IMG/VR virus record: IMGVR_UViG_3300042197_001183
Reading direction: 5' to 3' (one strand)
Length of the DNA stretch: 64,000 nucleotides
DNA from: an uncultured virus (IMG/VR IMGVR_UViG_3300042197_001183)
Lineage: Duplodnaviria; Heunggongvirae; Uroviricota; Caudoviricetes
Shown here: positions 1 to 64,000 of the stretch, one piece after another
How the letters are laid out: each line of letters begins with the position of its first letter
Position numbering within the stretch: the stretch's first letter is position 1
The notes under the pieces: model-generated
Seen by the model: only the letters and a program-made list of their open reading frames with translations
What the model was told of the DNA's origin: nothing
Databases searched by the model: none
Translations under genes and position numbers: made by a program

Positions 1-1
1 C

Positions 2-952
2 GGTAGCAAGGGTACTGGTAGAACAGGTAAATTCAATAACCTTTGTGACGCTGAGGGTGTTATGTACTTAAATGTAGATGTTGAAACATACACTAACACT
101 TCAGGTTACACAGAAGCTGACTTCTCAAGTAACGACTTAGCACTTGGTGACATCACTGTTGCATGGAGAGAATACAACTCATTAGAATTTGAAGAAGAAA
201 TCGGTGAAGTTTCTTTCGACCTTGAATCAGTAACAGTTTCTGTAACTGAAAGAAAGTTGAGAGCTAGCTGGTCTCCTGAATTGGCTCAAGACGTATCGGC
301 GTTCCACAACATCGATGCTGAAGCTGAATTAACAGCTTTATTGTCTGAGCAAATCGCAGCGGAAATCGACCGTGAAATTCTTCGTGACATTCGTAAAGGT
401 GCCGCTTGGACCACTAAGTGGGACTACAACGAATGGAAATACGGTGCCACTGGCAACGCTCCTTTCCAAGGTTACACTCAAAAAGACTGGAACCAAACTT
501 TGGTTACCAAGATTAACCAAATCTCGGCTCAAATCCACAAAACTACCTTAAGAGGTGGTGCTAACTGGATTGTTGTGTCTTCTGAGGTATCCGCAGTATT
601 TGACGACTTGGAATATTTCCACGTTTCAAACGCACATCCTGAACAAGACCAATACAACATGGGTATTGAGAAAATTGGTTCATTGGCGGGTCGTTACCAA
701 GTTTACCGTGACCCATACTTACCAGCTGGTAAGATTATAATCGGTCACAAAGGTAAGTCATTGTTGGACGCTGGTTACATTTACGCACCATACGTTCCAC
801 TACAATTGACACCTACAATGTACAACCCATTCAACTTTACACCAATCAAGGGTATCATGACAAGATACGCTAAGAAAATGGTTAACAACCGTTACTTTGG
901 TGTGATTAACGTTAATGGATTGGCAACGTTTAGTCTTGACACCTTAAGATAA
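2..952 (+). CDS. gp23: Major capsid protein, T4 gp23-like (5' truncated by window edge)
   Basis: Frame is open from position 2. Typical gp23 motifs: RKLRASWSPELAQD, IDAEAELTALLSEQIAAEIDREI, GYIYAPYVPL, KGIMTRY. Confidence 0.95.
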   Translation, partial: GSKGTGRTGKFNNLCDAEGVMYLNVDVETYTNTSGYTEADFSSNDLALGDITVAWREYNSLEFEEEIGEVSFDLESVTVSVTERKLRASWSPELAQDVSAFHNIDAEAELTALLSEQIAAEIDREILRDIRKGAAWTTKWDYNEWKYGATGNAPFQGYTQKDWNQTLVTKINQISAQIHKTTLRGGANWIVVSSEVSAVFDDLEYFHVSNAHPEQDQYNMGIEKIGSLAGRYQVYRDPYLPAGKIIIGHKGKSLLDAGYIYAPYVPLQLTPTMYNPFNFTPIKGIMTRYAKKMVNNRYFGVINVNGLATFSLDTLR

Positions 953-972
953 TTATAAATTATCTTATGTTT

Positions 973-999
973 AAAAGGGGGACAATGTCCCCCTTTTTT
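973..999 (+). terminator. Rho-independent terminator after capsid gene
   Basis: AAAAGGGGGAC-AAT-GTCCCCCTTTTTT: perfect GC-rich stem followed by a U-tract; an A-tract precedes it, so possibly bidirectional. Confidence 0.85.
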
Positions 1000-1016
1000 A
1001 TTGCGTCATTCTTTCG

Positions 1017-1024
1017 TATATTTG
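1017..1024 (+). promoter_or_regulatory. Bacteroidota-type -7 promoter element (TAnnTTTG)
   Basis: TATATTTG 4 nt upstream of the ATG at 1029, just after the terminator; no clear -33 TTTG at canonical spacing. Confidence 0.4.
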
Positions 1025-1028
1025 TAAT

Positions 1029-1217
1029 ATGGAATCTCAAAAAATAAAACCCATAACCTACGAAAAAACAAAAAATGGTTATATTATAGGTATTGATATT
1101 AAAGATGAAAAAAATTTAAGTGAAATTGGTAAATTAATTTATAAAGGTGATACCACTAGATTAAATTATTATTGTGATGATAGAATCCATTTTATATCTA
1201 AAGAAAAATTAAAATGA
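1029..1217 (+). CDS. Hypothetical protein (62 aa)
   Basis: Fills the gap after the terminator and overlaps the dCMP deaminase start by 4 nt. Confidence 0.55.
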   Translation: MESQKIKPITYEKTKNGYIIGIDIKDEKNLSEIGKLIYKGDTTRLNYYCDDRIHFISKEKLK

Positions 1218-1654
1218 ATTGGACGGAATATTTTTTAAACATTGCCGAGACGATTAAATTAAAATCTAAGGACCAATCTACACAGATAGGTGCAGTTATA
1301 GTCGGTGAGGACAATGAGATACTCTCTACGGGTTATAATTCGTTTCCAAGGGGTTCAGACGATTCTAAACAAGAACGTCAGGAAAGACCTGAAAAGTACT
1401 TCTGGTTTGAACACGCGGAACGTAATGCAATTTATAACGCGGCAAGGGTTGGTATACCTCTAAAAGGGTCGTCAATATATCTCACTTCGGGATTACCGTG
1501 TATGGACTGTGCTAGAGGTATAGTAAATAGTGGAATTAGAGTTGTTTACTGTAAACACATATGTACCACAAAAAATAAGGAGAAGTGGGGTGAATCTCAA
1601 AATAAATCCTACCAACTTCTCCTTGAATGTAATATAGATGTAATTTTTTATTAA
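1214..1654 (+). CDS. dCMP deaminase (ComEB family)
   Basis: Zn-deaminase motifs HAE and PCMDC; SKD..TQIGAVIV and STGYNSFPRG. Confidence 0.92.
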   Translation: MNWTEYFLNIAETIKLKSKDQSTQIGAVIVGEDNEILSTGYNSFPRGSDDSKQERQERPEKYFWFEHAERNAIYNAARVGIPLKGSSIYLTSGLPCMDCARGIVNSGIRVVYCKHICTTKNKEKWGESQNKSYQLLLECNIDVIFY

Positions 1655-2560
1655 TTACCAAGTTCTACAAGCCCAATATCTCGCTTTCCATCTTGGTCCA
1701 GGATTATCACAATTGTGTCTGGCTCTAAATGATTTTCTTCTTTCGGGGTTATTCTTCTTAATTTTCATAACTTTACCCTTAGCGGATTTACCCCCAAAAC
1801 CAAAGTTTACTTTAACAACCTTTCCTTTATCGTTTTTAACGTAAACTTTAAATTTCTTTATATCACCTTGCATAATTTTACCAAGTTGTACTTTCCTTCC
1901 TTGGTATTCTGCTTCATTTAAAAGGTCGGTTACTTCATAATTAGTTTCTTCAATTGGTCCGTATTCATTTTCGTAAATGAATGTTACATCTTCATCTGAT
2001 AAATCTAAATCACCATTCAGGTACAATTCTTTACATTCTTCTAACAATTGAAAAAAACTATCTGTACCCAATTTGTATACATTTTCTAATAACGGTTTTT
2101 TTGAAATTATGTGATATTCTAAAGCGTTTGAGATTTCCACCTTTTCGGTTACCAATTTTGGATATTGAATTGCCTCCTGTATCAAGGATAAATCTAATTT
2201 AATTTTGTTTTCCATATTTTCATCGAATCTTGTCATTGTTGGTTTATTACCTTTACCAACTTTAGGTTCTTTTTTTTCTGCTCTTCTTTTTTGAGAGGTC
2301 ATGGCTTTTTTTTCTTTCTTACTATAAGAACCCGCGGTTTTGGGGGTTTCCTTTGATACCTTTTTTGATGGTCTACATTTTGGATATGATTTACCATCTG
2401 CATCTTTTCTACCACAAGGTGGATGTTTACCATCTACTTTTTTACTTACATCGACCCATTTTTCTTTGAACCATCTTCTAAGGTCTTCTTTTAAAACCTC
2501 ACCACTATCAAGACATTCTTGAATGTATTTCTTATCTTCTTCGTTAACAATAATCTTCAT
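1655..2560 (-). CDS. Conserved large-virus hypothetical protein with two basic domains; putative head-internal protein
   Basis: N-terminal LRRWFKEKWVDV..PCGR..YPKCRP module and C-terminal KKFKVYV..VKVNFG..RRKSFRARHNC..ARYWAC module; several (L/I)xE sites; TATTTAT motif upstream. Confidence 0.7.
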   Translation of the reverse strand: MKIIVNEEDKKYIQECLDSGEVLKEDLRRWFKEKWVDVSKKVDGKHPPCGRKDADGKSYPKCRPSKKVSKETPKTAGSYSKKEKKAMTSQKRRAEKKEPKVGKGNKPTMTRFDENMENKIKLDLSLIQEAIQYPKLVTEKVEISNALEYHIISKKPLLENVYKLGTDSFFQLLEECKELYLNGDLDLSDEDVTFIYENEYGPIEETNYEVTDLLNEAEYQGRKVQLGKIMQGDIKKFKVYVKNDKGKVVKVNFGFGGKSAKGKVMKIKKNNPERRKSFRARHNCDNPGPRWKARYWACRTW

Positions 2561-2561
2561 A

Positions 2562-3047
2562 CTAATAAATATTTGGTTTTATGTGTTTTATAAACTCTAC
2601 CCACACATCTTGTTCATTCTCATTTCTACCAATATTTGCACTGTAACAACTTAATACAACATTTCCCTTAACATAACCTAATTTATTGTTTAATCTATCT
2701 AAGGATGGTTGTTGGGGGTGTTTTTTAATTGATGACGGGATTAGGTCGACACCAAACCAATAACATTTACCCTGTTGTTTTTCAAATAGATAATTTATAT
2801 GTTCAATGTCGATGTCAATTTCGTAACCCCTATGTTTACAATCATGTATTAATGTGTTCTGCCACAATCGAATTCGTCTCTCTTTTTGTTTATTTTTTTC
2901 GATGATTCGATAATCTTCAGATTGTCTTTTTTCTTTTTTGTAATTTCTTGTTATTTCTAAATGACAAAGTTTACATGTTGATGACCTATTTGGTCTATAG
3001 AAATCTTTATCATCTTTTAAAATATTACATTTATTACATTTTTTCAT
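2562..3047 (-). CDS. HNH-like (His-Me finger) endonuclease, probable free-standing homing endonuclease
   Basis: N-terminal CxxC..FY..CxxC zinc ribbon; C-terminal CYW..SLDRLNNKLGYVKGNVVLSC..AN core. Confidence 0.75.
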   Translation of the reverse strand: MKKCNKCNILKDDKDFYRPNRSSTCKLCHLEITRNYKKEKRQSEDYRIIEKNKQKERRIRLWQNTLIHDCKHRGYEIDIDIEHINYLFEKQQGKCYWFGVDLIPSSIKKHPQQPSLDRLNNKLGYVKGNVVLSCYSANIGRNENEQDVWVEFIKHIKPNIY

Positions 3048-3115
3048 AACATATGTTTATCCATATATAAATATTCGGATAAACATTAAAAGAAAAAAAT
3101 AAGGATTAAAAATCC

Positions 3116-3586
3116 CTATTTAACTTTTCTCCATTTACCACCTTTTTGTTTGTATCTTTTTGCCGCCGCACCATTACAATATGCACTTGGACAAACATCA
3201 TATCTTGCTCTAGCCCAAGACAAAGCAGCCGCCCATAACTTAGGATTGGTTGGTTTATTTTTTCCTTCATCAATAGAAGTTTCTTCATTCATACTAAATT
3301 GACTAAGGTCTGCTTTTACTTTACTTGAAGGTTCAATTTGATTTTTTAAAAAATCAAAAACTTGGTCTAACAAACTCTTGGCTTCAGATATATGGTCTTG
3401 AGCCCAGTCATGATTTTTCATTATTGAATCAATTGTATTTTCATTATATTTCATTAACATATTACATTGTCTTTCCATTTGCTTGATATTATCAAAAAAC
3501 ATGTAATTTTCGGGTCTATCTTCTAATTCCGGTTGTTCAGAAATAACTCTTAAGTGTTTTCTTATTATATTATCTAAATTTTTCAT
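3116..3586 (-). CDS. Hypothetical protein, putative head-internal protein
   Basis: C-terminal PTNPKLW..PSAYCNG..YKQKGGKW module; ISEQ/IDEG motifs; TATTTAT 5 nt upstream. Confidence 0.7.
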   Translation of the reverse strand: MKNLDNIIRKHLRVISEQPELEDRPENYMFFDNIKQMERQCNMLMKYNENTIDSIMKNHDWAQDHISEAKSLLDQVFDFLKNQIEPSSKVKADLSQFSMNEETSIDEGKNKPTNPKLWAAALSWARARYDVCPSAYCNGAAAKRYKQKGGKWRKVK

Positions 3587-3600
3587 ATATTATAAATATT

Positions 3601-4974
3601 TTATCTTTCTGACAAGATTTCAAACTTGACATAATTATTGTAGAAAATCTCTTCTGTATATGTTTTGGATTTAAATTCCATGTAATATTCTCTCGGAATT
3701 AGATATGAGGTATCTAAATAGAAAGAGTTTTCGTTTGTAACGTCTGTTTTTGTCCAATCAAAAATAATTACATTTGTTTTCCCTTCTTTTATGAAAATTC
3801 TATAATACACGTCATCAAACAAAATTGTTTTTTGCTGTTCAATTGATTTTAATTCAATTAAAATCTTTTTTAATTCTCCTCTAATTATTTTTTCATTTTG
3901 TTTAATACCTGAAAATTGTATTATGTAATTTTGAGTTTCTCTTGGATTTTCACCAAAACTATATCCCGATGAAAAAGGTTTTGGTACGAATTTTTGAGTA
4001 ACATCACTAATCGACGTTCCGTCAATTGATAAATTTTTCCATTTGTCATAATAAAATCTTTTACCATCACAAAGTTGACCTAATAAACCAAAACTTACTT
4101 TGTAGACACCCTTTCTGATTTTTGTTGTTGTTAAACCTGTTACACCAGTGATTGGTGTTAAACTTGAATTTAATATATCGACAGTTGGTGTATTATCTAA
4201 ATCATAAAAATTTGTTCCTTTTGTTACATAAAGGTAAAGGTTATTTATTTTATCACCAATAAAATTTTGTCTATTATCAAATACTCTATCTTCAAATACT
4301 GTTTCTACAAAAGGTTCAAAAAAAGTTTGGGTGTATTTTGAAAAAAAAGAAACCGATTGTTCGGTAGAACCCGTAACATCTTCGTATTCGTCATCAAATT
4401 TTATTCCTAAACCATAGTTAGTGTTACCTGAAACAACAATACCATTTACATAACTTGTAATATCTAAACTAATATTTTCATTACCATTATCAAAATGTAT
4501 GGTGTCGATTATGGTTGCACCAGTAGAATAGATTCCTTGAGTTGTCCAACCACTAAGGGTTGTTTTATTAAACCAATTGGATGGTCTTGTATCGTATATT
4601 TTATCACCAAAATCGTCTGTATAATCGGCAAATTCGTAATCAAACCCAACACCCTCGTCCCATGATTCATTTAATTTAAAAACAACTAAATCAAAAGAAG
4701 TTGCTCTTTCTCTTCCATTTGACTTATCGTCTCCTATTAACTTAGGGTCACCAATAACAGTGTTTGTCATTTTAAGATAATGTTTGGTGTTATTATCTAT
4801 AACCAAATCACCACTATTAACTTTGGATGTTAGTCCACTAAGATTAATAGTAAAAATAAATCTAGAAAAACCTTCACCATAATAGATTTCGGTAGTTGGA
4901 TTTTTGGCGGTGTTAACCTCACTATTTTTAATTATAGTGTTATTTTTTGAAAAATACGAACGATAATATGACAT
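3601..4974 (-). CDS. Putative virion structural protein (DNRLRE-like beta-sandwich plus Ig-like domains)
   Basis: SRFIF..SWDEGVG..W..DITSYV..NYGLGIK..FFS pattern; beta-rich; late motif upstream. Confidence 0.6.
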   Translation of the reverse strand: MSYYRSYFSKNNTIIKNSEVNTAKNPTTEIYYGEGFSRFIFTINLSGLTSKVNSGDLVIDNNTKHYLKMTNTVIGDPKLIGDDKSNGRERATSFDLVVFKLNESWDEGVGFDYEFADYTDDFGDKIYDTRPSNWFNKTTLSGWTTQGIYSTGATIIDTIHFDNGNENISLDITSYVNGIVVSGNTNYGLGIKFDDEYEDVTGSTEQSVSFFSKYTQTFFEPFVETVFEDRVFDNRQNFIGDKINNLYLYVTKGTNFYDLDNTPTVDILNSSLTPITGVTGLTTTKIRKGVYKVSFGLLGQLCDGKRFYYDKWKNLSIDGTSISDVTQKFVPKPFSSGYSFGENPRETQNYIIQFSGIKQNEKIIRGELKKILIELKSIEQQKTILFDDVYYRIFIKEGKTNVIIFDWTKTDVTNENSFYLDTSYLIPREYYMEFKSKTYTEEIFYNNYVKFEILSER

Positions 4975-4999
4975 TAGTTTTTATATAATAAATATCAAT

Positions 5000-6583
5000 T
5001 TAGTTGATTTTAATCGAAGTATTTATCAACTCTTGTCTTAATCTATTATATAACCTTTCCATTTCAATATGTGCACCATAATCGGATTTGGCGTATGGTT
5101 TGTTAATATTATGTACGTGAGTTGTTAACACGTTATACACCGCGTCTATAAAACTCAATAATATTTCACCTCTAACTAAAGAATATGTGTTTGGGTCGAT
5201 TTTTTGAATATAATCATCTTGATTGTATTCGTAACTATTTAAATCAGGAAAATCGATTGGTTTGTCTGTAAAATTAGTATCCGTTGATAAGATGTATATC
5301 TTATCTGCAGTTATGTTTCCAAATGTTTGTTCTTTTACTTTAGGGTCAATTTTTAAAACTTTTACTGATTTTGAGATTGTGTTTTGAGGTGGATTAATTG
5401 TGTTTCTATCAAAAACAATACTAGAACCGGCAGAGGTTTTTGATGTTAATTGAATTTTGGATAGAATATTTTTTCTATTGGCAAATTCGGTGGAGGTTGT
5501 TATTCTATTTTTAAATTCAGATGTTGGTCTAAAGAAAAACGGATGAATTTCCAAATACTGAACGGATTGTGTTCCATCATTTAGTGTTGTTAAATTTGTT
5601 AATATTTTAAATGGTACAATACCATTAAAACCATTTTGATGGATTTCATTTAATTTATTTCTAATTGAATAGATAACTTCGTTTAATTTACTATTCAATG
5701 TTAAACTACTAAAACCATCAATTGTTGCATTTAAGTCAATTTGAAAAGTAAACGTGTTTCCTGATTCAGATAGTAATATTGTTTCGTTTTGTAATATTTC
5801 AGTAAATTCCGTAAAATTATTTGAGTCATATTTTGGAATATAAAAATTTGGTTTAACTTGATAAATGTAGAAATTACATATGGCGGGATTGGTTAAACTA
5901 TCTAAATCATATTCAATAATAAATTTTATTATTTTATTTTCTATTATGGTTTCTTCTTTTGTTTCTTCTGATAAAAATTTTTTATCGGGAAATTTTTTTA
6001 AATGTAATTTTGCTGATTTTCTTGAAACAATTGGGAAACCTTTTGAAATTAATGTTTTTTCGGAGGTAGTTGCTTTTATTTTTGAAATAAGTTTACCCGC
6101 TCTTAAAACTAAACCACCTGTGGTGAATACGATATCGTCTCCATATTTACCTGATACGGAATAATCCTCATGTTTTGGTATTGCATTTTTTGAATTTTCA
6201 GGTAACTCGCCTGTTTCATTTTTTATAATATCTGATTTTGGTTCAACAGATACACCATATGAGGTATCGGCAATTTGTTCATTAAAAGTCTGTGAGTTGA
6301 AATCGAATCTTGTTGTAAATGGACCAGCAATATATTCTTGGTTTACTGTTGTTTTTTCAGTATCATATCTTATTATTTTTACTGTTTGTTTAATTTCTGG
6401 TATGAAATTAATATTATTTGGTAAAAAAGGTATGGCCAAAAATGGGTCATCTTTACTCCATTCTTTGTATTCTTTAACATTTGACTTACCACCCACATAA
6501 TCATCATAATCAATAACACGTATCCTACCCAAACCTTTTGGGTCGTTATTATCGATACATACACCTAAATCAACAATTTTCAT
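5000..6583 (-). CDS. Baseplate hub/central spike protein, gp5/VgrG-like
   Basis: N-terminal OB-fold motif GVCIDNNDPKGLGRIRV..PFLP..PEIKQTV; C-terminal HVH spike-tip motif; no lysozyme domain seen. Confidence 0.75.
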   Translation of the reverse strand: MKIVDLGVCIDNNDPKGLGRIRVIDYDDYVGGKSNVKEYKEWSKDDPFLAIPFLPNNINFIPEIKQTVKIIRYDTEKTTVNQEYIAGPFTTRFDFNSQTFNEQIADTSYGVSVEPKSDIIKNETGELPENSKNAIPKHEDYSVSGKYGDDIVFTTGGLVLRAGKLISKIKATTSEKTLISKGFPIVSRKSAKLHLKKFPDKKFLSEETKEETIIENKIIKFIIEYDLDSLTNPAICNFYIYQVKPNFYIPKYDSNNFTEFTEILQNETILLSESGNTFTFQIDLNATIDGFSSLTLNSKLNEVIYSIRNKLNEIHQNGFNGIVPFKILTNLTTLNDGTQSVQYLEIHPFFFRPTSEFKNRITTSTEFANRKNILSKIQLTSKTSAGSSIVFDRNTINPPQNTISKSVKVLKIDPKVKEQTFGNITADKIYILSTDTNFTDKPIDFPDLNSYEYNQDDYIQKIDPNTYSLVRGEILLSFIDAVYNVLTTHVHNINKPYAKSDYGAHIEMERLYNRLRQELINTSIKIN

Positions 6584-6798
6584 TTGGTTTTTCTATTTTC
6601 TATCTCTTCCAAAACTTTAGAATGTAAATTTTCTATTGTTTCTAATTTATGTGTCATAGTGACAATATAGTTTTTTAATTCTTCGTGTTGTTTAAATAAA
6701 AAATCTTCTACCTCAAATAAATCTTTGTTTGATTTATCTTTAATATTTTCAATTACATTAACAAATTTATCTTTTTCCATTTTAGAATTTTTTTCCAA
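6580..6798 (-). CDS. Hypothetical coiled-coil protein
   Basis: Coupled to both neighbours; the start may be the second ATG (6780). Confidence 0.6.
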   Translation of the reverse strand: MEKNSKMEKDKFVNVIENIKDKSNKDLFEVEDFLFKQHEELKNYIVTMTHKLETIENLHSKVLEEIENRKTK

Positions 6799-8755
6799 CT
6801 CCCGATATTAATCCAGGTGGAATAATAGCTCCGCCAGCTAATGGGGGGCCGGGTAATGTTCCACCTTGTAAAACAATTTTAACAAATGAATTGGCGTCTT
6901 CTTCTTCTGTATGACCATCAATAATTGATTTAACTAAATTACCAATATCATTAGATTCCCCAAATAATGGGCCGGTAGGTATTCCCGAGGCCTCTAATCT
7001 ATTCATTATATTCATAAATGCTCTATCTTGACTATAACCCGGTAATCTATCTGAAAAAAGTAATAGTAGTGATGGTACCGAAACACTAAGTCTTTGAGAT
7101 AGTGCACCCTCGATTGTTGTTAATATTGTTTGAAAAATTGCATAACAATTATCAATTCCATCTTCTAAAATCTTTTTTAGAAGAGCAATTAATGAAGTTA
7201 TTATTAATAGGTACCTTTTATATTTATTTTTTAAAATTCTTTGTACTACTTCATTTACAAAAGCCAACAAATCAATTTTAATGAGTCTCCAAAATTCTCT
7301 AATAAATAACCAAAATAAATCGGAAACAATTTTTTTAACCGCACTTTTAAATTTTTTAATTAGTTCTTTAGCATTTAAATAAACATTTATCGCCATTGTT
7401 TTAAATATTTTATATAAAACGATTAAAGGTAAAAATATCTTCGCGGATAAGACAGACATTACCAACATTCTAGGAATATACAATATAAAATTATTTAAAA
7501 GTAAATCTAAAAGAACATCAATCGATAGTGAACCACCAGATTGTTCAGACGCATCTCTTGCAACGTTTTCTAAGACTTGATTTACACTATCCTGCACATT
7601 CTTACCTCTTGATAAAAAAATAAAATCTTCAATGTGCATGTCACTTACGGGTATTTCATAATCATCACAACTTTTAAACTTTAATACACCTCTATTTCTT
7701 GAATCTTCATCGTCTAAATCTATACCCTCTACACTATCAAAATCAAAATAAAACTCTAAATCTTCGTCATTTTCGTCAAACATATCAACTGGTGTTTGGT
7801 TTTTTAAAAGGTCTCGATTTGTTCCGCCACAAATTTTTAATAATTTATCAATTAACCTTAACGAATCGTTGAGTGATTTTGTAAATTTTGTAGATTGACT
7901 ACAACTAGCTCCACCATTTATTGTTAATAATATACATTGTTTTACAATATCATTAATATCGGGAAATTCTAAAGAGTTGTAATAATCAGTGATAAAATCC
8001 TGTACATTTATGACACCGGGAGTTCCCCTCGTGAATCCGCTAAATATGAATTTTTGTGTTCCAGCATTCCAAGATGCCGTAAATAAATCATTTCCATTAT
8101 TGGATGTGTATGTATGTGTTCCACCATTGGCCATTAAATCATAAAGATTTCTGTTAAGTTTTTCTTTGTTTTTATCAGGTGTTTTTGATTCATATACCAA
8201 TTTACCACATGTTGAATCGGGGTCTAATGTAAAAATATTTAAAAAATCAAATTCGTCGGGACTAAGTTGAATTGAATCGACATTAAATACTGATTTTGAA
8301 CCACATATCCCATCCCCCATAAATAAGGCCTCTGAGAGTCTATTAATTGCTATTTCTTTAGCTTGACCTAATGTCACATTGGCTGCAGATAATGAATGTC
8401 TTTTAATTTTACTTTTAGATGGGTTTTTATCTATATTGATATCAATACCTCTTCTGTTTGGATTACTAAAAGAAATATTATTTAATTTATCATTAACAGT
8501 TTTTTTATTTGTTGTGATAAATTGGTCAACAACTTCAATTAACTCCTTAAACGTATCTTTTTTATTGTCAATTTTACGTTTTTTCTTATCAAAGAGAGAA
8601 TTTAATTGTTCACCTAAAAATTCATTGGGGTCAGGTATATTTTTTTGAAAAAGGTCACCAACGTTCTCGATTTTTTTTGCGGAATCGTCAATTATCTTTT
8701 TTACAGACTCAATTTTAGCCTGTAATTTTTTTTTGGTTTGTGTAGCTTTACTCAT
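6782..8755 (-). CDS. Hypothetical protein (657 aa), probably virion-associated
   Basis: Long ORF in the gp5-like operon with hydrophobic helices in the C-terminal half. Confidence 0.75.
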   Translation of the reverse strand: MSKATQTKKKLQAKIESVKKIIDDSAKKIENVGDLFQKNIPDPNEFLGEQLNSLFDKKKRKIDNKKDTFKELIEVVDQFITTNKKTVNDKLNNISFSNPNRRGIDINIDKNPSKSKIKRHSLSAANVTLGQAKEIAINRLSEALFMGDGICGSKSVFNVDSIQLSPDEFDFLNIFTLDPDSTCGKLVYESKTPDKNKEKLNRNLYDLMANGGTHTYTSNNGNDLFTASWNAGTQKFIFSGFTRGTPGVINVQDFITDYYNSLEFPDINDIVKQCILLTINGGASCSQSTKFTKSLNDSLRLIDKLLKICGGTNRDLLKNQTPVDMFDENDEDLEFYFDFDSVEGIDLDDEDSRNRGVLKFKSCDDYEIPVSDMHIEDFIFLSRGKNVQDSVNQVLENVARDASEQSGGSLSIDVLLDLLLNNFILYIPRMLVMSVLSAKIFLPLIVLYKIFKTMAINVYLNAKELIKKFKSAVKKIVSDLFWLFIREFWRLIKIDLLAFVNEVVQRILKNKYKRYLLIITSLIALLKKILEDGIDNCYAIFQTILTTIEGALSQRLSVSVPSLLLLFSDRLPGYSQDRAFMNIMNRLEASGIPTGPLFGESNDIGNLVKSIIDGHTEEEDANSFVKIVLQGGTLPGPPLAGGAIIPPGLISGVGKKF

Positions 8756-9132
8756 TAGACTTTATAAGTGGCATCCTTAGATTCTGAATCTTCGTCATTC
8801 ATCAATTGCTCTAAGATTACCCTATCTTCTTCTGTTAATTGAAGTTTACTACCTGAATTAACAGAATTAGGTCCATAAGTTTGTTTTAATAATGCATTTT
8901 GTAATTTAACTAATGATATCTTTTTTTCAGTACAATCATTTAATATTTTTTGTTGTTCTTTAATCACTGGACCAATTATACTCATATCTTCTGAATCTTT
9001 CATAAATGTTAACATTTTTTTTGTTATCATAGATGCGGTCATTTTTTGTTCCATAATATCATTATAAATTTCTTGCATTAACACAAGAGCAGAATCGGTA
9101 TCTAAGGATATGATATTTTTATTACGTTTCAT
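8755..9132 (-). CDS. Hypothetical protein (125 aa)
   Basis: Helical ORF, coupled to the next gene; TATTTAT 4 nt upstream. Confidence 0.7.
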   Translation of the reverse strand: MKRNKNIISLDTDSALVLMQEIYNDIMEQKMTASMITKKMLTFMKDSEDMSIIGPVIKEQQKILNDCTEKKISLVKLQNALLKQTYGPNSVNSGSKLQLTEEDRVILEQLMNDEDSESKDATYKV

Positions 9133-9153
9133 ATATATAAATAGTTGTAAAAA

Positions 9154-9852
9154 TTAATTTATGAATGTAAAGACAACATCGATATACATTTTTTTATATC
9201 TTTTTAATGATGTTCTTATTTCTTTTGTTGATAATGAGGTCATTTCTCTTAGAGAAAGAAGAATTAAATTTTTATTGAATTTATTACCATTACCAATTTG
9301 AAAAATTTTATCAAAATTGCTAAAAATTTCAATTAAAGCATAACCTAATTTTTGTTCGTTTTCGGTCATTTCTTCATTTTCAATAAATGTTTCCAAATCA
9401 TTAACAAATTTAATAATCACATCTTGATAATCAATTTCTGTTTCGTCCATGACATATGAATATTCAGGATTTTCTTCTAATTCCGCTGAAACATCTTCAT
9501 AAGAAATTGTTCGATTAGTTTCTTTTGTGTCTTTTTGTATGCTACCCATAAGGTAGTTTTTACAAATAGTACCAAAATAAGAATATGCCTTATGGTTTTT
9601 AGTGTGGTCAAATTTATTAATTTTTGTAATAAGAAAAGACATGGTATCTGAATGTATATCTTCAAATTCCAAATCTTTTCTATATAATTTGTAACGTCGA
9701 ATAATTGATTCAACCATTACATCGAGAGGTTCTTTTAAATATTCATTGAATATCTTGTTCTTTTCATTTTCGGAGTCAGATTCTAAATATCTTATTACCG
9801 CTTGTTCTTGTTCCTCCCCAAAATATATTTTTTGGGTTCTTTTACGAGGCAT
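9154..9852 (-). CDS. Phage sigma factor for late transcription, gp55-like
   Basis: Sigma region-2-like segment EDIHSDTMSFLITKINKFDHTKNHKAYSYFGTICKNYL resembling T4 gp55; C-terminal HTH-like segment. Confidence 0.75.
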   Translation of the reverse strand: MPRKRTQKIYFGEEQEQAVIRYLESDSENEKNKIFNEYLKEPLDVMVESIIRRYKLYRKDLEFEDIHSDTMSFLITKINKFDHTKNHKAYSYFGTICKNYLMGSIQKDTKETNRTISYEDVSAELEENPEYSYVMDETEIDYQDVIIKFVNDLETFIENEEMTENEQKLGYALIEIFSNFDKIFQIGNGNKFNKNLILLSLREMTSLSTKEIRTSLKRYKKMYIDVVFTFIN

Positions 9853-9854
9853 TT

Positions 9855-10634
9855 TTAATTTTCTAAATAATTTATATCTCTTACGTTTTTAAAGAAAAAT
9901 TCTTTTTTGGCCGTATCTAACCAAAATTTAACTTCATTTGAACTTAACTTGTCGTTTTCTGAGTTTTTATAATTCCAAAACAAAGATTCTTCTCTAAAAT
10001 TAACGTGTTGGTATCCAACTCTTGGTATGGTCATAATTTTTAAATTATTAAATGTTAATCTTAACAAAAATTCATATCCAAATGTCAATTTAATATTTTC
10101 TTTTAATTTACCATATTCTTTTATTTTTGATGTTCTGTATAGACCACCAGATATTTGAAAATTTTGATATTCTAAAAGAGCTTCATTATTTAAAAATCCT
10201 TGATTTTCGGTAAAACCATACGCCCAAGTAGATTCGTTTGTGTAACTTAAAAAGTTACCTTCAACATTTATATCTTTAACTAGTGAAAGAAAAACATCGA
10301 CATCGGGATTTTCATTTGAATAATCGTTTACCAATTTTATCCAATTTTTATTATATTCATCATCAATCTCTAAAATAGAAAACCATTCAGTATCACATTT
10401 ATCAATACCTAAATTTACTTGACTACAAAAATCGGTCTTACCTTTATTTTCTATAATTACATATTCTAAATTTGTTTGGTCGATTTTAATATTTGAAGAT
10501 ACATTTTTTGGTGATACAATAAATAATTTCACATCGTTATAAAATCTCTCAACAGATTTAAACGCATTATCAAACATTATTTTATATTCTTCGTTCCATT
10601 TATGAACAGGTAATATGATAGTTATATTTTTCAT
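9855..10634 (-). CDS. Glycosyltransferase family 2 (GT-A fold)
   Basis: ITIILPVH start, NLGIDKCDTEWFSILEIDDEY (DxD-like) motif. Confidence 0.8.
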   Translation of the reverse strand: MKNITIILPVHKWNEEYKIMFDNAFKSVERFYNDVKLFIVSPKNVSSNIKIDQTNLEYVIIENKGKTDFCSQVNLGIDKCDTEWFSILEIDDEYNKNWIKLVNDYSNENPDVDVFLSLVKDINVEGNFLSYTNESTWAYGFTENQGFLNNEALLEYQNFQISGGLYRTSKIKEYGKLKENIKLTFGYEFLLRLTFNNLKIMTIPRVGYQHVNFREESLFWNYKNSENDKLSSNEVKFWLDTAKKEFFFKNVRDINYLEN

Positions 10635-11737
10635 TGTGTTTCTTGTATTTCTTTATCCGAATCTAATATAGAATCAAATTCTTCTTTAATTTTTGATAAC
10701 GCATTTTTGATATTATCAATTCTTTTATTAATAAACGAATCAAAAATGTTTACAATATTATTTTTAGTGATATCTGTTGAATATGGTAATAAAGTATCTT
10801 TCATTTTTTGTTTAACATCATCATTAATTTCAACACCTTCTAACCAAGCGATAACATATGTACCTAATATTTCAACAATTTTAGATTCATCGTAGGTCCA
10901 CATTCCGTTTTCTGATAGCCAATCAGGTTCATTCTTTGGTATTTTTCCAACTATTGGTACTTCACATTTCATAGACTCTAATGGAAACGTCCCAAAAGTT
11001 GAATCATCATCGACCCATACGGATACCATACATTCTTTTAATCCATTTGAAAAGTCAACATATGACATGTTTATCATGTCTCTAAATGTAATCCATCGTA
11101 GGTGTGGATATTTTATATAAAATTCAGATATTATTTTTTTATTTATTGACCTGTCTTTACATAAAATTGCAATTATTGGTTTAGGTAAGGTTTCACTTTT
11201 AGAAAATTCATCTCCAATAATTGGTGGAATAATATGAACTAAACATTCGTTAAATAAATTATTAATGTATTTTTTTGAAAATTCAGTAGTTGTAATTACC
11301 CTATCAAATCCATAGTCAGACCATCTACTACCAATTGGTAGTGTTTCAAAAATATATTCTTTTTGTTGAACTAACATAATTTTCACACATCGGATATTTG
11401 CCAAAGATTCTAAAACATTTGAATAGTATTCGGGGACAACAATAATATCCTCAATTTTAATTTCAACTCTATCGTCCTTAATTGTCACAACCTCTAAATC
11501 CGAGTATTTATCTCCTAGCCACTCAGAAACTCCGGTGTAGGTTTTATCTTCTACTAAAATTTTTACATTAAAATTTTCATTTTTTAATGTGGACGCTAAA
11601 TCATATATGTATTTAACAGATGCTCTTGGATTGTTTTTAGTGTCGTAAACTAAAAAATAAATTACGTTTGTTTTATTATATAAATTTTCTAGCGAAGTAG
11701 ATAATTTTTCAATATTTTCATTATTTTTATTCATCAT
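10631..11737 (-). CDS. Glycosyltransferase, GT-B fold (GT4-like)
   Basis: C-terminal STFGTFPLESMKCEVPIVG resembles the ExFGxxxxEAMxxGxPVV motif; DIIVVPE. Confidence 0.7.
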   Translation of the reverse strand: MMNKNNENIEKLSTSLENLYNKTNVIYFLVYDTKNNPRASVKYIYDLASTLKNENFNVKILVEDKTYTGVSEWLGDKYSDLEVVTIKDDRVEIKIEDIIVVPEYYSNVLESLANIRCVKIMLVQQKEYIFETLPIGSRWSDYGFDRVITTTEFSKKYINNLFNECLVHIIPPIIGDEFSKSETLPKPIIAILCKDRSINKKIISEFYIKYPHLRWITFRDMINMSYVDFSNGLKECMVSVWVDDDSTFGTFPLESMKCEVPIVGKIPKNEPDWLSENGMWTYDESKIVEILGTYVIAWLEGVEINDDVKQKMKDTLLPYSTDITKNNIVNIFDSFINKRIDNIKNALSKIKEEFDSILDSDKEIQETQ

Positions 11738-12008
11738 CTGATATTAAGATATCGTATTTTATTAAAGTGTTAAATGCAATTTTAAATGATAACGTTAAAT
11801 TATTTTGTGCAAATGGTCCCAACTCATCATCAACTTCTGTAAATTCACTCAAAATTCTTTCAACACAAGATTTTATTATTTCATATTTAAATAAATTTAT
11901 TTCCAAAGTTGTTGTCCCATCTTCATTTGTGACGTGATTACCTGTTTGACATTTTTGACTAATTCCATCAACGTCGATAAAATAGTTTTTTCCGAGTATT
12001 TCAACCAT
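11727..12008 (-). CDS. Hypothetical protein (93 aa)
   Basis: ORF within the operon, overlapping both neighbours. Confidence 0.65.
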   Translation of the reverse strand: MVEILGKNYFIDVDGISQKCQTGNHVTNEDGTTTLEINLFKYEIIKSCVERILSEFTEVDDELGPFAQNNLTLSFKIAFNTLIKYDILISDDE

Positions 12009-12583
12009 ATTTTGTTTATTTCTGATAATTTACCGATTTCTAAATTAATTTTGTAGTGATTATTATAATATGTATTAAATTTAATAACTTTTTTGTTTTT
12101 TGGACATTTGTAAATAACATTAAAATCGTCTGTTATCCAAATATCACATTTTTTCCACAACTCATCAATTTCAGAATCTTTTGAGAAAATCACTTGGTCC
12201 ATCATTATTCCATTTTTTGAAATAAAAAAAAGAGAAGCGGATTTCGCTTTACCTTTTTCATTTAAACCTATTAAAGTAAATCGAGAATTTGGTTGTTCAA
12301 CGATTAATTTATTTAAATCAGTTGCTGCTTGACTATAACTCAAACCAGCATGACCAAAAATTTCAATAGGAAAATCAAAATAAATAAATTTATTAAATTC
12401 TTCTAACGATTGAAAAGTATATGAATCAATTATTTTTTGAAAAGAATCAGGTGTTTTTTTTACTTTATATTCAAAAGTCTCCTTTTCCGTTGATTCAGTA
12501 TTTAAAAAATAATCTTTATAATGATAATCAAATTTTTGAATAGTATTACGAAGGACACCATCAATACTTACAAATATTTCCAT
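11897..12583 (-). CDS. HAD-family 5'(3')-deoxyribonucleotidase-like protein with an altered catalytic motif
   Basis: IFVSIDGVLRN (normally DxDGVL), K..SLFF, CDIWITDD, FNTYYN; start probably at the second Met. Confidence 0.65.
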   Translation of the reverse strand: MEIFVSIDGVLRNTIQKFDYHYKDYFLNTESTEKETFEYKVKKTPDSFQKIIDSYTFQSLEEFNKFIYFDFPIEIFGHAGLSYSQAATDLNKLIVEQPNSRFTLIGLNEKGKAKSASLFFISKNGIMMDQVIFSKDSEIDELWKKCDIWITDDFNVIYKCPKNKKVIKFNTYYNNHYKINLEIGKLSEINKIWLKYSEKTILSTLMELVKNVKQVITSQMKMGQQLWK

Positions 12584-12620
12584 GCACACAATATAATATT
12601 AAATTATATATATGTAAAGT

Positions 12621-13337
12621 TTAATCGTATCTCCTTAGTATTTCCGTAATTAATGGGTTTCTGACAATGTCTTTATCATCGAATTCGAAAATACCGACAT
12701 TTGGTAAATCACCTAACCTTACTTTCGCGTCATATAAACCTGTTTTTGTCTTATCTTTAAATTTATCCGATTGTTCTAAATCACCAGAAATAAAAAATTT
12801 AGAGTTAAATCCAATCCTTGTTAATAAAAGTTTCATTTGAGAAGGTGTCGTATTTTGTGCTTCTTCAAAAACTAATATTGTATTATCAACATTCCACCCC
12901 CTCATATAGGCCAATGCCGCAATTTCAATAAACCCCTCGTCTTTTAATTTTTCTCTTGCATCTTTACCTATTATTTTATTCAACAAATAATATGAAGGGT
13001 AGATATACGGGTCTAATTTTTCTTCCAATCCTCCTGGTAATGAGCCCAATTTTTCTTCCGCCTCAACCGCGGGCCTAACAATAATTATTTTTTCGTATTT
13101 ATTTCTATCGTCCCACAATAAATCAATTGCTCTTTTCATTGCAATATACGATTTGCCCACACCTGCGGGGCCAAAACATAATGTTATTTCATTATTAGTC
13201 AATATTTCCCAATACTTTTCTTGATTTTTTGTTAAAAACTTTTCTTTTGGTTGTTTAATAATGTCCCTAATTCTTTGTTTTTTAGGTGTTTGTTTATTTT
13301 CTATGTTTACCGGTATTTTTAATACTGACTTTCTCAA
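12621..13337 (-). CDS. phoH: PhoH-family ATPase
   Basis: GPAGVGKS, RPAVEAEEKLGSLPG, LAYMRG, EEAQN, LLTRIG, GDLEQSD, DIVRNPLI. Confidence 0.95.
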   Translation of the reverse strand: MRKSVLKIPVNIENKQTPKKQRIRDIIKQPKEKFLTKNQEKYWEILTNNEITLCFGPAGVGKSYIAMKRAIDLLWDDRNKYEKIIIVRPAVEAEEKLGSLPGGLEEKLDPYIYPSYYLLNKIIGKDAREKLKDEGFIEIAALAYMRGWNVDNTILVFEEAQNTTPSQMKLLLTRIGFNSKFFISGDLEQSDKFKDKTKTGLYDAKVRLGDLPNVGIFEFDDKDIVRNPLITEILRRYD

Positions 13338-13364
13338 TTTAATAATATTTTATATTTTAATCAT

Positions 13365-13964
13365 TTATTTTCCTGTACTTCCAAATCCACCATCACCTCG
13401 TTCTGATTCCGATAGTTCATCAACTTCAACAAATGTAACGGAGGGATAAGGAATAATTATTATTTGAACAATCCTATCTCCAATCTGATATTTATCTGAT
13501 TCACCACCTTTTAACCAATTAGTTTTTTTGAACGTCGCTTGTAATTCACCTCTATACCCACTATCAATTACACCCACACAATTTGATAACGATAAATCAT
13601 ATTTTCTAATAGATGAGCGAGGAAACACTAACCCAACATAACCTTTTGGGATTTCCATCGAAATTCCTGTACCATAAGTAACATCGGTTGTGGTTTCAGA
13701 TAAAATCGATGTGGCAACTAAATCCATACCAGCATCACCATCTTTTGCGTACTCGGGAATCACGGCATTTGGATGTAGTTTTTTTACTTTTACTTCAAAT
13801 TTATTTACGTCCTGTTCTATTTGTGATTTTATATCTTGACCAAGATTAGATAACAGACCATTTAACTCATTCATGAAACTTGAATCAGTTTGTTCATCTT
13901 GCAAAATTTCATTTTCTAAATCTTGCAATTTTTTAATATATTCTTCAATTTGATTTTTGTGCAT
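13365..13964 (-). CDS. dut: Trimeric dUTPase with an N-terminal helical extension
   Basis: All five motifs: DAGMDL, PRSS, GVIDSGYRGE, GDRIVQ, RGDGGFGSTG. Confidence 0.95.
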   Translation of the reverse strand: MHKNQIEEYIKKLQDLENEILQDEQTDSSFMNELNGLLSNLGQDIKSQIEQDVNKFEVKVKKLHPNAVIPEYAKDGDAGMDLVATSILSETTTDVTYGTGISMEIPKGYVGLVFPRSSIRKYDLSLSNCVGVIDSGYRGELQATFKKTNWLKGGESDKYQIGDRIVQIIIIPYPSVTFVEVDELSESERGDGGFGSTGK

Positions 13965-14517
13965 TTTTTTCTTCTAAAATTGCTAATTCAAAACCGATTC
14001 TAACCACATTAGATAAATTAGATGCTCGGTATTTTATTAGTTTATCTTCGGTATCTCTATCTGAATTTAAAATTGTTTGAAATTCTTCTTCAGATAGTTG
14101 AATACCAAATCTTAAAATATAATGGACAGACCTTTCATTTGATTTCAACGAAACTTCACTATCTGTAAATTCATACATTTTACCTAAATTTTTCCTATGC
14201 CATTCACTTGGGTTTGGTTTAAACAAAAAACTTTTTCCAATTTGTGATAAAAACACACACTTCAATATTGAAGATTGGGATTGTTTCATATTATCAGGTA
14301 AAATATCGTTTGTTTTAATTGCATATTTTGCCGCTTTAAAACATACATTTAATAGTCCACCTGGATAACAACCAAACATGTCTAAGGACATAGAAGATGG
14401 TGAAATAAAAAATTCCTCACCTAAAAAATCTAATAATTCTTGATTAAAAAGATTATACTTGGTGTTTGTTTCTAAGAATTTCTTCTTATTTGATTCGATT
14501 TGTTCTTTGTTTAACAT
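13945..14517 (-). CDS. Degenerate HD-domain (YhaM-like) protein
   Basis: SPSS..YPGGLL..FLSQIGK matches the spacing of APAS..H..GGL..H..LHDIGK but lacks the metal ligands. Confidence 0.6.
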   Translation of the reverse strand: MLNKEQIESNKKKFLETNTKYNLFNQELLDFLGEEFFISPSSMSLDMFGCYPGGLLNVCFKAAKYAIKTNDILPDNMKQSQSSILKCVFLSQIGKSFLFKPNPSEWHRKNLGKMYEFTDSEVSLKSNERSVHYILRFGIQLSEEEFQTILNSDRDTEDKLIKYRASNLSNVVRIGFELAILEEKNAQKSN

Positions 14518-14520
14518 TTT

Positions 14521-14754
14521 TTATTTTTTATAGTATTCGGGAGTGTTTTTTTGGTCAATAATACATTCAATCGGCATTTTTACAATTGCCAAACTTTCTG
14601 AAGGTCTCATGTCACCGGTTCTGTATTTAGAAACAACAAGAGTCGCTTCTTCAACAGAATCCGCTTCAACGATGTACTTTAGTTTTTGTAATCTCGGATT
14701 ACCATTCCTGTCTAAATTTTCGGTTTCATAACCGACTGTTACTAAGTAGTGCAT
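14521..14754 (-). CDS. DUF4494-like small protein
   Basis: V.YE..NG..QKLKYIVEADSVEEA pattern resembles the Bacteroidota DUF4494 N-terminus. Confidence 0.55.
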   Translation of the reverse strand: MHYLVTVGYETENLDRNGNPRLQKLKYIVEADSVEEATLVVSKYRTGDMRPSESLAIVKMPIECIIDQKNTPEYYKK

Positions 14755-14776
14755 TTTTGTTTTTTTGTTTTTAAGT

Positions 14777-15997
14777 TTAAATAATTGATTTGAAAAATTC
14801 CGTTCTGTCTTTACAAACTTTTTGTAAAGAATATTTGTCTTTTACAGTTTCATAAAGTTTGTTACCTAAATCTTCTATCATGTTTGGATTTTTAATTAAC
14901 AACTTCATATATTTCGCCCAAAGTTTGTGTCCCTTTTTTTGTGGTACAGTTAATGCGTTTCCTTCATTAACAAAATTCCCATCTTTATATGCGTTTTTTA
15001 AATCAAATGTATATGGTGCGGTTTCACTTGCAATAATTGGTTTTTTATGGAAACCAGATTCGATTATTTTTAATTGTGATTTATTTGCATTAAAATCCGA
15101 CTCTAATACGGGAGCCAAAGAAACATCAAATAAATTGTAGTTATTACCATAAGTGTTAATGGGCTGGGTCCATACTCTTCTATATTTTTTATTTGATGAA
15201 TCAACTTCAGGTGATTGTATAAAATTCATTAAATAAGATTTGTATTCATCATCAATACTTCTATAGTTATTTGTAAAAATTTTTTCATATTTAAACCACA
15301 CAGTCTCTTCAGGTTTAATTGGTCTCGTCTTTTTTTCCCCTGTTTGTGGATTAAATTCTGTTACGTTTCCTCTTAAGTCAAATCCACATAAAACAAATTG
15401 TACATTGTCATAATCGGTTGAAATTATTGATATTCCGTCAGTTAAAAGTTCTAAATCATGTAAGTGACTTGACCCACCCAACCATCCAAATCTGATTCTA
15501 TCAGATTTTATTGTTTTTGATTGAAATTGAGTTTCGTTGGAATCTATTGCATTTGGGAAAACAAATACATTTTTATTGCCTGTTTTATTTTTTATACTAT
15601 TTGCGAAAAAATCGGTAGTGCAAGTAATGTAATCTGAAATTTTCATTAGTTCCAATTTCTTTTTTGGTAATTGACTTTCTTTAATTGCCAAATACATTGG
15701 ATGTCTAAAGTCAGGAGACCAATAGTCATCAATATCCATGACCACTTTTATTCCTTGTGATTTTAAAAATTGAATTCGTTCTATATTTTGTTCATGCGTA
15801 TTTTGATGTATAAAACTATGAAAAACGACCACATCGTAGTTTTTAAAAAAATTATCACCATCTGTCACATTAAAAGATATATCAATATGAAATTCATCGG
15901 AATAATTGTCACCAATAAATTTAAAAGGGTCAAGTATTCTATATTTTCCAACACCATGTGTGTCGGGGGCTATTGCTAATATTCTTATCTTATTCAT
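14777..15997 (-). CDS. Glycosyltransferase, GT-B fold
   Basis: GVGKYRI..P, VMDIDDYW, RFGWLGGSSHLHDL, DVSLAPV..FN..KSQLKIIESG..PIIAS. Confidence 0.85.
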   Translation of the reverse strand: MNKIRILAIAPDTHGVGKYRILDPFKFIGDNYSDEFHIDISFNVTDGDNFFKNYDVVVFHSFIHQNTHEQNIERIQFLKSQGIKVVMDIDDYWSPDFRHPMYLAIKESQLPKKKLELMKISDYITCTTDFFANSIKNKTGNKNVFVFPNAIDSNETQFQSKTIKSDRIRFGWLGGSSHLHDLELLTDGISIISTDYDNVQFVLCGFDLRGNVTEFNPQTGEKKTRPIKPEETVWFKYEKIFTNNYRSIDDEYKSYLMNFIQSPEVDSSNKKYRRVWTQPINTYGNNYNLFDVSLAPVLESDFNANKSQLKIIESGFHKKPIIASETAPYTFDLKNAYKDGNFVNEGNALTVPQKKGHKLWAKYMKLLIKNPNMIEDLGNKLYETVKDKYSLQKVCKDRTEFFKSII

Positions 15998-16015
15998 TTA
16001 TATTTCTGTATATGG

Positions 16016-16047
16016 GAAATATATGAAAAAAAAATCAAAAAAACAAA
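16016..16047 (-). promoter_or_regulatory. Putative early/host-RNAP promoter
   Basis: Minus strand TTTG-N20-TATATTTC upstream of the glycosyltransferase operon; similar to sites before polB and ssb. Confidence 0.4.
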
Positions 16048-16635
16048 TTATTTTGATTTATTGACCCCTGTAATTTTTCCTTTGAATATTGAATCACCAA
16101 CCTTTAATACCAAATTTTCATTAATTGATAATGTTTGTTGTGCGGTAAGTATTTGATTTAATTTTGAATCTAAAATTTCAGTTACAGTTTTTCTAACCAC
16201 ATTTTCAATAATTGGAGTTAGTTGTTTAATTAAATCAGGGTTACTTGTTTGAGTTGATTGTGTTTTATTGGTTTTTGTTGGTATACCTTGTGATTCCATT
16301 AATTTTTTTGTTTTCTCGATAAAATTTAAGTCTAAAGAATCGGATAAACTAATTTGTGGAATTGGGTTTTCAATCATTGCTTTTTTAATTGCATCAGGTA
16401 ATTTTGATTCTTGAATTTTTTGTAAATTAGGAACCGGCGGATTTGGTTTTTGTGCCCAAACCTGTTCTAATGATTGATTGTTCATTAACTCTTCCGGGTC
16501 ACTTCTTAATATATTTTCATTTACAACTCCTCTTTCAAAGTTGCCTGTTTCTACTTTCTGCATTACTTTTTTGGCTTGTACTAACTTCTGCATTAAATCA
16601 TTTGTACTTATTGTGCCATTTCCTCTATGTTCCAT
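16048..16635 (-). CDS. Hypothetical protein (195 aa)
   Basis: ORF with SKLPDAIKKAMIENP module and repeated (I/L/V)xE motifs. Confidence 0.7.
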   Translation of the reverse strand: MEHRGNGTISTNDLMQKLVQAKKVMQKVETGNFERGVVNENILRSDPEELMNNQSLEQVWAQKPNPPVPNLQKIQESKLPDAIKKAMIENPIPQISLSDSLDLNFIEKTKKLMESQGIPTKTNKTQSTQTSNPDLIKQLTPIIENVVRKTVTEILDSKLNQILTAQQTLSINENLVLKVGDSIFKGKITGVNKSK

Positions 16636-16653
16636 AACTATAATATAATTATT

Positions 16654-17496
16654 TTAAAAAAAAATTAAAGTCTTAATTCTTAAAATTTCTTCTTGCAATG
16701 GAATTAATGTCTCGTCTTTTTTCATCTGTATGTTGTTTTTCTTTAAAAGTTGAGCTAAATCAAATTCCGATTCTTTTTCAAATTTTCTTCTTGTACCCTC
16801 CCCTGGTGTGGTATTTAATCCCAATTCTAATTGTGATTTTTTCCAATCTTCAATTCTTTTTTTATATAAATCATCAATCCCCATTTTAAAATCATCGGGA
16901 GTCAATATTTTTTCACCATTAATTGTTTTTACTTTTTTCTCTAAATCGCCGAAAATTTCATTCTCTCTTTTAAAATCTTGAGTAGGTAGTGGTGTTGGTT
17001 TTTCTTTTGGTTTTGGTTGGGGTAATTCATCTTTTTTTGGTTCAACAGGTTTTGTTGTTGGTTCAGGTGTGGGTTTTTCTGTTTTAGGTTGTCTAATGGC
17101 TCCCCAATCACTTGTTACATATGTCACTGAAAAACCACCATCATCCCCTTCTTTATAGTCGGGTCTTTTTGTTGAAAATTGTTCATCTTCATATATAACT
17201 AAAGAACCCATAGATATTCTTTCAATTAAAAAAGTTCTCCATCCGTGTTTTTGAAAACCCTTTTTAGATGTTGATGGTGGTTGAACCCATCCTCTAACCG
17301 CTAAATTTCCTTTTTTTGTTAATCCCGACGCAACCAATTCAACCCTTACTCGTCTACCGGCTAAAACATCTTTAGGTGGACCTTTATAATAAAAAGAAAC
17401 GGGTAATCTATTTTTTATTGCGTACTCCAATCTAGTCCTAATACTTGTTTTAGGATTTTCTTCTAAAATGTGTAATAAGGATATATTATTTTTCAT
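16654..17496 (-). CDS. WYL-domain protein with a Pro/Lys-rich linker
   Basis: AIKNRLPVSFYY..GRRVRVELVASG..VRGW..GWRTFLIERI is a WYL signature; ends LQEEILRIKTLIFF. Confidence 0.75.
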   Translation of the reverse strand: MKNNISLLHILEENPKTSIRTRLEYAIKNRLPVSFYYKGPPKDVLAGRRVRVELVASGLTKKGNLAVRGWVQPPSTSKKGFQKHGWRTFLIERISMGSLVIYEDEQFSTKRPDYKEGDDGGFSVTYVTSDWGAIRQPKTEKPTPEPTTKPVEPKKDELPQPKPKEKPTPLPTQDFKRENEIFGDLEKKVKTINGEKILTPDDFKMGIDDLYKKRIEDWKKSQLELGLNTTPGEGTRRKFEKESEFDLAQLLKKNNIQMKKDETLIPLQEEILRIKTLIFF

Positions 17497-17873
17497 TAAA
17501 AATCGGGATATGGTCGATTATCCCCATATTTATTTTTGGCTTGTGATGTAATTCTTTCGCCAATATCTGTTTTTGTACCAACACTAGTATTAAATTCACC
17601 TCTACCTTTTTCATCTCCATCTGATAATGCGTTTTTATTTACGGAAGAATATTCATTATTTGGCCCATATAAATTTCGAGCCTGTAATGTAATCCTTTCT
17701 CTTATGTCGGTTTTTGTTCCAATACTTCCGTTATTTTCACCTCTACCCCTATCATCACCATCCGATAATGCACCGGTGTTTGATGAATCGTACAAATCAC
17801 CATAGTTATATTCATTTCTGGCCAATAAAATGTTTCTTTCTCTATCGCCAATTGTTTCTAATTGTGTTGCCAT
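17496..17873 (-). CDS. Hypothetical protein with an internal duplication
   Basis: Two copies of ARN.Y...Y......ALSDGD..GRGE.N.S(I/V)GTKTDI.ERIT.QA. Confidence 0.75.
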   Translation of the reverse strand: MATQLETIGDRERNILLARNEYNYGDLYDSSNTGALSDGDDRGRGENNGSIGTKTDIRERITLQARNLYGPNNEYSSVNKNALSDGDEKGRGEFNTSVGTKTDIGERITSQAKNKYGDNRPYPDF

Positions 17874-17874
17874 A

Positions 17875-18363
17875 CTAATAAGTTATTAATTTTTTTATTT
17901 TGTCAAGTTCCTCAAATAATTTTAATGAGGATATACTTGTTTTATTTGAATTACTTTTTATTAAATTTGTTGGTATTCTAAAATTAAATCTTTTTTTGTG
18001 TTTACTTAAATGTGAATTTTTTCTTTCGCCATTCATATCAATCATATCATCTGATTTCATTTTTGAATCTTTTCTATTAGAAATCAAATCTCTCTCACCT
18101 TTTAAAAATTGAATCGCCCATTTTTCCATTAATTCTCCACCACACAAATCATATTTTAATCTATCTTTTATTTTATCAATATTTTTTATATCGTGTATTA
18201 TTCTTTTTAATTGTCCATACTTGACTTTTTTATCCAACAAAAGTTTTTTTGCACGTTGAATTCCTCTTACATTTTTTCCACTTAAACCGGTAATAGTGTG
18301 GTTTATTGTTTTTAAAATGTCTTGAGGGATATCAAAAACCCTATCTTTTAAATCTTTATTCAT
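17875..18363 (-). CDS. Hypothetical basic protein
   Basis: 162-aa ORF ending LFEELDKIKKLITY. Confidence 0.7.
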   Translation of the reverse strand: MNKDLKDRVFDIPQDILKTINHTITGLSGKNVRGIQRAKKLLLDKKVKYGQLKRIIHDIKNIDKIKDRLKYDLCGGELMEKWAIQFLKGERDLISNRKDSKMKSDDMIDMNGERKNSHLSKHKKRFNFRIPTNLIKSNSNKTSISSLKLFEELDKIKKLITY

Positions 18364-19105
18364 CGTCTTTGCTTAATAATTTAAGAACATCTTTTACTGA
18401 AAGATTATTCTTAACTAAAGTTTTTTTAAGTGCGGACACTTGTTTTTTGATTATTGGTTGTAGTTCGGAATCAACATCTTCTGTTTGGTCTTTTTTAACT
18501 AAATCACTATTTTGAGTTCTTTTTGATAAAACACTTTCAACATAATCCTCGACATATTTTTTAGGGTTTTCAATTAATCTAACTTTATCCCCTTTTAAGT
18601 CATCATCATACCCGTATGAAGATAATCTTTCCTCCGTTTCTTTATCGTCTAAACCTAAATTATCTTTAAAATAGTCTTCAGCATTCTCAATATCTGCATC
18701 TTGACCTAATGTTTTTTTATATCCTAACGCCTTACTCAAATCGGATTCCGCCCAATATTTTAACGAAGTGTGTGTACCATGAACACCATGTGTTCCCATT
18801 TGACCTGCAGATGTTTTAACCGCTTGGTCTGTTGTTGTTTTGGATGCACCTTTACTATCTTTAGTTTTTGGTATTTTATTTACACCGATGTTCCCTTTTA
18901 AATCAACAATTTCCTCAACTTCTTTTTCAACTTCATCTGGTAATTTTTTAAAATCAGTATCACTAGAAAATTCTTTAGCCCATTTTGACCATTTTTTTCT
19001 TTCTTTTTTGGGAATAGATTCGTCCGACGCCTTTGCATAAAAATATCTTTGTTGTTTTTTTGATGCAAATTTTTCCTCAATTATTGATTTTATATAGTTA
19101 TCCAT
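18356..19105 (-). CDS. Hypothetical protein, putative head-internal protein
   Basis: IIEEKFASKKQQRYFYA..KKLP module; first gene of a leftward late operon. Confidence 0.7.
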   Translation of the reverse strand: MDNYIKSIIEEKFASKKQQRYFYAKASDESIPKKERKKWSKWAKEFSSDTDFKKLPDEVEKEVEEIVDLKGNIGVNKIPKTKDSKGASKTTTDQAVKTSAGQMGTHGVHGTHTSLKYWAESDLSKALGYKKTLGQDADIENAEDYFKDNLGLDDKETEERLSSYGYDDDLKGDKVRLIENPKKYVEDYVESVLSKRTQNSDLVKKDQTEDVDSELQPIIKKQVSALKKTLVKNNLSVKDVLKLLSKDDE

Positions 19106-19123
19106 ATAATTATTACTTTAATA

Positions 19124-19154
19124 ATAAATATCAAAAGAAAGGAAAGATATTTAT
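19124..19154. promoter_or_regulatory. Divergent pair of putative late promoters (TATTTAT on each strand)
   Basis: ATAAATA at 19124-19130 (TATTTAT on minus) and TATTTAT at 19148-19154, at the main strand switch. Confidence 0.55.
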
Positions 19155-19160
19155 AATATT

Positions 19161-21263
19161 ATGAATACTCAAAATATACTTAAATATTGGGGAACCAAAT
19201 TAGATATCCAACTTGATTCTTCAGAATATTACGATTATGAAATAGCGAAAACCGAAGTTGATTACGATGAGTTGGTTTTAGATTTAGAAAGTTCGATACC
19301 ATATACGTCTTTAATTATTAATACAACAGGTCTAACAAATTCAGATTGTACAAGAGACACAATTACATTGGTTGAATACGATAACACCATCAATGATACG
19401 GGATACACATATTCGGCAATTAGTTGGACACTATCCTATTCGGCTTTTACTGCAACTTTAGGGAATTCCGATATTATTTTACAAAATGACGTGTATTCTT
19501 ATGAACTTAATGGTAACACTCACTATTTGAGAAATAATGGGTACAATAATACAATTTCTAATCCATTTTCACTTAGTACTTCAGGATTCACATCAGGTAT
19601 AACTGGTGCATCTTATGTGTGTGTCGCCAAATTGGATGATACGGATAATTGTTGTACTCAAGATTCAATACCCGAAGCAAAACCATGGGCCTATCAAATT
19701 AGTCATGGGGGTGGTAATGATAATTGTTCATATAAGGTTAAAAGAAGAACAGAAAAAGGGTGGACAATTGATTTAGTTCTTAATCGTAATGATAACCCAT
19801 GGTCAAGTGGTAAAACAATTTATTATTTGGGTGTAAGAGGTGAAAATGATGTTAAAAATTACGCAGATAATAATTTATCTTTTTCATTTACAAATGATGG
19901 TAGGATACAATGGCAATCATTAAGATATTCGGGAATATGTTTAAGTGATAGTGGATACACCGAATCTTATTATACATCATCAGGACAAACACCGGTTTTA
20001 TGTGTGAGTGGAACATCGGAAGATTTTAACATTACAATTTCATTTGAAAGAAATAATTATTTTACCGGTTGTGATATAGAAAATGATGGGGGTTGGAATG
20101 ATTTAATTACAGGAAGAACGTTAACAAGTTCAATTAGTGATTGGTTAACGGGGGCAACACCATCTTACGACGATATTGAGGTTTTAAATAAAAAATGGGC
20201 AGAAGAAAAAAGTAAAAGATTGGGAACTTTAAAAATATATTTAAATGGTAAAAAAATATATAAAATAACTAATTGGGAAGAGACAATACCTTCAACAAGA
20301 GGTTATCAACCCATGGTCCAATCTTGGGGTGGTGGAACACAATATTCAGGAAGTATACACAATTCAGGTCTTTCTTGTTTTATTTTTAAAAGAATTCAAT
20401 ATTACGAGGAGCCATTAAATTATGTTAGAGTTAATCATCATTATTTGGTTGACACTAAACCAAATTATAATATAATAGAATGTGACCAAGAATGTCAAGA
20501 TAATGTTGAGGTAATTGTTAGTTTACCACCAACACCATCAATAACTCCAACCATCACACCAACTAGTTCTGTTACACCTTCTGTCACTCCATCTATTACT
20601 CCTTCGATAACACCAACAACATCGGTGACACCATCTATCACACCATCTATTACTCCTTCGATAACACCATCCATTACCCCATCTATCACACCATCTATCA
20701 CACCATCTATCACACCATCTATTACTCCTTCGATAACACCATCCATTACCCCATCTATCACACCAACAACATCGGTGACACCATCTATCACACCATCTAT
20801 TACTCCTTCGATAACACCAACACCTTCTTTGTCGTTCTGTCCAATTGGTTATACTAATTGTGAACGAATAAGATTTAGTAATATAAGTAATCCTCGTGTA
20901 CCTGCAAACATAAAAGGTAATCAATGTGGTGGTTTCTTTTTTAATGTAACTTTAGGTACCCACGCTTCACTTATTTCGTGCGTTAGACCTGATAGTCTAA
21001 TTTATAATCCTTCAGATATATCTTTAGAAGTTATAGAAGTATGTGGTACTTATTGCCCACCACCAACTCCCACACCAACCCCCACACCATCATTAACCAC
21101 GGGATATATTCCACCCACACCATCTATCACACCTTCCATCACACCAACTAGAAGTATAACACCATCTATCACACCAACCCCCACACCAACACCAACACCA
21201 ACTAGAACACCGACGCCATCAAATATTGGTGAAGAGGGTGGGGGTAAAGGAGAGGGTGGTTGA
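19161..21263 (+). CDS. Putative virion protein: LamG/concanavalin-like domain plus Thr/Pro/Ser-rich repeats
   Basis: [10 protein letters not shown] and ..IQYYEEPL LamG-like segments; long (TPSI)n tracts; small Cys-rich domain between tracts. Confidence 0.7.
20526..20826 (+). repeat. Coding tandem repeat, 12-nt unit encoding TPS(I/V)
   Basis: ACACCATCTATC and synonymous variants repeated about 25 times. Confidence 0.9.
21057..21220 (+). repeat. Second PT/TPSI coding repeat tract
   Basis: [40 protein letters not shown]. Confidence 0.85.
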
Positions 21264-21331
21264 TTTTAATAGAGATTGGTGATTGATATAAAAATATTAT
21301 TTTAAGTATTTATAAACAAGACAATATTAAA

Positions 21332-21700
21332 ATGGAATTTTTCATAAGACAAGGAGCATCTGAACCAATATTAAAAATGAGACTTATCGACGATGGGAAG
21401 AATGATAAGTCAGGATTTAATGATATGTTGGAGAACTCCAATGTTACTTTTGATATGTACGACGTGGAAACGGGTGAACCTGAAATTTTAAATTCTACGT
21501 GTTTAATTACCACAAGAGATAAAAAATACAATCAAACAACTGACGAATATTATATAACCCACCAATTTACTGAATCTCAAACTACGAAAGTTGGTAAATA
21601 CGAGGGTAAAATAACAATTCAATTTTTAGACACAAATTTAGAACCAACAACTAAATTAATTTTACCCATCAAAGAAAAACTTTATATTACGATATTTTGA
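21332..21700 (+). CDS. BppU-N-like / Ig-like virion protein
   Basis: FFIRQG..P.L.M.L..VTFDM..T.KVGKYEG.I.I.F..P pattern; TATTTAT upstream. Confidence 0.55.
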   Translation: MEFFIRQGASEPILKMRLIDDGKNDKSGFNDMLENSNVTFDMYDVETGEPEILNSTCLITTRDKKYNQTTDEYYITHQFTESQTTKVGKYEGKITIQFLDTNLEPTTKLILPIKEKLYITIF

Positions 21701-21726
21701 TTTTTGATTTTTTTTTCATATACTTT
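21696..21726 (+). promoter_or_regulatory. Putative early/host-RNAP promoter of polB
   Basis: TTTG-N19-TATACTTT (equivalently TTGATT-N16-TATACT). Confidence 0.45.
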
Positions 21727-21785
21727 TAAGTAAGACAAACTACAATCTAATTGTAAGCTAATGTGTCAAACTAAAATTATAAAAA

Positions 21786-24700
21786 ATGTCAAAAATAATT
21801 TCACAAGAGATAATCGAGAGCTTTTTAAATGGTTCAGATTCGGAACAATACATTGTTGGGGTGGAATACGACTATCAAACAAACAAAATTTTTAAAATAA
21901 TTCAAGACCCCGAAAGAGGTAAAATTATTAAATCAGATACCTTAATACCATTTTTATGGGTTGGTGATTTAAGTGAATGTAATTTTTATGGTGGAAATAA
22001 GTCTCTTCAGAAAAAGAAGATGGCTGAGTTTGGTATTGTAATTGAGAAACTACAAACACATGGGAACAACAGACTAGAAAATGGTCAATGTTATTTAGTA
22101 AAAAGTTTTAAAAATTACACATCTTTAGTTTCGTTTTTTAGATATGGGGGAGTTGACCCTTGGAACGAAAAATATAAACATTTATTCACCATATTGTCTC
22201 CGGTTGAACAATTTTTAGTTCAAAAGAAAAAAAGACTTTTTAAGGGTATTGATGATTATTCTGGTGTATATCGTTTTGTTTTTGACATTGAGACAACAGG
22301 TCTTGAACCTGAAAAAAATAGAATAATCCTTATTGGCGTTAAAGATAATCGTGGTTTTAAAAAAACCATATCGGCATTTGGGGATGATGGTGAAAAAAAA
22401 TGTATAGAAGAATTCTTTGAAATAATTAAAGAATTAAAACCCACTATAATAGGTGGTTACAATTCTGCGTCTTTTGATTTCCCTTTCATTTTAAAAAGAG
22501 CCGAAATTTTGGGTGTCGACATTAAAGAATGTACATCTATTTTCACTAATAATGGTATTAAACAAAAAGAAGGGATGCTAAAATTAGCAAACGAAGTGGA
22601 ACCATATACCCAACATATAATATGGGGTCATAATATTGTGGATATATCTCATTCAGTTAGAAGAGCACAGGCTATTAATTCGGAAATTAAGTCTTGGGGA
22701 TTGAAGTATATCACTCAATACTTAGAAAAAGAAAAACCAAATCGTGTTTATGTCGAAGGTTCTACCATTTCTAAGATATATTTAGAAAATGATAGTTATT
22801 ATGTTAATCCAAAAACAGGTAAATACAAAAAAATTGGTGAACCAGGTACGGAGAATTTGTTAGACAAATACCCCGGTAAATATGAAATATGGTCGGGTCA
22901 AAGAATAGTTGAACAATATCTTGACGATGACTTGTATGAAACAATGATTGTTGATGATTCGTTTTCACAATCAACATTTTTATTATCTAAATTGGTCCCA
23001 ACAACCTATGAAAGAATTGCAACTATGGGTACCGCCACTCTTTGGAAAATTATCATGTTGGCGTGGTCTTATGAGAATGAATTAGCAATTCCCGCTAAAG
23101 ATGAAAAAAGAGGGATTACTGGTGGTTTATCAAGATTGTTGAATGTTGGGTATTCAAAGAACATCGTAAAATTTGACTATGCTTCTCTTTACCCATCAAT
23201 TCAATTAGTTTATGATGTCTTTCCCGAATGTGATGTAATGGGTGTTCAAAAATCTATGTTAAAGTATTTTAGAAACATTCGTATCAAATACAAGAGGTTA
23301 GCTGGTGAACTGGCAAAAACAAATCCTGTTGAAGCGGAAATGTACGACCGAAAACAATTACCTATTAAGATTTTTATTAATGCGTATTTTGGTTCGTTAT
23401 CCGCACCCCAAGTATTTCCATGGGGTGATATGAATATGGGTGAAACAATTACCTGTACGGGTCGTCAATGTCTCCGTATGATGATTATGTTTTTTGAGAA
23501 AAAGGGATATAAACCACTCGTTATGGATAGTGTGGAATATGATACACCTATCTATCTTATGGATAAAATGGGTGATTTAGTTATTTTACCAATTTCAGAT
23601 ATCTTTGATGAAGAATCTGAATATAAAACTGACGATAATTTAAGAGATTTTTCAGAAAAAGAATATAAAGTTTTGACTAATCATGGTTGGCAACCAATTA
23701 ATTATGTTTATCGCCATGGAACAACAAAAACAATACATAAGTTAGTCACTAAGGATAGGTTAGTTAATTGTACATCTGACCATTCGGTATTCCAAAATGG
23801 TGTTCAAATAAAACCAACAAATTTGAAAAGAGGGGATAAAATAGATATCGTTGAAATACCTACAATGAATAATATTGACACTATGAGTTTGGATATGGCT
23901 AATTTAATTGGGTTTTTTATTGGTGATGGTTCAAGTACATATAGAGATAGGGGTCAAACATATAAAAATAAAAGAGGCGTTGTAAAAAGATATCGAAATA
24001 TGTCAGGTAATTTCACTTTAAATAACTCAAGGTTAGATATTTTAGAAAAATATCAAAAAGTATTAAAAAAAGAATTTGGGGTTGATTCTAAAATCAACGA
24101 TACACGTGAAAGTTCATCGGTCTATAAATTACAAACATCTAATGCGGAGATTTGTAAGTGGTTTTCAAAAAATTGTTATACAGGATATCGTCAAAAAATG
24201 GTTCCAAAAGAAATATTGAATAGTTCTAGTGAAATTATGAAATCATTTTTAGATGGATTTTACCTTGCTGATGGGTATGGTGATGATTTTAATAATCCCA
24301 TTGATATCGCTCAAAAATCAAAAGTTTGTGTTGCTGGTATTGTATTTTTATTAAAACAATTAGGTATTAGTTACAAAATTCAAATACGTAAAGATAAACC
24401 AAACATTCAAAGTATCATATTGGGCCACAAAAGAAATGATAAGTATTACAAAATTAACGACACCAAATCAAAAAGAAAAAGTGATGAGGTTTGGGGTAAT
24501 GTTGAATTAGAAAATAAAGAGAGGTATGTTTACGATATTTCGACCGCGGATGGGACTTTTGTTGGTGGGATTGGTGGAGTTCTTTTAAAGAATACCGATG
24601 GAGTAAATTTCTCAACACCAGAAGATATTGATTCTCACATTTATATTGGTAAAGGTTTAAATGAATTGGTAGAAAAGGGTAAAGAGTATATAGGCATTGA

Positions 24701-25748
24701 AGCGGACACCGCAGAATTCAATGATATCTTTATGAGAAATGAAATGGGACTTGACATTGATTACACCGCACCCGCTTGTATTAATGTATCAAGAAAAAAT
24801 TATATCATTAAACTCCTTAAAAAAGGAAAAGAAAAGATTAAACTAACAGGAAATACCATTAAATCCAAAAAACTTCAACAATACATTGTGGAATTTTTAG
24901 ATGAAGGTCTAAAACACTTATTGAATGGAGATGGGTTGTCGTTTATTGAATTATACTACAAATACGCTGAAAACATATATAATCAAAAAATACCACTATC
25001 AAAAATGGCGAATAAATCGAGAGTAAAACAATCGGTTGAAGACTATAAAAAACATATTAAAAAGACAACAAAATCAGGTTCTTTGATGTCTCGTCAAGCA
25101 CATATGGAGTTGGTTATTCAAAATAACTATCCTGCTGGTTTAGGTGAAACAATATACTATATTAATAATGGTAAAAAGAAATCCGATGGTGATGTCCAAA
25201 AGATAACAAAACCAACCAAAAAACAACAAGAAGAGTATTTTCAAAAACACGGGGAACAAATACCTATCGATTATTTGGAAATAAATTGTTATATGATTTC
25301 GGAAAAAGAAATGAGTAACAATCCTGAAATGACAGGCGATTATAATGTTGCAAGATATTTGAATAATTTTAATAAAAGAATAGAACCTTTATTGGTTGTC
25401 TTTAATCCTGAAATTCGTCACGATATTTTAATTGAAAATCCAGAAAAAAGACAATACTTTACTAAAACACAATGTCAATTGGTTAGTGGTTACCCATTAA
25501 AAGAAGATGGGCAAGATAAGTACGATGAGGTTATGACCTTATCAGATAGTGAAGTATTATTTTGGAATAGAGTTAATAGAGACCCATTTTTTATGTATGT
25601 GGAAGATAGTTTAGAACTTGTAAATCCACATTGGGTCGAATTAAATAGAAAAGTTGTGAAGTTAGAATCTGAAAGTATTAAGAATAATGAGGACGAATAT
25701 ATCGAAAATAACGGGAATGACTTTGCGTTCCACGCAGTAGAGACTTAA
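21786..25748 (+). CDS. polB: Family B DNA polymerase, intein-containing
   Basis: Exo motifs FDIETTG and GGYNSASFDFPF; pol motifs DYASLYPS, KIFINAYFG and VMD/TDG split by an intein. Confidence 0.95.
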   Translation: MSKIISQEIIESFLNGSDSEQYIVGVEYDYQTNKIFKIIQDPERGKIIKSDTLIPFLWVGDLSECNFYGGNKSLQKKKMAEFGIVIEKLQTHGNNRLENGQCYLVKSFKNYTSLVSFFRYGGVDPWNEKYKHLFTILSPVEQFLVQKKKRLFKGIDDYSGVYRFVFDIETTGLEPEKNRIILIGVKDNRGFKKTISAFGDDGEKKCIEEFFEIIKELKPTIIGGYNSASFDFPFILKRAEILGVDIKECTSIFTNNGIKQKEGMLKLANEVEPYTQHIIWGHNIVDISHSVRRAQAINSEIKSWGLKYITQYLEKEKPNRVYVEGSTISKIYLENDSYYVNPKTGKYKKIGEPGTENLLDKYPGKYEIWSGQRIVEQYLDDDLYETMIVDDSFSQSTFLLSKLVPTTYERIATMGTATLWKIIMLAWSYENELAIPAKDEKRGITGGLSRLLNVGYSKNIVKFDYASLYPSIQLVYDVFPECDVMGVQKSMLKYFRNIRIKYKRLAGELAKTNPVEAEMYDRKQLPIKIFINAYFGSLSAPQVFPWGDMNMGETITCTGRQCLRMMIMFFEKKGYKPLVMDSVEYDTPIYLMDKMGDLVILPISDIFDEESEYKTDDNLRDFSEKEYKVLTNHGWQPINYVYRHGTTKTIHKLVTKDRLVNCTSDHSVFQNGVQIKPTNLKRGDKIDIVEIPTMNNIDTMSLDMANLIGFFIGDGSSTYRDRGQTYKNKRGVVKRYRNMSGNFTLNNSRLDILEKYQKVLKKEFGVDSKINDTRESSSVYKLQTSNAEICKWFSKNCYTGYRQKMVPKEILNSSSEIMKSFLDGFYLADGYGDDFNNPIDIAQKSKVCVAGIVFLLKQLGISYKIQIRKDKPNIQSIILGHKRNDKYYKINDTKSKRKSDEVWGNVELENKERYVYDISTADGTFVGGIGGVLLKNTDGVNFSTPEDIDSHIYIGKGLNELVEKGKEYIGIEADTAEFNDIFMRNEMGLDIDYTAPACINVSRKNYIIKLLKKGKEKIKLTGNTIKSKKLQQYIVEFLDEGLKHLLNGDGLSFIELYYKYAENIYNQKIPLSKMANKSRVKQSVEDYKKHIKKTTKSGSLMSRQAHMELVIQNNYPAGLGETIYYINNGKKKSDGDVQKITKPTKKQQEEYFQKHGEQIPIDYLEINCYMISEKEMSNNPEMTGDYNVARYLNNFNKRIEPLLVVFNPEIRHDILIENPEKRQYFTKTQCQLVSGYPLKEDGQDKYDEVMTLSDSEVLFWNRVNRDPFFMYVEDSLELVNPHWVELNRKVVKLESESIKNNEDEYIENNGNDFAFHAVET
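23529..24593 (+). mobile_element. Intein (355 aa) with LAGLIDADG endonuclease in polB motif C
   Basis: VMD|SVEYDTPI...CTSDHS...LIGFFIGDG...FLDGFYLADG...VYDIST..GGVLLKN|TDG; removal restores MDTDG. Confidence 0.92.
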
Positions 25749-25749
25749 A

Positions 25750-26868
25750 TTATATAACGTTATATGGTGATTGGAAAGGTCTGAATTTTAAAGCTTTATT
25801 TAAATTTTCTGCTTCTTCTGCTTTTCTTAGTAGCATTTTGTCAGGCCTGAGTCTTTCTAAACGATTCATTAATTCTTCAATTAGTTTTAATTTTTCGTCT
25901 TTACCTTCAGTTAACAATGTACTATAATCCAATTTTATTGTACTATCGGGTACTTGTAAGTCTCCTGAAAATTTTCCCCATATTCTACCTAATCCTTCTT
26001 TTGAGTAAGCAATGAGATATTTTCTAACCCAATTTTGTGCTGGTTTATTTAAAATATCCCATGTTAGTTCTTCCACTTCAACATCTGAAGGTAATTTAAC
26101 AATACCACTGTTTTTGTCTAAACAGGTATCACTTGATGTGGTGTCATAATACCAATACCAAACTCTACTTCTGTTGTTTTGTATTGAACCAAAATCAAAT
26201 ATACCACCAGGAACATTTGATAAATGAACTATTTTGGTACCATTTGGACCCGCCGTTATTCGATATGTGAGTTCACCACCTATAAGTCTGTTTTTTAAAT
26301 TTCTGTCTTGCATTCTCAATAAAAGGTCGTATGCTGGTAATAAAAAATACGACCCCGACGCACCTTGTTGAGCAAAACCACCAACACCACCAAAAGCGAC
26401 ACCACCTAACCCACCAAATCCACCCAAAAATGGGTCAACAATAGAGTCAGTTAGTTCTGCCCTTGTAAACCATAATAATTCATTTATTTCTCTACCAGCA
26501 GGAATCACATACGTTTGAGTATTGGCTGACAATGTTATATAGTCTTTTTTTAATTCACTATCACCACCGGCCTGTAATCCGACAATCCTAGAATATGAGT
26601 GACTATATTGTGTTTCATAATCCAAACTTCTTGTTGTAAAAGCCCTTGTTAGTGATTGTGTGTCGACATCTAATCCAACCAATGCGGACCATTGAGATTC
26701 AATTAACCAATCATTAACATATTGTTCATATTCAGATACCGATAGTTCTAAGAAGGTGTCCATTTGTTCTTCGGTTAATTCGACACCCCTAACAGGTAAA
26801 CCTAATAAATGAAAAACTTGAGTATAAAGTTTTTGTTTTTCGGTATTTGAAATTATAGTTGTACTCAT
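25750..26868 (-). CDS. Neck/head-to-tail adaptor, gp13-like
   Basis: LGLPVRGVELTEEQM at the N-terminus and WVRKY..A.SKE.LG.I.GKF..L..EG..EK at the C-terminus. Confidence 0.75.
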   Translation of the reverse strand: MSTTIISNTEKQKLYTQVFHLLGLPVRGVELTEEQMDTFLELSVSEYEQYVNDWLIESQWSALVGLDVDTQSLTRAFTTRSLDYETQYSHSYSRIVGLQAGGDSELKKDYITLSANTQTYVIPAGREINELLWFTRAELTDSIVDPFLGGFGGLGGVAFGGVGGFAQQGASGSYFLLPAYDLLLRMQDRNLKNRLIGGELTYRITAGPNGTKIVHLSNVPGGIFDFGSIQNNRSRVWYWYYDTTSSDTCLDKNSGIVKLPSDVEVEELTWDILNKPAQNWVRKYLIAYSKEGLGRIWGKFSGDLQVPDSTIKLDYSTLLTEGKDEKLKLIEELMNRLERLRPDKMLLRKAEEAENLNKALKFRPFQSPYNVI

Positions 26869-26909
26869 GAATTTACTTTTAATATAAATACTTGTATATT
26901 CAGTACACT

Positions 26910-27194
26910 ATGTCTAACAAAAACAATAATATATTTAATTCTAAAATATTTTACGAATTTTTTGTTTTTTGTACAAAAAAAAATATTGATTTTACTTTAG
27001 AAATTAATGAAAAAAGTAAAATAAAATACGATAATAAAAACAATAAAATCATTGCTGTTTTATCAAAAAACGACGATGAATTTAAACCAAAAATAATTTA
27101 TGATGTTTGGAACAAAATAATTGAAAAACACATAACAGATAATAATGAAAAAGAAAAAATTAAAAAAGATTTAGAAAATTTGTTTAAGGAGTGA
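26910..27194 (+). CDS. Hypothetical protein
   Basis: Low-complexity N/K-rich ORF filling the gap between neck and helicase genes; ATG at 26910 preferred. Confidence 0.45.
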   Translation: MSNKNNNIFNSKIFYEFFVFCTKKNIDFTLEINEKSKIKYDNKNNKIIAVLSKNDDEFKPKIIYDVWNKIIEKHITDNNEKEKIKKDLENLFKE

Positions 27195-28925
27195 TTGTGC
27201 AAAATTTTCACTAAATTCACCATCACCTAAAACTTGGTCAATTATATTTTTCTTTTTCTGTAGTATATTGTAAACAATTTTTTCTATTGTATTTTCAAAA
27301 ATTGGGTAGTAAACAATTACATTTTTTTTCTGACCATATCTAAAGGCTCTATCTTCTGCTTGACTATGGTGAGCGGGCACAAATGATAAATCATTCATGA
27401 TTACAACTTCCGCTTCGGTTAATGTGATACCAACACCACCAGCAACAATGTTTGATATGAAGATTTTTATTTTATCTTCAGTCTGAAATCTGTCAACCGA
27501 TTTTTGTCTTTTTTCTTTAGACATTCTACCATCTAAAACAACTGAATTTTTTTTATATTTTTCATGTAACATATCCAAAGACATTGTAAAATTAGTAAAA
27601 ACAATTATTTTTTTTCCTTGTTCCAAACACCTATCAATTATCTCACAAGTATAATCTACTTTTTGTTCTGATATTATTTTCCTAATTTTCATTAATCTAT
27701 TAATTGTAATAGATAACGATTCTTTGTTTTTATTTTCTTGTGCAATTTGAATAAATTCTTCTAATCCACTATCGTATTCTGTACTTGATAAAGTTAAAAA
27801 TATTGGACTAATAATTTTATCAGGTAAATCCAATATATCTGTTTTTAATCTTCGTAAAATGGTGTTTTTTGTTTTTGTTTTCAGTTCTTCTAAATTTGTC
27901 GCCCCACCTGTATTCCAAATTTTTCTTCCATTTACAGTAAATTGATACCCACCGCAATATCTTCTAACATATGCCGACCAATCTAAAGTAACGTTGGAAT
28001 TTACAATTTTTAATAAATTAAAATAATTTATTGGTCTTGATGTCATTGGTGTACCAGTGAGTAACCATACTTTGGGTATTCTTGATAATATATCATTTAT
28101 TAATTTTGTCCTTTGTGCAGTCGTATTAGAAATATAATGGGCCTCATCCACAATAGCTAAATCAAATTTAGTGTCTGATATTTGAGTATTTTTTTCTTCA
28201 CCAATTTCAGGTTCACCAATTGTGTGATAATTTTTTATAATATCATAATTTATTATGTAAAAATCAAATGTTGAACCCCATTTACCCCCTTCCACAATTA
28301 GAGTTTTTTTGTTTGAATAAATTTCAATTTCTCTTTGCCAATTTATTTTTAAAGACGCCGGACATATAATTAGAATTTTTTTTGATTGACTTTCTAATGA
28401 TGCGATGATTGCTGACGTACTTTTTCCCACACCCATATCGTCCGCTAAAATAAATCTATCATTAGCTAATAATTTTTCAATTGCAATTTTTTGATGTGAC
28501 AATGGTGGTCTATTGTCATATGGGGAATAATCAATTTCTCTATTTAATTTTTTTTCTTCTTGTATGATTGCAGATTTTGGAATCCAAAACGCGTGGTTTT
28601 TTTCATTTTCAAAAATTTTACCCCATATATGATACGCCTTATCGGTTTCACATAACAATTTTTCACACCATATTTTTTCGGGAACAAAATTCAATTCTTT
28701 TGTTTCTTTTAATTTTTCTCCAAAATTTTCAACGATTGCAATATCCTTTCTTGCAATTTTAGGGACAACCTCATGATATTTAATAACATATTCAGATTGT
28801 GGTCTTGTTAATTTAAAACTTTTATTTGTTTCAAATTTTTTTTTCCAATCAATCAATTGATTGTTATAACCTTCGTAGGTCTCTAAAATATTCTTTGCAA
28901 CTATTTCTGGTACTTTATCAAGCAT
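27171..28925 (-). CDS. SNF2-family (SMARCAL1/HARP-like) helicase/translocase
   Basis: LADDMGVGKS, CPASLKINW, DEAH, LTGTP, RRLK, GGVGITLT, QAEDRAFRYGQ. Confidence 0.92.
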   Translation of the reverse strand: MLDKVPEIVAKNILETYEGYNNQLIDWKKKFETNKSFKLTRPQSEYVIKYHEVVPKIARKDIAIVENFGEKLKETKELNFVPEKIWCEKLLCETDKAYHIWGKIFENEKNHAFWIPKSAIIQEEKKLNREIDYSPYDNRPPLSHQKIAIEKLLANDRFILADDMGVGKSTSAIIASLESQSKKILIICPASLKINWQREIEIYSNKKTLIVEGGKWGSTFDFYIINYDIIKNYHTIGEPEIGEEKNTQISDTKFDLAIVDEAHYISNTTAQRTKLINDILSRIPKVWLLTGTPMTSRPINYFNLLKIVNSNVTLDWSAYVRRYCGGYQFTVNGRKIWNTGGATNLEELKTKTKNTILRRLKTDILDLPDKIISPIFLTLSSTEYDSGLEEFIQIAQENKNKESLSITINRLMKIRKIISEQKVDYTCEIIDRCLEQGKKIIVFTNFTMSLDMLHEKYKKNSVVLDGRMSKEKRQKSVDRFQTEDKIKIFISNIVAGGVGITLTEAEVVIMNDLSFVPAHHSQAEDRAFRYGQKKNVIVYYPIFENTIEKIVYNILQKKKNIIDQVLGDGEFSENFAQSLLKQIF

Positions 28926-28976
28926 GCTTTATAAAAAATAATGAATAAGATTGACAATATAAACTATTTATTATAT

Positions 28977-29489
28977 ATGAAAAACAAATTACCAATAACA
29001 AGAATTTCAAAATTCTTTTCTCAAACAGATATGGATTTAAATGTTCAATTAGGTGAAGAGTATTTACATGGTGATTTAGGTATGAAGTTAGTTCTTTTTA
29101 GAGTTGACAGACAAAAAACCGATACCGATAATGTGTATGGTGAGGTTGGTAAAGATGGTATTAAATTTTACCCCCCTGTTGAGTTTTATGGTTTGGTAAA
29201 AATAGAAGAACCAAAAAACAATAGTTACACAAAAGGAGTAAACAGATATTTAGAACCGGGAAATATGTCAGTATCTGTTTATTTAAAACATTTAGAAGAA
29301 ATGCAGATAGATATCAAATATGGTGACTTTATTGGGTGTCCTGAATCTGAAGAAAAAATTAGATACTATACTGTTACAAATGACGGGAAAATTGTTTCAG
29401 ACAATAAACATAATATGTTTGGTTTTAAACCATACTATAGAACAATTGCTTGTGCACCAGCTCAAGAATTTGAATTTAGAGGAGTTTAA
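28977..29489 (+). CDS. Neck/head-closure protein, gp14-like
   Basis: DNVYGE..K.Y.PVE..G and I.IKYGDFI motifs; position before tail completion and sheath; start set at the ATG 5 nt after TATTTAT. Confidence 0.6.
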   Translation: MKNKLPITRISKFFSQTDMDLNVQLGEEYLHGDLGMKLVLFRVDRQKTDTDNVYGEVGKDGIKFYPPVEFYGLVKIEEPKNNSYTKGVNRYLEPGNMSVSVYLKHLEEMQIDIKYGDFIGCPESEEKIRYYTVTNDGKIVSDNKHNMFGFKPYYRTIACAPAQEFEFRGV

Positions 29490-29491
29490 TT

Positions 29492-30586
29492 ATGGGATTA
29501 CCTAAAAGAAAAACAGATATAAAAGTTTTTGGTGTTAGTCAAAACACCGATAATTCCGTTATTGGTAGAAGAAAAGAATTGTTAGAAGAAATAACAAAAT
29601 CAGACACTTTTTTACCTGATTCAATCATGCATGATGATATGGATTTGGGGATGTTAGAATTTGTTAAAGAAAATTTCAAAATAATTTCAGACGGGGAAGA
29701 ATTACCGGTTATACCAAAAATACTTACAATTCAAAGATGGTCAGAATTTAAAAATAATTGGAATTTTTCAGATGAGGATGGTAATATGAAACTACCCTTT
29801 ATTGCGGTGATTAGAAAACCAGATGTTCAATTGGGAACAAATCCTTCGATTCAAAGGACAATACCCGATAGACGTGATTTTTTTTATGCATCGGTTCCAA
29901 CTTGGGACGGAAACCAAATGGGTGCTGATGTTTATAAAATACCACAACCAGTTCCTGTTGATATTGGATTTGAGGTTACAATTGTATGTACAAAATTTAG
30001 AGATATAAACACATTCAACAAAAAAGTTTTACAAAAATTTTCTTCAAGACAATCATATACGAAAGTTAAAGGACACTATATTCCAATTATTTTAGAAAGA
30101 ATTGAAAATGATAATAGTGTGTCTGAAAATATGGATGGTAGGAGATTTTATGTTCAAAATTACTCATTTACAATGTTAGGGTTTTTAATAGATGAGGAAG
30201 AATTTGAAGTTAAACCCGCAATATCGAGAGCAATATTGATGACCGAAGTTGAAAGTAGAAAACTAAAGAGTAGTAATAAAGGTAATTTAATCACTTTGAA
30301 TTCCTCATATAGTAATGGTTCAATTATTGCAACATATACAGCAACTTCTCAATATAAAGTGGATAAAACAATAGAAATTGTTTTTAATGATGTCATTGAA
30401 ACAATAACAGGGAATTCAATAAATCAAACAGTAAGATTGTTTGTTGATACTAATCAAACATCAGGAACAACACAATATAGTATTAATGAGGATTACACAA
30501 ATATAACAGGTAACAACACGTTTTCAGGAGTCACTATTAATTCAATTGGTAAATCGAAGTATTCATATTCATATGAAATAACTTAG
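29492..30586 (+). CDS. Tail completion/sheath stabiliser, gp15-like
   Basis: LPFIAV.R and PQPVPVDIGFEVTI motifs; located upstream of the sheath gene. Confidence 0.6.
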   Translation: MGLPKRKTDIKVFGVSQNTDNSVIGRRKELLEEITKSDTFLPDSIMHDDMDLGMLEFVKENFKIISDGEELPVIPKILTIQRWSEFKNNWNFSDEDGNMKLPFIAVIRKPDVQLGTNPSIQRTIPDRRDFFYASVPTWDGNQMGADVYKIPQPVPVDIGFEVTIVCTKFRDINTFNKKVLQKFSSRQSYTKVKGHYIPIILERIENDNSVSENMDGRRFYVQNYSFTMLGFLIDEEEFEVKPAISRAILMTEVESRKLKSSNKGNLITLNSSYSNGSIIATYTATSQYKVDKTIEIVFNDVIETITGNSINQTVRLFVDTNQTSGTTQYSINEDYTNITGNNTFSGVTINSIGKSKYSYSYEIT

Positions 30587-30762
30587 TCTCCGTAAATGTC
30601 TTTTTTTTGTTGAGGTATTTGTTTTGTGTTAGGTTTACAGATATCCTCTATACTCTTTTGAATAACTTTGTGAATTTTTAATCCATTGATTTCACAATAT
30701 TCTTTAAGGATTTTGTGATGGTATTCACTTATTTTTATGTTTTTAAACTCACTGTTACTCAT
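30583..30762 (-). CDS. Small ribbon-helix-helix-like DNA-binding protein (59 aa, absent from the ORF track)
   Basis: MSNSEFKNIKISEYHHKILKEYCEINGLKIHKVIQKSIEDICK...; strand-helix-helix pattern; TATTTAT 4 nt upstream. Confidence 0.65.
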   Translation of the reverse strand: MSNSEFKNIKISEYHHKILKEYCEINGLKIHKVIQKSIEDICKPNTKQIPQQKKDIYGD

Positions 30763-30850
30763 AAAGATAAATATAGATAAAAAAAGATAAATTTATATTT
30801 ATAAGTATTTTTTTTTATAAAATAAAGGGAATCTTTGGTAGATGTGATAA

Positions 30851-30857
30851 TATTTAT
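30851..30857 (+). promoter_or_regulatory. Putative late promoter (TATTTAT) of the tail sheath gene
   Basis: Instance of the motif recurring upstream of structural genes. Confidence 0.5.
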
Positions 30858-30897
30858 TATAAAAAGAAATAAAAATTTATAACCAAACAAAATAAAA

Positions 30898-33750
30898 ATG
30901 GCAAATTCAAATAGAGTTTTTGTATCTCCTGGTGTCTATACATCAGAAAAAGATTTAACTTTTGTGGCTCAAAGCGTGGGTGTAAGTACACTTGGTTTAG
31001 TGGGTGAAACTTTAAAAGGTCCCGCTTTTGAACCTATTTTAATAACTGATTTCGACGAGTTTAAGTCCTATTTTGGAACAACTTCACCACTAAAAGATGG
31101 AAATGGTAATCCTAAATTTGAATTACCTTATTTCGCTAAATCATATTTAGAAGAATCTAATCAATTATTTGTTACAAGAATATTAGGTTTAACTGGTTAC
31201 AAACCAAGCAAAAGTTTTGGTATTCAAACAATTGGTGGTATTACTTTAGGTTCATTAAGTGAGACAACGAGTGGTATAACCATGTCGGCAACTACAACAA
31301 CGATTACAGGTAGTACAATATATTCAGAATTGTCTGATAAAATATCCGTAGATGGTAATTACATAACTGACTATATTGTTTCTAATTTTAGTGGTAATAC
31401 ATCAGCTGACCATGGTCAATGGTTTGTTATGGGTCTTGTCCCAGATTCGGGAACCACTTCATTAACCACTTTATTAGAGGAGGTTTCTCCTTTGACTGGA
31501 TTAAATGACGCAACCAACAACAACAATAAAGAATGGTATAATGTTTTGGTAAATTCGGGTAATACTGAAGTATATTCTTATTTATTTGTTTACAATAGTG
31601 GTACAACTGAATTTGATGTCACAAGATACACATACAATGCAACTTTAAATAGTGATTATGATGGAAAGGTAATATTATCTTTTAGACCAAGAGGTTCATA
31701 TGTTGGTCAAACATTAAATCTTGAAGTTACTGCAGACGTTAATTTTAATATTAGTGGTACTGGTTTAACATCAAATCCACTATCCGAGTTTACCGTAAAC
31801 GTAACAGGCGCAACAAGTGGAGCAAAATCTTTTACATGTAGTATGGATAGTACATCATCAAAATACGTAACTAAAGTATTCGGTACAGATGTTTACGATA
31901 GATTAAAAGGAGACGTTCCTATTTATGTTTTTGAATCGTACCCTAATTATCTTTTGGAGGCATATAAACAAGGATTTATTAGAGGTTTAAGTTTAACAGA
32001 ATTATATGAAAGTGAAGGAACTCAATTTAATACTCAATGGGGTACACCGGTGTCTCCAACAATAGTTTCCGAGGTTCGTGGTGGTGAAGTTGTTGATTTA
32101 TTTGATATAATTACCATTTCAGATGGTGATAGTGCAAATTTCGAAGTAAAGGTTTCAATAATAAACATCAACATTGAAACAGGTGAATTTGATTTAATCG
32201 TTAGAGATTTTAATGATACCGACGACAATGTTGTTGTACTTGAAAAATTCTCGAGATGCTCAATGAATCCCGATTTACCAGGTTATGTCGCAAGAAAGAT
32301 TGGTACATCTGATGGAGAATATGAATTACGTTCAAGATATATTATGTTATCGATGAGTGATAGTGCACCATCAGACGCATATCCCGCAGGTTTTAAAGGG
32401 TTTGTTTCAAATCCATTTGGTTCTGAAACTTTGGGTTCTGTTATGTATAAAACTGAATTCTATGACGCTGGTGACACTATGGGATACGAAGCCGATGGTA
32501 CACGAATTCTATCTTCAGGTGATAAATTAAGAAGAACGTATTTTGGTCTATCAAGCCAAGTTGGTCAAATTACATATGATAGAGACTTGTTTAAATTTAA
32601 AGGAACAGGGGCATCTACCACGACAGATGGTTTTCACTTGTCTACAAACGCGTCAACTTTAACAGGTACGACGTTTTTAACTACATCATACGATTTAGAG
32701 GGTCAAACAGATTCAACAAACAATAAGTTAACAAACATCAATTATCGTAAGTTTACTTTAGCTGCTTGTGGTGGTTTTGATGGTTGGGACATTTATAGAA
32801 ACGTAAGAACATATGGTGATAGTTATATATTCGGTAAACCAACATATGTAAGCGGTGACACATCAAATAGTGGTGTGTTTAGTACCATATCAGGTAATAC
32901 AGATTATTACTCGTACATACGGGGCATTGATACCTTTTCAAATCCTGAAGCGGTAGATATTAACATATTTGCAACACCAGGTATAAATTTTTATGACCAT
33001 GGTTCATTAACGGCATATGCTATTGAAATGGTTGAAGAAGATAGGGCAGATTCTTTATATGTGATATCGAGTCCGAACCAAACAACAAGTGATGAAATTA
33101 TTGATTCGTTGGATTTGGTTTCAATTGATAGTAACTATTCCGCAACTTATTGGCCATGGATACAAGTAAGGGACGTTGATAACGCAACACAATTGTATTT
33201 ACCCCCAACAGGTGAAGTGTTGAGAAATATTGCTTTAACCGATAACGTTTCTTTTCCATGGTTTGCGGTTGCTGGTTATTCAAGAGGTTTGGTTAATTCA
33301 ATCAAAGCATACAAAAAATTAACATTGGATGAAAGAGATGATTTATATAAAAACAGAATTAATCCTATTGCGACTTTTTCTGACACCGGTACAATAATTT
33401 GGGGTAACAAAACTTTACAAGTAAGAGAATCCGCTTTGGATAGAATAAATGTAAGAAGACTTTTGTTAAGAACAAGAAAATTGATTTCTGCAATTGCTGT
33501 AAGACTTTTATTCGAACAGAATGACGAACAAGTTCGTAATGAATTCTTAAGATTAGTCAATCCAATATTGGAATCAATAAAAAGAGAGAGAGGTATTTTT
33601 GAATTCAGAGTAACAGTATCAAACGACCCAGAGGATATAGACGCAAATACTTTGAGAGGTAAAATTTATATCAAACCAACTCGTTCATTGGAGTTTATCG
33701 ATTTAGAATTTATAATTACCCCAACGGGAGCGTCTTTTGAAAATATTTAA
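30898..33750 (+). CDS. gp18: Tail sheath protein
   Basis: VSPGVYTSEKD, GLVGETLKGP, YWPW, PWFAVAGYSRG, RINPI, WGNKTL, LDRINVRRL, KPTRSLEFI. Confidence 0.96.
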   Translation: MANSNRVFVSPGVYTSEKDLTFVAQSVGVSTLGLVGETLKGPAFEPILITDFDEFKSYFGTTSPLKDGNGNPKFELPYFAKSYLEESNQLFVTRILGLTGYKPSKSFGIQTIGGITLGSLSETTSGITMSATTTTITGSTIYSELSDKISVDGNYITDYIVSNFSGNTSADHGQWFVMGLVPDSGTTSLTTLLEEVSPLTGLNDATNNNNKEWYNVLVNSGNTEVYSYLFVYNSGTTEFDVTRYTYNATLNSDYDGKVILSFRPRGSYVGQTLNLEVTADVNFNISGTGLTSNPLSEFTVNVTGATSGAKSFTCSMDSTSSKYVTKVFGTDVYDRLKGDVPIYVFESYPNYLLEAYKQGFIRGLSLTELYESEGTQFNTQWGTPVSPTIVSEVRGGEVVDLFDIITISDGDSANFEVKVSIININIETGEFDLIVRDFNDTDDNVVVLEKFSRCSMNPDLPGYVARKIGTSDGEYELRSRYIMLSMSDSAPSDAYPAGFKGFVSNPFGSETLGSVMYKTEFYDAGDTMGYEADGTRILSSGDKLRRTYFGLSSQVGQITYDRDLFKFKGTGASTTTDGFHLSTNASTLTGTTFLTTSYDLEGQTDSTNNKLTNINYRKFTLAACGGFDGWDIYRNVRTYGDSYIFGKPTYVSGDTSNSGVFSTISGNTDYYSYIRGIDTFSNPEAVDINIFATPGINFYDHGSLTAYAIEMVEEDRADSLYVISSPNQTTSDEIIDSLDLVSIDSNYSATYWPWIQVRDVDNATQLYLPPTGEVLRNIALTDNVSFPWFAVAGYSRGLVNSIKAYKKLTLDERDDLYKNRINPIATFSDTGTIIWGNKTLQVRESALDRINVRRLLLRTRKLISAIAVRLLFEQNDEQVRNEFLRLVNPILESIKRERGIFEFRVTVSNDPEDIDANTLRGKIYIKPTRSLEFIDLEFIITPTGASFENI

Positions 33751-33757
33751 AAAATTA

Positions 33758-33866
33758 CCCAGTATATTACACCAGTATATAAAACTAGAAATAATAAATG
33801 CTAAATAAACTAGATAATAAAAACTAGATAATAAAAAACTAGAACTAAATACTAGTATATACTGGG
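33758..33866. repeat. A-rich element with AAACTAGA direct repeats bounded by inverted repeats
   Basis: CCCAGTATAT (33758) and CCAGTATATA (33772) versus TATATACTGGG (33856-33866); AAACTAGA at 33782, 33807, 33821, 33836. Confidence 0.8.
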
Positions 33867-33906
33867 CTAATAAAATATAAATAAAAAAAAAGAAAAAACC
33901 AAGTAA

Positions 33907-35547
33907 TTATAAAATTTTTTTATAGACAATTGTTCCACAATCATATATTCTGTAGATTTGTCTCTCTAACATAATTTTATGTTCGGTTTTATTTGTGATA
34001 TCAAATCCTTGTTTTTTTAATATTTCTTTTCTAAAATTAAAACGATGATATCGTTTTTTATTTTTAACATACCAATATGTTGGTTGATTAATTGATATTT
34101 TTTCAAATTTTAATTTTTCATATAAATCTCCTTGGCTCCACCTTCTATCGGCATAACTTACTATTTCTTTTGGTGAATATTTCTTGATGAAGAATTTAAG
34201 TAACCTATCTGCTCCACCAATTACAATTGTATTTAATTTATTACAGAATCTACTCAATTCGTAACCATCATAAAACTTACCAATTCCTAATCTGGGTCTT
34301 GTAAACACCATCAATGACACCAATTCTTCATTTAAAAACAAACCAATATTAATTTTAGAATTTATTTTTCCTTGGATATGATTTTCATTTAAAAAATTAC
34401 GGGAAATATTATTACTAACTTCTTTAATTGTACATCTTCTAGCAAAAATTTTATTTTTAGTTAATCCAAAAAGATTCATTAATCTAGATTTAACAATTTC
34501 TTTTTTGTCCAACCATTCATCTTCAAAAATATGTATTAGTTTTATTCCTTTACTTTCACATAATTCGGTTTTCCTCAAATGATAATTTTTATCAACCTTT
34601 AACTCATTGTGCCAATATAAACCATTAAATTCTATCGCGATATTATGTGATGGAACAAAAATATCCAATTGATTTGGTTTTATTATTGATGTTGATGACG
34701 TTATTGTTTTAATATTATTCTCAAATAAAAAATTATTAATTTCTTTTTCCATTCCTGAAACGGACGATGTACACATAATACATCCATGATTTGAAATATG
34801 GTCATATGGTAATTGTTCAAAAATACCATGTTCGGGGCAAATAATTTTTACCTTAGTTTGTGAATTAATATATTCAACCAATGAATAATCATATTTTTCT
34901 CCGTGAGTTAGTTTTGAATCTAAAATGAATTCTTCGGCTGTTTTAGTTAATGAAATTTTTCTATCGTTTGTTGAACATATTGGACAACCATTACCATATA
35001 AATGTTTCGATGGTAATTGATTAAATACTCCGTGTTCTTTGCAAATAATTTCAATCTTTGTTTTTGAATCAATATATTCAACCAACGAATAATCGTATTT
35101 GTTACCATGGGTAATTCTTGATTTTTTGATAAACCCGGTTAAATTGTCTTTTGGTTTCGTAATTAATTTTGAACATATAGGACAACCTTGTCCTTTCATA
35201 TGATTTGTTGGTAGTTGTTCAAATATTCCGTGTTCTTTGCAAATAATTTTAACTTTTGTTTTTGAATCAATATATTCAACCAATGAATAATCGTATTTAT
35301 TACCATGGGTTTTAACACATTTATTGATTAACTCAAGAGTATTTGTGGTATATTTTGAACACAATTTACATTTTATTCTACCTCTTAAATGTTCTCTTGG
35401 TTCTTGCTCAAATACTCCGTGTTCTTTGCAAATAATTTTAACTTTTGTTTTTGAATCAATATATTCAACCAATGAATAATCATATTTATCTTCATATAAT
35501 TTTTTTGCCTTTATAACAAATTTTTCTCTTTTAGTAAGTTTTTCCAT
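33907..35547 (-). CDS. Free-standing Hef-like homing endonuclease: four Zn-ribbon repeats, PD-(D/E)XK nuclease, C-terminal Hef/Mom-like domain
   Basis: Four KYDYSLVEYI.S.TK..IIC.EHG.F.Q.P..H repeats; LDIFVP..IAIEFNGLYWH; ELSRFC..IGGA..SYADRRWS. Antisense between sheath and tube; start probably MEKLTK (35547). Confidence 0.8.
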   Translation of the reverse strand: MEKLTKREKFVIKAKKLYEDKYDYSLVEYIDSKTKVKIICKEHGVFEQEPREHLRGRIKCKLCSKYTTNTLELINKCVKTHGNKYDYSLVEYIDSKTKVKIICKEHGIFEQLPTNHMKGQGCPICSKLITKPKDNLTGFIKKSRITHGNKYDYSLVEYIDSKTKIEIICKEHGVFNQLPSKHLYGNGCPICSTNDRKISLTKTAEEFILDSKLTHGEKYDYSLVEYINSQTKVKIICPEHGIFEQLPYDHISNHGCIMCTSSVSGMEKEINNFLFENNIKTITSSTSIIKPNQLDIFVPSHNIAIEFNGLYWHNELKVDKNYHLRKTELCESKGIKLIHIFEDEWLDKKEIVKSRLMNLFGLTKNKIFARRCTIKEVSNNISRNFLNENHIQGKINSKINIGLFLNEELVSLMVFTRPRLGIGKFYDGYELSRFCNKLNTIVIGGADRLLKFFIKKYSPKEIVSYADRRWSQGDLYEKLKFEKISINQPTYWYVKNKKRYHRFNFRKEILKKQGFDITNKTEHKIMLERQIYRIYDCGTIVYKKIL

Positions 35548-35555
35548 TATCACGA

Positions 35556-35562
35556 TATTTAT
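35556..35562 (+). promoter_or_regulatory. Putative late promoter (TATTTAT) of the tail tube gene
   Basis: Recurrent motif GATATTTATAAA. Confidence 0.5.
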
Positions 35563-35611
35563 AAACATACAAATAGAAGTATAATAATAAATATAAAGAA
35601 AAAAAAATAAA

Positions 35612-36100
35612 ATGGCAGATTTATTAATGAAAATGCCGGTTCCATACGAACCGAAACGTCAAAATAGATTCATTTTAAGATTTCCATCTTCATTGGGAAT
35701 CAATGAATGGTATGTATCGTCCGCGGCTAGACCTTCGGCAAAAATAAATTCAGTAGCAATACCATTTTTAAATACTTCAACATATGTTGCTGGTAGATTT
35801 GAGTGGGCCGAGATGAGAGTAACTTTTAGAGACCCAATTGGACCTTCAGCCGCTCAAGCGTTAATGGAGTGGTTCAGATTACATGCTGAATCTGTTACAG
35901 GTAGAATGGGATATGCTGCTGGTTATAAGAAAGATATTGAACTAGAAATGTTAGACCCAACGGGTGTAGTTGTTGAAAAATGGATTATGCAGGGTACATT
36001 CATTACCGATTTAAACTTCAATGAATTAGATTATTCAAGGGATGAAATCGCAACAATTACTTGTTCCTTACGTCCAGATAGATGTATTTTGGTGTACTAA
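35612..36100 (+). CDS. gp19: Tail tube protein
   Basis: EPKRQNRF, YVAGRFEW, W..L..GYAAGYKKD, LDPTGVVVEKW..G.F..LDYS; follows the sheath gene. Confidence 0.9.
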   Translation: MADLLMKMPVPYEPKRQNRFILRFPSSLGINEWYVSSAARPSAKINSVAIPFLNTSTYVAGRFEWAEMRVTFRDPIGPSAAQALMEWFRLHAESVTGRMGYAAGYKKDIELEMLDPTGVVVEKWIMQGTFITDLNFNELDYSRDEIATITCSLRPDRCILVY

Positions 36101-36126
36101 TTCAAAAAAAATAATTATCTCAATAG

Positions 36127-36162
36127 AAAGGGTCTTCTCAAAAGGAAGACCTTTACTTTTTT
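36127..36162 (+). terminator. Probable terminator after tail tube
   Basis: GGTCTTC-TCAAAAG-GAAGACC followed by TTTACTTTTTT. Confidence 0.6.
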
Positions 36163-36207
36163 ATATAGTTTTGTATTTTATAATAGTTATAGTTAAAAGA
36201 TAAATTT

Positions 36208-36603
36208 ATGAATGACATATTTAAATTTGAACCAATCGAACCACTAATTGAAAATAGATATATTATCAATATTGTTGGTACATATATTCCTCAATTCCTT
36301 TTTAGGAAGTATAAAATTCACAATGAGGGAGAAGAATTAATTTTTACTACAGAATTTTATGAAACAGTAAATTTCACATTTAACCCAAAAGATTTTTTTG
36401 AAATCACTGGTGTTAAAATAGATTACCTTTCACCCATTGGTGAAGTGGTAAGTTCTTTAGAATTTAAAATAAAAGGTTCAAATTTTGAAAAAGAACAATC
36501 GTATTCAAATAGTGAATTACAAACAAACAAACTTAAATTTATCATGGATAAAGAATCAATACAATTAACGTCAAAATCAAACGAAGAAAATGGAAGAATT
36601 TAA
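36208..36603 (+). CDS. Divergent tail-tube paralog
   Basis: EPLIENRYI vs EPKRQNRFI; YLSPIGEVV vs MLDPTGVVV; NFEKEQSYS vs NFNELDYS. Confidence 0.6.
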   Translation: MNDIFKFEPIEPLIENRYIINIVGTYIPQFLFRKYKIHNEGEELIFTTEFYETVNFTFNPKDFFEITGVKIDYLSPIGEVVSSLEFKIKGSNFEKEQSYSNSELQTNKLKFIMDKESIQLTSKSNEENGRI

Positions 36604-37339
36604 AATAGACCCAAACATTGCATATGACGTTGTTGAATTACCTTCAAGAGGTATTTTTTATAAAAACAGAAAAAAATCAGTAAGAGTAGCATATTTAACC
36701 GCCGCAGATGAAAACATATTATCTTCATCAAACTTAATTCAAAACAATACTGTTATTGATGAATTGTTAAAAAGAAAAATAATTGATAAAGATATTGATT
36801 TAGAAGAATTAGTGGATGAAGATAGAATGGCGGTTTTAATCTTTTTAAGAAATACCGCTTTTGGTTCTGAATATAGTTACAAAATAATTGACGGAAAAAC
36901 CGGTAAAGACTTTGATGTTTCTTTCGATTTAAGTGAATTATCATTTAAAGAATTCAATCTTGAACCAAATGAAAATGGGGAATTTAAATACACAACCAAT
37001 ATTTCAAAAATTGATATCACTTTCAAATTTTTAACAAAAAAACAAGAAAAAGAAATTGAACAAATTGAAAAAAGTTGGAATGGTGTCGGTGCTCCACCAA
37101 TTGTCACAAAACAACTTGAGTTTATGATTAAATCAGTTGCTGGTAATAAAGACCCAATGAATATCAGAAATTTTATTGAAAATCTACCAATTAAAGACTC
37201 TCAAGACTTTAGAAAATATGTTAGAGAGAATAGACCCGCAATTGACCTAAAAAAAGAAGTAATGACCCCATCAGGAGAGAATATCCAAATTGTTATTGGA
37301 TTTGGGGTCGAATTTTTTCGCCCTTTCTACGGAATATAG
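36590..37339 (+). CDS. Tail/baseplate assembly chaperone, gp26-like
   Basis: VELPSRG, YLTAADENIL, DRMAVLIFLRNTAFG, F.FLT, FIENLPIKDS, FGVEFFRP; immediately upstream of tape measure. Confidence 0.75.
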   Translation: MEEFKIDPNIAYDVVELPSRGIFYKNRKKSVRVAYLTAADENILSSSNLIQNNTVIDELLKRKIIDKDIDLEELVDEDRMAVLIFLRNTAFGSEYSYKIIDGKTGKDFDVSFDLSELSFKEFNLEPNENGEFKYTTNISKIDITFKFLTKKQEKEIEQIEKSWNGVGAPPIVTKQLEFMIKSVAGNKDPMNIRNFIENLPIKDSQDFRKYVRENRPAIDLKKEVMTPSGENIQIVIGFGVEFFRPFYGI

Positions 37340-37466
37340 AAAGGGTCAATTAGACGAAATATTATATCTAATAAGAAGAGGATTTTCCTACGGGGATATT
37401 CTTTCTATGCCCATATCGATTAGACGATACTATGTTAGTTATATTCAAGAGTTAGAAAATAAATAA
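37314..37466 (+). CDS. Small overlapping +1-frame ORF (gp51-like / chaperone C-terminal extension)
   Basis: FFALSTEYRKGQLDEILYLIRRGFSYGDILSMPISIRRYYVSYIQELENK*; no in-frame ATG at its 5' end; fills the gap before the tape measure. Confidence 0.7.
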   Translation, partial: FFALSTEYRKGQLDEILYLIRRGFSYGDILSMPISIRRYYVSYIQELENK

Positions 37467-37493
37467 AATTGATATTTATATGTAAACAATTTT

Positions 37494-39440
37494 ATGAGAA
37501 GTATAAGTGATTTTAGAAGTCTCGCTAACCTAAGTAATGGTAATATTCAAGCTTACATAAGTGCATGTGGTGCAATTGACCCATCCGAGTCAAGTGCGTT
37601 TCTCAAAGCGTGGAATGATTACGCATCATCACAAAATAAAATTAACTCACCATCCTCAACTGATGGTAATGTTGGTGAAAATATTGTTAATGATTTTAAA
37701 GTTGTACAAAATTTAACAACTAATGTTAAATCATATAACATAGCTGAGGGTGAAATGATTCAAGTGAGTAATATAATTACGGGGATTCAAGGTTTAATTA
37801 AAGGTGTTATGGGTGAAGGTGGTCTTCTTGGTGAAGGTAATTTTAGTGAAAATTTAAAAACACAAGTAGATAATTTAGGGAAATCAATACTTGGTGAAGT
37901 TACAGGTAAAGCGGCACAAATATTACAACAAGAAGTTGAATTACATAATGATATAAATTCAAAAATTGGTATTTCAGGGGAATTATCTAGAGGGTTAAGA
38001 AATGAAATTGTGGAAACTTTACCCGAAATGATAACCATGGGTTATGGATTTGAGGATGTTAAAAAAACCATTACAGGAATAATAGAGGAACAGGGTAAAT
38101 TTACTTTGTACAACAGGGAAGTAATGGGAGATATGGCGGTAACATCAAGAGCGTTTGTTGGTGATTTAGAAAATCTCGGAAAAATGATTAGTACCTATGA
38201 AAAGGCGGGTTATGGCGCTGCCGGTGCTTTAGAAAGAATAAATGAAGCGGGTGAAAGTTCAATTAGTTTAGGTTTAAACGCAAGAAAAGTTGTTGCAGAA
38301 ATCGAAACGAATATGAAAAATTTAAATTCATATGGATTTAAAAATGGTTATGATGGTTTAACAAAAATGGTTCAAAAATCGATTGAATTTAAAATGAGTA
38401 TGCAAAATGTATTTACATTAGCTGAAAAACTATTTGACCCCGACCAAGCAGTTGCATTATCCGCTAATTTACAAGCGATAGGTGGTGCGATAGGTGATTT
38501 TAATGACCCATTAAAATTAATGTATATGGCAACAAACGATGCTGGTGGTTTACAAGATGCGATGATTGGTGTTGCGGGTTCTTTAGCGACTTATAATTCA
38601 GAATTAGGTAAATTTGAAATTACTGGTGTTAATTTAAGAAAAGCAAGGGCGTTAGCTGGTGAGTTAGGTATGACTATGGATGAATTATCAACTACAGCAA
38701 TAAAGGCGGCGGAAAGAACATCGGCATCTGCAGATTTATTAGCTGGCGGATTTAATCTTGACGAAAAACAACAAGAGTTTATCACAAACTTAGCCAGAAT
38801 GGAAGGTGGTAAAATGGTCATTGATGTCCCAAAAGATTTATTTACAGAATTTAAAGGAGCAACAAGAGTTGCTTTGGAAGATTTAAATGATGAACAAGTA
38901 AGAGTGTTATTAGATAATCAAAAAGTGTTCGAAGAAATGAACGCGAAAGACATTGCATTATCTCAATATACCGAAACCCAAAAATTAGGACTTCAAGTTT
39001 CAGAAATAGTTACAATGATGAAAGTTCAATTCGCCGGTAGTATTCGAGGGGACCTTTCGAAAGTTGATGAAAAATATATATCAGAAGTTAATCAATTTTT
39101 AAAAGAAACAAAAGAGGGAACAAATAGTTTGGGAAAGATATTAGTAGGTGAAAAAGATAAAATGACATCCGGTTATAAGAAGGAAATAACTGAAGAGGGG
39201 GGGATAAAAGCAAATGATATGATTTTACGACCAGATGGCCCACCTATCCTCTTAAATTCTAATGACACCATTTATGCTGTGGACGAAACTAAAAATAGGG
39301 GGAATAATGTTACGACTGAAAATAAAACAATGAAAATTGAAATTGTAAGTAATGTTAATGCTGATGCCATAAGAAATGACATAATGAATCAAATGGCGAT
39401 GACATCAGATTATAGAGAATATATTGGAACATTTAGTTAA
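37494..39440 (+). CDS. Tape measure protein
   Basis: Ala/Gly/Leu-rich helical 648-aa protein after tube and chaperone; C-terminal ANDMI.RP..LNSNDTI module. Confidence 0.75.
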   Translation: MRSISDFRSLANLSNGNIQAYISACGAIDPSESSAFLKAWNDYASSQNKINSPSSTDGNVGENIVNDFKVVQNLTTNVKSYNIAEGEMIQVSNIITGIQGLIKGVMGEGGLLGEGNFSENLKTQVDNLGKSILGEVTGKAAQILQQEVELHNDINSKIGISGELSRGLRNEIVETLPEMITMGYGFEDVKKTITGIIEEQGKFTLYNREVMGDMAVTSRAFVGDLENLGKMISTYEKAGYGAAGALERINEAGESSISLGLNARKVVAEIETNMKNLNSYGFKNGYDGLTKMVQKSIEFKMSMQNVFTLAEKLFDPDQAVALSANLQAIGGAIGDFNDPLKLMYMATNDAGGLQDAMIGVAGSLATYNSELGKFEITGVNLRKARALAGELGMTMDELSTTAIKAAERTSASADLLAGGFNLDEKQQEFITNLARMEGGKMVIDVPKDLFTEFKGATRVALEDLNDEQVRVLLDNQKVFEEMNAKDIALSQYTETQKLGLQVSEIVTMMKVQFAGSIRGDLSKVDEKYISEVNQFLKETKEGTNSLGKILVGEKDKMTSGYKKEITEEGGIKANDMILRPDGPPILLNSNDTIYAVDETKNRGNNVTTENKTMKIEIVSNVNADAIRNDIMNQMAMTSDYREYIGTFS

Positions 39441-39470
39441 AAAATCAAAAAATATCTATTTATATAATAG

Positions 39471-42400
39471 ATGCCAACATACTTAGATTTTAATAACACC
39501 AAGGTTTTTAGAGATTACTTAATTTCAAGAACTTTGAATAGACCGAACGGACCTCAAACGTTTACGGACACCAATTACGTTGTTCAAAATTTAAATAATT
39601 TTTCTAATGTAGACCCGGGAGATGTAAAAACAAATTGGTCGGTATTTTTTGCAAATACTTTTGGTCAAAATTTGTATAGCGCACCCGACAACACAATAGA
39701 AGAATATACTAATACAACACTACCAATGTTGGCTTGGATTAATAATGGTGTTATATCTGATGGATATTTTGATTCATTTACAATGACACAATCCCCCAAT
39801 TTAATTGGAATTATGGGTGGTCAAAGTTTTGAAAGTGATTCAAGATTAATGAAATTCGCGACACAAAATATTCGAGAAAATAAATTGGGTCCCGTTTTTG
39901 CAAGAGTACAACAAAACTTAGAATCAGCAACATTAGGTAGAGTTAGATTAATTGATGCTTTAGAAGGAAATACTGCAACTGCAATAAATCTTATTACAGG
40001 TAGAGAATCTTTAATTGAAAAAAATTATAAAATAACCGTAGATAAAACTTTAATAGGAAAAGGTGTTGATTTTTTGCAAACTGTTGCAGGTCTTGAATTT
40101 CCTTTTAGTGAAATACCGGGTGATTATTTAACAAACCCAAGAAATCCTATTGAAAATCGACCCACACCAAGAACAGAAGCGGGTGCCATTTTACAAGATG
40201 TTACAGGTGTTTTGGGAAGTTTAGTGGGTATTGAAAGAAGACCAAAATTAGGAAGAAAACCCTCTGACTTGTTTATTGAATATATGGGTGAAGGACAAAG
40301 ACAGACATTATATGACCAATTATCTTATTCAAAATACGCACCAAATTATACGACAACCGCTCGTTCACAACAATCTTCAAAAATATTTAATTTTGCAGAT
40401 AGACTTGCTAGCGGAGTAAATAGTTTGTTAGGATTAGAAGCACCTAAAGGAGTTGCATATATTGGTGATGATAGAAGTGAAGATGTTAAATATACAATGT
40501 CTGATTTTAATGACAGAGTTGTAAAAAGTAGTTATTACTTGAGTTTATTGTTTGACCCTGTTCAATCAAGGTTGTTTGAAAGACAAAGAAACATATCACA
40601 AGGCGGTGCAATTAGTGGAAAATTAACTTGGATAAGTAAAAATTCCCAAAACAAAATCGGGTTATATAATAGTGAATTTCAATCAGAAGAATCTAACACC
40701 TATAACGATTCTAAATCTACTAATTATAATTTTAGAGATGATTCGATTCTTGGTCTAACACAAGAGATTTTAGATTCGATGCCAAAAGATGGAATCGCTG
40801 CTAGAACACATGTCGGTAATGTCATCGACCAAACAAGTAGAATTTTTAAAGAAGGTGAATCAATGTTGTCAAGAAGTTCAGCAATAAAGTTTGTTGACAA
40901 ATTTAATCAAGAAACAGGCGCGGAGTATTGTAGAGTATGGACAAAAGATAGGTCTTATATGAACTATACCGATACAATGAAAAGAACGGCAAATATTAGA
41001 AAGTTTGATGATAGTGTTATGGGTGGGGATAGTCGACCATGGAACATTAATATGGCACCTATGTCAAGCGGTAATTACGACCCAAATGGAAACAACTCTT
41101 TCGGTGCAAAAAATTCAACAAACATATTTCAAGGACCACCAGGTGAAGGGTTTTATGCAAAAAAATATATGTTCTCAATTGAGAATTTGGCGTGGAAAAC
41201 TTCAAATACACCGGGATTCACTTATAATGATTTACCATATTGTGAAAGAGGAAATAATGGTGGTAGAGTTATGTGGTTTCCCCCTTACGATTTAAAGGTA
41301 AATGAAAACAATAGTGCTAGATGGACAGACAATACTTTCTTAGGTAGACCTGAACCTATTTACACATACCAAGACACGTCCAGAACGGGTACAATAAGTT
41401 TTAAAGTAATAGTGGACCATCCAAGTATTTTAAATTTGTTGGTTAGAGAACACTTTAAAGGAATGAGTGATGATGAATCGGAAAACTACATCAATGCATT
41501 TTTTGCGGGATGTGAAGAATTAGACTTTTACGATTTGGTTAGGAGATACGCTCAATTAGATAGAAACGATATAAGATTATTACAAAATTTTTTAGATAAA
41601 GGAAAAGACCCTGAGTTTATTCAGCAATATAAAGTAACAACAACTGACCCACCAATTATTGAGACACCCGTTAATCCTGTAGTTGAAGATTTATGTGGAC
41701 CACCAACAAATAAAACATTTATTTTAAAATTTAATAATGATAGTCCTGACCCTAATAGTAAAGGTTTAGAAACATCAAAAAATTATTCAAACTTATATAG
41801 TTCTTTTATCCCAACAAATAAAACAATATATTCCAATAATTTAGAAACTTTTATTAAACAATTAACAGGTTTTTCACAAAATGATGTCCAAGTTAAAAAA
41901 GAAAAGAGTTTTATTTTCGGTAATGAAAATGTCACAATCACCCAAACATTGATTAATGAACAAAAAACAAAAATAGAAAAATACTTTGACGACGCCACTT
42001 CTTCTTACGTCGATTATCAAACATCACTTAACGAATTAAAAACAAAATTATCTGGAAAAACTGCAGAAGATATTCGTATTAAAATATCATCATCAGCGTC
42101 TTCTGCCGCATCAAGTGATTACAATGAACGTCTAGCCATTAGAAGAAGTTATAGTGTTTTACAAGATATTTTTGATATCATATCAAGTGGAGGGACTAAA
42201 CCAAAAATTTTATGGATATCAGATTTAATGCCAACAAATAAAAATAATGGAGAAAATGATAAAGTAATAATTGAGAAAGGTAAACCAATTACCATCGTAA
42301 AAGAATATAAGATTAAAGATTTTGGTTACGATTATGATGGTAAAATTATTATTGAATCCGTTAATTATGGCGAAAATTTTACTGGTGGACAACCCGATAC

Positions 42401-44327
42401 CGATTGTGTTGGTAAAGAATTTGTAAAAGTTAGGGAACTTGGTATATATTCACCAATATCGTTTTATTGTAGACAAACTACTTTTGAATTAAAATATGAG
42501 AATCGTTCAAATAGTCAACCACCCCAATCTCAACCATTGAATAACCCAACAAACGTGGTAACAACAATAGAACCAAATGGTCAAATTCCTATTAGTCAAC
42601 CAACAAAAAAACCACCGATTGACCCAATAAAAAGAATTATTGCAAAAACATTGTCAGAATGTTTTTATTTTAAAAAATTAGAAGAAAACGACCCAATCGT
42701 ATTTAAATCACTTAAAGATAAGTTAAAATATTTTCATCCCGCTTTTCATTCAATGACACCCGAAGGATTAAATAGTAGATTAACTTTTCTATTACAATGT
42801 GTTAGACCAGGAGATACTATACCAATAAAAGGTATTTCCGAAGACTCTGATTTAAACGCAAGAAATACTTCCTTTGGTCCACCACCTATTTGTGTGGTTA
42901 GAATCGGGGATTTCTATCACTCAAAAGTAGTCATAAGGGATGTTCAAATCAGTTATGATGATGGTGGTAGTATATTATGGGATTTAAATCCCGAAGGTAT
43001 TGGTATTCAACCTATGATTGCAAATGTTACATTACAAGTATCATTTATTGGTGGTCAGGGTTTATCTAAACCCGTTGAAAGACTTCAAAATGCGTTATCC
43101 TCTAATTTCTTTGCAAATACCGAAATGTACGATGAAAGGTCAATTTCAACAAATGAAACGATTGGTGGAATGACACCTGAAGAATTTACAAAAGACTTTT
43201 TAGATAAATTGAATCAAGTTACCACCAATCCAACATTAAAAAATCTTTTATCAATTAAAAATAACAATAATGTTATTCAAGGTAATTACATAGGAACACC
43301 GATTGGGGAAACCAGTAACGTTGAAGAGATGAGTTATACTGAATTAGTTACTAATTTATTTAGTTTAACAAATTCATATTTTGAAAAATATAAATCAAAA
43401 TATAATCAACTTTACACCAAATATGGAAAAGATATCACAACTATGTTATTGAAAAATGATTATAGACCGATACATGAGTATGACGTTTATACAATTACTT
43501 CACCAACACCTGGTAAAGTATTAAATTTACTTGGTATTCATAAAAAAACGCAAGAATTGTCGGTTTATTGTGAAGGTTTACAAAAAACATTGAATGATTT
43601 TATTGATAATTCATCATCAACCTATTTGGTGAATTTATTTTCTTTTGATAAAGTTATAACTGGTTCTTTATTGTCTGACACAAATGAAAAAATATTGAAA
43701 CCATTTATCAAAAATGAAATAGTTCAAACAATAATAAATCAAATACTGGATAATAGTGAACTTAATGAATTAGAAAATTCAAGAAACGAATTAATAAAAA
43801 CATTAGATAAATTAAATTTTATAATAAAAAATGCGACAGACACCACTATTCAAGATGATAAAGTTAAACGTTTAAATTTCATTTCATTTACTTCTGATTT
43901 TATATACAAAGAGTATGAATCTTGTATAACCTACATTGAAGAAAACCACCCAAAATTAACCGAGGATTTGTCAACAAATATTACATTTTTAAATCCAACA
44001 ATACAATCGTCTGATTTTAATTTCATATTAAGTCAATTACTTTATGGTAAAGTTGATTTATTAATGGGAAAATTTAATAATCCAACTTTATATCCCGAAC
44101 AAATAAAGGTGAAGTTAAAAACAAGAATAGAAAGTTTTATTAAAAAACCAGAAGAAAAGGTCTTTAAATTAACAAAATTCAATAACAAAAAAACAGATAA
44201 GGAAATAAATTTTGATGTTTTAGATGCGGTTGATGAAACAGATACCACAATCATAAGTGAATCGATAAAATTATTTTCAGAATCCAATGAGGTTACAAAT
44301 AAATTAAATTTTTATAGGAAAAAATAA
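39471..44327 (+). CDS. Large baseplate/tube-initiator protein with an OmpA-like insertion
   Basis: Tube-initiator-like W.DNTFLGRPEPIYTYQDTSRTGTISF and PPICVVRIGDF; OmpA-C-like F.ND..ISSSAS..YNERLAIRRSYSV. Confidence 0.6.
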   Translation: MPTYLDFNNTKVFRDYLISRTLNRPNGPQTFTDTNYVVQNLNNFSNVDPGDVKTNWSVFFANTFGQNLYSAPDNTIEEYTNTTLPMLAWINNGVISDGYFDSFTMTQSPNLIGIMGGQSFESDSRLMKFATQNIRENKLGPVFARVQQNLESATLGRVRLIDALEGNTATAINLITGRESLIEKNYKITVDKTLIGKGVDFLQTVAGLEFPFSEIPGDYLTNPRNPIENRPTPRTEAGAILQDVTGVLGSLVGIERRPKLGRKPSDLFIEYMGEGQRQTLYDQLSYSKYAPNYTTTARSQQSSKIFNFADRLASGVNSLLGLEAPKGVAYIGDDRSEDVKYTMSDFNDRVVKSSYYLSLLFDPVQSRLFERQRNISQGGAISGKLTWISKNSQNKIGLYNSEFQSEESNTYNDSKSTNYNFRDDSILGLTQEILDSMPKDGIAARTHVGNVIDQTSRIFKEGESMLSRSSAIKFVDKFNQETGAEYCRVWTKDRSYMNYTDTMKRTANIRKFDDSVMGGDSRPWNINMAPMSSGNYDPNGNNSFGAKNSTNIFQGPPGEGFYAKKYMFSIENLAWKTSNTPGFTYNDLPYCERGNNGGRVMWFPPYDLKVNENNSARWTDNTFLGRPEPIYTYQDTSRTGTISFKVIVDHPSILNLLVREHFKGMSDDESENYINAFFAGCEELDFYDLVRRYAQLDRNDIRLLQNFLDKGKDPEFIQQYKVTTTDPPIIETPVNPVVEDLCGPPTNKTFILKFNNDSPDPNSKGLETSKNYSNLYSSFIPTNKTIYSNNLETFIKQLTGFSQNDVQVKKEKSFIFGNENVTITQTLINEQKTKIEKYFDDATSSYVDYQTSLNELKTKLSGKTAEDIRIKISSSASSAASSDYNERLAIRRSYSVLQDIFDIISSGGTKPKILWISDLMPTNKNNGENDKVIIEKGKPITIVKEYKIKDFGYDYDGKIIIESVNYGENFTGGQPDTDCVGKEFVKVRELGIYSPISFYCRQTTFELKYENRSNSQPPQSQPLNNPTNVVTTIEPNGQIPISQPTKKPPIDPIKRIIAKTLSECFYFKKLEENDPIVFKSLKDKLKYFHPAFHSMTPEGLNSRLTFLLQCVRPGDTIPIKGISEDSDLNARNTSFGPPPICVVRIGDFYHSKVVIRDVQISYDDGGSILWDLNPEGIGIQPMIANVTLQVSFIGGQGLSKPVERLQNALSSNFFANTEMYDERSISTNETIGGMTPEEFTKDFLDKLNQVTTNPTLKNLLSIKNNNNVIQGNYIGTPIGETSNVEEMSYTELVTNLFSLTNSYFEKYKSKYNQLYTKYGKDITTMLLKNDYRPIHEYDVYTITSPTPGKVLNLLGIHKKTQELSVYCEGLQKTLNDFIDNSSSTYLVNLFSFDKVITGSLLSDTNEKILKPFIKNEIVQTIINQILDNSELNELENSRNELIKTLDKLNFIIKNATDTTIQDDKVKRLNFISFTSDFIYKEYESCITYIEENHPKLTEDLSTNITFLNPTIQSSDFNFILSQLLYGKVDLLMGKFNNPTLYPEQIKVKLKTRIESFIKKPEEKVFKLTKFNNKKTDKEINFDVLDAVDETDTTIISESIKLFSESNEVTNKLNFYRKK

Positions 44328-44653
44328 TGAGTAGGCAATATTTTGATAGGTATCAATTTTTTATTGAAGATGGTTCTTTTAGAATCGTTCCCGGTATTGA
44401 GATACCAATAAAAACAACAGATAGATATTTGTTTTTTAAAAGGGGCAGAGATAGGTTAGATAGGTTGTCTTTAGAATATTATGGTTCACCTGTTTTTGGG
44501 TGGATAATACTTCAAGCAAATCCAACAATTGGTGGATTAGAATTTGAAATACCAGATAATTTTGTTTTAAGAATTCCTTTTCCATTGGTGGTGTCTTTAC
44601 AAGACTACAAAAAAAACGTAGAATTATATAACTTGTATTATGGTGAACAATAG
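44327..44653 (+). CDS. LysM-like baseplate wedge protein, gp53-like
   Basis: GRDRLDRLSLEYYGSP.FGWIILQANP..IP..LRIP. Confidence 0.8.
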   Translation: MSRQYFDRYQFFIEDGSFRIVPGIEIPIKTTDRYLFFKRGRDRLDRLSLEYYGSPVFGWIILQANPTIGGLEFEIPDNFVLRIPFPLVVSLQDYKKNVELYNLYYGEQ

Positions 44654-47600
44654 AGATTATCCAAATGGTGAAAACATATTAGTTAAAGTTGACCAAAATA
44701 ATCTTGTTTATGTTGACCCAAATAGTGTTGTAGATTCCAATGGTGAAATACATCCAAGAGGACATAAACAAGAAAACTTGGTTATGTATGTAAACTTGGA
44801 AGCCGATTTGGTACCTAGAACAATATTAACCATGGACAACGATAAAGGAAATACGTTAACACAAATTGCTAGTGGTAATTTAAATTTTTTAAAAAACGCA
44901 ACTGGTGATGGTAATTTTGATAGTACATGGACCGATTCGTTTGTACCAAAACCAATACAAGGTCAAGAATCAAACTACAAAGATGGTTATGATGTGACTT
45001 TTGGTGAAAATCAATTTAAAGATACCAGTGGACAAAGTTTTGGTATTGATTCGATTAGTATCTCAATTAAAGGTGCAAATTTTACCCCAACAGTGAATAT
45101 TTCTTTTATTGATGTAAGAGGAAAAACATTATTTGAGTCAAGTAATAATTCACCATACAGAGCGTTTTTCCATCTTCCATGGCCAATATTTTATTTAACA
45201 GTAAAAGGTTATTATGGAAAAGCCATTAGGTATAGATTACACATGACAAAATTTTCATCAAGATTTAATGAGTCTAATGGAAATTTTGAAATATCAACCA
45301 TTTTTGTTGGTTCAACATACGCTTGGATGAATGATATTACATTATCTCAAATAATAACGTGTCCTTATATGTTTTTAGTTGAAGAAAACAAAAATACAAG
45401 TTTCAATGAAAAAACCGGATTATATGAAAAAAGAGTATCCCATTCTTCAAGAGGATATCAAATATTGAAATCGGTATATAGACAATATGAACAAAAAGGA
45501 TTAATTCCAAAAGGATTTCCAGTGAGGACTTTAATAGAGATGGGTTATATTGCTGAAAGTTTAGATAAAATTTTAGAACAAAAAATTTTTGGTGAAGTTG
45601 ATATGGGGGTTTTTCAGGGAATAAAAGAATTAGATGAAACTATAACTAATTTCGATAGGGCTTTTAAGGCTTGGGGTAAAAAAAATTTAGATAATTTACA
45701 ATCGGAAAAAATATCAGAAAATGAATTTTGGTATTATACATCACAAAAAGACAAAACAAAATTAAATTGGGACACAGGGGGAATAACTGGTGATAAAAAT
45801 GGTACATTGGAATTGTTAATTAAAAATTTTAACGAAACCATTCAAAAAAACAGATTGTTTGCACAACAACTTTTAAAAAACACAACCGATGGTGATTTTA
45901 AAAAAATATCAATAAAATCTTTAAATAATGTAATAACTTACTATAAGGTTTTACCTGATAAAAAAGTGATTGTTAATATTGACGGAATCTTTAATGATTT
46001 ATTTCAAATAAGGAAATTGTTTGAAGAACAAAGAAAGAAAGTTGAAGATGATGTTGAAACAAAAATGAATGAAATAATAAAGGGTAAAGAGGGGTTCGGT
46101 TTTGAACCAACTATTAGAAACATGTTTGCTGTTTTGTTGGCCAATGCTGAAGTTTACATTCGTTTAATGAAAGACGTTCACAATAAGGCGTACAACGCAT
46201 CAAATACTAGAAAAAACGCAATTAAAGAACTTTCAAGTGAATCTAAAGGAGAAAATGTTTATCCGTGGCCTGAAATAACAAAACCACAACAAGGTGGAAA
46301 AATAAACGTTATCGCATATCCTGGTGACGAACAACTTATTCATAAATTAGAGTCGTATGATAGTGCAAAGTGGCCTGAGGTTGATTTTGTAGAAGAATAC
46401 CTTAAAATTAACACAAATAGAGTCGAAACAAACGTAAACAAAGAACCAACAAGAAATGATGTTAATTACATATTTGATTCTAATGCAGATTTAAATAACG
46501 TCTCACCAATATCGACAACTGATTTTATTATAAAAAGAGTACCATACATTGACAAAGATTATGCGTCTTTTTTATATGAAGTGTATGAAAGAGCGAGATA
46601 TTTAACAATGTTTGATTCTTTTACCAATGAAATGTTAACAGAATTGGCAAATGAAGAATTTAATAACATAAAAAATTCCATAAAAGAAGACGGGGATTTA
46701 ATTGAAATTGCAAAAAAAATAAATGGATTAGAAGATTTTATTAATGTAAAATATCAACAACAAAGAAAAGATGAAAATGGTAAGATTGAAGTCGATGAAA
46801 ATGGTAACCCAAAAACATATACAGAATACGGAGGATATTTATTTTTATCATCACCTTATGATAAATTTTCAAGTTATATAGATACAATACCAACAACCAA
46901 TTATTTGGTCGAGGTATTAAGTGAACCATTTGCGTTTGAAAGTTATAATTTAAACGTTATAGTAAAAGAAGGTGGTTTAGATGATACTAAGATAAATAAT
47001 TTTTTATTAAATTATCAACCAGAATCATATAGAAAAAATATATATCCATTTAATTCGTCCACATATTTGAGTTATATAAACAAAACAACGTTTGGTGATG
47101 ACAATTTTAAATTCAATGGAATACTAAAATATGAACCATATAATGGGTTCATTTCCTCACCAATTGAATCAAAATCTTGGGTAAAACCAGGAAGTAATAA
47201 CTTAACTAATTTTTTTCTAAATACAATTAATGTAACTGGTAATACTCTTTCAATTTTGAATACACCATATTTTCATAATCAATTGTATTATGATTTTAAT
47301 AAATCATCAGTAAATGGTAAATATGTTGGTTCGGCTTATCTTCTATTAAATTCGTTACCATTTATTGATTTGGATGAACAAATTACTTTTGAAAATAAAT
47401 CAATATCGGTATCTTCTTTATTTAGAGAAATAGGTTCTACACATTTTGTACCATATCATTTGTTATTAAAATGGGGGTCGATTTATCATAGGTATAAAAA
47501 ACATCTAATTGATGGGGACGATATTTTAGAAGGGGCAGTAAATTCGATTTACGTTACCAAACCATTATCAGGTCAAACCTTATTTGATAACAATTCAGGG

Positions 47601-50438
47601 TATACATTTACAATAACACCTAAAGTGTCAACAACAACTGGTTCATCCGTAAACGTATCATATAGTAATTTTGAAGATGTTGGATTATCACCATTTTATC
47701 AAGGAATATATAGTCAAATTGTTAATGGATATAGTCATTACAATACGTCGTTAGGTAATATTTCCTATTCGGCAAATACTTTGAATGATAGTATTTTACA
47801 TAGAGTTAGAACAAAAACACAAATGAACTATTGGGATGTTTTAATGGATAATACGAAATACAAAACAAACGAAAAAACATACACACTTCTACCTTCCATC
47901 GGAGATTACTCTAATACAAAAATTAATTCTAATAACACATTTGATTTTGCCCAACAGATTGGGTTTAGAACTTTATGGTTTTCAGATGACACAATAAATA
48001 ATTCATTTACGGGTCAAACTTTCCCAACACCTTATGAGTATTTTAGAACAACGGGAAACACTTATTCCATATCAGCAAATTATAAAAAGGCGTTAGATTT
48101 AATTGGTACATTTAGTCCTACAATCCTTGAATATTTTGAAAGTTATTTTTTAGATTTCGCAAGTCAAAAAATGAATGACGAAGTACCTTACAAACCATTT
48201 AGTGGTTTAACTTTTCAAAAATTTCAAGATGTGTTAAATAGATTAAGTGTCATTGATAAAACTAATTTACCACAGAATCCAACATCAAATATTGATTTAT
48301 TAATAACTAATATAAAAGAAAAACAAAAAGAAGCTGCAGAAATTATAACCAGTAGTATTTTGGGTAGTAATAATTTAATACAATTTAGTTTAGCTAACCC
48401 AAAGGAAATTGACCCATATATATTATATGGGATGACAAAGGCCATTCCAAATACAAGATATCTAACTCAATCATTTAACCCCTCCGATATCAACTCCACT
48501 AATTTAAATTTTATCAAATTATATATTGGTGAAGACATTGATGGGTATTACTTAGAGTTTTTTAATATTAATAACATAAAATTAATTGAAGATAATATAA
48601 AAACACATAGACCATATGCTCAGATATATGGTGGATATAGAAAAAATGGAGGTGTAGCAAACAGGTCTTCTTTTGTAAATTATTTAACAAGTGAAATTAT
48701 TATTAAAAAATCAAATAATAATATAGTTGCGGATGGTTCTGATAATAGATTTAGATATTTTATAACTCAACTTTTAAATAAATTCAAAACGTTAGATAGC
48801 AACGAGTCTAAAAATCCCTCATCTAGAATTGATAGATTTAGAGGATATAATTCTGATAACACAAAATTAGAATTATACAACACATTTAAATCATTTAATG
48901 ATAAGTGGACATCAGGTAATTCAATTGGACAAAGATTATTATTGGAAGAATTTTTATTTTTGGACAAGGCCAATAGAGATATTGGTGACAAGTTATATCT
49001 TAATATTGATAGATTTAAAGACCTATTAAATCCAAAAAATATAAAACAATCTTTGTATGGTGCGATATCCATGATGATTCAAGGGACGGGTTTAGATATG
49101 AGAGCATTACCGGCCTACATAAATTTTTATGGTAATAATGTGAATATCAAAAACAAGATAAGACCCTCAAAAAAAGTCGCATCAGATTTATTTGGTACAT
49201 TTTTAGAAGTGGACTATCAAGAGGCGACGCCAAAAATTATAATCCAATTGGTTGGGTATAATTCAAAAAGACTAGATATGTCAAATAGTAAACCATATAA
49301 ATTTGTTGATGATAGTTTTTATATTGGAAGTCAGAATAATAACCCATTACTTATTACATCTTTGGAAAGTTTTTCAAAAAATGATTTATCAAAATCAAAT
49401 AGAGTTGTTGCATTTGAGGTTAGTTTTGGAGACCAAAATCAAGGGATTTTTAAGGGATTAACACTTGACCAAACAAACTTAAAAAATACGTCAGAATCTT
49501 TTGTTGTTTTGGAAAACTTGGCTAGGTCGGCGTCTGGTGCCGGTGTTTACAATGTTGATGTTTCATTGTTTGATTATTACAAACAAGCGTCTTACAAATG
49601 TGATGTGACCGCCATGGGTAACGTTATGATACAACCAACGATGTTTTTTTATTTGAAAAATGTACCAATGTTTAGAGGTTCATATTGGATAACAGAAGTT
49701 GTACATACAATAAAGTCAAATAACATATCAACAACGTTTTCGGGTGCAAGAATACCTTATTCCTCCTTACCTGACCCAAAAGATTCGTTCGTTGCGAGTT
49801 ATAGAATCTTATTCGATAAGATACAATCTAAGGCAAGTAGAATAATAAAACAACGAGAACTTAATAGAACTGATACAGAGGAAAAGGTAATATATCAAGG
49901 AATAGAATATATAACGGATAGACGAGGTAAAATCATTCAAGGAGAGCAAATATTAAATAAATTAGACGATGTTAATATTAATAAATTTGGTGTACCATTT
50001 AATGGGTTTAACGAACAAAGAACAATTCAAAAAGTAAAAAATAATAACCAAGTTTGGCTAAGAGGATTGGCGGTAGAAATGGGTGGGACAGGATACACTA
50101 TTAGTGATTCAACAAGCATGAATATTGCCAATGGTATCGAGTTTTCAAAAATACGAAATACCGATTACAAATATTTTATGGTTAATTTTCAATTATCTAG
50201 ACAAATTACACCTGATTTAATTAGAACAGCAAAAACAACGTTTAAAAATCCAAAAAATAATAAAACCATAATTGTTAATCCAAATTACCAATTAGATGAA
50301 TCTATTGGAACAATTGTCGCAGAGGGTCCGGTTTCGGTTGGACCGATAAGTAACACCTATGGAATATCGTTGTCAAAAAAATTAATGAGTGAACTTAAGT
50401 TGTTTGATGGTGATGTTGTTTATTTCATTATGGAATAA
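44640..50438 (+). CDS. Very large baseplate hub-like protein (gp27/GpD-type regions)
   Basis: FGIDSISI..P.V.ISFIDVRG and Y.C.V.AMGN..IQP...F.GSYWITEVVHTI...STTFSG; position after the LysM wedge gene. Confidence 0.6.
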   Translation: MVNNRDYPNGENILVKVDQNNLVYVDPNSVVDSNGEIHPRGHKQENLVMYVNLEADLVPRTILTMDNDKGNTLTQIASGNLNFLKNATGDGNFDSTWTDSFVPKPIQGQESNYKDGYDVTFGENQFKDTSGQSFGIDSISISIKGANFTPTVNISFIDVRGKTLFESSNNSPYRAFFHLPWPIFYLTVKGYYGKAIRYRLHMTKFSSRFNESNGNFEISTIFVGSTYAWMNDITLSQIITCPYMFLVEENKNTSFNEKTGLYEKRVSHSSRGYQILKSVYRQYEQKGLIPKGFPVRTLIEMGYIAESLDKILEQKIFGEVDMGVFQGIKELDETITNFDRAFKAWGKKNLDNLQSEKISENEFWYYTSQKDKTKLNWDTGGITGDKNGTLELLIKNFNETIQKNRLFAQQLLKNTTDGDFKKISIKSLNNVITYYKVLPDKKVIVNIDGIFNDLFQIRKLFEEQRKKVEDDVETKMNEIIKGKEGFGFEPTIRNMFAVLLANAEVYIRLMKDVHNKAYNASNTRKNAIKELSSESKGENVYPWPEITKPQQGGKINVIAYPGDEQLIHKLESYDSAKWPEVDFVEEYLKINTNRVETNVNKEPTRNDVNYIFDSNADLNNVSPISTTDFIIKRVPYIDKDYASFLYEVYERARYLTMFDSFTNEMLTELANEEFNNIKNSIKEDGDLIEIAKKINGLEDFINVKYQQQRKDENGKIEVDENGNPKTYTEYGGYLFLSSPYDKFSSYIDTIPTTNYLVEVLSEPFAFESYNLNVIVKEGGLDDTKINNFLLNYQPESYRKNIYPFNSSTYLSYINKTTFGDDNFKFNGILKYEPYNGFISSPIESKSWVKPGSNNLTNFFLNTINVTGNTLSILNTPYFHNQLYYDFNKSSVNGKYVGSAYLLLNSLPFIDLDEQITFENKSISVSSLFREIGSTHFVPYHLLLKWGSIYHRYKKHLIDGDDILEGAVNSIYVTKPLSGQTLFDNNSGYTFTITPKVSTTTGSSVNVSYSNFEDVGLSPFYQGIYSQIVNGYSHYNTSLGNISYSANTLNDSILHRVRTKTQMNYWDVLMDNTKYKTNEKTYTLLPSIGDYSNTKINSNNTFDFAQQIGFRTLWFSDDTINNSFTGQTFPTPYEYFRTTGNTYSISANYKKALDLIGTFSPTILEYFESYFLDFASQKMNDEVPYKPFSGLTFQKFQDVLNRLSVIDKTNLPQNPTSNIDLLITNIKEKQKEAAEIITSSILGSNNLIQFSLANPKEIDPYILYGMTKAIPNTRYLTQSFNPSDINSTNLNFIKLYIGEDIDGYYLEFFNINNIKLIEDNIKTHRPYAQIYGGYRKNGGVANRSSFVNYLTSEIIIKKSNNNIVADGSDNRFRYFITQLLNKFKTLDSNESKNPSSRIDRFRGYNSDNTKLELYNTFKSFNDKWTSGNSIGQRLLLEEFLFLDKANRDIGDKLYLNIDRFKDLLNPKNIKQSLYGAISMMIQGTGLDMRALPAYINFYGNNVNIKNKIRPSKKVASDLFGTFLEVDYQEATPKIIIQLVGYNSKRLDMSNSKPYKFVDDSFYIGSQNNNPLLITSLESFSKNDLSKSNRVVAFEVSFGDQNQGIFKGLTLDQTNLKNTSESFVVLENLARSASGAGVYNVDVSLFDYYKQASYKCDVTAMGNVMIQPTMFFYLKNVPMFRGSYWITEVVHTIKSNNISTTFSGARIPYSSLPDPKDSFVASYRILFDKIQSKASRIIKQRELNRTDTEEKVIYQGIEYITDRRGKIIQGEQILNKLDDVNINKFGVPFNGFNEQRTIQKVKNNNQVWLRGLAVEMGGTGYTISDSTSMNIANGIEFSKIRNTDYKYFMVNFQLSRQITPDLIRTAKTTFKNPKNNKTIIVNPNYQLDESIGTIVAEGPVSVGPISNTYGISLSKKLMSELKLFDGDVVYFIME

Positions 50439-50481
50439 TTAGATATTTTGTTTTTTGTAGATATTTATTATAAAAAAGAAA

Positions 50482-50682
50482 ATGAATAACGAAAATTTTA
50501 ATAAGTCTTTAGACACTTTTATGAGTAAAACAAAGACCACAAAAAAAATAAGTGACACCGAAAGAGAGGAATGTGATATACAAACTGGTGAATGCTATGT
50601 AATAAGGTCCAAAGACGGGATTGTAGAAAGAATAAATAAAAAATTCATAACCGAAGACGGAAGACAACTTTTACAAGATTAA
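50482..50682 (+). CDS. Hypothetical protein (66 aa)
   Basis: CDIQTGEC..DG.VER..ITEDGRQLL; TATTTAT upstream. Confidence 0.7.
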   Translation: MNNENFNKSLDTFMSKTKTTKKISDTEREECDIQTGECYVIRSKDGIVERINKKFITEDGRQLLQD

Positions 50683-50683
50683 T

Positions 50684-51340
50684 ATGAAAAAATTAGAAAA
50701 AAAATTAATGGAGGAAATCGCCAGACATAAAGCGATTAATGGTTACACTAAACGTTTGATGGAACAGGGTGAATTACCACCACCTGCTGATTTACCCGCA
50801 GACCCCGCAGCATTACCCGCAGACCCTGCAGCATTACCCGCGGACCCTGCAGCATTACCCGCGGACCCCGCAGCGTTACCTACAGACCCAGTTGCGGATG
50901 TACCTATGGAAGACGAAACAGAAGAAATAGATATAACTGATTTGGTTAACATGACTAAGTCAATTAAAAAAGATTTAGATAATAAAAACACGGAAAACAC
51001 GGAAGTGGTAAGTAAAATGGATAATGTGTTCACTAAATTAAATGATTTGGAACAAAAACTATCTCAAATGGATTCTCTTTTAAGTAAAATAGATGAATTG
51101 GGTAACAAAGTTGAAACCATGAAAGAAAAAACTCCACAAGAAAAATTGGAGTTAAGGTCGTTGGATTCATATCCATTTAATTTAAACCCCCAACAATTTT
51201 TCGCACAAAAACAACCCGAAATGCAACAATCTGGTAAAAACGAATACGTCTTAACCAAACAGGATATTGATGACTATTCCTTAGATACAATAAGAAATAG
51301 TTTTAACCCAGAACAGGAAGAAGATGAATTTAAGTTCTAA
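50684..51340 (+). CDS. Acidic coiled-coil protein, putative scaffold/head-internal protein
   Basis: LMEEIARHK N-terminus, Pro/Ala/Asp repeat, EEIDITDLV, coiled coil, EKLELRSLDSYPF. Confidence 0.7.
   Translation: MKKLEKKLMEEIARHKAINGYTKRLMEQGELPPPADLPADPAALPADPAALPADPAALPADPAALPTDPVADVPMEDETEEIDITDLVNMTKSIKKDLDNKNTENTEVVSKMDNVFTKLNDLEQKLSQMDSLLSKIDELGNKVETMKEKTPQEKLELRSLDSYPFNLNPQQFFAQKQPEMQQSGKNEYVLTKQDIDDYSLDTIRNSFNPEQEEDEFKF
50792..50890 (+). repeat. Coding 21-nt tandem repeat (LPADPAA)
   Basis: TTACCCGCRGACCCYGCAGCR at 50792, 50813, 50834, 50855 plus a degenerate fifth copy. Confidence 0.9.
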
Positions 51341-51698
51341 AGTAAATCTTTTAATAGGTTTACAATTACAATTAAAAATAAATCATTGGCAAACCAAAGG
51401 TATTGCTAGACATGAGGCGTTTGGTAAAACATACGATGCTCTAACCGATTTAATTGATGATTTTGTTGAAATTGCGATGGGTAAGTATGGTAGATTTATT
51501 TTGGACGACCAAACAAAAACAATTACATTAATTAATTTGTCAGAAATGAACCCATCAGATATGATAAAAACATGTACTGAGGGTTTAGTACAATTCTCCG
51601 AAGATTTAGACGGAACCACAGATACAGATTTATTAAATATAAGAGATGAAATTCTTGGAAATTTAAATAAATTGTTGTATCTTTTAACTTTAGAATAA
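51324..51698 (+). CDS. Ferritin/Dps-like four-helix protein (DUF5856-like)
   Basis: HWQT...ARHEAFG..YD.L..LID.FVE..MGKYGR and DLLNIRDEIL...NKLLYLLTL. Confidence 0.8.
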   Translation: MNLSSKVNLLIGLQLQLKINHWQTKGIARHEAFGKTYDALTDLIDDFVEIAMGKYGRFILDDQTKTITLINLSEMNPSDMIKTCTEGLVQFSEDLDGTTDTDLLNIRDEILGNLNKLLYLLTLE

Positions 51699-51702
51699 GT
51701 TA

Positions 51703-51776
51703 GGTTCGTTAGTAGAGTTGGTTACAATATCGCACTGTCACTGCGAAGGTCGTGGGTTCGATTCCCACACGAACCG
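51703..51776 (+). tRNA. tRNA-Asp (GTC)
   Basis: Acceptor GGTTCGT/ACGAACC, anticodon arm TCGCA-CTGTCAC-TGCGA, T arm GTGGG-TTCGATT-CCCAC, discriminator G; CCA not encoded. Confidence 0.93.
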
Positions 51777-51825
51777 CTTTTGGGGGATATAACTACTCAC
51801 CCCAAATCTCAGGGCGGGGACATAT

Positions 51826-51899
51826 AGGGGAATATATCAATTGGTTAGATTACGTGCTTTGGGAGCACGAGGTTGTGGGTTCGAGTCCCGCTTCCCCTA
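51826..51899 (+). tRNA. tRNA-Pro (TGG)
   Basis: Acceptor AGGGGAA/TTCCCCT, anticodon arm CGTGC-TTTGGGA-GCACG, T arm GTGGG-TTCGAGT-CCCGC, discriminator A; CCA not encoded. Confidence 0.92.
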
Positions 51900-51920
51900 C
51901 AAAAAAAAATTGTGAAACAT

Positions 51921-51951
51921 TTTGAAATTCAATTTTTTTTCCTTATACTTT
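51921..51951 (+). promoter_or_regulatory. Putative early/host-RNAP promoter of the ssb-uvsX operon
   Basis: TTTG-N19-TATACTTT, same architecture as the site before polB. Confidence 0.45.
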
Positions 51952-51975
51952 ACTTACATTTAAAAACAAAAAATT

Positions 51976-52896
51976 ATGTCAACATTAGAAGCAGTACTGG
52001 CACAGTACGAAAAAAACAAACAAGCCACGAGTGGCAACATCGGAATGTCTCAAGAAGACAGAATGAAAAAGTACTTTACTACCGTTTTACCAAAAGGTAT
52101 GCGTAGTCAAGAGCGAAGAATCAGAATTCTTCCAGCAAAAGATGGTTCACCATTTGTAGAGGTGTATTTCCACGAAGTACAAATAGATGGTGATTGGGTG
52201 AAACTTTATGACCCAAAACAAGAAGGAAAACGTTCACCATTAGATGAAGTCCGTGAAGGACTTTTAGCGACTGGTAGTGAATCCGATAAAATTCTTGCTC
52301 GTCAATATCGTTCTCGTAAATTCTTTATCGTTAAACTCATTGATAGAGATAATGAACAAGATGGTGTAAAGTTTTGGCGTTTTAAAAATAACACAAAAAG
52401 TGAAGGTGTTTATGATAAATTGATTCCTTTATTTAGAAATAAAGGCGATATTACCGACCCAACAAAAGGGAGGGATTTAATTTTAAACCTGAACCTTTCA
52501 AAGGCCGGTAATGGTAGAGATTATACTACAATTACTCAGATTATACCGGAAGACCCAAGTCCGTTACATGAGGATAAATTAACCGCAGAATCATGGATTA
52601 ACGACCCCTTGGTTTGGTCTGATGTTTATTCCAAAAAACCTGAAGAGTATTTAGAAATGGTTGCAACTAATCAAAATCCAAAATGGGATAGTATAACGGG
52701 TAAGTGGGTATCTACTTCAACAGAAGAAGAAAATGTTGCGGGTCCTCAAGAAAATGAGGACGACATTGAAGAAAATGTGGTTATAACTGAAAAAAACACA
52801 ACTCGTTCCTCTGGAACTAAACAAAAAACCAAACAAGTTGTTGAATATGTTGACCCACAAGAATCATCTGATGTTGACGAAGATTTACCATTTTAA
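51976..52896 (+). CDS. Single-stranded DNA-binding protein, gp32-like
   Basis: IRILP..PF..V.FH, GVKFWRF, DITDP..GRDL..Y; acidic tail ending DEDLPF. Confidence 0.85.
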   Translation: MSTLEAVLAQYEKNKQATSGNIGMSQEDRMKKYFTTVLPKGMRSQERRIRILPAKDGSPFVEVYFHEVQIDGDWVKLYDPKQEGKRSPLDEVREGLLATGSESDKILARQYRSRKFFIVKLIDRDNEQDGVKFWRFKNNTKSEGVYDKLIPLFRNKGDITDPTKGRDLILNLNLSKAGNGRDYTTITQIIPEDPSPLHEDKLTAESWINDPLVWSDVYSKKPEEYLEMVATNQNPKWDSITGKWVSTSTEEENVAGPQENEDDIEENVVITEKNTTRSSGTKQKTKQVVEYVDPQESSDVDEDLPF

Positions 52897-52911
52897 TTAA
52901 AACAATAGTAT

Positions 52912-52944
52912 AACGCCCACACGAATTGTGTGGGCGTTTTTTTT
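52912..52944 (+). terminator. Rho-independent terminator/attenuator after ssb
   Basis: AACGCCCACAC-GAATT-GTGTGGGCGTT followed by a U-tract. Confidence 0.85.
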
Positions 52945-52957
52945 AAAAAAAAACATT

Positions 52958-53959
52958 ATGCCAATTAAGAAAAAAGAATTCGATTATATTTCAAAATTTT
53001 CTTCTAAAACAAAATATAAAGAAGAAAAATTTTATTATTGTGGGGAAACATTTAATGGTGCTTGTGGTCTTCCCGGTCCTGTAATGGGAAACATAAACAT
53101 GTTTTTGGGTCACACAAATTCATCAAAGACAACCGCGATGATATTATGTGCGGTGGATGCTCAAAGGAGAGGTGATTTGGTTGTTTTTATTATCACCGAA
53201 AGAAAATGGAAATGGGAACACGCGGTCGAATTAGGACTTCAAGCAGAAAAAGATAAAAATGGAGAATGGTGTGGTGATTTTATTTTTAATGATTCTTTTG
53301 AATATATTGAACAAGCGACAGACTTTGTTAATGAAATTATAGACGCTCATGAAAAGGGAGATATACAAAGAAATATTTTGTTTTGTTGGGATTCTATAGG
53401 TTCAATTCCATGTAAAATGACCTTTGATGGTAAAGGGGGTAAACAACATAACGCTAGTGTATTGTCAGATAAGATTGGAATGGGAATACACGCAAGAATA
53501 ACTAAATCAAAAAAAGAAGATTACCCTTCATTAGAAAATTCACACTACCTGACAATGGTTGTAGTTAATCAACCATGGGTTGAATTACCTGATAATCCGT
53601 TCGGTCAACCTGAAATTAAGGCGAAAGGTGGTGAGGCGTTGTGGTTGGCGTCAGCATTGGTTTTCTTATTTGGAAATCAGAAAAAATCAGGAATCAATCA
53701 TATTGATGCTGTTAAAGATGGTAGAAAAATCACATATGCAATTAGAACAAAAATATCGATACTTAAAAATCATGTTAATGGTTTGGGGTATAAAGATGGA
53801 AAAGTAATTGTTGTACATAATGGTTATATTCCCGATACAAAAGAAGCGTTGGAAAATTACAAAAAAGAATTTTCAAATTTTTGGAAAGAAAAAATTGGTG
53901 GAGGAGATTTTGAGTTAAAAGATAGTGTTATATTTGAAGAAGGTCCTGATGTGGATTGA
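52958..53959 (+). CDS. uvsX: RecA/UvsX-like recombinase
   Basis: P-loop GHTNSSKTT, FIITE, WDSIG, VVNQ, KGGEAL, KNH. ATG at 52958 preferred because the GTG at 52928 lies in the terminator hairpin. Confidence 0.85.
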   Translation: MPIKKKEFDYISKFSSKTKYKEEKFYYCGETFNGACGLPGPVMGNINMFLGHTNSSKTTAMILCAVDAQRRGDLVVFIITERKWKWEHAVELGLQAEKDKNGEWCGDFIFNDSFEYIEQATDFVNEIIDAHEKGDIQRNILFCWDSIGSIPCKMTFDGKGGKQHNASVLSDKIGMGIHARITKSKKEDYPSLENSHYLTMVVVNQPWVELPDNPFGQPEIKAKGGEALWLASALVFLFGNQKKSGINHIDAVKDGRKITYAIRTKISILKNHVNGLGYKDGKVIVVHNGYIPDTKEALENYKKEFSNFWKEKIGGGDFELKDSVIFEEGPDVD

Positions 53960-53985
53960 TTGTTTAACAATTAGAACAATGATAA

Positions 53986-55008
53986 ATGTCTAAGGTACTT
54001 TTAGTAGATGGTGATAATTTACTTACAATCGGATTTTTTGCATTAAAAAATCATTTTTACAAAGGAGAACATATTGGTGGAATATATCATTTTATTAATA
54101 CTATTCGTCTTTTTATTGATAAACATCATTTAGATAAGGTAGTTGTTTTTTGGGATGGTGAAAATGGGTCACAAACCAGAAGAAGTTTTTATCACCAATA
54201 CAAACAAAACAGAAGAGTAAGGATAAGAACAGAAGAAGAAGTAAATTCATATGCTAAAGAACGAAATCGGATAAAACAATATTTGGAAGACCTCTATGTT
54301 AGACAAGGGGAATATGAAAATTGTGAAAGTGATGATTCAATTGCTTACTATGTTCAAAATTCACCAAATGAAAATAAAATAATATTTTCTGCGGATGGAG
54401 ATTTGACTCAATTAGTATCTGAAAATACAAGATTGTATAACCCATCTCATGGTAGAATGTATCAACAAAACGATATGTTTACATATAAAGATGAAGAAAT
54501 TCTTATTAAGAACATTAAATTGGTTAAAATGGTATGTGGGGATTCATCTGATAATATTGCAGGTATAAAAAGTTTAGGTATTTCAAAATTAGTAACAGCT
54601 GTTCCCGAATTAAAAGAGAGAGAATTAACGTTGGACTACATAAAAGAAAGATATAATCTTTTATTTGAAAACGATAAAAATAACAAATCAATTAAGAATT
54701 TATTAACCGGTGTTACTAAATTTGGTGTTTTGGGTGACGAGTTTTTTCAAGTCAACGAAAGATTAGTTAATCTTGAAAACCCTTTTTTAACCGAAGACGC
54801 AAAGGAATCCGTAATTTTACTTGTAAATGACTACATGGATTCAGATGGTCGTTCATATAAAAACACATTAAAAATGATGATTGAAGATGGTATATTTTCA
54901 CTATTACCAAAATCAGATGATGCGTGGATTAAATTTTTAAATCCATTTTTAAGACTAACAAGAAAAGAAAAAAATAAAAAAACAATTAAAATTAAAACAA
55001 ATGAATAA
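53986..55008 (+). CDS. 5'-3' exonuclease / T4 RNase H-like flap endonuclease
   Basis: LLVDGDNL, VFWDG, YKQNR, ESDD.IA, SADGDLTQL, GDSSDNIAGI. Confidence 0.9.
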   Translation: MSKVLLVDGDNLLTIGFFALKNHFYKGEHIGGIYHFINTIRLFIDKHHLDKVVVFWDGENGSQTRRSFYHQYKQNRRVRIRTEEEVNSYAKERNRIKQYLEDLYVRQGEYENCESDDSIAYYVQNSPNENKIIFSADGDLTQLVSENTRLYNPSHGRMYQQNDMFTYKDEEILIKNIKLVKMVCGDSSDNIAGIKSLGISKLVTAVPELKERELTLDYIKERYNLLFENDKNNKSIKNLLTGVTKFGVLGDEFFQVNERLVNLENPFLTEDAKESVILLVNDYMDSDGRSYKNTLKMMIEDGIFSLLPKSDDAWIKFLNPFLRLTRKEKNKKTIKIKTNE

Positions 55009-55444
55009 TCAAGAACTATCAAAATTTGAATTTTTACTTACACTTGAAAACAACATCGTGTGTCAAAGGTTTTTTAATGTAAAAGAATATAATCCTGAGA
55101 TTCGACATTCTTTGGATTTGTATTATGTTGTAAAAAATATTTGTGAAGAAATTAGTGATGATTTAAAAAGAAAAACTATGGACTATCTATATGATAATGT
55201 GGACTTTTTTCACGATTCAAACAATTTGGAATCACAAACAGATACAACAAATGAGTCCTTCGTTTTAGAAATTAAGTTGGGTGATGAAGTATTTATCAGA
55301 AATATGTTTCCCGCCAATTATTATCACCCTAAGGTAAGATATACTGTAGATATTCGTCCACACCTTAAAAGGTATTTGTCCGAATTAACAGGTATTTTAT
55401 CATCTAAAAATTTGGAAACTACTTTTTTAAATTACGAACTATAA
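55001..55444 (+). CDS. Hypothetical protein (147 aa)
   Basis: Coupled within the replication operon. Confidence 0.75.
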   Translation: MNNQELSKFEFLLTLENNIVCQRFFNVKEYNPEIRHSLDLYYVVKNICEEISDDLKRKTMDYLYDNVDFFHDSNNLESQTDTTNESFVLEIKLGDEVFIRNMFPANYYHPKVRYTVDIRPHLKRYLSELTGILSSKNLETTFLNYEL

Positions 55445-55457
55445 AATAAAATAAATT

Positions 55458-56834
55458 ATGTCAGAAAAGAATTTTGGTTTTTTAGGTGCATCATTTCAAC
55501 AAACATTATTAAAGGCGATTATTGAAAATAAAAAATATGGGGAACAAATTATTGATGTAATTGAACATAAATATTTTGATAATACTTCGTTTAGGTATAT
55601 TACAACACACATTAAAGAGTATTATAAAAAATATAACAGAATTCCTGACTACCAAAGTTTATCACAGATGATTGTTAAGGAGTATGGTTCTCAAGAATTG
55701 GCGAGAGTTCATCTTGATACCATACAAGATTTAATGGATAACACCAAAGAAGACCCCATGGTCCAAGAGGAGGCGTTAAATTTTTGTAAGCAACAAAATC
55801 TTAAAAAAGAGATTAAACATGTAAACACCATTATTGAAAATGGTGCGTTTCAAGAATATCATAAAATTGAAGGGATAATACAGAAAGCTCTTAGAGTTGG
55901 GTTACCACCTGATGAAACTGTGGATGTGTTTCAAGACATTGACCGGGCCTTAGAAAAAGACAATAGATGTCCCATACCAACTGGTATTAGTGGTTTAGAT
56001 AGTGCACTTAAAGGTGGTTTAGGTAAAGGTGAATTGGGTGTCGTATTGGCACCGACAGGTACGGGAAAATCAACGTTATTAACTTTATTTGCTAATACAG
56101 CATATAATCAAGGATTCAATGTTCTTCAAATCTTCTTTGAAGATAGTACAGATGTAATTAAACGTAAACACTATACTATATGGTCAGGGGTATCACCGGA
56201 TGAACAACCGGATAATAAAGAAGAAGTAAAAAATGCTGTTTTAGAAAAAAGTAAAAATAGTAAGGGGAGTCTTGATTTATTAAAACTACCAAGTGATTCT
56301 GTTACAATTTCTGAAATAAAAACAAGAGTCAGAAAAAGACTATCTGAAGGAAAAAAAATAGACTTATTAATAATTGACTATGTTGATTGTATATCACTAG
56401 AAAAATCACAATATGGAGAGGAATGGAAAGGTGAGGGTTCCGTAATGAGAAGTTTAGAATCAATGACAAATGAGTTTAATATGGTAATATGGACTGCTAC
56501 CCAAGGTAATAGGGAATCCATTTCATCAGAAGTGGTTAATAGTGACCAGATGGGTGGTTCCATTAAGAAAGCACAAATTGCTCATGTAATTTTATCAATA
56601 GGTAAAACGATTGAACAAAAAGACCATAAAATGGCAACAATGACCCTTCTTAAATCAAGGATTGGTAAGGATGGAATTATATGGCAAAATTGTAAATTTG
56701 ACAATGAATATTTAATTATTGATACCGAGTCACAAACAACTCTTCTTGGGCATAAAGAAGAAAAACAAAAAGACAACGCCACGAGAGCAAAAGAAGCGTT
56801 TATTCGGAGAAATCAAATGTTGAATACAAATTAA
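55458..56834 (+). CDS. Replicative DnaB-like helicase, gp41-like
   Basis: IPTG..LD..GG, LAPTGTGKST, IIDYVD, WTATQGNR, KSRIG. Confidence 0.92.
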   Translation: MSEKNFGFLGASFQQTLLKAIIENKKYGEQIIDVIEHKYFDNTSFRYITTHIKEYYKKYNRIPDYQSLSQMIVKEYGSQELARVHLDTIQDLMDNTKEDPMVQEEALNFCKQQNLKKEIKHVNTIIENGAFQEYHKIEGIIQKALRVGLPPDETVDVFQDIDRALEKDNRCPIPTGISGLDSALKGGLGKGELGVVLAPTGTGKSTLLTLFANTAYNQGFNVLQIFFEDSTDVIKRKHYTIWSGVSPDEQPDNKEEVKNAVLEKSKNSKGSLDLLKLPSDSVTISEIKTRVRKRLSEGKKIDLLIIDYVDCISLEKSQYGEEWKGEGSVMRSLESMTNEFNMVIWTATQGNRESISSEVVNSDQMGGSIKKAQIAHVILSIGKTIEQKDHKMATMTLLKSRIGKDGIIWQNCKFDNEYLIIDTESQTTLLGHKEEKQKDNATRAKEAFIRRNQMLNTN

Positions 56835-56849
56835 AAATTAAATAAAATT

Positions 56850-57827
56850 ATGAAAGAAAAGATTTTACAAGAAAATCCGGGACGCTTTGTCCTTTTCCCA
56901 ATCGAATATCACGATATATGGAAACTCTATAAACAACAACAAGCTTGTTTTTGGACCGCAGAAGAAATCGATTTAAAAGACGATATATATGATTGGGAAA
57001 ATAAATTAAATGAAGATGAACAACATTTCGTAAAACACGTATTGGCGTTTTTCGCGGCATCAGATGGGATAGTAAATGAAAATTTGGCTATGAATTTTGT
57101 TAACGAGGTTCAATATACTGAAGCCAAAATGTTTTATGGGTTTCAAATTATGATGGAAAATATTCATAGTGAGACTTACTCGTTGTTGATTGATACTTAC
57201 ATTAAAGATAAACAAGAACAGAATAAATTATTCAACGCAATTGAAACAATTCCCGCGATTAAAAAGAAAGCGGAGTGGGCCATAAAATGGATTAATTCTA
57301 ATTCATTTGTTGAAAGGTTAATTGCATTTGCGGCTGTCGAGGGGATTTTCTTTTCTGGTTCGTTTTGTTCCATATTTTGGTTAAAAAAGAGAGGTTTAAT
57401 GCCGGGTCTAACATTCTCAAACGAATTAATTTCAAGAGATGAAGGAATGCATTGTGATTTTGCTTGTCACCTATATAATCAACATATCCAAAACAAATTA
57501 TCTGAAAAGAAAATAAGGGAAATTATTTGCGGGGCATTAGAAGTTGAAAAGGAATTTATTCTTGAGGCATTACCTGTTAGATTAATCGGTATGAATTCTG
57601 ACCTAATGTCTCAGTATTTGGAATTTGTAACGGACAGATTATTAGTTTCGTTAAATTGTTCTAAAGTATATAATGTTGAAAACCCATTTGATTTTATGCA
57701 AAATATTGCTCTTCAAGGTAAAACTAACTTCTTTGAAAAAAGAGTTGCTGAATATCAAAAAGCGGGAGTTAACAATAGTAGTTCTATTGAAGAAATGAAT
57801 GGTTCATTTGATGATATTGATTTTTAA
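56850..57827 (+). CDS. nrdB: Ribonucleotide reductase class Ia beta subunit
   Basis: [31 protein letters not shown] (radical Tyr), [17 protein letters not shown]. Confidence 0.97.
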
Positions 57828-57840
57828 AATTTAAAAAAAT

Positions 57841-60800
57841 ATGAAAGTTAAAAAGAGAGATGGGTCATTAGAAGAAATGAGATATGACAAAATCACAAGA
57901 AGAATTCAAAATTTTTGTGACGATTTAAATCTTGAATATATTGACCCCACATGGATAACACTTAAAGTAACGCAAGGTATATACGATGGTATATCAACAA
58001 CGGAATTAGATGTATTAGCAGCGGAGACCGCTGCCTCTCTTGTTACTTCTCATTCAGACTATGCAAAATTAGCTGGTAGATTGGCAGTATCTAATTTACA
58101 CAAAACAACACCAAAGAAATTCTCTCAATCAATAAAAGAATTACATTCTTTTGTTGAACCAAAAACAAACAAAGAATCTTCGTTAATATCTAACGAAACA
58201 TATTCATTTGTTCAACAATATAAAGATGTTTTAGATGGTGCCATTGTTCAAGAAAGAGATTTTGATTTTGATTATTTTGGTTTTAAGACATTAGAACGTT
58301 CATATCTATTGAAGATTGGTAATCGTATTGTTGAAAGACCGCAATACATGTATATGAGAGTTGCTGTTGGTATTTGTAATAACGACATTGAAAACGCTTT
58401 AAGGATTTATGATGATTTATCTCAACATTTTTATACCCACGCAACTCCAACATTATTTAATGCGGGAACACATAGACCACAAATGTCATCCTGTTTTTTG
58501 ATTGGTAATAAAGGTGATGATATTGATGGTTTATTTGACACAATAAAAGATGTTGCAAAAATATCTAAATGGGCGGGTGGTATTGGTTTACATGTTCACG
58601 ATGTAAGAGGTAAGGGTGCGTATATTAAAGGGACGGGTGGTGAGTCAGATGGTTTATTACCGATGATGAAAACATACAACGAAGTTGCTCGCTGGATTAA
58701 TCAATGTTTTACACCTGACACTTTATTATACACCAGTGAAGGTGTAAAAAGAATGGACGAATTACGAAATGGTGATTTAGTATTAACTAAAGAAAGAAAA
58801 TATTCCGAAGTAGGTGAGGTTTTAGTTTATCACCAAAATGGTGGAATGATTGAGATTGAAACCAAATCAACCTTAAAACCACTAAGGTTAACAGATTCAC
58901 ATCCGTTGTTTGGGTTTAAGAATACATATAGTAGAATATCTAGAGAAAATAGTGAATTTCTTAATCAATTAGAAAAGGGTATTGTGACCCCTGATTGGAT
59001 TGATAGTGGTGAATATAAAGTTGGTGATTTTATCGGTAAACCAATCCCAAAAGAAATTATTGATGTTGAAGATTTCACAGAAGACGACGCGTTTATTTAT
59101 GGGTTATTATTGGGTGATGGTCACATTAGTAGAAAGGAAGTGGGTATATCATTTAATAAAATAACTAACGAAAACGAAGTTAATTTTGTTAAAGACTATT
59201 TAACTAAAAAAGGTATAAATTTTTGGGAACACAGTTCAGATGAAAGACCATATTTAAATGTGAGATTTTCATTATCTAAATTATCGTGGTTATCATATGA
59301 GTTACTTTATAATGATAAAAAAGAGAAAAGGATTCATTTAAAATATTCACATTTACCTTTAAATAAATCAATTAGAATTATTTTAGGGTTAATTAAATCG
59401 GACGGAGGTGTTTATAGAAAAAATGAAATACATTTCTATAACACTAGTGAACTATTAATTGAAGGTATGTCATATCAAATACTTAGATTTGGCGTTCCAA
59501 CATATGGGGAATGGAGGGTTAGAGAGAATAATAGTGTTTATTTAAAAGAAAATGGTTGTAATAAAGAAAATACCTTATCGTGTGATTTAAGAATACCATC
59601 ATTCAAAGAATTATCTGATTTGTTGAATATTGAACAAGTGACTAAGAAAAATTGGATAATATGGGATAATATTCTTTATACTAGAATCACAAGTATAAAA
59701 ATGTTAGATGATTATGATGGAAAAGTCTACGATTTAAAAATTAAAGAAAATAGCGATGACCCATCATATACTCTGACCAGTTGTTTAGTTCACAATGGGG
59801 GAAAAAGACGCGGTTCATTTGCTGTTTATCTCGAACCATGGCACTCAGATGTATTTGAGTTTATTGAATTAAGAAAAAACCATGGAAAAGAAGAATTAAG
59901 AGCCAGAGATTTATTTTTAGCGATGTGGGTTCCTGATTTATTTATGAAAAGAGTGGAACAAGATTTAGATTGGTCATTATTTTCACCAGATGAAGCACAT
60001 GGATTATCCGACGTGTACGATGACCCGTATTTGTTTACTCAAGAATTTACTGAACTTTATGAAAGATATGAGAAGGAAGGTAGAGCAAGAAAAGTCGTAA
60101 AGGCTAGAAAATTAATGGATGCCATTTTGACCGCACAAATTGAAACGGGGGTACCTTATATGTTGTATAAAGATGCTGCTAATTACAAGTCAAACCAAAA
60201 GAACTTAGGTACAATTAAATCATCTAACTTGTGTATAACAGGTGACCAAAGAGTGGTGACAACAAAGGGTTACTTAACAGCTAAAGAATTGTGTGAAATG
60301 GATGTGGAATTAGAACTTTTTAATGGTTCTGAAATTGTCAAATCATCCAAAATGATTAAACGAGGTGAAAATGAAGATGTTTATAAAATAACATTAGAAA
60401 ATGGTATGGAACATAAAGTAACACCATATCATGGAATACCTGTAATTGACTCAAGAAATAATATAACACGTATTGAATGTAAGGATTTAAAAATAGGTGA
60501 TAAAATACCAATACAAATTAATAAAGGATTGTTTGGTTCAAAAGAAATGGTAGATGAGTCCTTTTTATTGGGTTTATATCAATCAGATGGTACGCAAAAC
60601 AAATCATCAATTTTATTTGATTTATGGGAAAATGATTTTGATTTAGTTGAAGAGATTGAAAACAAAATTCAAAAATTATATTCAAAATACGAGTATAAAC
60701 CTAGATATTCAACTAAAGGTGGTAAATTTATAGATTGTGTTGTTTCATTTTCTAAAGTAAAGAAAAAAAGATTATCTAGTGAATTTTTTAAAAAAGAATT

Positions 60801-62442
60801 ACTCTTTGAAAAGGGATATGTACCCGAATGGATTTGGTCTTCAAATGAAGAAACGCAATGGTCTTATTTGCGGGGTTTATTATTTGCTGATGGAACAGCT
60901 AATAAAAATAAATCAAAAGGAGAACCAATACAAATAAGTTATGCCGACATAAATATTGATTTTTTAAAAGAACTTCAATTAATTTTTCAAAATTTAGGTC
61001 TTCAAACATCTATTAGATTGTTAAGAAATGGAGGTCAACGGTCATTACCAAATGGTAAAGGTGGATATTCACTATACAAAACAAAAGATTGTTATAGATT
61101 AATTGTTGGTAATAAAAATGACTCACAAAAAATAAATGAAAAAATAGGGTTTCTTGATAGAAAAAACATAATCATTGACAATCGTGAATTTCGGGATAAT
61201 ACGAAAAAGGGATATAAAGTAAAATCCATAGAATATGTGGGTAAAGAAGATGTTTATTGTCCAACAATTTATAATGATGAACATATTTTTATTTCACAAG
61301 GATTAAAAACATTTAATTGCACTGAAATTCTAGAATTTTCTTCTTCAGAAGAACAAGCGGTTTGTAATTTAGCATCTATTGCTTTACCAAAATACATTGT
61401 TAATAAAGATTTTAGTCACGAGTTACTTTATGAATATGTATATCAAGTAGTAAAAAATTTGAACAATGTTATTGATTTGAATTTTTACCCAACAGACGAA
61501 ACGAAACTTTCGAATATGAGACACAGACCAGTTGGTTTAGGTGTTCAAGGATTGGCCGATGTTTTTTGTATATTGAAAATACCATTTGAAAGTGAAGAAG
61601 CGAATAAATTACAGGTTGAAATATTTGAAACAATGTATTTTGCAGCATTATCATCGTCAAAAGATTTATCAAAAGAAAATGGACCATATTCATCTTATGA
61701 AGGTTCGCCAATTTCTAAAGGTAAATTTCAATATGAACTTTGGGGTAAAAAAGATGAAGACACTAGTGGTAGATGGGATTGGAAATTTTTAAGAAATGAG
61801 ATTTTAAACCATGGTGTAAGAAATTCTCTTTTAATTGCCCCAATGCCAACGGCATCTACCGCTCAAATTTTAGGTAATAACGAAGCCTTTGAACCTTTTA
61901 CCTCTAATCTCTATTCAAGAAGAACATTGGGTGGTGAATTTATTGTAATCAATAAACATTTGGTTAATGAATTATTAGAAAGAGGGTTATGGTCTGACGA
62001 TATAAAGAAAAAACTAATAATGGAAAATGGTTCAGTACAAAACATACCAGAAATTCCTGTTGATGTAAAAGAAATTTATAAAACTGTTTGGGAGATGTCA
62101 CAAAAAAGAATTTTAACAATGGCAGCTAACAGGTCAATTTATATTGACCAATCCCAGTCATTAAATTTATTTATCGATAATGCTAGTAAAACAAAAGTTA
62201 TGGCCGCTCATTTATATGGTTGGAAACTTGGATTAAAAACGGGTATGTACTATCTTAGAACTAAGGCAGCCGTTGACCCAATTAAGGGTTTGGGTATTGA
62301 TACTTCGTCTTCAAAACCAAATGTTGAAAATCATACAAACAATGTTAAAGAACAAAATTTAACAAGTAATTATGTTGAAGAAATGGTTTTATCGATTAAA
62401 CCAAATGATTCACCATTTGAATGTGAAGGTTGTGGTTCATAA
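57841..62442 (+). CDS. nrdA: Ribonucleotide reductase class Ia alpha subunit with ATP cone and two inteins
   Basis: VKKRDG ATP cone, ATPTLFNAG, SSCFL, SNL/CTEI, CNLAS, APMPTASTAQ, KTGMYY, C-terminal CEGCGS. Confidence 0.97.
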   Translation: MKVKKRDGSLEEMRYDKITRRIQNFCDDLNLEYIDPTWITLKVTQGIYDGISTTELDVLAAETAASLVTSHSDYAKLAGRLAVSNLHKTTPKKFSQSIKELHSFVEPKTNKESSLISNETYSFVQQYKDVLDGAIVQERDFDFDYFGFKTLERSYLLKIGNRIVERPQYMYMRVAVGICNNDIENALRIYDDLSQHFYTHATPTLFNAGTHRPQMSSCFLIGNKGDDIDGLFDTIKDVAKISKWAGGIGLHVHDVRGKGAYIKGTGGESDGLLPMMKTYNEVARWINQCFTPDTLLYTSEGVKRMDELRNGDLVLTKERKYSEVGEVLVYHQNGGMIEIETKSTLKPLRLTDSHPLFGFKNTYSRISRENSEFLNQLEKGIVTPDWIDSGEYKVGDFIGKPIPKEIIDVEDFTEDDAFIYGLLLGDGHISRKEVGISFNKITNENEVNFVKDYLTKKGINFWEHSSDERPYLNVRFSLSKLSWLSYELLYNDKKEKRIHLKYSHLPLNKSIRIILGLIKSDGGVYRKNEIHFYNTSELLIEGMSYQILRFGVPTYGEWRVRENNSVYLKENGCNKENTLSCDLRIPSFKELSDLLNIEQVTKKNWIIWDNILYTRITSIKMLDDYDGKVYDLKIKENSDDPSYTLTSCLVHNGGKRRGSFAVYLEPWHSDVFEFIELRKNHGKEELRARDLFLAMWVPDLFMKRVEQDLDWSLFSPDEAHGLSDVYDDPYLFTQEFTELYERYEKEGRARKVVKARKLMDAILTAQIETGVPYMLYKDAANYKSNQKNLGTIKSSNLCITGDQRVVTTKGYLTAKELCEMDVELELFNGSEIVKSSKMIKRGENEDVYKITLENGMEHKVTPYHGIPVIDSRNNITRIECKDLKIGDKIPIQINKGLFGSKEMVDESFLLGLYQSDGTQNKSSILFDLWENDFDLVEEIENKIQKLYSKYEYKPRYSTKGGKFIDCVVSFSKVKKKRLSSEFFKKELLFEKGYVPEWIWSSNEETQWSYLRGLLFADGTANKNKSKGEPIQISYADINIDFLKELQLIFQNLGLQTSIRLLRNGGQRSLPNGKGGYSLYKTKDCYRLIVGNKNDSQKINEKIGFLDRKNIIIDNREFRDNTKKGYKVKSIEYVGKEDVYCPTIYNDEHIFISQGLKTFNCTEILEFSSSEEQAVCNLASIALPKYIVNKDFSHELLYEYVYQVVKNLNNVIDLNFYPTDETKLSNMRHRPVGLGVQGLADVFCILKIPFESEEANKLQVEIFETMYFAALSSSKDLSKENGPYSSYEGSPISKGKFQYELWGKKDEDTSGRWDWKFLRNEILNHGVRNSLLIAPMPTASTAQILGNNEAFEPFTSNLYSRRTLGGEFIVINKHLVNELLERGLWSDDIKKKLIMENGSVQNIPEIPVDVKEIYKTVWEMSQKRILTMAANRSIYIDQSQSLNLFIDNASKTKVMAAHLYGWKLGLKTGMYYLRTKAAVDPIKGLGIDTSSSKPNVENHTNNVKEQNLTSNYVEEMVLSIKPNDSPFECEGCGS
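58705..59796 (+). mobile_element. Intein 1 in nrdA (364 aa, LAGLIDADG), +1 residue Gly
   Basis: WINQ|CFTPDT..LTDSHP..YGLLLGDG..LGLIKSDG..VYDL..LVHN|GGKRRG. Confidence 0.88.
60232..61317 (+). mobile_element. Intein 2 in nrdA (362 aa, LAGLIDADG) at the catalytic Cys
   Basis: SSNL|CITGDQ..VTPYH..LGLYQSDG..LRGLLFADG..VYCP..KTFN|CTEI. Confidence 0.92.
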
Positions 62443-62452
62443 GAACAATCGT

Positions 62453-62529
62453 GGGTGACCCCCTTAATAGTCAAGGATAACCTTGAGCACCTAATCGTTT
62501 AGTCATACAGGGGGTGAAAACTAAACGAT
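62453..62529 (+). ncRNA. Candidate pseudoknotted structured RNA, family unknown
   Basis: Four complementary pairs in 77 nt: GGTG/CACC, TCAAGG/CCTTGA, ATCGTTTAG/CTAAACGAT and loop-loop ACCCCCT/AGGGGGT. Confidence 0.55.
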
Positions 62530-62533
62530 ATAT

Positions 62534-62564
62534 AATCCCATCGAATTCTCGATGGGATTTTTTT
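62534..62564 (+). terminator. Rho-independent terminator after nrdA and the structured RNA
   Basis: AATCCCATCGA-ATTC-TCGATGGGATT followed by a U-tract. Confidence 0.85.
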
Positions 62565-62646
62565 ATATGTATAATACATGAAAAAATTTTTTGGTCTAAT
62601 GGTTATTTTGATTGTTTAATGTGAACTTAGATTTGGTCTTTCGCTA

Positions 62647-62653
62647 TATTTAT
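62647..62653 (+). promoter_or_regulatory. Putative late promoter (TATTTAT) of the baseplate wedge operon
   Basis: Motif 4 nt upstream of the gp25-like ATG. Confidence 0.5.
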
Positions 62654-62657
62654 AAAC

Positions 62658-63110
62658 ATGGCGGGAACATATGGTATAGATTTTCCATTTAGACAAAGTC
62701 TTAAAGGTGATTTCTTAATAATGACAGAGACACCTGAAAGAGAAATTCGTGCAAATTTAATACATCTTCTTTTAACGAGAAAGGGTACTAGATATTATTT
62801 ACCTGATTTTGGAACTAGATTGTTTGAATTTATTTTTGAACCAAACGATGCCATTACGTGGGGACAAATAGAAGATGAAATAAGAACATCAGTAAGACAA
62901 TTTATACCTAATTTAGAAATTAAATCTATAAGGGTAACCGCTGCGGACCAAGACGAGGAAGAACCAACTAGTCCCCAAGAAGACGAAGATTCTAGATTAT
63001 TTAGAGTTTCGGACTATTCAACTAAACCATACACCGCTAAGGTTAGGGTAGATTATGATATTAATAATGAACCATTTGTCTCTTCTGACTTTATAATTAT
63101 AAACATTTAA
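62658..63110 (+). CDS. Baseplate wedge protein, gp25-like
   Basis: GIDFPF, IRANLIHLLLTRKGTR..PDFGT.L..FIFEP, I..SV..FIP. Confidence 0.9.
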   Translation: MAGTYGIDFPFRQSLKGDFLIMTETPEREIRANLIHLLLTRKGTRYYLPDFGTRLFEFIFEPNDAITWGQIEDEIRTSVRQFIPNLEIKSIRVTAADQDEEEPTSPQEDEDSRLFRVSDYSTKPYTAKVRVDYDINNEPFVSSDFIIINI

Positions 63111-63111
63111 T

Positions 63112-64000
63112 ATGAGTAAAAAAATATCATACGCAGTTAGGGATTTTGCCGGTTTGAGGCAAGAATTAGTTAATTTAACAAGAGAGTACTATCCTGATTT
63201 AATTAAAAACACAAATGACGCATCTATTTTTTCTGTTCTTTTAGATTTAAATGCGGCTGTTGCTGATAATTTACATTTTCATATTGATAGAGTTTGGCAA
63301 GAAACAATTTTGGATTTTGCTCAACAAAGAAACTCTCTTTACCATATCGCGAAAACATATGGTTTAAAAATACCAGGAAATAGACCATCCGTTGCGTTAT
63401 GTGATTTTACTATTCAAGTACCTGTAAGGGGAGACAAAGAGGACACTAGATATTTGGGTACAATTAAGACAGGTGCACAAATATCTGGCGGTGGTCAAAT
63501 ATTTGAAACGATTGAAGATATAGATTTTTCCAATCCTTTTAATGATAGGGGTGAACCTAACAGATTAAAGATACCAAATTTTGATGGGAATAATAGATTA
63601 ATATCATATTCAATTGTCAAGAGAGAAGCGGTTATAAATGGTGTTACAAGAATATATAGACGAGTAATAACAGAACAAGACCAAAAACCATTTTTAAAAA
63701 TTTTTCTTCCCGAACAAAATATTTTAGGTGTATCGTCGATTATACACAAAGAAGGAACAAGTTTTGCGGGTAACCCAACCGAATCCGAGTTTTTGACATC
63801 ATCAAATAAATGGTACGAAGTTAAAACACTAATGCAAAATAAAGTTTTTATACCTGACGCAACAACGGCTTCGGACTCTGAAAACTTTCTCTCTGGTACA
63901 TACCTTTCTGTTTCAAACAAATTTATAACAGAATATACACCTGAAAATTATTTTTCAATAACTTTTGGTTCGGGTAATGTGAACCCAATGGATAATTTAG
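63112..64000 (+). CDS. Baseplate wedge protein, gp6/BppJ-like (3' truncated; absent from the ORF track)
   Basis: My translation is open to the window end: MSKKISYAVRDFAGLRQEL..YYPD..NDAS..LLDLNAAVADNLHFHID..QE..LDFAQQRNSLYHIAKTYG. Confidence 0.88.
   Translation, partial: MSKKISYAVRDFAGLRQELVNLTREYYPDLIKNTNDASIFSVLLDLNAAVADNLHFHIDRVWQETILDFAQQRNSLYHIAKTYGLKIPGNRPSVALCDFTIQVPVRGDKEDTRYLGTIKTGAQISGGGQIFETIEDIDFSNPFNDRGEPNRLKIPNFDGNNRLISYSIVKREAVINGVTRIYRRVITEQDQKPFLKIFLPEQNILGVSSIIHKEGTSFAGNPTESEFLTSSNKWYEVKTLMQNKVFIPDATTASDSENFLSGTYLSVSNKFITEYTPENYFSITFGSGNVNPMDNL

What the first reader, a model, noticed from the sequence alone, without database searches (positions are those of the whole stretch)
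37263..37466. Probable programmed +1 (or -2) frameshift at UUU_UUU_CGC in the tail chaperone gene
Seen: the gp26-like gene ends GAA TTT TTT CGC CCT TTC TAC GGA ATA TAG. The +1 frame is closed by TGA at 37263, has only TTG codons before the overlap, and continues TTT TTC GCC CTT TCT... to TAA at 37464 as a convincing peptide (EILYL..GFSYGDILSMP..RRYY). The -1 frame stops within about 12 codons. Established: long-tailed phages usually make G/GT chaperones by a frameshift just upstream of the tape measure (mostly -1, -2 in Mu). UUU_CGN is a known +1 shift signal in eukaryotic RNA viruses, where tRNA-Phe re-pairs from UUU to UUC. Inference: a 249-aa short form and an about 291-aa fusion are made, i.e. 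a G/GT-style switch using an atypical shift direction in a T4-like phage.
Basis: partly seen in the sequence, partly recalled or inferred. Interest (0 to 1): 0.75.

Follow-up and report, generated by a model that had tools for sequence, protein, structure and literature searches.

The report
Forward frameshift in phage tail chaperone
A tail-assembly gene of this freshwater T4-like phage overlaps a second reading frame that often has no start codon, an arrangement kept in 345 related loci, so some ribosomes likely slip one base forward to make a longer chaperone, possibly helped by an RNA hairpin just upstream, whereas T4-like cyanophages are predicted to slip backward at the same spot.

Summary
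Confirmed. The gp26-like gene (249 aa) ends TTT TTT CGC; a +1 frame from there encodes a gp51-like domain (profile match 94%), giving a 291-aa fusion. Of 361 loci examined, 345 keep the +1 relation, 4 have the domain in -1, 2 lack it, 10 are truncated. 65 of 261 unique loci have no start codon for it. Natural variants favour +1: tRNA-Phe can re-pair +1 in 344 of 345, but -2 fails in 25, including three separate TTC-TTT lineages. The shared signal is UUU-Y, not UUU-CGN. New here: a conserved, covarying hairpin ends 2-4 nt upstream in the window's subclade; -1 cyanophages, and one of two -1 switchers clearly, have a downstream hairpin instead. No protein-level proof exists. Prior art: Vladimirov 2022 (not readable here) names gp26/gp51 as tail chaperones; +1 chaperone shifts are known elsewhere; this scan noted the same +1 site on other DNA. 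New variant of a known kind.

The parts
35612..36100 (+). Tail tube gene (gp19-like), the presumed partner of the added domain
   Evidence: phrog_4542 E 2e-26; PF06841 weak
36590..37339 (+). gp26-like tail assembly chaperone, short form (G / TAC-N), 249 aa
   Evidence: PF12322 E 6e-6, phrog_150 E 9e-9; model pLDDT 86; top fold matches include the HK97 tail assembly chaperone, Z 4.8
37264..37309 (+). Upstream RNA stem-loop (outer stem 37264-70 with 37303-09, inner stem 37283-88 with 37296-301) ending 3 nt before the first TTT; candidate +1 stimulator
   Evidence: -15.0 kcal/mol, z -1.39 alone; subclade conservation and covariation
37313..37319 (+). Shift site TTT TTT C; predicted P-site tRNA-Phe re-pairing UUU to UUU/UUC in the +1 frame
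   Evidence: sequence; variant analysis of 345 loci
37314..37466 (+). +1 frame encoding the gp51-like C-terminal (T / TAC-C) domain; adds 48 aa after Phe243 to give 291 aa
   Evidence: profile match to T4-like gp51/T domains, prob 94.2, E 1.2e-7, 57 columns
37320..37346 (+). Downstream 10-bp hairpin over the G stop codon; present in the window, no conserved excess in the clade
   Evidence: z -2.10; clade mean z -0.14 and +0.31
37494..39440 (+). Probable tape measure gene (648 aa), inferred from position
   Evidence: no Pfam/PHROG hit; Atlas feature hits include two tape-measure clusters at 0.92, ranks 27 and 30; no BLASTP match to the immuto tape measure

Best explanation
The gp26-like gene encodes a 249-aa tail assembly chaperone and overlaps a +1 frame for a gp51-like domain; a minority of ribosomes likely slip one base forward while tRNA-Phe sits on UUU followed by U or C, which would give a 291-aa long form, and a stem-loop ending 3 nt upstream possibly drives the slip. 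Shown: the frames, their conservation, the homology of the added domain, the lack of starts in many homologs, and the conserved pairing potential. Inferred: that the slip occurs, its +1 direction (from variants), the P-site codon (either Phe codon in this window; both give ...VEFF-ALSTEYR), stimulation by a hairpin refolding behind the E site, any help from a slowly read CGN codon, and the lambda-like roles (short form coats the tape measure, long form recruits the tube).
For: Frame constancy: 345 of 361 loci examined have the domain in +1 (238 by open frame, 107 by profile); the +1 frame is open for 40 or more codons or to the contig end in 171 of 171 unique loci, the -1 frame in 6 of 171. 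No start: 65 of 261 unique loci have no ATG/GTG/TTG from the upstream +1 stop to 15 codons past the site, 170 no ATG, 67 a stop within 3 codons upstream. Direction: cognate +1 re-pairing possible in 344 of 345; -2 cognate in 283, wobble in 37, impossible in 25 (16 of 261 unique); the base after the second codon is C or T in 345 of 345. TTC-TTT falls in three separate places on the tree. Natural controls: L416 and L429 lost UUU-Y and have an ATG after the stop; L393 has TTC TTC but a TTT TTT CGC ten codons upstream in the open overlap. Homology; T4 gp51 carries the same domain in frame. Hairpin: most structured of 12 windows against synonymous controls in three clades (z -2.2, -1.31, -0.99) and of 10 windows in a second set (-2.35, -1.42); arm swap 49 of 61 against 25-33 of 61 elsewhere; outer stem 92% paired, 17 two-sided changes, 1 of 500 shuffles. 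Precedent: UUU_Ynn is +1-prone in bacteria (PMC5009743); a hairpin beside the E site stimulates +1 in E. coli extracts (PMC6321510).
Against: No protein, ribosome-profiling or reporter data; the two RNA runs laid do not cover the site. In this window the U6 run allows -2 as well; direction is borrowed from relatives. The window has three TTG codons and an AGGAG 13 nt before the first. In-frame TTT-T also occurs at codons 23, 85 and 147, so UUU-Y alone is not sufficient. The window's hairpin alone is not significant (18 of 200 shuffles); RNAalifold keeps only 5 pairs on the 61-sequence set; the inner stem changes register (52-64% paired); the swap test gives no signal outside the CGN subclade (64 of 118); L361-L365 lack the outer-stem motif and L393 has no upstream structure. 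Shared ancestry inflates all counts. The domain profile did not match T4 gp51 as a single sequence.
Confidence: 0.82

Rival explanations
1. Same fusion, but by a -2 slip on the U6 run as in phage Mu, giving a 292-aa product with three Phe at the junction.
For: TTT TTT allows perfect -2 re-pairing in the window and in 283 of 345 loci; -2 is known for the Mu chaperone (PMC3498833).
Against: 25 loci (TTC TTT, TTT CTA, GCT TTT, TTC TTC) cannot re-pair at -2 yet keep the +1 domain, several with a stop just upstream and no start. A pyrimidine after the second codon in 345 of 345 suits +1, though the Phe/Tyr of the new frame also demands it. No conserved downstream structure in the window's clade.
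Confidence: 0.07
2. The small domain is made as its own protein from a TTG (37290, 37296, 37302) or by re-initiation, with no fusion.
For: Three TTG codons and an upstream AGGAG in the window (AGGAG in 49 of 61 subclade sequences); one lineage (L416, L429) has its own ATG; all 80 cyanophage loci have an ATG 2 nt after the stop.
Against: No start position is universal (best 110 of 261) and 65 of 261 have none; 16 of 42 close unique loci have a +1 stop one codon before the site; the domain alignments begin at the FF junction; the lineage with its own ATG is the one that lost the site.
Confidence: 0.05
3. RNA polymerase slips on the T run and drops one U, so part of the mRNA carries the fused frame.
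For: A T6-T8 run exists in most loci.
Against: 61 of 345 loci have a T run of 4 or fewer, including cultured Flavobacterium phage immuto (TTT CTT TGG); runs this short are rarely slippage-prone (own knowledge).
Confidence: 0.03
4. The +1 shift is real but the upstream pairing is a by-product of the protein's beta-hairpin (T-P-S-G...G-F-G-V), or the GGGG acts as an internal Shine-Dalgarno as in prfB.
For: The stem overlaps conserved residues forming strands 221-225 and 231-235; GGGG sits at -9..-6 in 55 of 61; many relatives shift without a clear hairpin.
Against: Synonymous controls keep the protein fixed and still show excess structure; the paired third positions ACC and GGG do not vary synonymously in 41 close genes; A-U to G-C changes at pair 9-42 in 14 of 61 and a CAC/GTG swap in L360.
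Confidence: 0.45

Closest known systems
Lambda gpG/gpGT and the tail assembly chaperone frameshift of long-tailed phages (as reviewed in PMC5009743; passages read)
   Same: Short and long chaperone from one gene between tail tube and probable tape measure; the C-terminal half of the model matches the HK97 chaperone fold modestly (Z 4.8).
   Different: Shift into the +1 frame at UUU-Y instead of -1 on X_XXY_YYZ; candidate stimulator lies upstream; a 131-aa ORF lies between tube and chaperone.
T4 gp26 and gp51; Vladimirov, Gautam and Davidson 2022, Virology 566:9 (PMID 34826709; not held; seen only as a title and through citing passages in PMC12846349 and PMC10885494)
   Same: PF12322 family; the added domain is homologous to the gp51-like domains; T4 encodes short and long forms as two genes.
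   Different: One gene with a shift. The citing passage speaks of polyT -1 signals in T4-like chaperone genes; whether that paper covers this +1 clade could not be checked.
gp26 and short gp51 of T4-like cyanophages and relatives (P-SSM2, S-PM2, pf16, Aeh1, phiW-14, Atu_ph04)
   Same: Homologous Phe-Phe site and homologous downstream domain.
   Different: Domain in the -1 frame in 10 of 10 cultured phages picked and T TTT TTC in 80 of 80 P-SSM2-like loci, with a strong downstream structure (z -5 to -6) and none upstream (z +0.34).
Influenza PA-X +1 shift at UCC_UUU_CGU (PMC3498833; passages read)
   Same: P-site UUU to UUC re-pairing with CGN next, as in this window's subclade.
   Different: Eukaryotic ribosome; UCC absent here; 200 of 345 relatives have TGG next; PA-X has no evident stimulatory signal.
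+1 tail chaperone shifts: halovirus HSTV-2 (via PMC5009743) and 350 forward cases in the SEA-PHAGES training set (PMC10885494)
   Same: +1 direction in phage frameshifts, chaperone genes included.
   Different: Other phage groups; sites not compared here (the HSTV-2 paper is not held).
prfB +1 shift and its engineered upstream-hairpin mimic (PMC6321510; abstract and passages)
   Same: A duplex beside the E site promotes +1 and opposes -1 on 70S ribosomes.
   Different: There the hairpin was designed and the A site held a stop without RF2; here it is natural and the A site holds a sense codon.

Membership tests
G/GT tail assembly chaperone frameshift | Lies between tail tube gene and tape measure gene | tested here: inconclusive
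   Tube upstream is shown; the downstream 648-aa gene is a tape measure only by position and Atlas leads; in phage immuto the annotated order is tube, chaperone, small ORF, tape measure
G/GT tail assembly chaperone frameshift | Second ORF overlaps the end of the first in a constant other frame | tested here: met
   345 of 361 loci in +1
G/GT tail assembly chaperone frameshift | Second ORF has no conserved start of its own | tested here: met
   65 of 261 unique loci with none, 170 without ATG, no universal position
G/GT tail assembly chaperone frameshift | Conserved shift-prone site in the overlap | tested here: met
   In-frame UUU-Y in 344 of 345
G/GT tail assembly chaperone frameshift | Short form has the chaperone fold | tested here: inconclusive
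   Top VIA rows 3FGX Z 5.6, 3KLU 4.9, HK97 chaperone 2OB9 4.8 over residues about 125-220, below the tool's trust level of 8; that 3FGX and 3KLU are chaperones is recalled
G/GT tail assembly chaperone frameshift | Both proteins made in a fixed ratio; G binds tape measure, T binds tube | not testable with these tools
   Needs experiments
Canonical -1 (lambda-type) subtype | X_XXY_YYZ heptamer with the second ORF in -1 | tested here: not met
   Window reads A TTT TTT and its -1 frame closes after 12 codons
Mu-type -2 subtype | Re-pairing two bases back is possible throughout the family | tested here: not met
   Impossible in 25 of 345 loci, although possible in the window itself
T4 gp26/gp51 family | gp26-type N-terminal domain (PF12322) | tested here: met
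   26.5 bits against a cut-off of 24.5
T4 gp26/gp51 family | C-terminal domain homologous to gp51 | tested here: met
   Profile-profile prob 94.2 against 11 T4-like domains including the T4 gp51 tail; no match to T4 gp51 alone
PA-X-type UCC_UUU_CGU +1 site | UUU_C followed by G (CGN in the A site) | tested here: met
   Window; CGN in 135 of 135 loci with Arg, not family-wide
PA-X-type UCC_UUU_CGU +1 site | UCC codon 5' of UUU | tested here: not met
   GAA or TTT precedes in the window
prfB-type +1 site | [quoted passage not shown] | tested here: not met
   The G stop lies 6 codons after the second Phe
prfB-type +1 site | Internal Shine-Dalgarno just 5' of the site | tested here: inconclusive
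   GGGG at -9..-6 in 55 of 61, but matched by CCCC in 55 of 61

The most novel reading that the evidence does not exclude
A natural case of a co-translationally refolding upstream mRNA hairpin that drives a bacterial +1 frameshift, in a family where one homologous Phe-Phe site has switched direction repeatedly: upstream hairpin with +1 in this clade, downstream hairpin with -1 in cyanophages and in two separate switchers (L403, L444), an independent start in one lineage (L416, L429), and two genes in T4.
Probability: 0.45. Interest if true: 0.75.

Novelty: new variant of a known kind. Interest (0 to 1): 0.57.

Why it matters
It corrects annotation for a very large group of aquatic myophages (2532 protein clusters hit), where the domain is missed or given a false internal start, as in cultured phage immuto. 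That phage makes the claim testable by proteomics. +1 shifts at sense codons in bacteria are poorly understood. A site with matched natural +1 and -1 versions and mirror-image RNA structures would test whether flanking duplexes set the direction of slippage, so far shown with designed constructs in the paper read here (PMC6321510).

Tried and rejected
Complex prediction of tail tube with the added domain gave no answer (score 0.00); it is no evidence either way. Foldseek against the PDB found nothing at E 0.001. Pfam and PHROGs gave no significant hit for the small domain (weak rows: DUF6760 in 4 of 24, a tail assembly chaperone and a gp51-type PHROG in 1 of 24 each). Profile against T4 gp51 alone failed. 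BLASTP of the presumed tape measure against that of immuto was not significant. RNA runs X18 and X20 do not cover the site and contigs drop rare variants, so transcriptional slippage was not tested on reads. Rfam found nothing above threshold in 36000-37700. Promoter-like sites were at chance level (16 against 13.0). The downstream hairpin 37320-37346 was set aside as a conserved stimulator. No phage tRNA explains the site: only tRNA-Asp and tRNA-Pro lie in the window. A first tree did not finish; the FastTree tree uses 90 of 361 proteins with weak deep nodes. Two loci were mis-anchored by a codon and two, corrected. The profile search of representatives gave 1963 relatives without context and was not used further; I did not test for in-frame fused homologs with a 'longer' search. 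Literature searches that found no report of this +1 site: (open-access library only); the key paper and its supplements could not be seen.

Full report
Observation. The window is part of a 74-kb contig of a T4-like myophage (gp23, gp32, family B polymerase, gp25), found in freshwater metagenomes. The gene at 36590-37339 follows the sheath and tube genes and a 131-aa ORF, and matches PF12322 and phrog_150. Reading the one in-frame TTTC as a single step gives 291 aa. A contig from another study spans the region without gaps.

Conservation. I examined 361 loci: 240 viral loci, three GenBank phage records and the window (analysed), and 117 more from metagenomes, viral contigs and GTDB genomes (analysed). 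Most searches returned only their best 80 (of 109, 599, 600 and 551 relatives), and a few contigs occur twice. Ten loci are cut before the stop. 345 have the downstream domain in +1, 4 in -1 and 2 have none. Among 171 unique loci of the first set, the +1 frame is open for 40 or more codons or to the contig end in 171, the -1 frame in 6. In 41 close genes the region past the stop varies most at third positions of the +1 frame (entropy 0.59, 0.44, 1.14), and the Arg after the site is CGN in 41 of 41 while four other Arg columns are mostly AGA/AGG. TTT TTT itself is weak evidence in so AT-rich a genome.

No start of its own. In 65 of 261 unique loci there is no ATG, GTG or TTG between the upstream +1 stop and 15 codons past the site; 170 have no ATG; the commonest start position is shared by only 110. 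In cultured phage immuto the annotation starts the small ORF at an internal ATG after the conserved core. Two relatives, L416 and L429, have an ATG after the stop, and these are the ones that lost the site (TTC TTG, TTC CTT); they nest among frameshifting loci. L393 reads TTC TTC at the site but has TTT TTT CGC ten codons upstream in an open +1 overlap.

What the added domain is. The profile of 24 +1 domains matches the profile of 11 T4-like gp51/T domains with probability 94.2, E 1.2e-7, over 57 columns from the Phe-Phe junction; it does not match T4 gp51 as a single sequence. T4 gp51 has this domain in frame at its end, and gp26 stops after Phe-Phe. A review lists both as hub assembly chaperones (PMC3004832, passages). 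The model of the short form (pLDDT 86) has as top rows 3FGX, 3KLU and the HK97 tail assembly chaperone (Z 5.6, 4.9, 4.8), which is suggestive only. The next gene is a tape measure by position and weak Atlas leads.

Direction. The window's U6 run allows both +1 and -2. Relatives separate them. Scoring re-pairing by a simple rule, +1 is cognate at the first or second codon in 344 of 345 loci (first only in 42, second only in 23); -2 is cognate in 283, possible by a G-U wobble in 37 and impossible in 25, or 16 of 261 unique. TTC TTT occurs in three separate places on the tree and TTT CTA in at least two; several TTC TTT loci have a +1 stop just upstream and no start. T runs of 4 or fewer in 61 loci argue against polymerase slippage there. 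The next codon is TGG in 200, CGN in 135 and another in 10, so the family signal is UUU-Y. [quoted passage not shown] CGC is 5 of 557 Arg codons in 23 window genes, but the host's tRNA supply is unknown; the Bacteroidota host is inferred from relatives.

Candidate stimulator. The window folds a stem-loop at 37264-37309 ending 3 nt before the first TTT (not significant alone, 18 of 200 shuffles). With the protein held fixed and codons randomised, the 48 nt before the site are the most structured of 12 windows in all three clades (mean z -2.2, -1.31, -0.99; 30 loci each) and of 10 windows in the second set (-2.35, -1.42; 35 of the loci each). In 61 subclade representatives the native arms fold better than swapped arms in 49, against 25-33 in five control windows, and the stem ends 2-4 nt before the site in 53. 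The outer stem is 92% paired with 17 two-sided changes (1 of 500 shuffles, a control that ignores ancestry). Against this: RNAalifold keeps 5 pairs, the inner stem shifts register, the swap test is flat outside the subclade (64 of 118), and L361-L365 and L393 lack the motif. A designed hairpin beside the E site stimulates +1 and attenuates -1 in E. coli extracts (PMC6321510, abstract and passages).

Mirror image. Ten cultured T4-like phages that I picked (nine from the 60 rows listed of 1202 records, plus P-SSM2) all have the domain in -1, seven with T TTT TTY at the same Phe-Phe. 80 of 80 P-SSM2-like loci have T TTT TTC; 25 of them show no upstream structure (z +0.34) and a strong downstream one (z -5 to -6). 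They also have an ATG after the stop, so their shift is itself a prediction. Within the +1 family, L403 and L444 have the domain in -1 behind T TTT TTT, at separate places on the tree, with downstream hairpins (z -1.49, not significant, and -3.08) and none upstream.

Prior knowledge. The chaperone frameshift is classic. Vladimirov et al. [quoted passage not shown] PA-X shows UUU to UUC re-pairing by mass spectrometry (PMC3498833, passages). Seven searches of the open library found no report of this +1 site; PMC12859696, PMC12484599 and PMC11526630 (passages) added nothing. Earlier notes of this scan report the -1 form in many genomes and the +1 form, including TTTTTTCGN, on other DNA; a search for notes on an upstream hairpin returned none.

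Verdict. A real, widely conserved G/GT-type recoding site, very probably +1 (0.82 for the whole explanation), a new variant of a known kind. The upstream hairpin and the direction switches are the parts a specialist would find new; they rest on comparative evidence alone.

Noticed in passing
L403:790-870 and L444:830-905: Two relatives in separate branches have the downstream domain in the -1 frame behind T TTT TTT, with a hairpin a few bases downstream: apparent switches of shift direction.
   Followed up: partly
L416:1900-2050 and L429:1890-2040: Site lost; the small domain has its own ATG just after the stop and an N-terminal extension, so this lineage may make it as a separate protein.
   Followed up: partly
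L393:690-760: The usual site reads TTC TTC, but TTT TTT CGC lies ten codons upstream within an open +1 overlap: a possibly relocated shift site.
   Followed up: partly
L439 and L448, ends of the chaperone gene: Two homologs in gut Bacteroidales genome bins show no downstream domain in any frame near the stop.
   Followed up: no
window 37271-37278: TCAGGAGA in the bulge of the hairpin shows no synonymous change in 41 close genes; AGGAG is kept in 49 of 61 subclade sequences; role unknown.
   Followed up: partly
L245:7212-7270 (P-SSM2) and L247-L326: Strong hairpin 6-8 nt after T TTT TTC in cyanophage gp26-gp51 (z -4.07), covering the annotated gp51 ATG.
   Followed up: partly
window 36208-36603: 131-aa ORF without family hit between tail tube and chaperone, overlapping the chaperone start by 14 nt; absent at this place in phage immuto.
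   Followed up: no
window 33907-35568 (-): 553-aa gene with repeated zinc-finger-like units and a weak endonuclease-like domain, on the opposite strand between sheath and tube; looks like a mobile endonuclease.
   Followed up: no
window 36128-36154: Terminator-like hairpin after the tube gene, usable on both strands, upstream of the chaperone.
   Followed up: no
window 21786-25748 and 57841-62442: DNA polymerase and ribonucleotide reductase genes carry intein and LAGLIDADG domains.
   Followed up: no
window 51703-51900: tRNA-Asp(GTC) and tRNA-Pro(TGG) genes.
   Followed up: no
proteins P0129-P0271: Many distant homologs are 350-580 aa with long N-terminal extensions and an insertion after residue about 160.
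   Followed up: no
alignment A2: Four of 24 small domains weakly match Pfam DUF6760 (best E 0.004); no paper in the library names this family.
   Followed up: partly

Follow-up and report, generated by a model that had tools for sequence, protein, structure and literature searches.

Inteins of classes 1 to 3 carry a Cys, Ser or Thr as the first residue (+1) of the C-extein. Excerpts from two reviews (PMC4031507, PMC7664689) describe this nucleophile as required for transesterification and define inteins partly by it, its absence setting bacterial intein-like domains (BILs) apart. Type A BILs (for example, that of Clostridium thermocellum, 2LWY) resemble the intein described here in that they start with Cys, end in His-Asn and lack a +1 nucleophile. 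In the route proposed for them a thioester forms, the Asn cyclises and the freed amine attacks, and such domains can splice, according to the excerpt from PMC4031507. Two observations count against ligation: cleavage products dominate in type A BILs (PMC4031507, PMC7664689, in the same excerpts), and the Magnetospirillum BIL spliced only once its +1 Tyr had been changed to Cys (PMC4031507).

The closest described inteins are found in ribonucleotide reductase (RNR). In the portions of Green et al. 2018 (PMC5784728) used here, the RNR large-subunit intein of Cafeteria roenbergensis virus (CroV) starts with the same CFTPDT at the same insertion point (NQ/C..HN/, slashes marking the junctions) and likewise carries a LAGLIDADG endonuclease. 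Supplementary file 3 lists it with the mark InBase, and its junction type, NQ/SG, is seen in 12 of the 121 related inteins compared below. Its Ser+1 (SGRRKGS) makes the canonical route possible, whereas the intein of our window has Gly+1. The tabulated RNR inteins of Pandoravirus inopinatum, P. salinus and P. dulcis lie at the same site and also have Gly+1, with ARYVDQ as the last residues of the N-extein and GGGKRKG as the first of the C-extein (PMC5784728). The main text of that paper mentions neither 'glycine' or 'Gly' nor Pandoravirus, whose RNR inteins appear in the table only. An nrdA intein with a LAGLIDADG_3 endonuclease has also been annotated in Azotobacter chroococcum strain NCIMB 8003 as well as in A. 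vinelandii DJ (PMC4465626); the likeness is one of annotation alone, and the excerpt from that paper does not mention the +1 residue. The split NrdA inteins of Dassa 2009 occupy the thiyl-radical cysteine site, not loop 2. In Aeromonas phage Aeh1 a mobile element likewise interrupts this enzyme, and two chains together restore its function, but there, as part of PMC3045599 describes, the split of nrdA comes from a free-standing endonuclease and lies in the DNA itself and elsewhere in the gene, with tail-dependent assembly and no intein.

The window is a stretch of 64,000 nucleotides from an uncultured member of the Caudoviricetes (IMG/VR record IMGVR_UViG_3300042197_001183). Its nrdA gene encodes a class Ia RNR large subunit with two inteins (Table 1); with both spliced out, a single chain would have 807 aa. 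The exteins are intact, with ATP-cone, Ribonuc_red_lgN and Ribonuc_red_lgC (E 1.3e-189) recognised by Pfam. Intein 1 starts CFTPDT and is flanked by ARWINQ before and GGKRRGSFAVYLEPWH after. A first-pass annotation, made from the sequence without database searches, gave its span as 58693..59814, which includes short extein flanks; the intein proper occupies 58705..59796. One RNA run (X18) has contigs over 58466-58616 and 59963-60100 only, at a depth of 2-3.3; the intein is uncovered and there are no joints.

Table 1. Features of the nrdA region, in positions of the whole window.
Feature	Position	Strand	Basis
nrdB-like small subunit gene (putative), 325 aa, directly upstream of nrdA	56850..57827	+	Name from sequence reading and position
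nrdA, class Ia RNR large subunit, 1533-aa precursor, two inteins	57841..62442	+	ORF list and Pfam
N-extein, 288 aa, ends ARWINQ	57841..58704	+	Gapless alignment, 1-288 to 1-288, with 3HNC chain A, E 7e-104
Intein 1, 364 aa, HINT splicing domain with nested LAGLIDADG endonuclease	58705..59796	+	Pfam, AlphaFold2/Foldseek, empty site in L020
Cys1 (TGT), N-terminal nucleophile	58705..58707	+	114/114 distinct related inteins
Block B TDSH, residues 63-66 (Thr63, His66)	58891..58902	+	Thr63 and His66 each 114/114 distinct inteins
LAGLIDADG motif 1, YGLLLGDG, residues 132-139	59098..59121	+	Asp138 108/114; Gly139 113/114
LAGLIDADG motif 2, GLIKSDG, residues 228-234	59386..59406	+	Gly228 114/114; Asp233 111/114
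Block F VYDL, residues 341-344, with Asp343	59725..59736	+	Asp343 114/114
Cys360 of TSCLVHN	59782..59784	+	Variable among relatives
Terminal His363-Asn364 (CAC AAT), end LVHN	59791..59796	+	114/114 in metagenomic set
+1 residue Gly (GGG), in place of class 1-3 Cys/Ser/Thr	59797..59799	+	Sequence; same codon in contigs of three other studies
Middle extein, GGKRRGSFAVYLEPWH through SSNL	59797..60231	+	Translation; dN/dS 0.03-0.06 vs intein-bearing relatives
Intein 2, 362 aa, starts CITGDQ, ends TFN, Cys at +1	60232..61317	+	Pfam LAGLIDADG_3 3.1e-13, Intein_splicing 8.9e-10
C-extein, CTEILEF to stop codon	61318..62442	+	Translation and Pfam

Taken alone, the intein 1 insert matches Pfam LAGLIDADG_3 (E 7.6e-10), while Hint_2 (28.1 bits) and Intein_splicing (26.6 bits) both fall slightly below the Pfam cut-offs. 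Its AlphaFold2 model has a pLDDT of 87.4, and the best PDB matches of this model in Foldseek are LAGLIDADG inteins (E 1.2e-18 to 4e-9; TM 0.55-0.66 for the top matches, normalised to the query). They are canonical class 1 inteins: TliVMA (7QSU), PI-SceI (1EF0/1VDE), PhoVMA (7QST), PI-PfuI (1DQ3) and PI-PkoII (2CW7). The extein flanks have a pLDDT below 50, so the geometry of the junction is unreadable from the model. With the single sequence as query, a PDB sequence search gave one weak match (2CW7, E 0.0037); a family profile did better, reaching PI-PkoII at E 2.7e-11. Canonical inteins score from 2.7e-11 to 1e-5 against this profile, and the type A BIL 2LWY scores 4.2e-5 over its N-terminal part, which puts the family, as far as these scores go, nearer to canonical inteins. 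BILs are also placed differently, in variable regions of non-conserved bacterial proteins (PMC7765530, in the excerpt used), whereas intein 1 occupies the invariant loop-2 site of RNR. The review excerpts mention no endonuclease in BILs, whereas intein 1 has conserved LAGLIDADG motifs, homing and intein-free alleles. Class 1 inteins and intein 1 share Cys1, the block B Thr and His, the block F Asp and the terminal His-Asn; they differ in the next residue, which is Cys, Ser or Thr in class 1 (PMC4031507, PMC7664689, in part) and Gly here.

A phage contig (L020) with 95-99% DNA identity to the window has both nrdA intein sites empty. This fixes the boundaries of the inteins and shows their mobility. 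Mismatches between the window and L020 number seven within the first 12 nt on the C-side of the junction and then zero to three per 60 nt, a cluster that fits co-conversion during homing. Among 80 close relatives of the N-extein, 74 are intein-free and read ARWINQGGKRKG or ARWINQGGRRRG across the site (ARWINQGG[KR]R), so that removal of the insert restores the native loop. A one-residue loss at the junction was considered and rejected: NQGGKR is the native reading of the close intein-free relatives, although distant intein-free homologues have DQGGGKR. Judged from these comparisons, intein 1 is an intact and recently mobile LAGLIDADG intein.

The N-extein aligns without gaps to human RRM1 (3HNC), residues 1-288 to 1-288, and the residue at -1 is therefore Q288 in human and yeast numbering. 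According to parts of Kumar et al. 2010 (PMC2896522), Q288 lies in loop 2 and contacts all substrates except GDP, and single substitutions in yeast loop 2 throw the dNTP pools out of balance or are lethal. By this alignment the insertion site is loop 2 of class Ia RNR, between the Gln and the following Gly. Several claims of the first-pass annotation thus hold: that the insert is an intein with the motifs listed (it is a genuine intein by fold, motifs and empty-site comparison), that it sits in loop 2, and that the rest of nrdA is undecayed. The two statements it made about the literature, that splicing needs a +1 nucleophile and that free-amine ligation has been proposed for type A BILs, both stand in the review excerpts cited above.

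The insert with its flanks matches 205 NrdA proteins at E<=1e-3. In all 121 family sequences the insert directly follows the loop-2 Gln, begins with a C[FVIL]-type sequence and ends with Asn, and in every member a Lys or Arg follows after two or three small residues. The +1 residue is Gly in 109 of the 121 and Ser in 12. The window intein falls in a starred clade of 32 NQ/GG rows in the intein tree; one member of the family (L001) is a split form of the loop-2 intein, also with Gly+1. Among 13 related viral loci the +1 codon is GGG once, GGA six times and GGT six times. The 45 bacterial loci that could be parsed (of 50) all have Gly+1, with all four Gly codons represented, and four of the 45 end in Ser-Asn instead of His-Asn. 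InBase has an Azotobacter vinelandii RIR1 entry under the label BIL; a literature search for this label returned nothing.

Contigs of three other studies (X2, X3, X5) span intein 1 and are identical to the window at 59797-59799, without indels, and the intein-bearing phage was assembled at an identity of at least 99% in these three studies. The same codon in three other studies, together with GGG, GGA and GGT in relatives, means that Gly+1 is not an error. The explanation that sequencing or assembly went wrong, or that a Ser, Cys or Thr codon mutated very recently, is refuted by the independent contigs, the synonymous Gly codons, the NQGG of intein-free alleles and the family counts, and its probability is negligible. 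The Gly codon reported in the first pass is confirmed, and the searches suggested there among relatives and close homologues find Gly conserved. What had been presented as an oddity of this phage is real but not single: by these counts Gly+1 is the normal state of a widespread loop-2 RNR intein family. The suggestion that the Cys of TSCLVHN takes part is not supported, since relatives read SSA, SQA, SNG, HLG and others there and the column is outside those at least 90% conserved among 114 inteins.

In the same 114 distinct inteins C1, T63, H66, D343, H363 and N364 are invariant. Within intein 1, dN/dS lies at 0.11-0.17 in the N-splicing part, at 0.05-0.06 in the C-splicing part and at 0.11-0.21 in the endonuclease; in the exteins it is 0.01-0.36. 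These values show purifying selection on the intein and on each of the two exteins. As a phage may be able to do without its RNR, the window alone says little about function. Cultured carriers say more. In three cultured bacteria PF02867 matches only the intein-bearing ORF. In the draft genome of one, Thiolinea disciformis DSM 14473, no RNR catalytic gene besides this one was detected, a class III NrdD not being found in that genome; maturation must therefore work there, with the proviso that a second RNR could have escaped detection in a draft.

The NrdA precursor probably gives rise to a functional enzyme without the aid of a side-chain nucleophile at +1, and there are two live options, ligation by aminolysis and a two-chain enzyme, which the computation presented here does not separate. 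For intein 1, as a recently mobile member of the family, we regard ligation by the Gly amine as the most likely route and would give it about an even chance. Cys1, aided by Thr63 and His66, would form the Gln-Cys thioester. Asn364 would then cyclise with the help of His363 and Asp343, freeing the C-extein with an N-terminal Gly, whose unhindered alpha-amine, held in the active site, would attack the thioester, so that the exteins end up joined by an ordinary peptide bond (NQ-GG). The same course of reaction has been proposed for type A BILs; here the setting would be a conserved enzyme with a genuine, homing intein.

The other live option is double cleavage without ligation. The thioester would be hydrolysed and Asn364 would cyclise, leaving an N fragment of 288 aa in non-covalent association with the C fragment, a two-chain RNR nicked in loop 2. 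The retained Cys1 and His-Asn fit cleavage as well as ligation, cleavage products are the main outcome in type A BILs (PMC4031507, PMC7664689, in part), a split intein is tolerated at the same site in L001, and Aeh1 NrdA is fully active although split into two genes by mobE (part of PMC3045599). The Aeh1 parallel is limited in that its split lies elsewhere in the protein and its chains assemble via special tails, which are absent here. The nick would also fall directly after the substrate-contacting Q288, in a loop where substitutions are damaging in yeast (PMC2896522, in part). On balance we consider a two-chain enzyme rather unlikely, though to be taken seriously.

Two further explanations carry much less weight. 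The thioester could be attacked by another nucleophile (a Lys epsilon-amine, Cys360 or a downstream Ser), giving an isopeptide- or ester-linked protein. The family-wide Lys or Arg, Lys being at +3 here and at +4 in GGGK forms, could be read in this way by inference. However, some members of the family (such as those with GGRRKG) have Arg, not Lys, at +3, Cys360 is variable, and a working branched loop 2 is unlikely. At neutral pH the Gly alpha-amine is also the better nucleophile, and such a cross-link seems very improbable. It could also be that no productive maturation occurs, the intein being retained or the precursor dead and this being tolerated since the host supplies dNTPs; a phage RNR is an accessory gene, and a second RNR may lie beyond the window. 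The strong purifying selection on the exteins of intein-bearing alleles, the invariant catalytic residues, the same junction in the sole PF02867 gene of three cultured bacteria and the repeated assembly of the intein-bearing phage all argue against this, and we give it a similarly slight probability.

Ligation by the Gly amine, and its two-chain alternative, would each have consequences. The loop-2 family is mobile, carries an endonuclease and resides in a conserved enzyme, yet the +1 nucleophile is missing in about nine tenths of its members. If ligation occurs, a +1 nucleophile can no longer be held a requirement of splicing, the boundary between inteins and BILs blurs, and protein ligation gains a natural scaffold whose junction keeps nothing but glycine and no Cys, Ser or Thr scar. 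If there is only cleavage, a class Ia RNR is functional even with the specificity loop severed beside a substrate-contacting residue, which bears on how loop 2 transmits allosteric information. Our literature search found no experiment on any member of the loop-2 RNR intein family and, among papers accessible without subscription, nothing on a true intein without a +1 nucleophile. A broader proposal, to which we would give slightly less than an even chance, is that loop-2 RNR inteins form a fourth mechanistic class of true homing inteins, in which the freed Gly alpha-amine would ligate on the Cys1 thioester without a +1 side-chain nucleophile, efficiently enough for the sole RNR of free-living bacteria, with Ser+1 members such as that of CroV as a side branch.

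The Ser+1 inteins form one clade in the intein tree (n = 121), which is unrooted for want of a close outgroup. They are separated from Gly+1 inteins only by positions 34, 52, 345 and 348, none of which is a known catalytic position. In the Ser+1 host clade the intein is present in seven of 31 Ser-type alleles and in none of 73 Gly-type alleles (Fisher p 1.2e-4, kinship ignored); this clade could need Ser, a further point against ligation after Gly.

Intein 2, which has a Cys at +1, is inserted immediately before the cysteine of the conserved SNLC motif. It is missing both from L020 and from a near-identical protein (P0003), and the latter has intein 1 in place with intein 2 absent.

The window derives from the genome of a tailed phage; among its products are a tail sheath, gp25 baseplate and gp32-like proteins, a DNA polymerase of family B and an SNF2 helicase. 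Its nrdA product carries the Pfam domains ATP-cone, Ribonuc_red_lgN and Ribonuc_red_lgC (E 1.3e-189). When re-read from the sequence, every element listed in the first-pass annotation for the first insert, intein 1, was correct (Cys1, TDSH, two LAGLIDADG motifs, VYDL, the terminal His-Asn and a Gly at +1, the first residue after the intein), as were its flanks, ARWINQ on the N side and GGKRRGSFAVYLEPWH on the C side.

Features of nrdA and of other ORFs in the window
Feature	Position	Strand	Description
nrdA	57841..62442	+	1533-aa class Ia RNR large subunit, two interruptions
Intein 1	58705..59796	+	364 aa, start CFTPDT, end His363-Asn364
Intein 1 block B	residues 63-66		TDSH
Intein 1 LAGLIDADG motif 1	residues 132-139		YGLLLGDG
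Intein 1 LAGLIDADG motif 2	residues 228-234		GLIKSDG
Intein 1 VYDL	residues 341-344		
Intein 1 +1 residue	59797..59799	+	Gly, codon GGG
Intein 2	60232..61317	+	362 aa, before Cys of SNLC, normal Cys+1
polB ORF	21786..25748		
polB insert	23529..24593		355 aa, start SVEYDT, end LLKN
DUF4379 ORF	33907..35568	-	553 aa
Large ORF	39471..44327	+	1618 aa
Large ORF	44640..50438	+	1932 aa

The boundaries of intein 1, Gln/Cys and Asn/Gly, follow from L020, a phage contig that shares 95-99% DNA identity with the window and has neither nrdA intein. A search with the N-extein gave 80 viral loci (87-100% identity): 63 intein-free with ARWINQGGKRKG, 11 intein-free with ARWINQGGRRRG, four with an intein and Gly+1, one cut off by a contig end and one in which the motif was not found. 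Seven mismatches between the window and L020 fall in nt 1-12 of the C-extein, with 0-3 per 60 nt thereafter, and the Gln codon at -1 differs in its third base; this looks like a co-conversion tract from homing. L020 (3365..3379) reads GGRRRG (GGC GGC CGC CGC CGC) and the window (59797..59811) GGKRRG (GGG GGA AAA AGA CGC), as though a donor-type GGKR tract had been joined to the third Arg codon of the recipient; this would be a 12-nt co-conversion footprint. P0003, a near-identical NrdA protein (differing at 1 of 797 and 5 of 374 residues across the exteins and intein 1), has intein 1 and lacks intein 2; both were therefore gained or lost independently.

Contigs and close homologues were examined for a Ser, Cys or Thr at +1, which the first-pass annotation would have read as an error or recent mutation. 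In three further studies (X2, X3 and X5), contigs span 58400..60100 at ≥99% identity with no indels and with identical Cys1, His-Asn and Gly+1 codons, and Gly+1 occurs in all 13 related viral loci (75-99% intein identity; GGG in one, GGA in six, GGT in six). An artefact is thus ruled out.

The conservation of Gly+1 at Q/C...HN/GG inserts, also raised in that annotation, extends across a family. When the intein and its flanks were used as the query, 205 proteins matched at E<=1e-3. The same insertion site is occupied in all 120 matches listed and in the window, and among these 121 the junction is DQ/GGG in 72, NQ/GG in 36, NQ/SG in 12 and DQ/GGN in one, giving Gly+1 in 109. In an unrooted FastTree phylogeny of these 121 rows the window falls within a clade of 32 NQ/GG rows (support 100), and a single branch (support 98) separates the 12 Ser+1 inteins from all the others. 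A scan of bacteria (one genome per species) yielded at least 50 loci; its counts are lower bounds because a single LAGLIDADG pattern was used and at most 80 loci were returned. All 45 loci parsed have Gly+1 (GGC 31, GGT 7, GGA 4, GGG 3), including four in which the intein ends in Ser-Asn instead of His-Asn (L129, L130, L131 and L142, from Thiothrix fructosivorans, Thiocystis minor and two MAGs).

The Ser residue itself is a natural loop variant, since 24 of 120 relatives of P0043, a protein that hosts a Ser+1 intein, are intein-free with NQSG. A further 73 are intein-free with NQGG, seven have the intein at NQ/SG and 16 were not parsed. The Ser+1 intein was observed in Ser alleles alone (7/31 vs 0/73 Gly alleles; Fisher p 1.2e-4, ignoring relatedness), which may result from endonuclease target choice and co-conversion or from a genuine dependence of that clade on Ser. 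None of the columns separating Ser+1 from Gly+1 inteins among 114 distinct inteins is catalytic.

For the window against seven intein-bearing relatives, dN/dS was 0.01-0.11 in the N-extein, 0.11-0.17, 0.11-0.21 and 0.05-0.06 in the N-splicing, endonuclease and C-splicing parts of intein 1, 0.03-0.06 in the middle extein and 0.05-0.36 in the C-extein. That a cell can live with the Gly+1 junction is best supported by draft genomes of three bacteria in culture: in Thiolinea disciformis DSM 14473, Thiothrix fructosivorans ATCC 49748 and Thiocystis minor DSM 178 alike, PF02867 matches solely the two halves of one intein-bearing ORF. A class III NrdD was looked for in the T. disciformis draft and not found.

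The N-extein aligns without gaps to human RRM1 (1-288 to 1-288), so that the -1 residue is Q288. This agrees with the loop 2 insertion proposed on first reading: loop 2 (Y285, D287, Q288, R293) carries specificity to the catalytic site, and Q288 contacts every substrate but GDP (Kumar et al. 2010, PMC2896522). The window (58699..58704, Asn-Gln) and its phage clade relatives have a native Asn where yeast has D287, and their loop is one residue shorter (NQGGKR vs DQGGGKR). Viable yeast with rnr1-D287N was not obtained by Kumar et al. 2010 (PMC2896522).

All that thioester formation and Asn cyclisation require is present and invariant; the +1 side-chain nucleophile alone is absent, and carriers appear to rely on the gene. 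Across the 114 distinct inteins, C1, G13, T63, H66, G228, D343, Y355, H363 and N364 do not vary, and the two LAGLIDADG aspartates are retained in 108 and 111. Asn cyclisation would free the Gly amine, which could then attack the Gln-Cys thioester, the route described for type A bacterial intein-like domains (BILs; PMC4031507). We give ligation of the exteins in this manner roughly even chances; against it, BILs mostly cleave, according to reviews (PMC4031507, PMC7664689). The main rival, in which double cleavage leaves a two-chain RNR, has a precedent in the split NrdA of Aeh1 (PMC3045599), but a cut adjoining Q288 seems costly (PMC2896522), and we consider it rather unlikely. The remaining explanations appear less probable still.

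An AlphaFold2 model of intein 1 from a 19-row alignment (pLDDT 87.4, pTM 0.87; extein flanks <50) gave TliVMA, PI-SceI, PhoVMA, PI-PfuI and PI-PkoII as best Foldseek PDB matches (E 1.2e-18 to 4e-9), and PI-PkoII headed a profile search of PDB sequences (2.7e-11). The BIL domain 2LWY matched the family profile (4.2e-5) over the N-terminal part only.

As sequence, the family is already in print. The supplement of Green et al. 2018 (PMC5784728) tabulates the RNR intein of CroV, which is marked InBase and has Ser+1, together with three entries from Pandoravirus whose C-extein starts GGGKRKG; glycine is not mentioned in the main text. Novikova et al. 2016 point to inteins in Azotobacter vinelandii and Thiothrix disciformis, and where the Azotobacter genome paper (PMC4465626) annotates the nrdA intein, the +1 residue passes without comment. 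Our literature search found no experiment on any member of this RNR intein family and no discussion of its Gly+1. InBase reportedly has an entry for A. vinelandii RIR1 labelled BIL.

A split form occurs at the same Q/G site in L001 (LR756504.1), a 636-kb uncultured phage whose nrdA (265..4565) has three interruptions in about 1.5 kb. The N half follows AVDQ, the C half ends VHN/GGGK (Gly+1) and a free-standing 303-aa ORF with a weak DUF4379 treble-clef match (E 0.0037, below cut-off) lies between them. A group I intron (2671..2950; RF00028, 60.4 bits) is located four codons past the intein.

The window holds a third intein-like insert, in polB, with a LAGLIDADG_3 match (Pfam, E 3e-13). It splits the motif VMD/TDG and has Ser1 and a canonical Thr+1 (TDGVNF) without a penultimate His. 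A Pfam scan of the two very large ORFs gave no families at E<=1e-5. The 553-aa ORF matches the DUF4379 zinc finger (treble clef, E 5.2e-9) and, because this domain is also weakly seen in the split-intein ORF of L001, may be a free-standing homing endonuclease.

What the first reader, a model, noticed from the sequence alone, without database searches (positions are those of the whole stretch)
62453..62564. Compact pseudoknotted RNA between nrdA and its terminator
Seen: a GC-richer island in AT-rich DNA. P1 GGTG(62454-57)/CACC(62488-91) encloses hairpin TCAAGG-ATAA-CCTTGA and a 13-nt internal strand. A second hairpin ATCGTTTAG(62494-502)/CTAAACGAT(62521-29) has an 18-nt loop. ACCCCCT(62458-64) in the first domain is perfectly complementary to AGGGGGT(62509-15) in that loop. 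A separate terminator follows 4 nt later. I could not match hammerhead, twister, pistol or HDV cores. Inference: an undescribed ncRNA (ribozyme, nuclease-resistant 3' element, ligand sensor or protein sponge). Lying 3' of nrdA with no gene before the terminator, it does not look like a standard riboswitch.
Basis: partly seen in the sequence, partly recalled or inferred. Interest (0 to 1): 0.7.

Follow-up and report, generated by a model that had tools for sequence, protein, structure and literature searches.

The report
Widespread knotted phage RNA behind nrdA
The flagged stretch is a real, strongly conserved, pseudoknotted small RNA that belongs to a large family of phage RNAs found in no RNA catalogue, and it also turns up between tRNA genes and in or beside phage tmRNA genes, so it is a self-contained RNA of unknown job rather than a switch for nrdA.

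Summary
Two helices are slightly longer: P1 is 6 bp and hairpin 2 is 10 bp. The fold has strong comparative support. On 30 distinct homologues from nrdA–gp25 loci of related uncultured T4-like jumbo phages, 87.5% of cells pair, against 36–50% when partners are slid, and 17 of 31 pairs show compensatory changes. On 70 distinct sequences, P1, the capping hairpin and the pseudoknot pair at 94.9%, and the pseudoknot has three covarying pairs.

Rfam 15 has no match. The family reaches far beyond nrdA. 165 distinct members were parsed, in two architectures. They lie in tRNA arrays, just upstream of phage tmRNA, inside tmRNA where PK2 sits, and behind assorted genes. There was one copy per phage contig in 10 of 10. 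The family is rare in cellular genomes (5 confirmed).

Helix order resembles HDV-like ribozymes, but their active-site features are absent.

- **Best reading (0.35):** an autonomous, stable small RNA riding on other transcripts.
- **Rivals:** a new self-cleaving ribozyme, an exonuclease-proof cap, an antiterminator.

Function is untested.

The parts
57841..62442 (+). nrdA (class I ribonucleotide reductase large subunit, 1533 aa, carrying intein/LAGLIDADG insertions). The RNA element starts 6-10 nt after its TAA stop (62440-62442).
   Evidence: ORF list; translation; Pfam ATP-cone, Ribonuc_red_lgN/lgC, Intein_splicing, LAGLIDADG_3.
62448..62531 (+). The whole RNA element, as matched by the covariance model.
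   Evidence: R1 match of 89.5 bits, E 5e-18. It is the only match in the window; the next best is 17.2 bits (filters off).
62452..62457 (+). P1, 5' strand (TGGGTG).
   Evidence: Pairs with 62488-93. P1 cells pair at 100% on A2 and 97.9% on A3, with 3 covarying pairs. RNAalifold predicts it independently.
62458..62464 (+). Pseudoknot, 5' strand (ACCCCCT), directly contiguous with P1.
   Evidence: Pairs with 62509-15. 96.6% of cells pair on A3. Three pairs have changes on both sides, e.g. G-C in 50 against A-U in 14 sequences.
62465..62470 (+). Conserved joining strand TAATAG. In the family it reads TAATAG or TAATGG, or CAAAG-minihairpin-CTGTCG in a three-way-junction variant.
   Evidence: Alignments. 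The first six letters are TAATAG in 72 and TAATGG in 28 of 165 members.
62471..62486 (+). Capping hairpin P2 (TCAAGG-ATAA-CCTTGA).
   Evidence: 89.9% of cells pair and all 6 pairs covary on A3. It is lost in a degenerate subclade (L025, L035, L038, L040, L050).
62488..62493 (+). P1, 3' strand (CACCTA). The family consensus is CATC plus 1-2 covarying outer pairs.
   Evidence: The first outer pair is paired in 161 of 165, using five pair types.
62494..62503 (+). Closing helix P3, 5' strand (ATCGTTTAGT); 'type A' architecture.
   Evidence: Pairs with 62520-29. 9 of 11 pairs covary on A2. Predicted by RNAalifold.
62505..62509 (+). Conserved ATACA, leading into the pseudoknot's 3' strand.
   Evidence: Nearly invariant in the protein-anchored alignment. 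It reads ATAAA in the degenerate subclade.
62509..62515 (+). Pseudoknot, 3' strand (AGGGGGT), inside the P3 loop.
   Evidence: see the 5' strand.
62516..62519 (+). Conserved GAA(A), linking the pseudoknot to the closing helix.
   Evidence: Alignments. GAA is followed by A in 123 of 165.
62520..62529 (+). Closing helix P3, 3' strand (ACTAAACGAT).
62534..62565 (+). Intrinsic terminator (11-bp stem, 4-nt loop, T run), 4 nt after the element.
   Evidence: A terminator is present at this place in relatives both with and without the element.
62658..63110 (+). Downstream gene: gp25-like baseplate wedge protein. It marks the start of a structural-gene block.
   Evidence: Pfam GPW_gp25, 4.5e-15. The nrdA-to-gp25 order is conserved in the related loci.

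Best explanation
The stretch 62448-62531 is this phage's single copy of a widespread, uncatalogued phage RNA of about 75-95 nt with a compact double-pseudoknot fold.

The fold:
- P1.
- A pseudoknot strand that continues P1 without any linker.
- A capping hairpin.
- A closing helix whose loop supplies the other pseudoknot strand, flanked by the conserved AUACA and GAA(A).

It is a self-contained RNA module, not a cis-regulator of nrdA. Phages express it by letting it ride on whatever stable or abundant transcript is at hand:
- Between tRNAs, where RNase P and tRNA 3' processing would cut it out.
- As the leader of a phage tmRNA.
- Built into tmRNA where PK2 sits.
- As here, as the tail of the nrdB-nrdA message, ended by its own intrinsic terminator.

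The mechanism I commit to is this. The RNA acts through its near-invariant tertiary core as a free-standing (or transcript-borne) RNA that binds a universally conserved cellular partner. The translation or RNA-processing machinery is the best guess, given its constant company of tRNAs and tmRNA.

Shown: the fold, its conservation, the contexts, and one copy per genome. Inferred: its release and stability as a small RNA, that it acts by binding, and the identity of the partner.
For: **Fold.** Covariation supports all four helices.

**Self-contained.**
- The same core sits in unrelated contexts. In L199 it lies between two tRNAs.
- In 17 of 165 members a tRNA lies within 35 nt.
- tmRNA follows immediately downstream in L205 and L216 and in L314, L319 and L329.
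- It lies inside tmRNA in 8 of 167 members by ARAGORN. In L219 it aligns to the tmRNA model's PK2 region.
- Flanking proteins show no common family: 37 ORFs were scanned, 11 had any Pfam hit, and all were different apart from DUF6734, which flanked two loci.

**Gene-like copy number.** Exactly one match in 10 of 10 large phage contigs of 121-311 kb, and one in the window.

**A conserved partner.**
- The core sequence, including the paired GGUG/CAUC and most of the pseudoknot, is kept in members with GC from 0.27 to 0.65.
- Positions not fixed by my search patterns are also kept. CATC/CACC and GAA are present in 165 of 167.

**Precedent for riding on tRNA transcripts.** T4's tRNA cluster transcript is also the precursor of the species I and II RNAs (PMC2330249, passage seen).
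Against: - No expression or end-mapping data exist. The only runs found were contigs, and the one true RNA run does not cover the element.
- In the nrdA context there is no promoter or known processing site that would release it. It may never exist as a free RNA here.
- A subclade (L018-L025, L035, L038, L040, L050) keeps P1, a 5-bp pseudoknot and a covarying P3. It has lost the capping hairpin (L025, L035, L038, L040, L050), the TAAT strand and (in L018-L025, L035, L038) the C of ATACA. That fits a purely mechanical role better than specific binding.
- The element is dispensable: 53 of 80 nrdA-anchored relatives lack it.
- No partner is identified. The presence of tmRNA does not track an intact, degenerate or absent element.
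Confidence: 0.35

Rival explanations
1. It is a new class of self-cleaving ribozyme. The double-pseudoknot core positions a scissile phosphate in or beside one of the conserved joining strands, or at the 5' edge of P1 as in HDV-like ribozymes. Cleavage would trim neighbouring tRNAs or cut the nrdA message free of its terminator.
For: - Small size, conserved junction nucleotides, optional stems and two permuted architectures (69 type A, 81 type B, 15 ties of 165).
- Scattered contexts in phages, including flush positions behind tRNAs. In three type A cases P1 starts 2-3 nt after the tRNA end called by ARAGORN (L312, L213, L407). Theta ribozymes likewise cleave within a few nt of tRNA 3' ends (PMC10879173, section 7 read).
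- The helix order P1-P2-hairpin-P1'-(P4)-joiner with a conserved C-P2' equals the HDV-like order.
Against: - No match to any ribozyme family of Rfam 15, even at E<=10.
- The HDV-like active-site elements are absent: no 3-bp P3 with L3, no P1.1, no G-U at the base of P1.
- In type B an outer helix pairs the sequence 5' of P1 with the 3' end, which is awkward for cleavage at the P1 edge.
- Copies built into tmRNA would cut the tmRNA in two.
- The helix sequences themselves are nearly invariant, unlike those of known small ribozymes.
Confidence: 0.2
2. It is a mechanical barrier: a knotted fold that stalls exoribonucleases and so caps and protects an RNA end. Here it would act as a second lock behind the terminator for the nrdB-nrdA message. 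Elsewhere it would cap the end left by RNase P, or protect tmRNA.
For: - The threaded double-pseudoknot topology with A-rich crossing strands.
- A position just behind stop codons in many members (window; L173, L196, L188, L212).
- It replaces a structural pseudoknot of tmRNA.
- The degenerate subclade keeps only the pseudoknot skeleton, with covariation in P3.
- Earlier notes of this scan proposed such gene-end knots for other families. These are a lead only.
Against: - One copy per 120-310-kb genome in 10 of 10 contigs. A general stabiliser would be expected at many gene ends.
- Positions in the middle of tRNA arrays, and at the very start of a tmRNA transcript with no upstream message to protect.
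- A terminator hairpin already protects this 3' end.
- A core sequence this strictly kept is more than a barrier seems to need.
Confidence: 0.2
3. It is a cis-acting processive antiterminator (put-like). The nascent RNA binds the RNA polymerase that made it and carries it through the terminator 4 nt downstream into the baseplate genes, and through hairpin-rich tRNA or tmRNA regions elsewhere.
For: - It is always upstream of a terminator in the nrdA lineage.
- It is context-independent, and its target would be universally conserved, which fits the invariant core.
- An earlier scan note suggested this for another phage pseudoknot family (lead only).
- Knowledge of HK022 put RNAs is recalled, not taken from a call.
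Against: - Relatives without the element keep the same terminator and a conserved promoter-like stretch before gp25. Read-through is therefore not needed to express gp25.
- Many copies sit mid-array or inside tmRNA rather than at the head of a transcription unit.
- It has no resemblance to the two-hairpin put fold.
Confidence: 0.07
4. It is a riboswitch or ligand sensor that controls the adjacent terminator.
For: An aptamer-like, highly conserved pseudoknot lies directly upstream of an intrinsic terminator.
Against: - There is no regulated ORF before the terminator.
- I found no conserved alternative pairing between the element and the terminator arms when terminators differ (sequences).
- Most family members have no terminator at all: a T5 run lies within 25 nt downstream in 10 of 165.
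- They sit beside tRNAs or tmRNA, with no common neighbouring gene family.
Confidence: 0.03

Closest known systems
HDV-like self-cleaving ribozymes, including the phage 'theta' ribozymes (PMC10879173)
   Same: - The same order of strands: P1, then the second helix's 5' strand, a hairpin, P1's 3' strand, an optional hairpin, a short joiner with a conserved C, and the second helix's 3' strand. That is a nested double pseudoknot.
- Found in phages, often within a few nucleotides of tRNA genes.
- Similar in size.
   Different: - No 3-bp P3 with an L3 loop, and no P1.1.
- P1 is 5-6 bp with an internal rather than a basal G-U.
- The helix sequences are nearly invariant.
- An extra closing helix exists in two arrangements.
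- No Rfam HDV model matches.
- Catalysis is untested.
Species I and II stable RNAs of the phage T4 tRNA gene cluster
   Same: Small non-tRNA RNAs made from the same precursor transcript as phage tRNAs (PMC2330249 passage). That their function is unknown is recalled, not taken from a call. The present family also sits at tRNA-like spacing inside arrays. The window phage is T4-like.
   Different: No sequence or structure comparison was made here; this is a likeness of context only. In the window itself the element is not in the tRNA region (tRNAs at 51703-51899) but lies behind nrdA.
Pseudoknot PK2 of tmRNA
   Same: In 8 of 167 members the element lies inside a tmRNA gene. In L219 it aligns to the PK2 segment of the Rfam tmRNA model, just after the tag reading frame.
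   Different: It is a four- to five-helix module rather than a simple H-type pseudoknot. It occurs mostly outside tmRNA, as here.
Orphan structured RNAs of phages in Rfam (for example manA, wcaG, GOLLD, ROOL)
   Same: Conserved, pseudoknot-containing RNAs of uncultured phages, often near tRNA genes, with unknown function (family properties recalled).
   Different: None of these models matches the element at the gathering score or at E<=10. This RNA is much smaller than GOLLD or ROOL.

Membership tests
Any Rfam 15 family | Covariance-model match at the family's gathering score | tested here: not met
   The window gave only 2 tRNAs. In 62350-62700 at E<=10 there were 10 weak matches; the best was 21 bits against a cut-off of 90, driven mostly by the terminator. 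20 loci with family members gave only 46 tRNA and 3 tmRNA matches. A type B member gave 0 matches at E<=10.
HDV-like / theta ribozyme | Nested double-pseudoknot strand order P1-P2-P3-P1'-P4-P2' | tested here: met
   The strand order is read from the alignments. P1 and the pseudoknot cross and both covary.
HDV-like / theta ribozyme | A 3-bp P3 with an L3 loop that forms P1.1 with the two nucleotides after P1's 3' strand | tested here: not met
   The corresponding hairpin is 6 bp with a tetraloop of variable sequence, and a conserved 6-nt joiner precedes it. P1's 3' strand runs directly into the next helix. The definition of the feature is recalled and taken in part from PMC10879173, section 7.
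HDV-like / theta ribozyme | Catalytic cytosine at the first position of J4/2 | tested here: inconclusive
   A conserved C lies in ATACA, one nucleotide before the pseudoknot's 3' strand. In the protein-anchored set it is replaced by A in 8 of 30 sequences of a subclade. Its role is untested.
HDV-like / theta ribozyme | Self-cleavage at the 5' edge of P1 | not testable with these tools
   Needs in-vitro transcription. The public runs found were contigs only.
Transcription-terminating riboswitch | An aptamer in the 5' leader of a regulated gene, with an alternative pairing to the terminator and a recurrent gene association | tested here: not met
   It lies 3' of nrdA. I saw no conserved aptamer-terminator complementarity across variants. 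The neighbours are diverse. Most members lack a terminator.
Twister, pistol, hatchet, hammerhead ribozymes | Match to the family model | tested here: not met
   No such family appears among the matches at E<=10. Permuted forms that the models cannot see are not excluded.
tmRNA pseudoknot (PK2) | Lies within a tmRNA gene between the tag reading frame and PK3 | tested here: not met
   This is true of 8 of 167 family members but not of the window copy. The window has no tmRNA.

The most novel reading that the evidence does not exclude
The family is a new catalytic or decoy RNA class of phages. One possibility is a previously unseen self-cleaving ribozyme that reaches an HDV-like double-pseudoknot topology with a different active site. 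The other is a free-standing RNA 'sponge' whose invariant core captures a universally conserved host component (ribosome, RNA polymerase, RNase P or a signalling nucleotide). In either case phages would deploy it once per genome by splicing it into tRNA arrays, tmRNA or message tails.
Probability: 0.3. Interest if true: 0.9.

Novelty: categorically new. Interest (0 to 1): 0.8.

Why it matters
Small RNA folds that keep some 35 positions almost fixed across phages with 27% to 65% GC are rare. In the past such folds have turned out to be ribozymes, riboswitch aptamers or parts of core machinery.

- **Abundance.** It is almost confined to phages and is absent from Rfam 15.
- **Modularity.** It appears as an interchangeable module in tRNA arrays, in and next to phage tmRNA, and in message tails.
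- **Open questions it bears on.** Defining what it does would add a new RNA class. It could also explain why large phages carry non-tRNA RNAs in their tRNA clusters, an open question since the T4 species I and II RNAs.
- **Testability.** The two natural architectures and the degenerate subclade provide ready-made mutants for bench tests.

Tried and rejected
- **Named phages.** blastn of the element, and of two type B members, against 50,697 phage records found no homologue. The only exception was one 75-nt match in an unannotated 636-kb uncultured phage.
- **Own genome.** None is held for this window.
- **RNA evidence.**
  - The one run search gave six runs with small shares, all kept as contigs.
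  - Laying four of them showed DNA-like cover by relatives.
  - The only true RNA run did not cover the element.
  - Nothing can therefore be said about expression, ends or cleavage.
- **First pseudoknot count on A3.** One search used wrong columns and is void. One search replaces it.
- **Does an intact core track possession of tmRNA?** The first five contigs suggested so. Twenty more refuted it. tmRNA is present with degenerate elements (records of L018 and L048) and with no element (records of L120 and L150), and most contigs are fragments.
- **Recoding signal.** The spacing from the nrdA stop to P1 varies from about 1 to 10 nt among relatives, and many copies follow no ORF. I rejected this.
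- **Shared neighbouring protein.** There is none. DUF6734 flanked two loci (L190, L195), and two loci have homing-endonuclease ORFs downstream (GIY-YIG, HNH). I take this as background for such phages.
- **Mimicry of a tRNA-Ala/tmRNA acceptor stem by the pseudoknot.**
  - I considered this because of the G/C run with one G-U.
  - I dropped it because that pair varies (U-G in 50, U-A in 11, C-G in 3, G-U in 3, A-U in 1 of 68).
  - It is C-G in the window itself.
- **Literature.**
  - Four core strings gave only two unrelated human-genetics papers.
  - Word searches for phage tRNA-array motifs, new ribozyme classes and bacterial exonuclease-resistant RNAs found nothing describing this RNA.
  - Supplements were not opened.
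- **L157.** Its intergenic region looked like a distant variant by eye, but it does not match the model.

Full report
**Setting**

The window is AT-rich (about 30% GC). It encodes a T4-like myovirus gene set:
- Gp23 capsid, gp32, tail sheath and baseplate proteins.
- A family B DNA polymerase with an intein.
- nrdB (56850-57827).
- nrdA (57841-62442, 1533 aa, with intein/LAGLIDADG insertions).

Related contigs reach 290-310 kb. No whole genome is held for the window. The finding lies between the nrdA stop (62440-42) and an intrinsic terminator (62534-59 plus a T run). After the terminator comes a gp25-like baseplate gene (62658-63110).

**Observation**

- P1 can be extended to 6 bp (62452-57 / 62488-93).
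- The second hairpin can be extended to 10 bp (62494-503 / 62520-29).
- The 7-nt complementarity ACCCCCT/AGGGGGT is unique in the window, with 0.01 expected by chance.
- The stretch folds better than all 200 shuffles (z = -3.99). The opposite strand does so too, so energy alone does not pick the strand.
- The single-sequence minimum-energy fold prefers a nested alternative. The case for the pseudoknot therefore rests on comparison.

**Homologues at the same locus**

- Protein-anchored searches of IMG/VR with the gp25-like protein and with the nrdA C-terminus each kept 80 loci.
- The nrdA-to-gp25 gene order is widely conserved.
- There are 64 distinct intergenic sequences, and 30 distinct versions of the element.
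- In the nrdA-anchored set, which is unbiased with respect to the RNA, the covariance model finds the element in 27 of 80 loci (E<=2.2e-10) and not in 53.
- It is present in close relatives and in some distant ones (nrdA identity 71-75%).
- It is absent from others that keep only the terminator and a conserved AT-rich stretch before gp25.
- The element is therefore an accessory, dispensable insert.

**Covariation**

On the 30 protein-anchored sequences (alignment A2):
- 87.5% of cells pair, against 35.6-49.5% when partners are slid.
- 17 of 31 pairs show changes on both sides.
- None of 500 shuffles reaches the observed score.

RNAalifold, which was not given my structure, predicts P1 and P3.

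On a model-based alignment of 70 distinct sequences (A3), P1, the capping hairpin and the pseudoknot behave as follows:
- 94.9% of cells pair, against 30-61% when slid.
- 12 of 19 pairs are compensatory.
- The pseudoknot pairs at 96.6%, with three pairs changed on both sides (G-C in 50 and A-U in 14 at its first pair).

Two caveats on this evidence:
- The model did not contain the pseudoknot, so those columns were not fitted to it.
- Part of A3 was retrieved with a pattern that fixes GGTG, CCCT and ATACAGGG. Invariance at those letters in those rows is by construction. The three covarying pseudoknot pairs lie outside the fixed letters.

The conserved G-U pairs would be A-C on the other strand, which identifies the plus strand as the RNA.

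**The family is much wider**

51 of the 80 fetched loci match the model. They include members with up to 0.65 GC.
- A stricter pattern in metagenomes also stopped at its limit, with 120 stretches.
- In 185,579 species genomes the pattern hit 9 places, of which 5 match the model. All 5 are MAG contigs: Patescibacteria group (two), Beckwithbacteria, Peribacteria and Planctomycetota. Three of the five have tRNA or tmRNA genes nearby.
- Named phage records hold no homologue, except one match in an unannotated 636-kb uncultured phage.
- Rfam 15 has no family for it in any of these contexts.

**Architecture**

167 distinct members were collected, and 165 could be parsed. The shared core, 5' to 3', is:
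1. 1-2 covarying pairs.
2. GGUG.
3. A 7-nt pseudoknot strand (mostly GCUCCCU).
4. UAAUAG or UAAUGG, or a three-way-junction variant that reads CAAAG-minihairpin-CUGUCG.
5. A 6-bp hairpin.
6. R.
7. CAUC, then 1-2 covarying pairs.
8. A variable segment.
9. AUACA.
10. The pseudoknot's 3' strand.
11. GAA(A).
12. The 3' strand of a closing helix.

The closing strand pairs in one of two ways:
- **Type A** (69 members, including the window): with the segment just after P1.
- **Type B** (81 members): with the sequence 5' of P1. A small extra hairpin usually sits after P1.
- The remaining 15 are ties.

The closing helix is at least 7 bp in 74.5% of members, against 27.6% when the 3' flanks are swapped. 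The strand order equals that of HDV-like ribozymes. The elements that define their active site are missing (see the membership table).

**Contexts**

- **tRNA arrays.**
  - In L199 the element fills the gap between tRNA-Phe (ARAGORN 1422-1495) and tRNA-Arg (starting 1576).
  - In L199 the core starts 5 nt after the first tRNA and ends 10 nt before the second.
  - Across the family, 17 of 165 members have a tRNA within 35 nt.
  - The spacers run about 2-8 nt in the tightest cases.
- **Upstream of tmRNA.** A subgroup of 38 of 165 shares an AAAUCAC/GUGAUU outer helix. tmRNA follows within about 20-30 nt in L205 and L216 and in L314, L319 and L329 (3 of 20 sampled, with flanks cut short). 4 of the same 20 have tRNAs instead.
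- **Inside tmRNA.** Eight of 167 members lie inside a tmRNA gene. In L219 the Rfam alignment places the element right after the tag frame, on the model's PK2 segment.
- **Other neighbours.** Flanking ORFs share no family, apart from DUF6734 beside two loci.
- **Copy number.** Each of 10 large phage contigs holds exactly one copy, as does the window.

**What this means**

A riboswitch or any nrdA-specific regulator is excluded by the contexts. The remaining readings are:

1. **A self-contained RNA gene that rides on other transcripts.** I prefer this one for four reasons:
   - There is one copy per genome.
   - The spacing inside arrays is tRNA-like.
   - It is used as a leader of tmRNA and as a part of tmRNA.
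   - Even the helix sequences stay nearly invariant across very different hosts, which suggests a conserved partner.

   The T4 precedent of species I and II RNAs, made from the tRNA precursor, fits this (PMC2330249).
2. **A new self-cleaving ribozyme.** This is favoured by the permuted architectures, the HDV-like topology and the flush positions behind tRNAs, as for theta ribozymes (PMC10879173).
3. **An exonuclease-proof cap.** This is favoured by the threaded fold and by a subclade that keeps only the pseudoknot skeleton. The single copy per genome argues against it.
4. **A put-like antiterminator.** This is the least supported.

None of these can be settled without bench work. The only public runs found gave contigs that say nothing about RNA ends.

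**Novelty**

No Rfam family, no named phage record and no paper found by my searches describes this RNA. I did not open supplements, and subscription journals are not in the library. Earlier notes of this scan describe other uncatalogued phage pseudoknot families in similar niches. A sequence look-up with the window copy found none of them. A look-up with the L216 copy found only a note on a tmRNA locus that did not mention the element.

Noticed in passing
window 57841-62442 and 21786-25748: nrdA is 1533 aa because of intein-type insertions with LAGLIDADG endonuclease domains. The family B DNA polymerase also carries an intein/LAGLIDADG insert.
   Followed up: partly
window 62566-62657, against L001 2586-3000: Close relatives (L001, L003-L012) have about 320 more bases between the terminator and gp25, opening with an ATG-led small ORF. 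The window keeps only a 13-codon remnant (ATGAAAAAATTTTTTGG...TAA), so a small gene has been deleted here.
   Followed up: partly
window 62600-62657 and the same place in L001-L160: The roughly 45 nt before the gp25 start (…ATTTATTAGTATTT…TTATATTTAT…ATG) are conserved even in distant relatives that lack the RNA element. This may be a late promoter or a translation signal.
   Followed up: no
window 62446-62451 and 62492-62497: The hexamer AATCGT occurs on both sides of the P1 domain. The 3' strand ACGAT (62525-29) can therefore pair with either copy, giving a 5-bp 'type B-like' outer helix (used by the minimum-energy fold) or the 10-bp type A helix. In L001 both copies and the partner carry the matching change (AATTGT / ACAAT).
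   Followed up: partly
L013-L017 (and L081, L082, L093-L095), intergenic region: A sub-lineage with 92% nrdA identity has lost the element. It retains ...ATCGTTTTACA... before the terminator, which looks like a remnant of the closing helix and loop.
   Followed up: no
L219 1283-1750 (also L308, L323, L343, L355, L371, L387, L274): These are phage tmRNA genes in which this RNA module takes the place of pseudoknot PK2. ARAGORN reads an odd tag (APVPLMGL*) for L219.
   Followed up: partly
window 51703-51776 and 51826-51899: Two tRNA genes lie 10 kb upstream of the element. They are the only Rfam matches in the window.
   Followed up: no
L182 2002-2484; L190 603-1274: Free-standing homing-endonuclease-like ORFs (HNH; SegE-type GIY-YIG) lie a few hundred bases downstream of two family members.
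   Followed up: no
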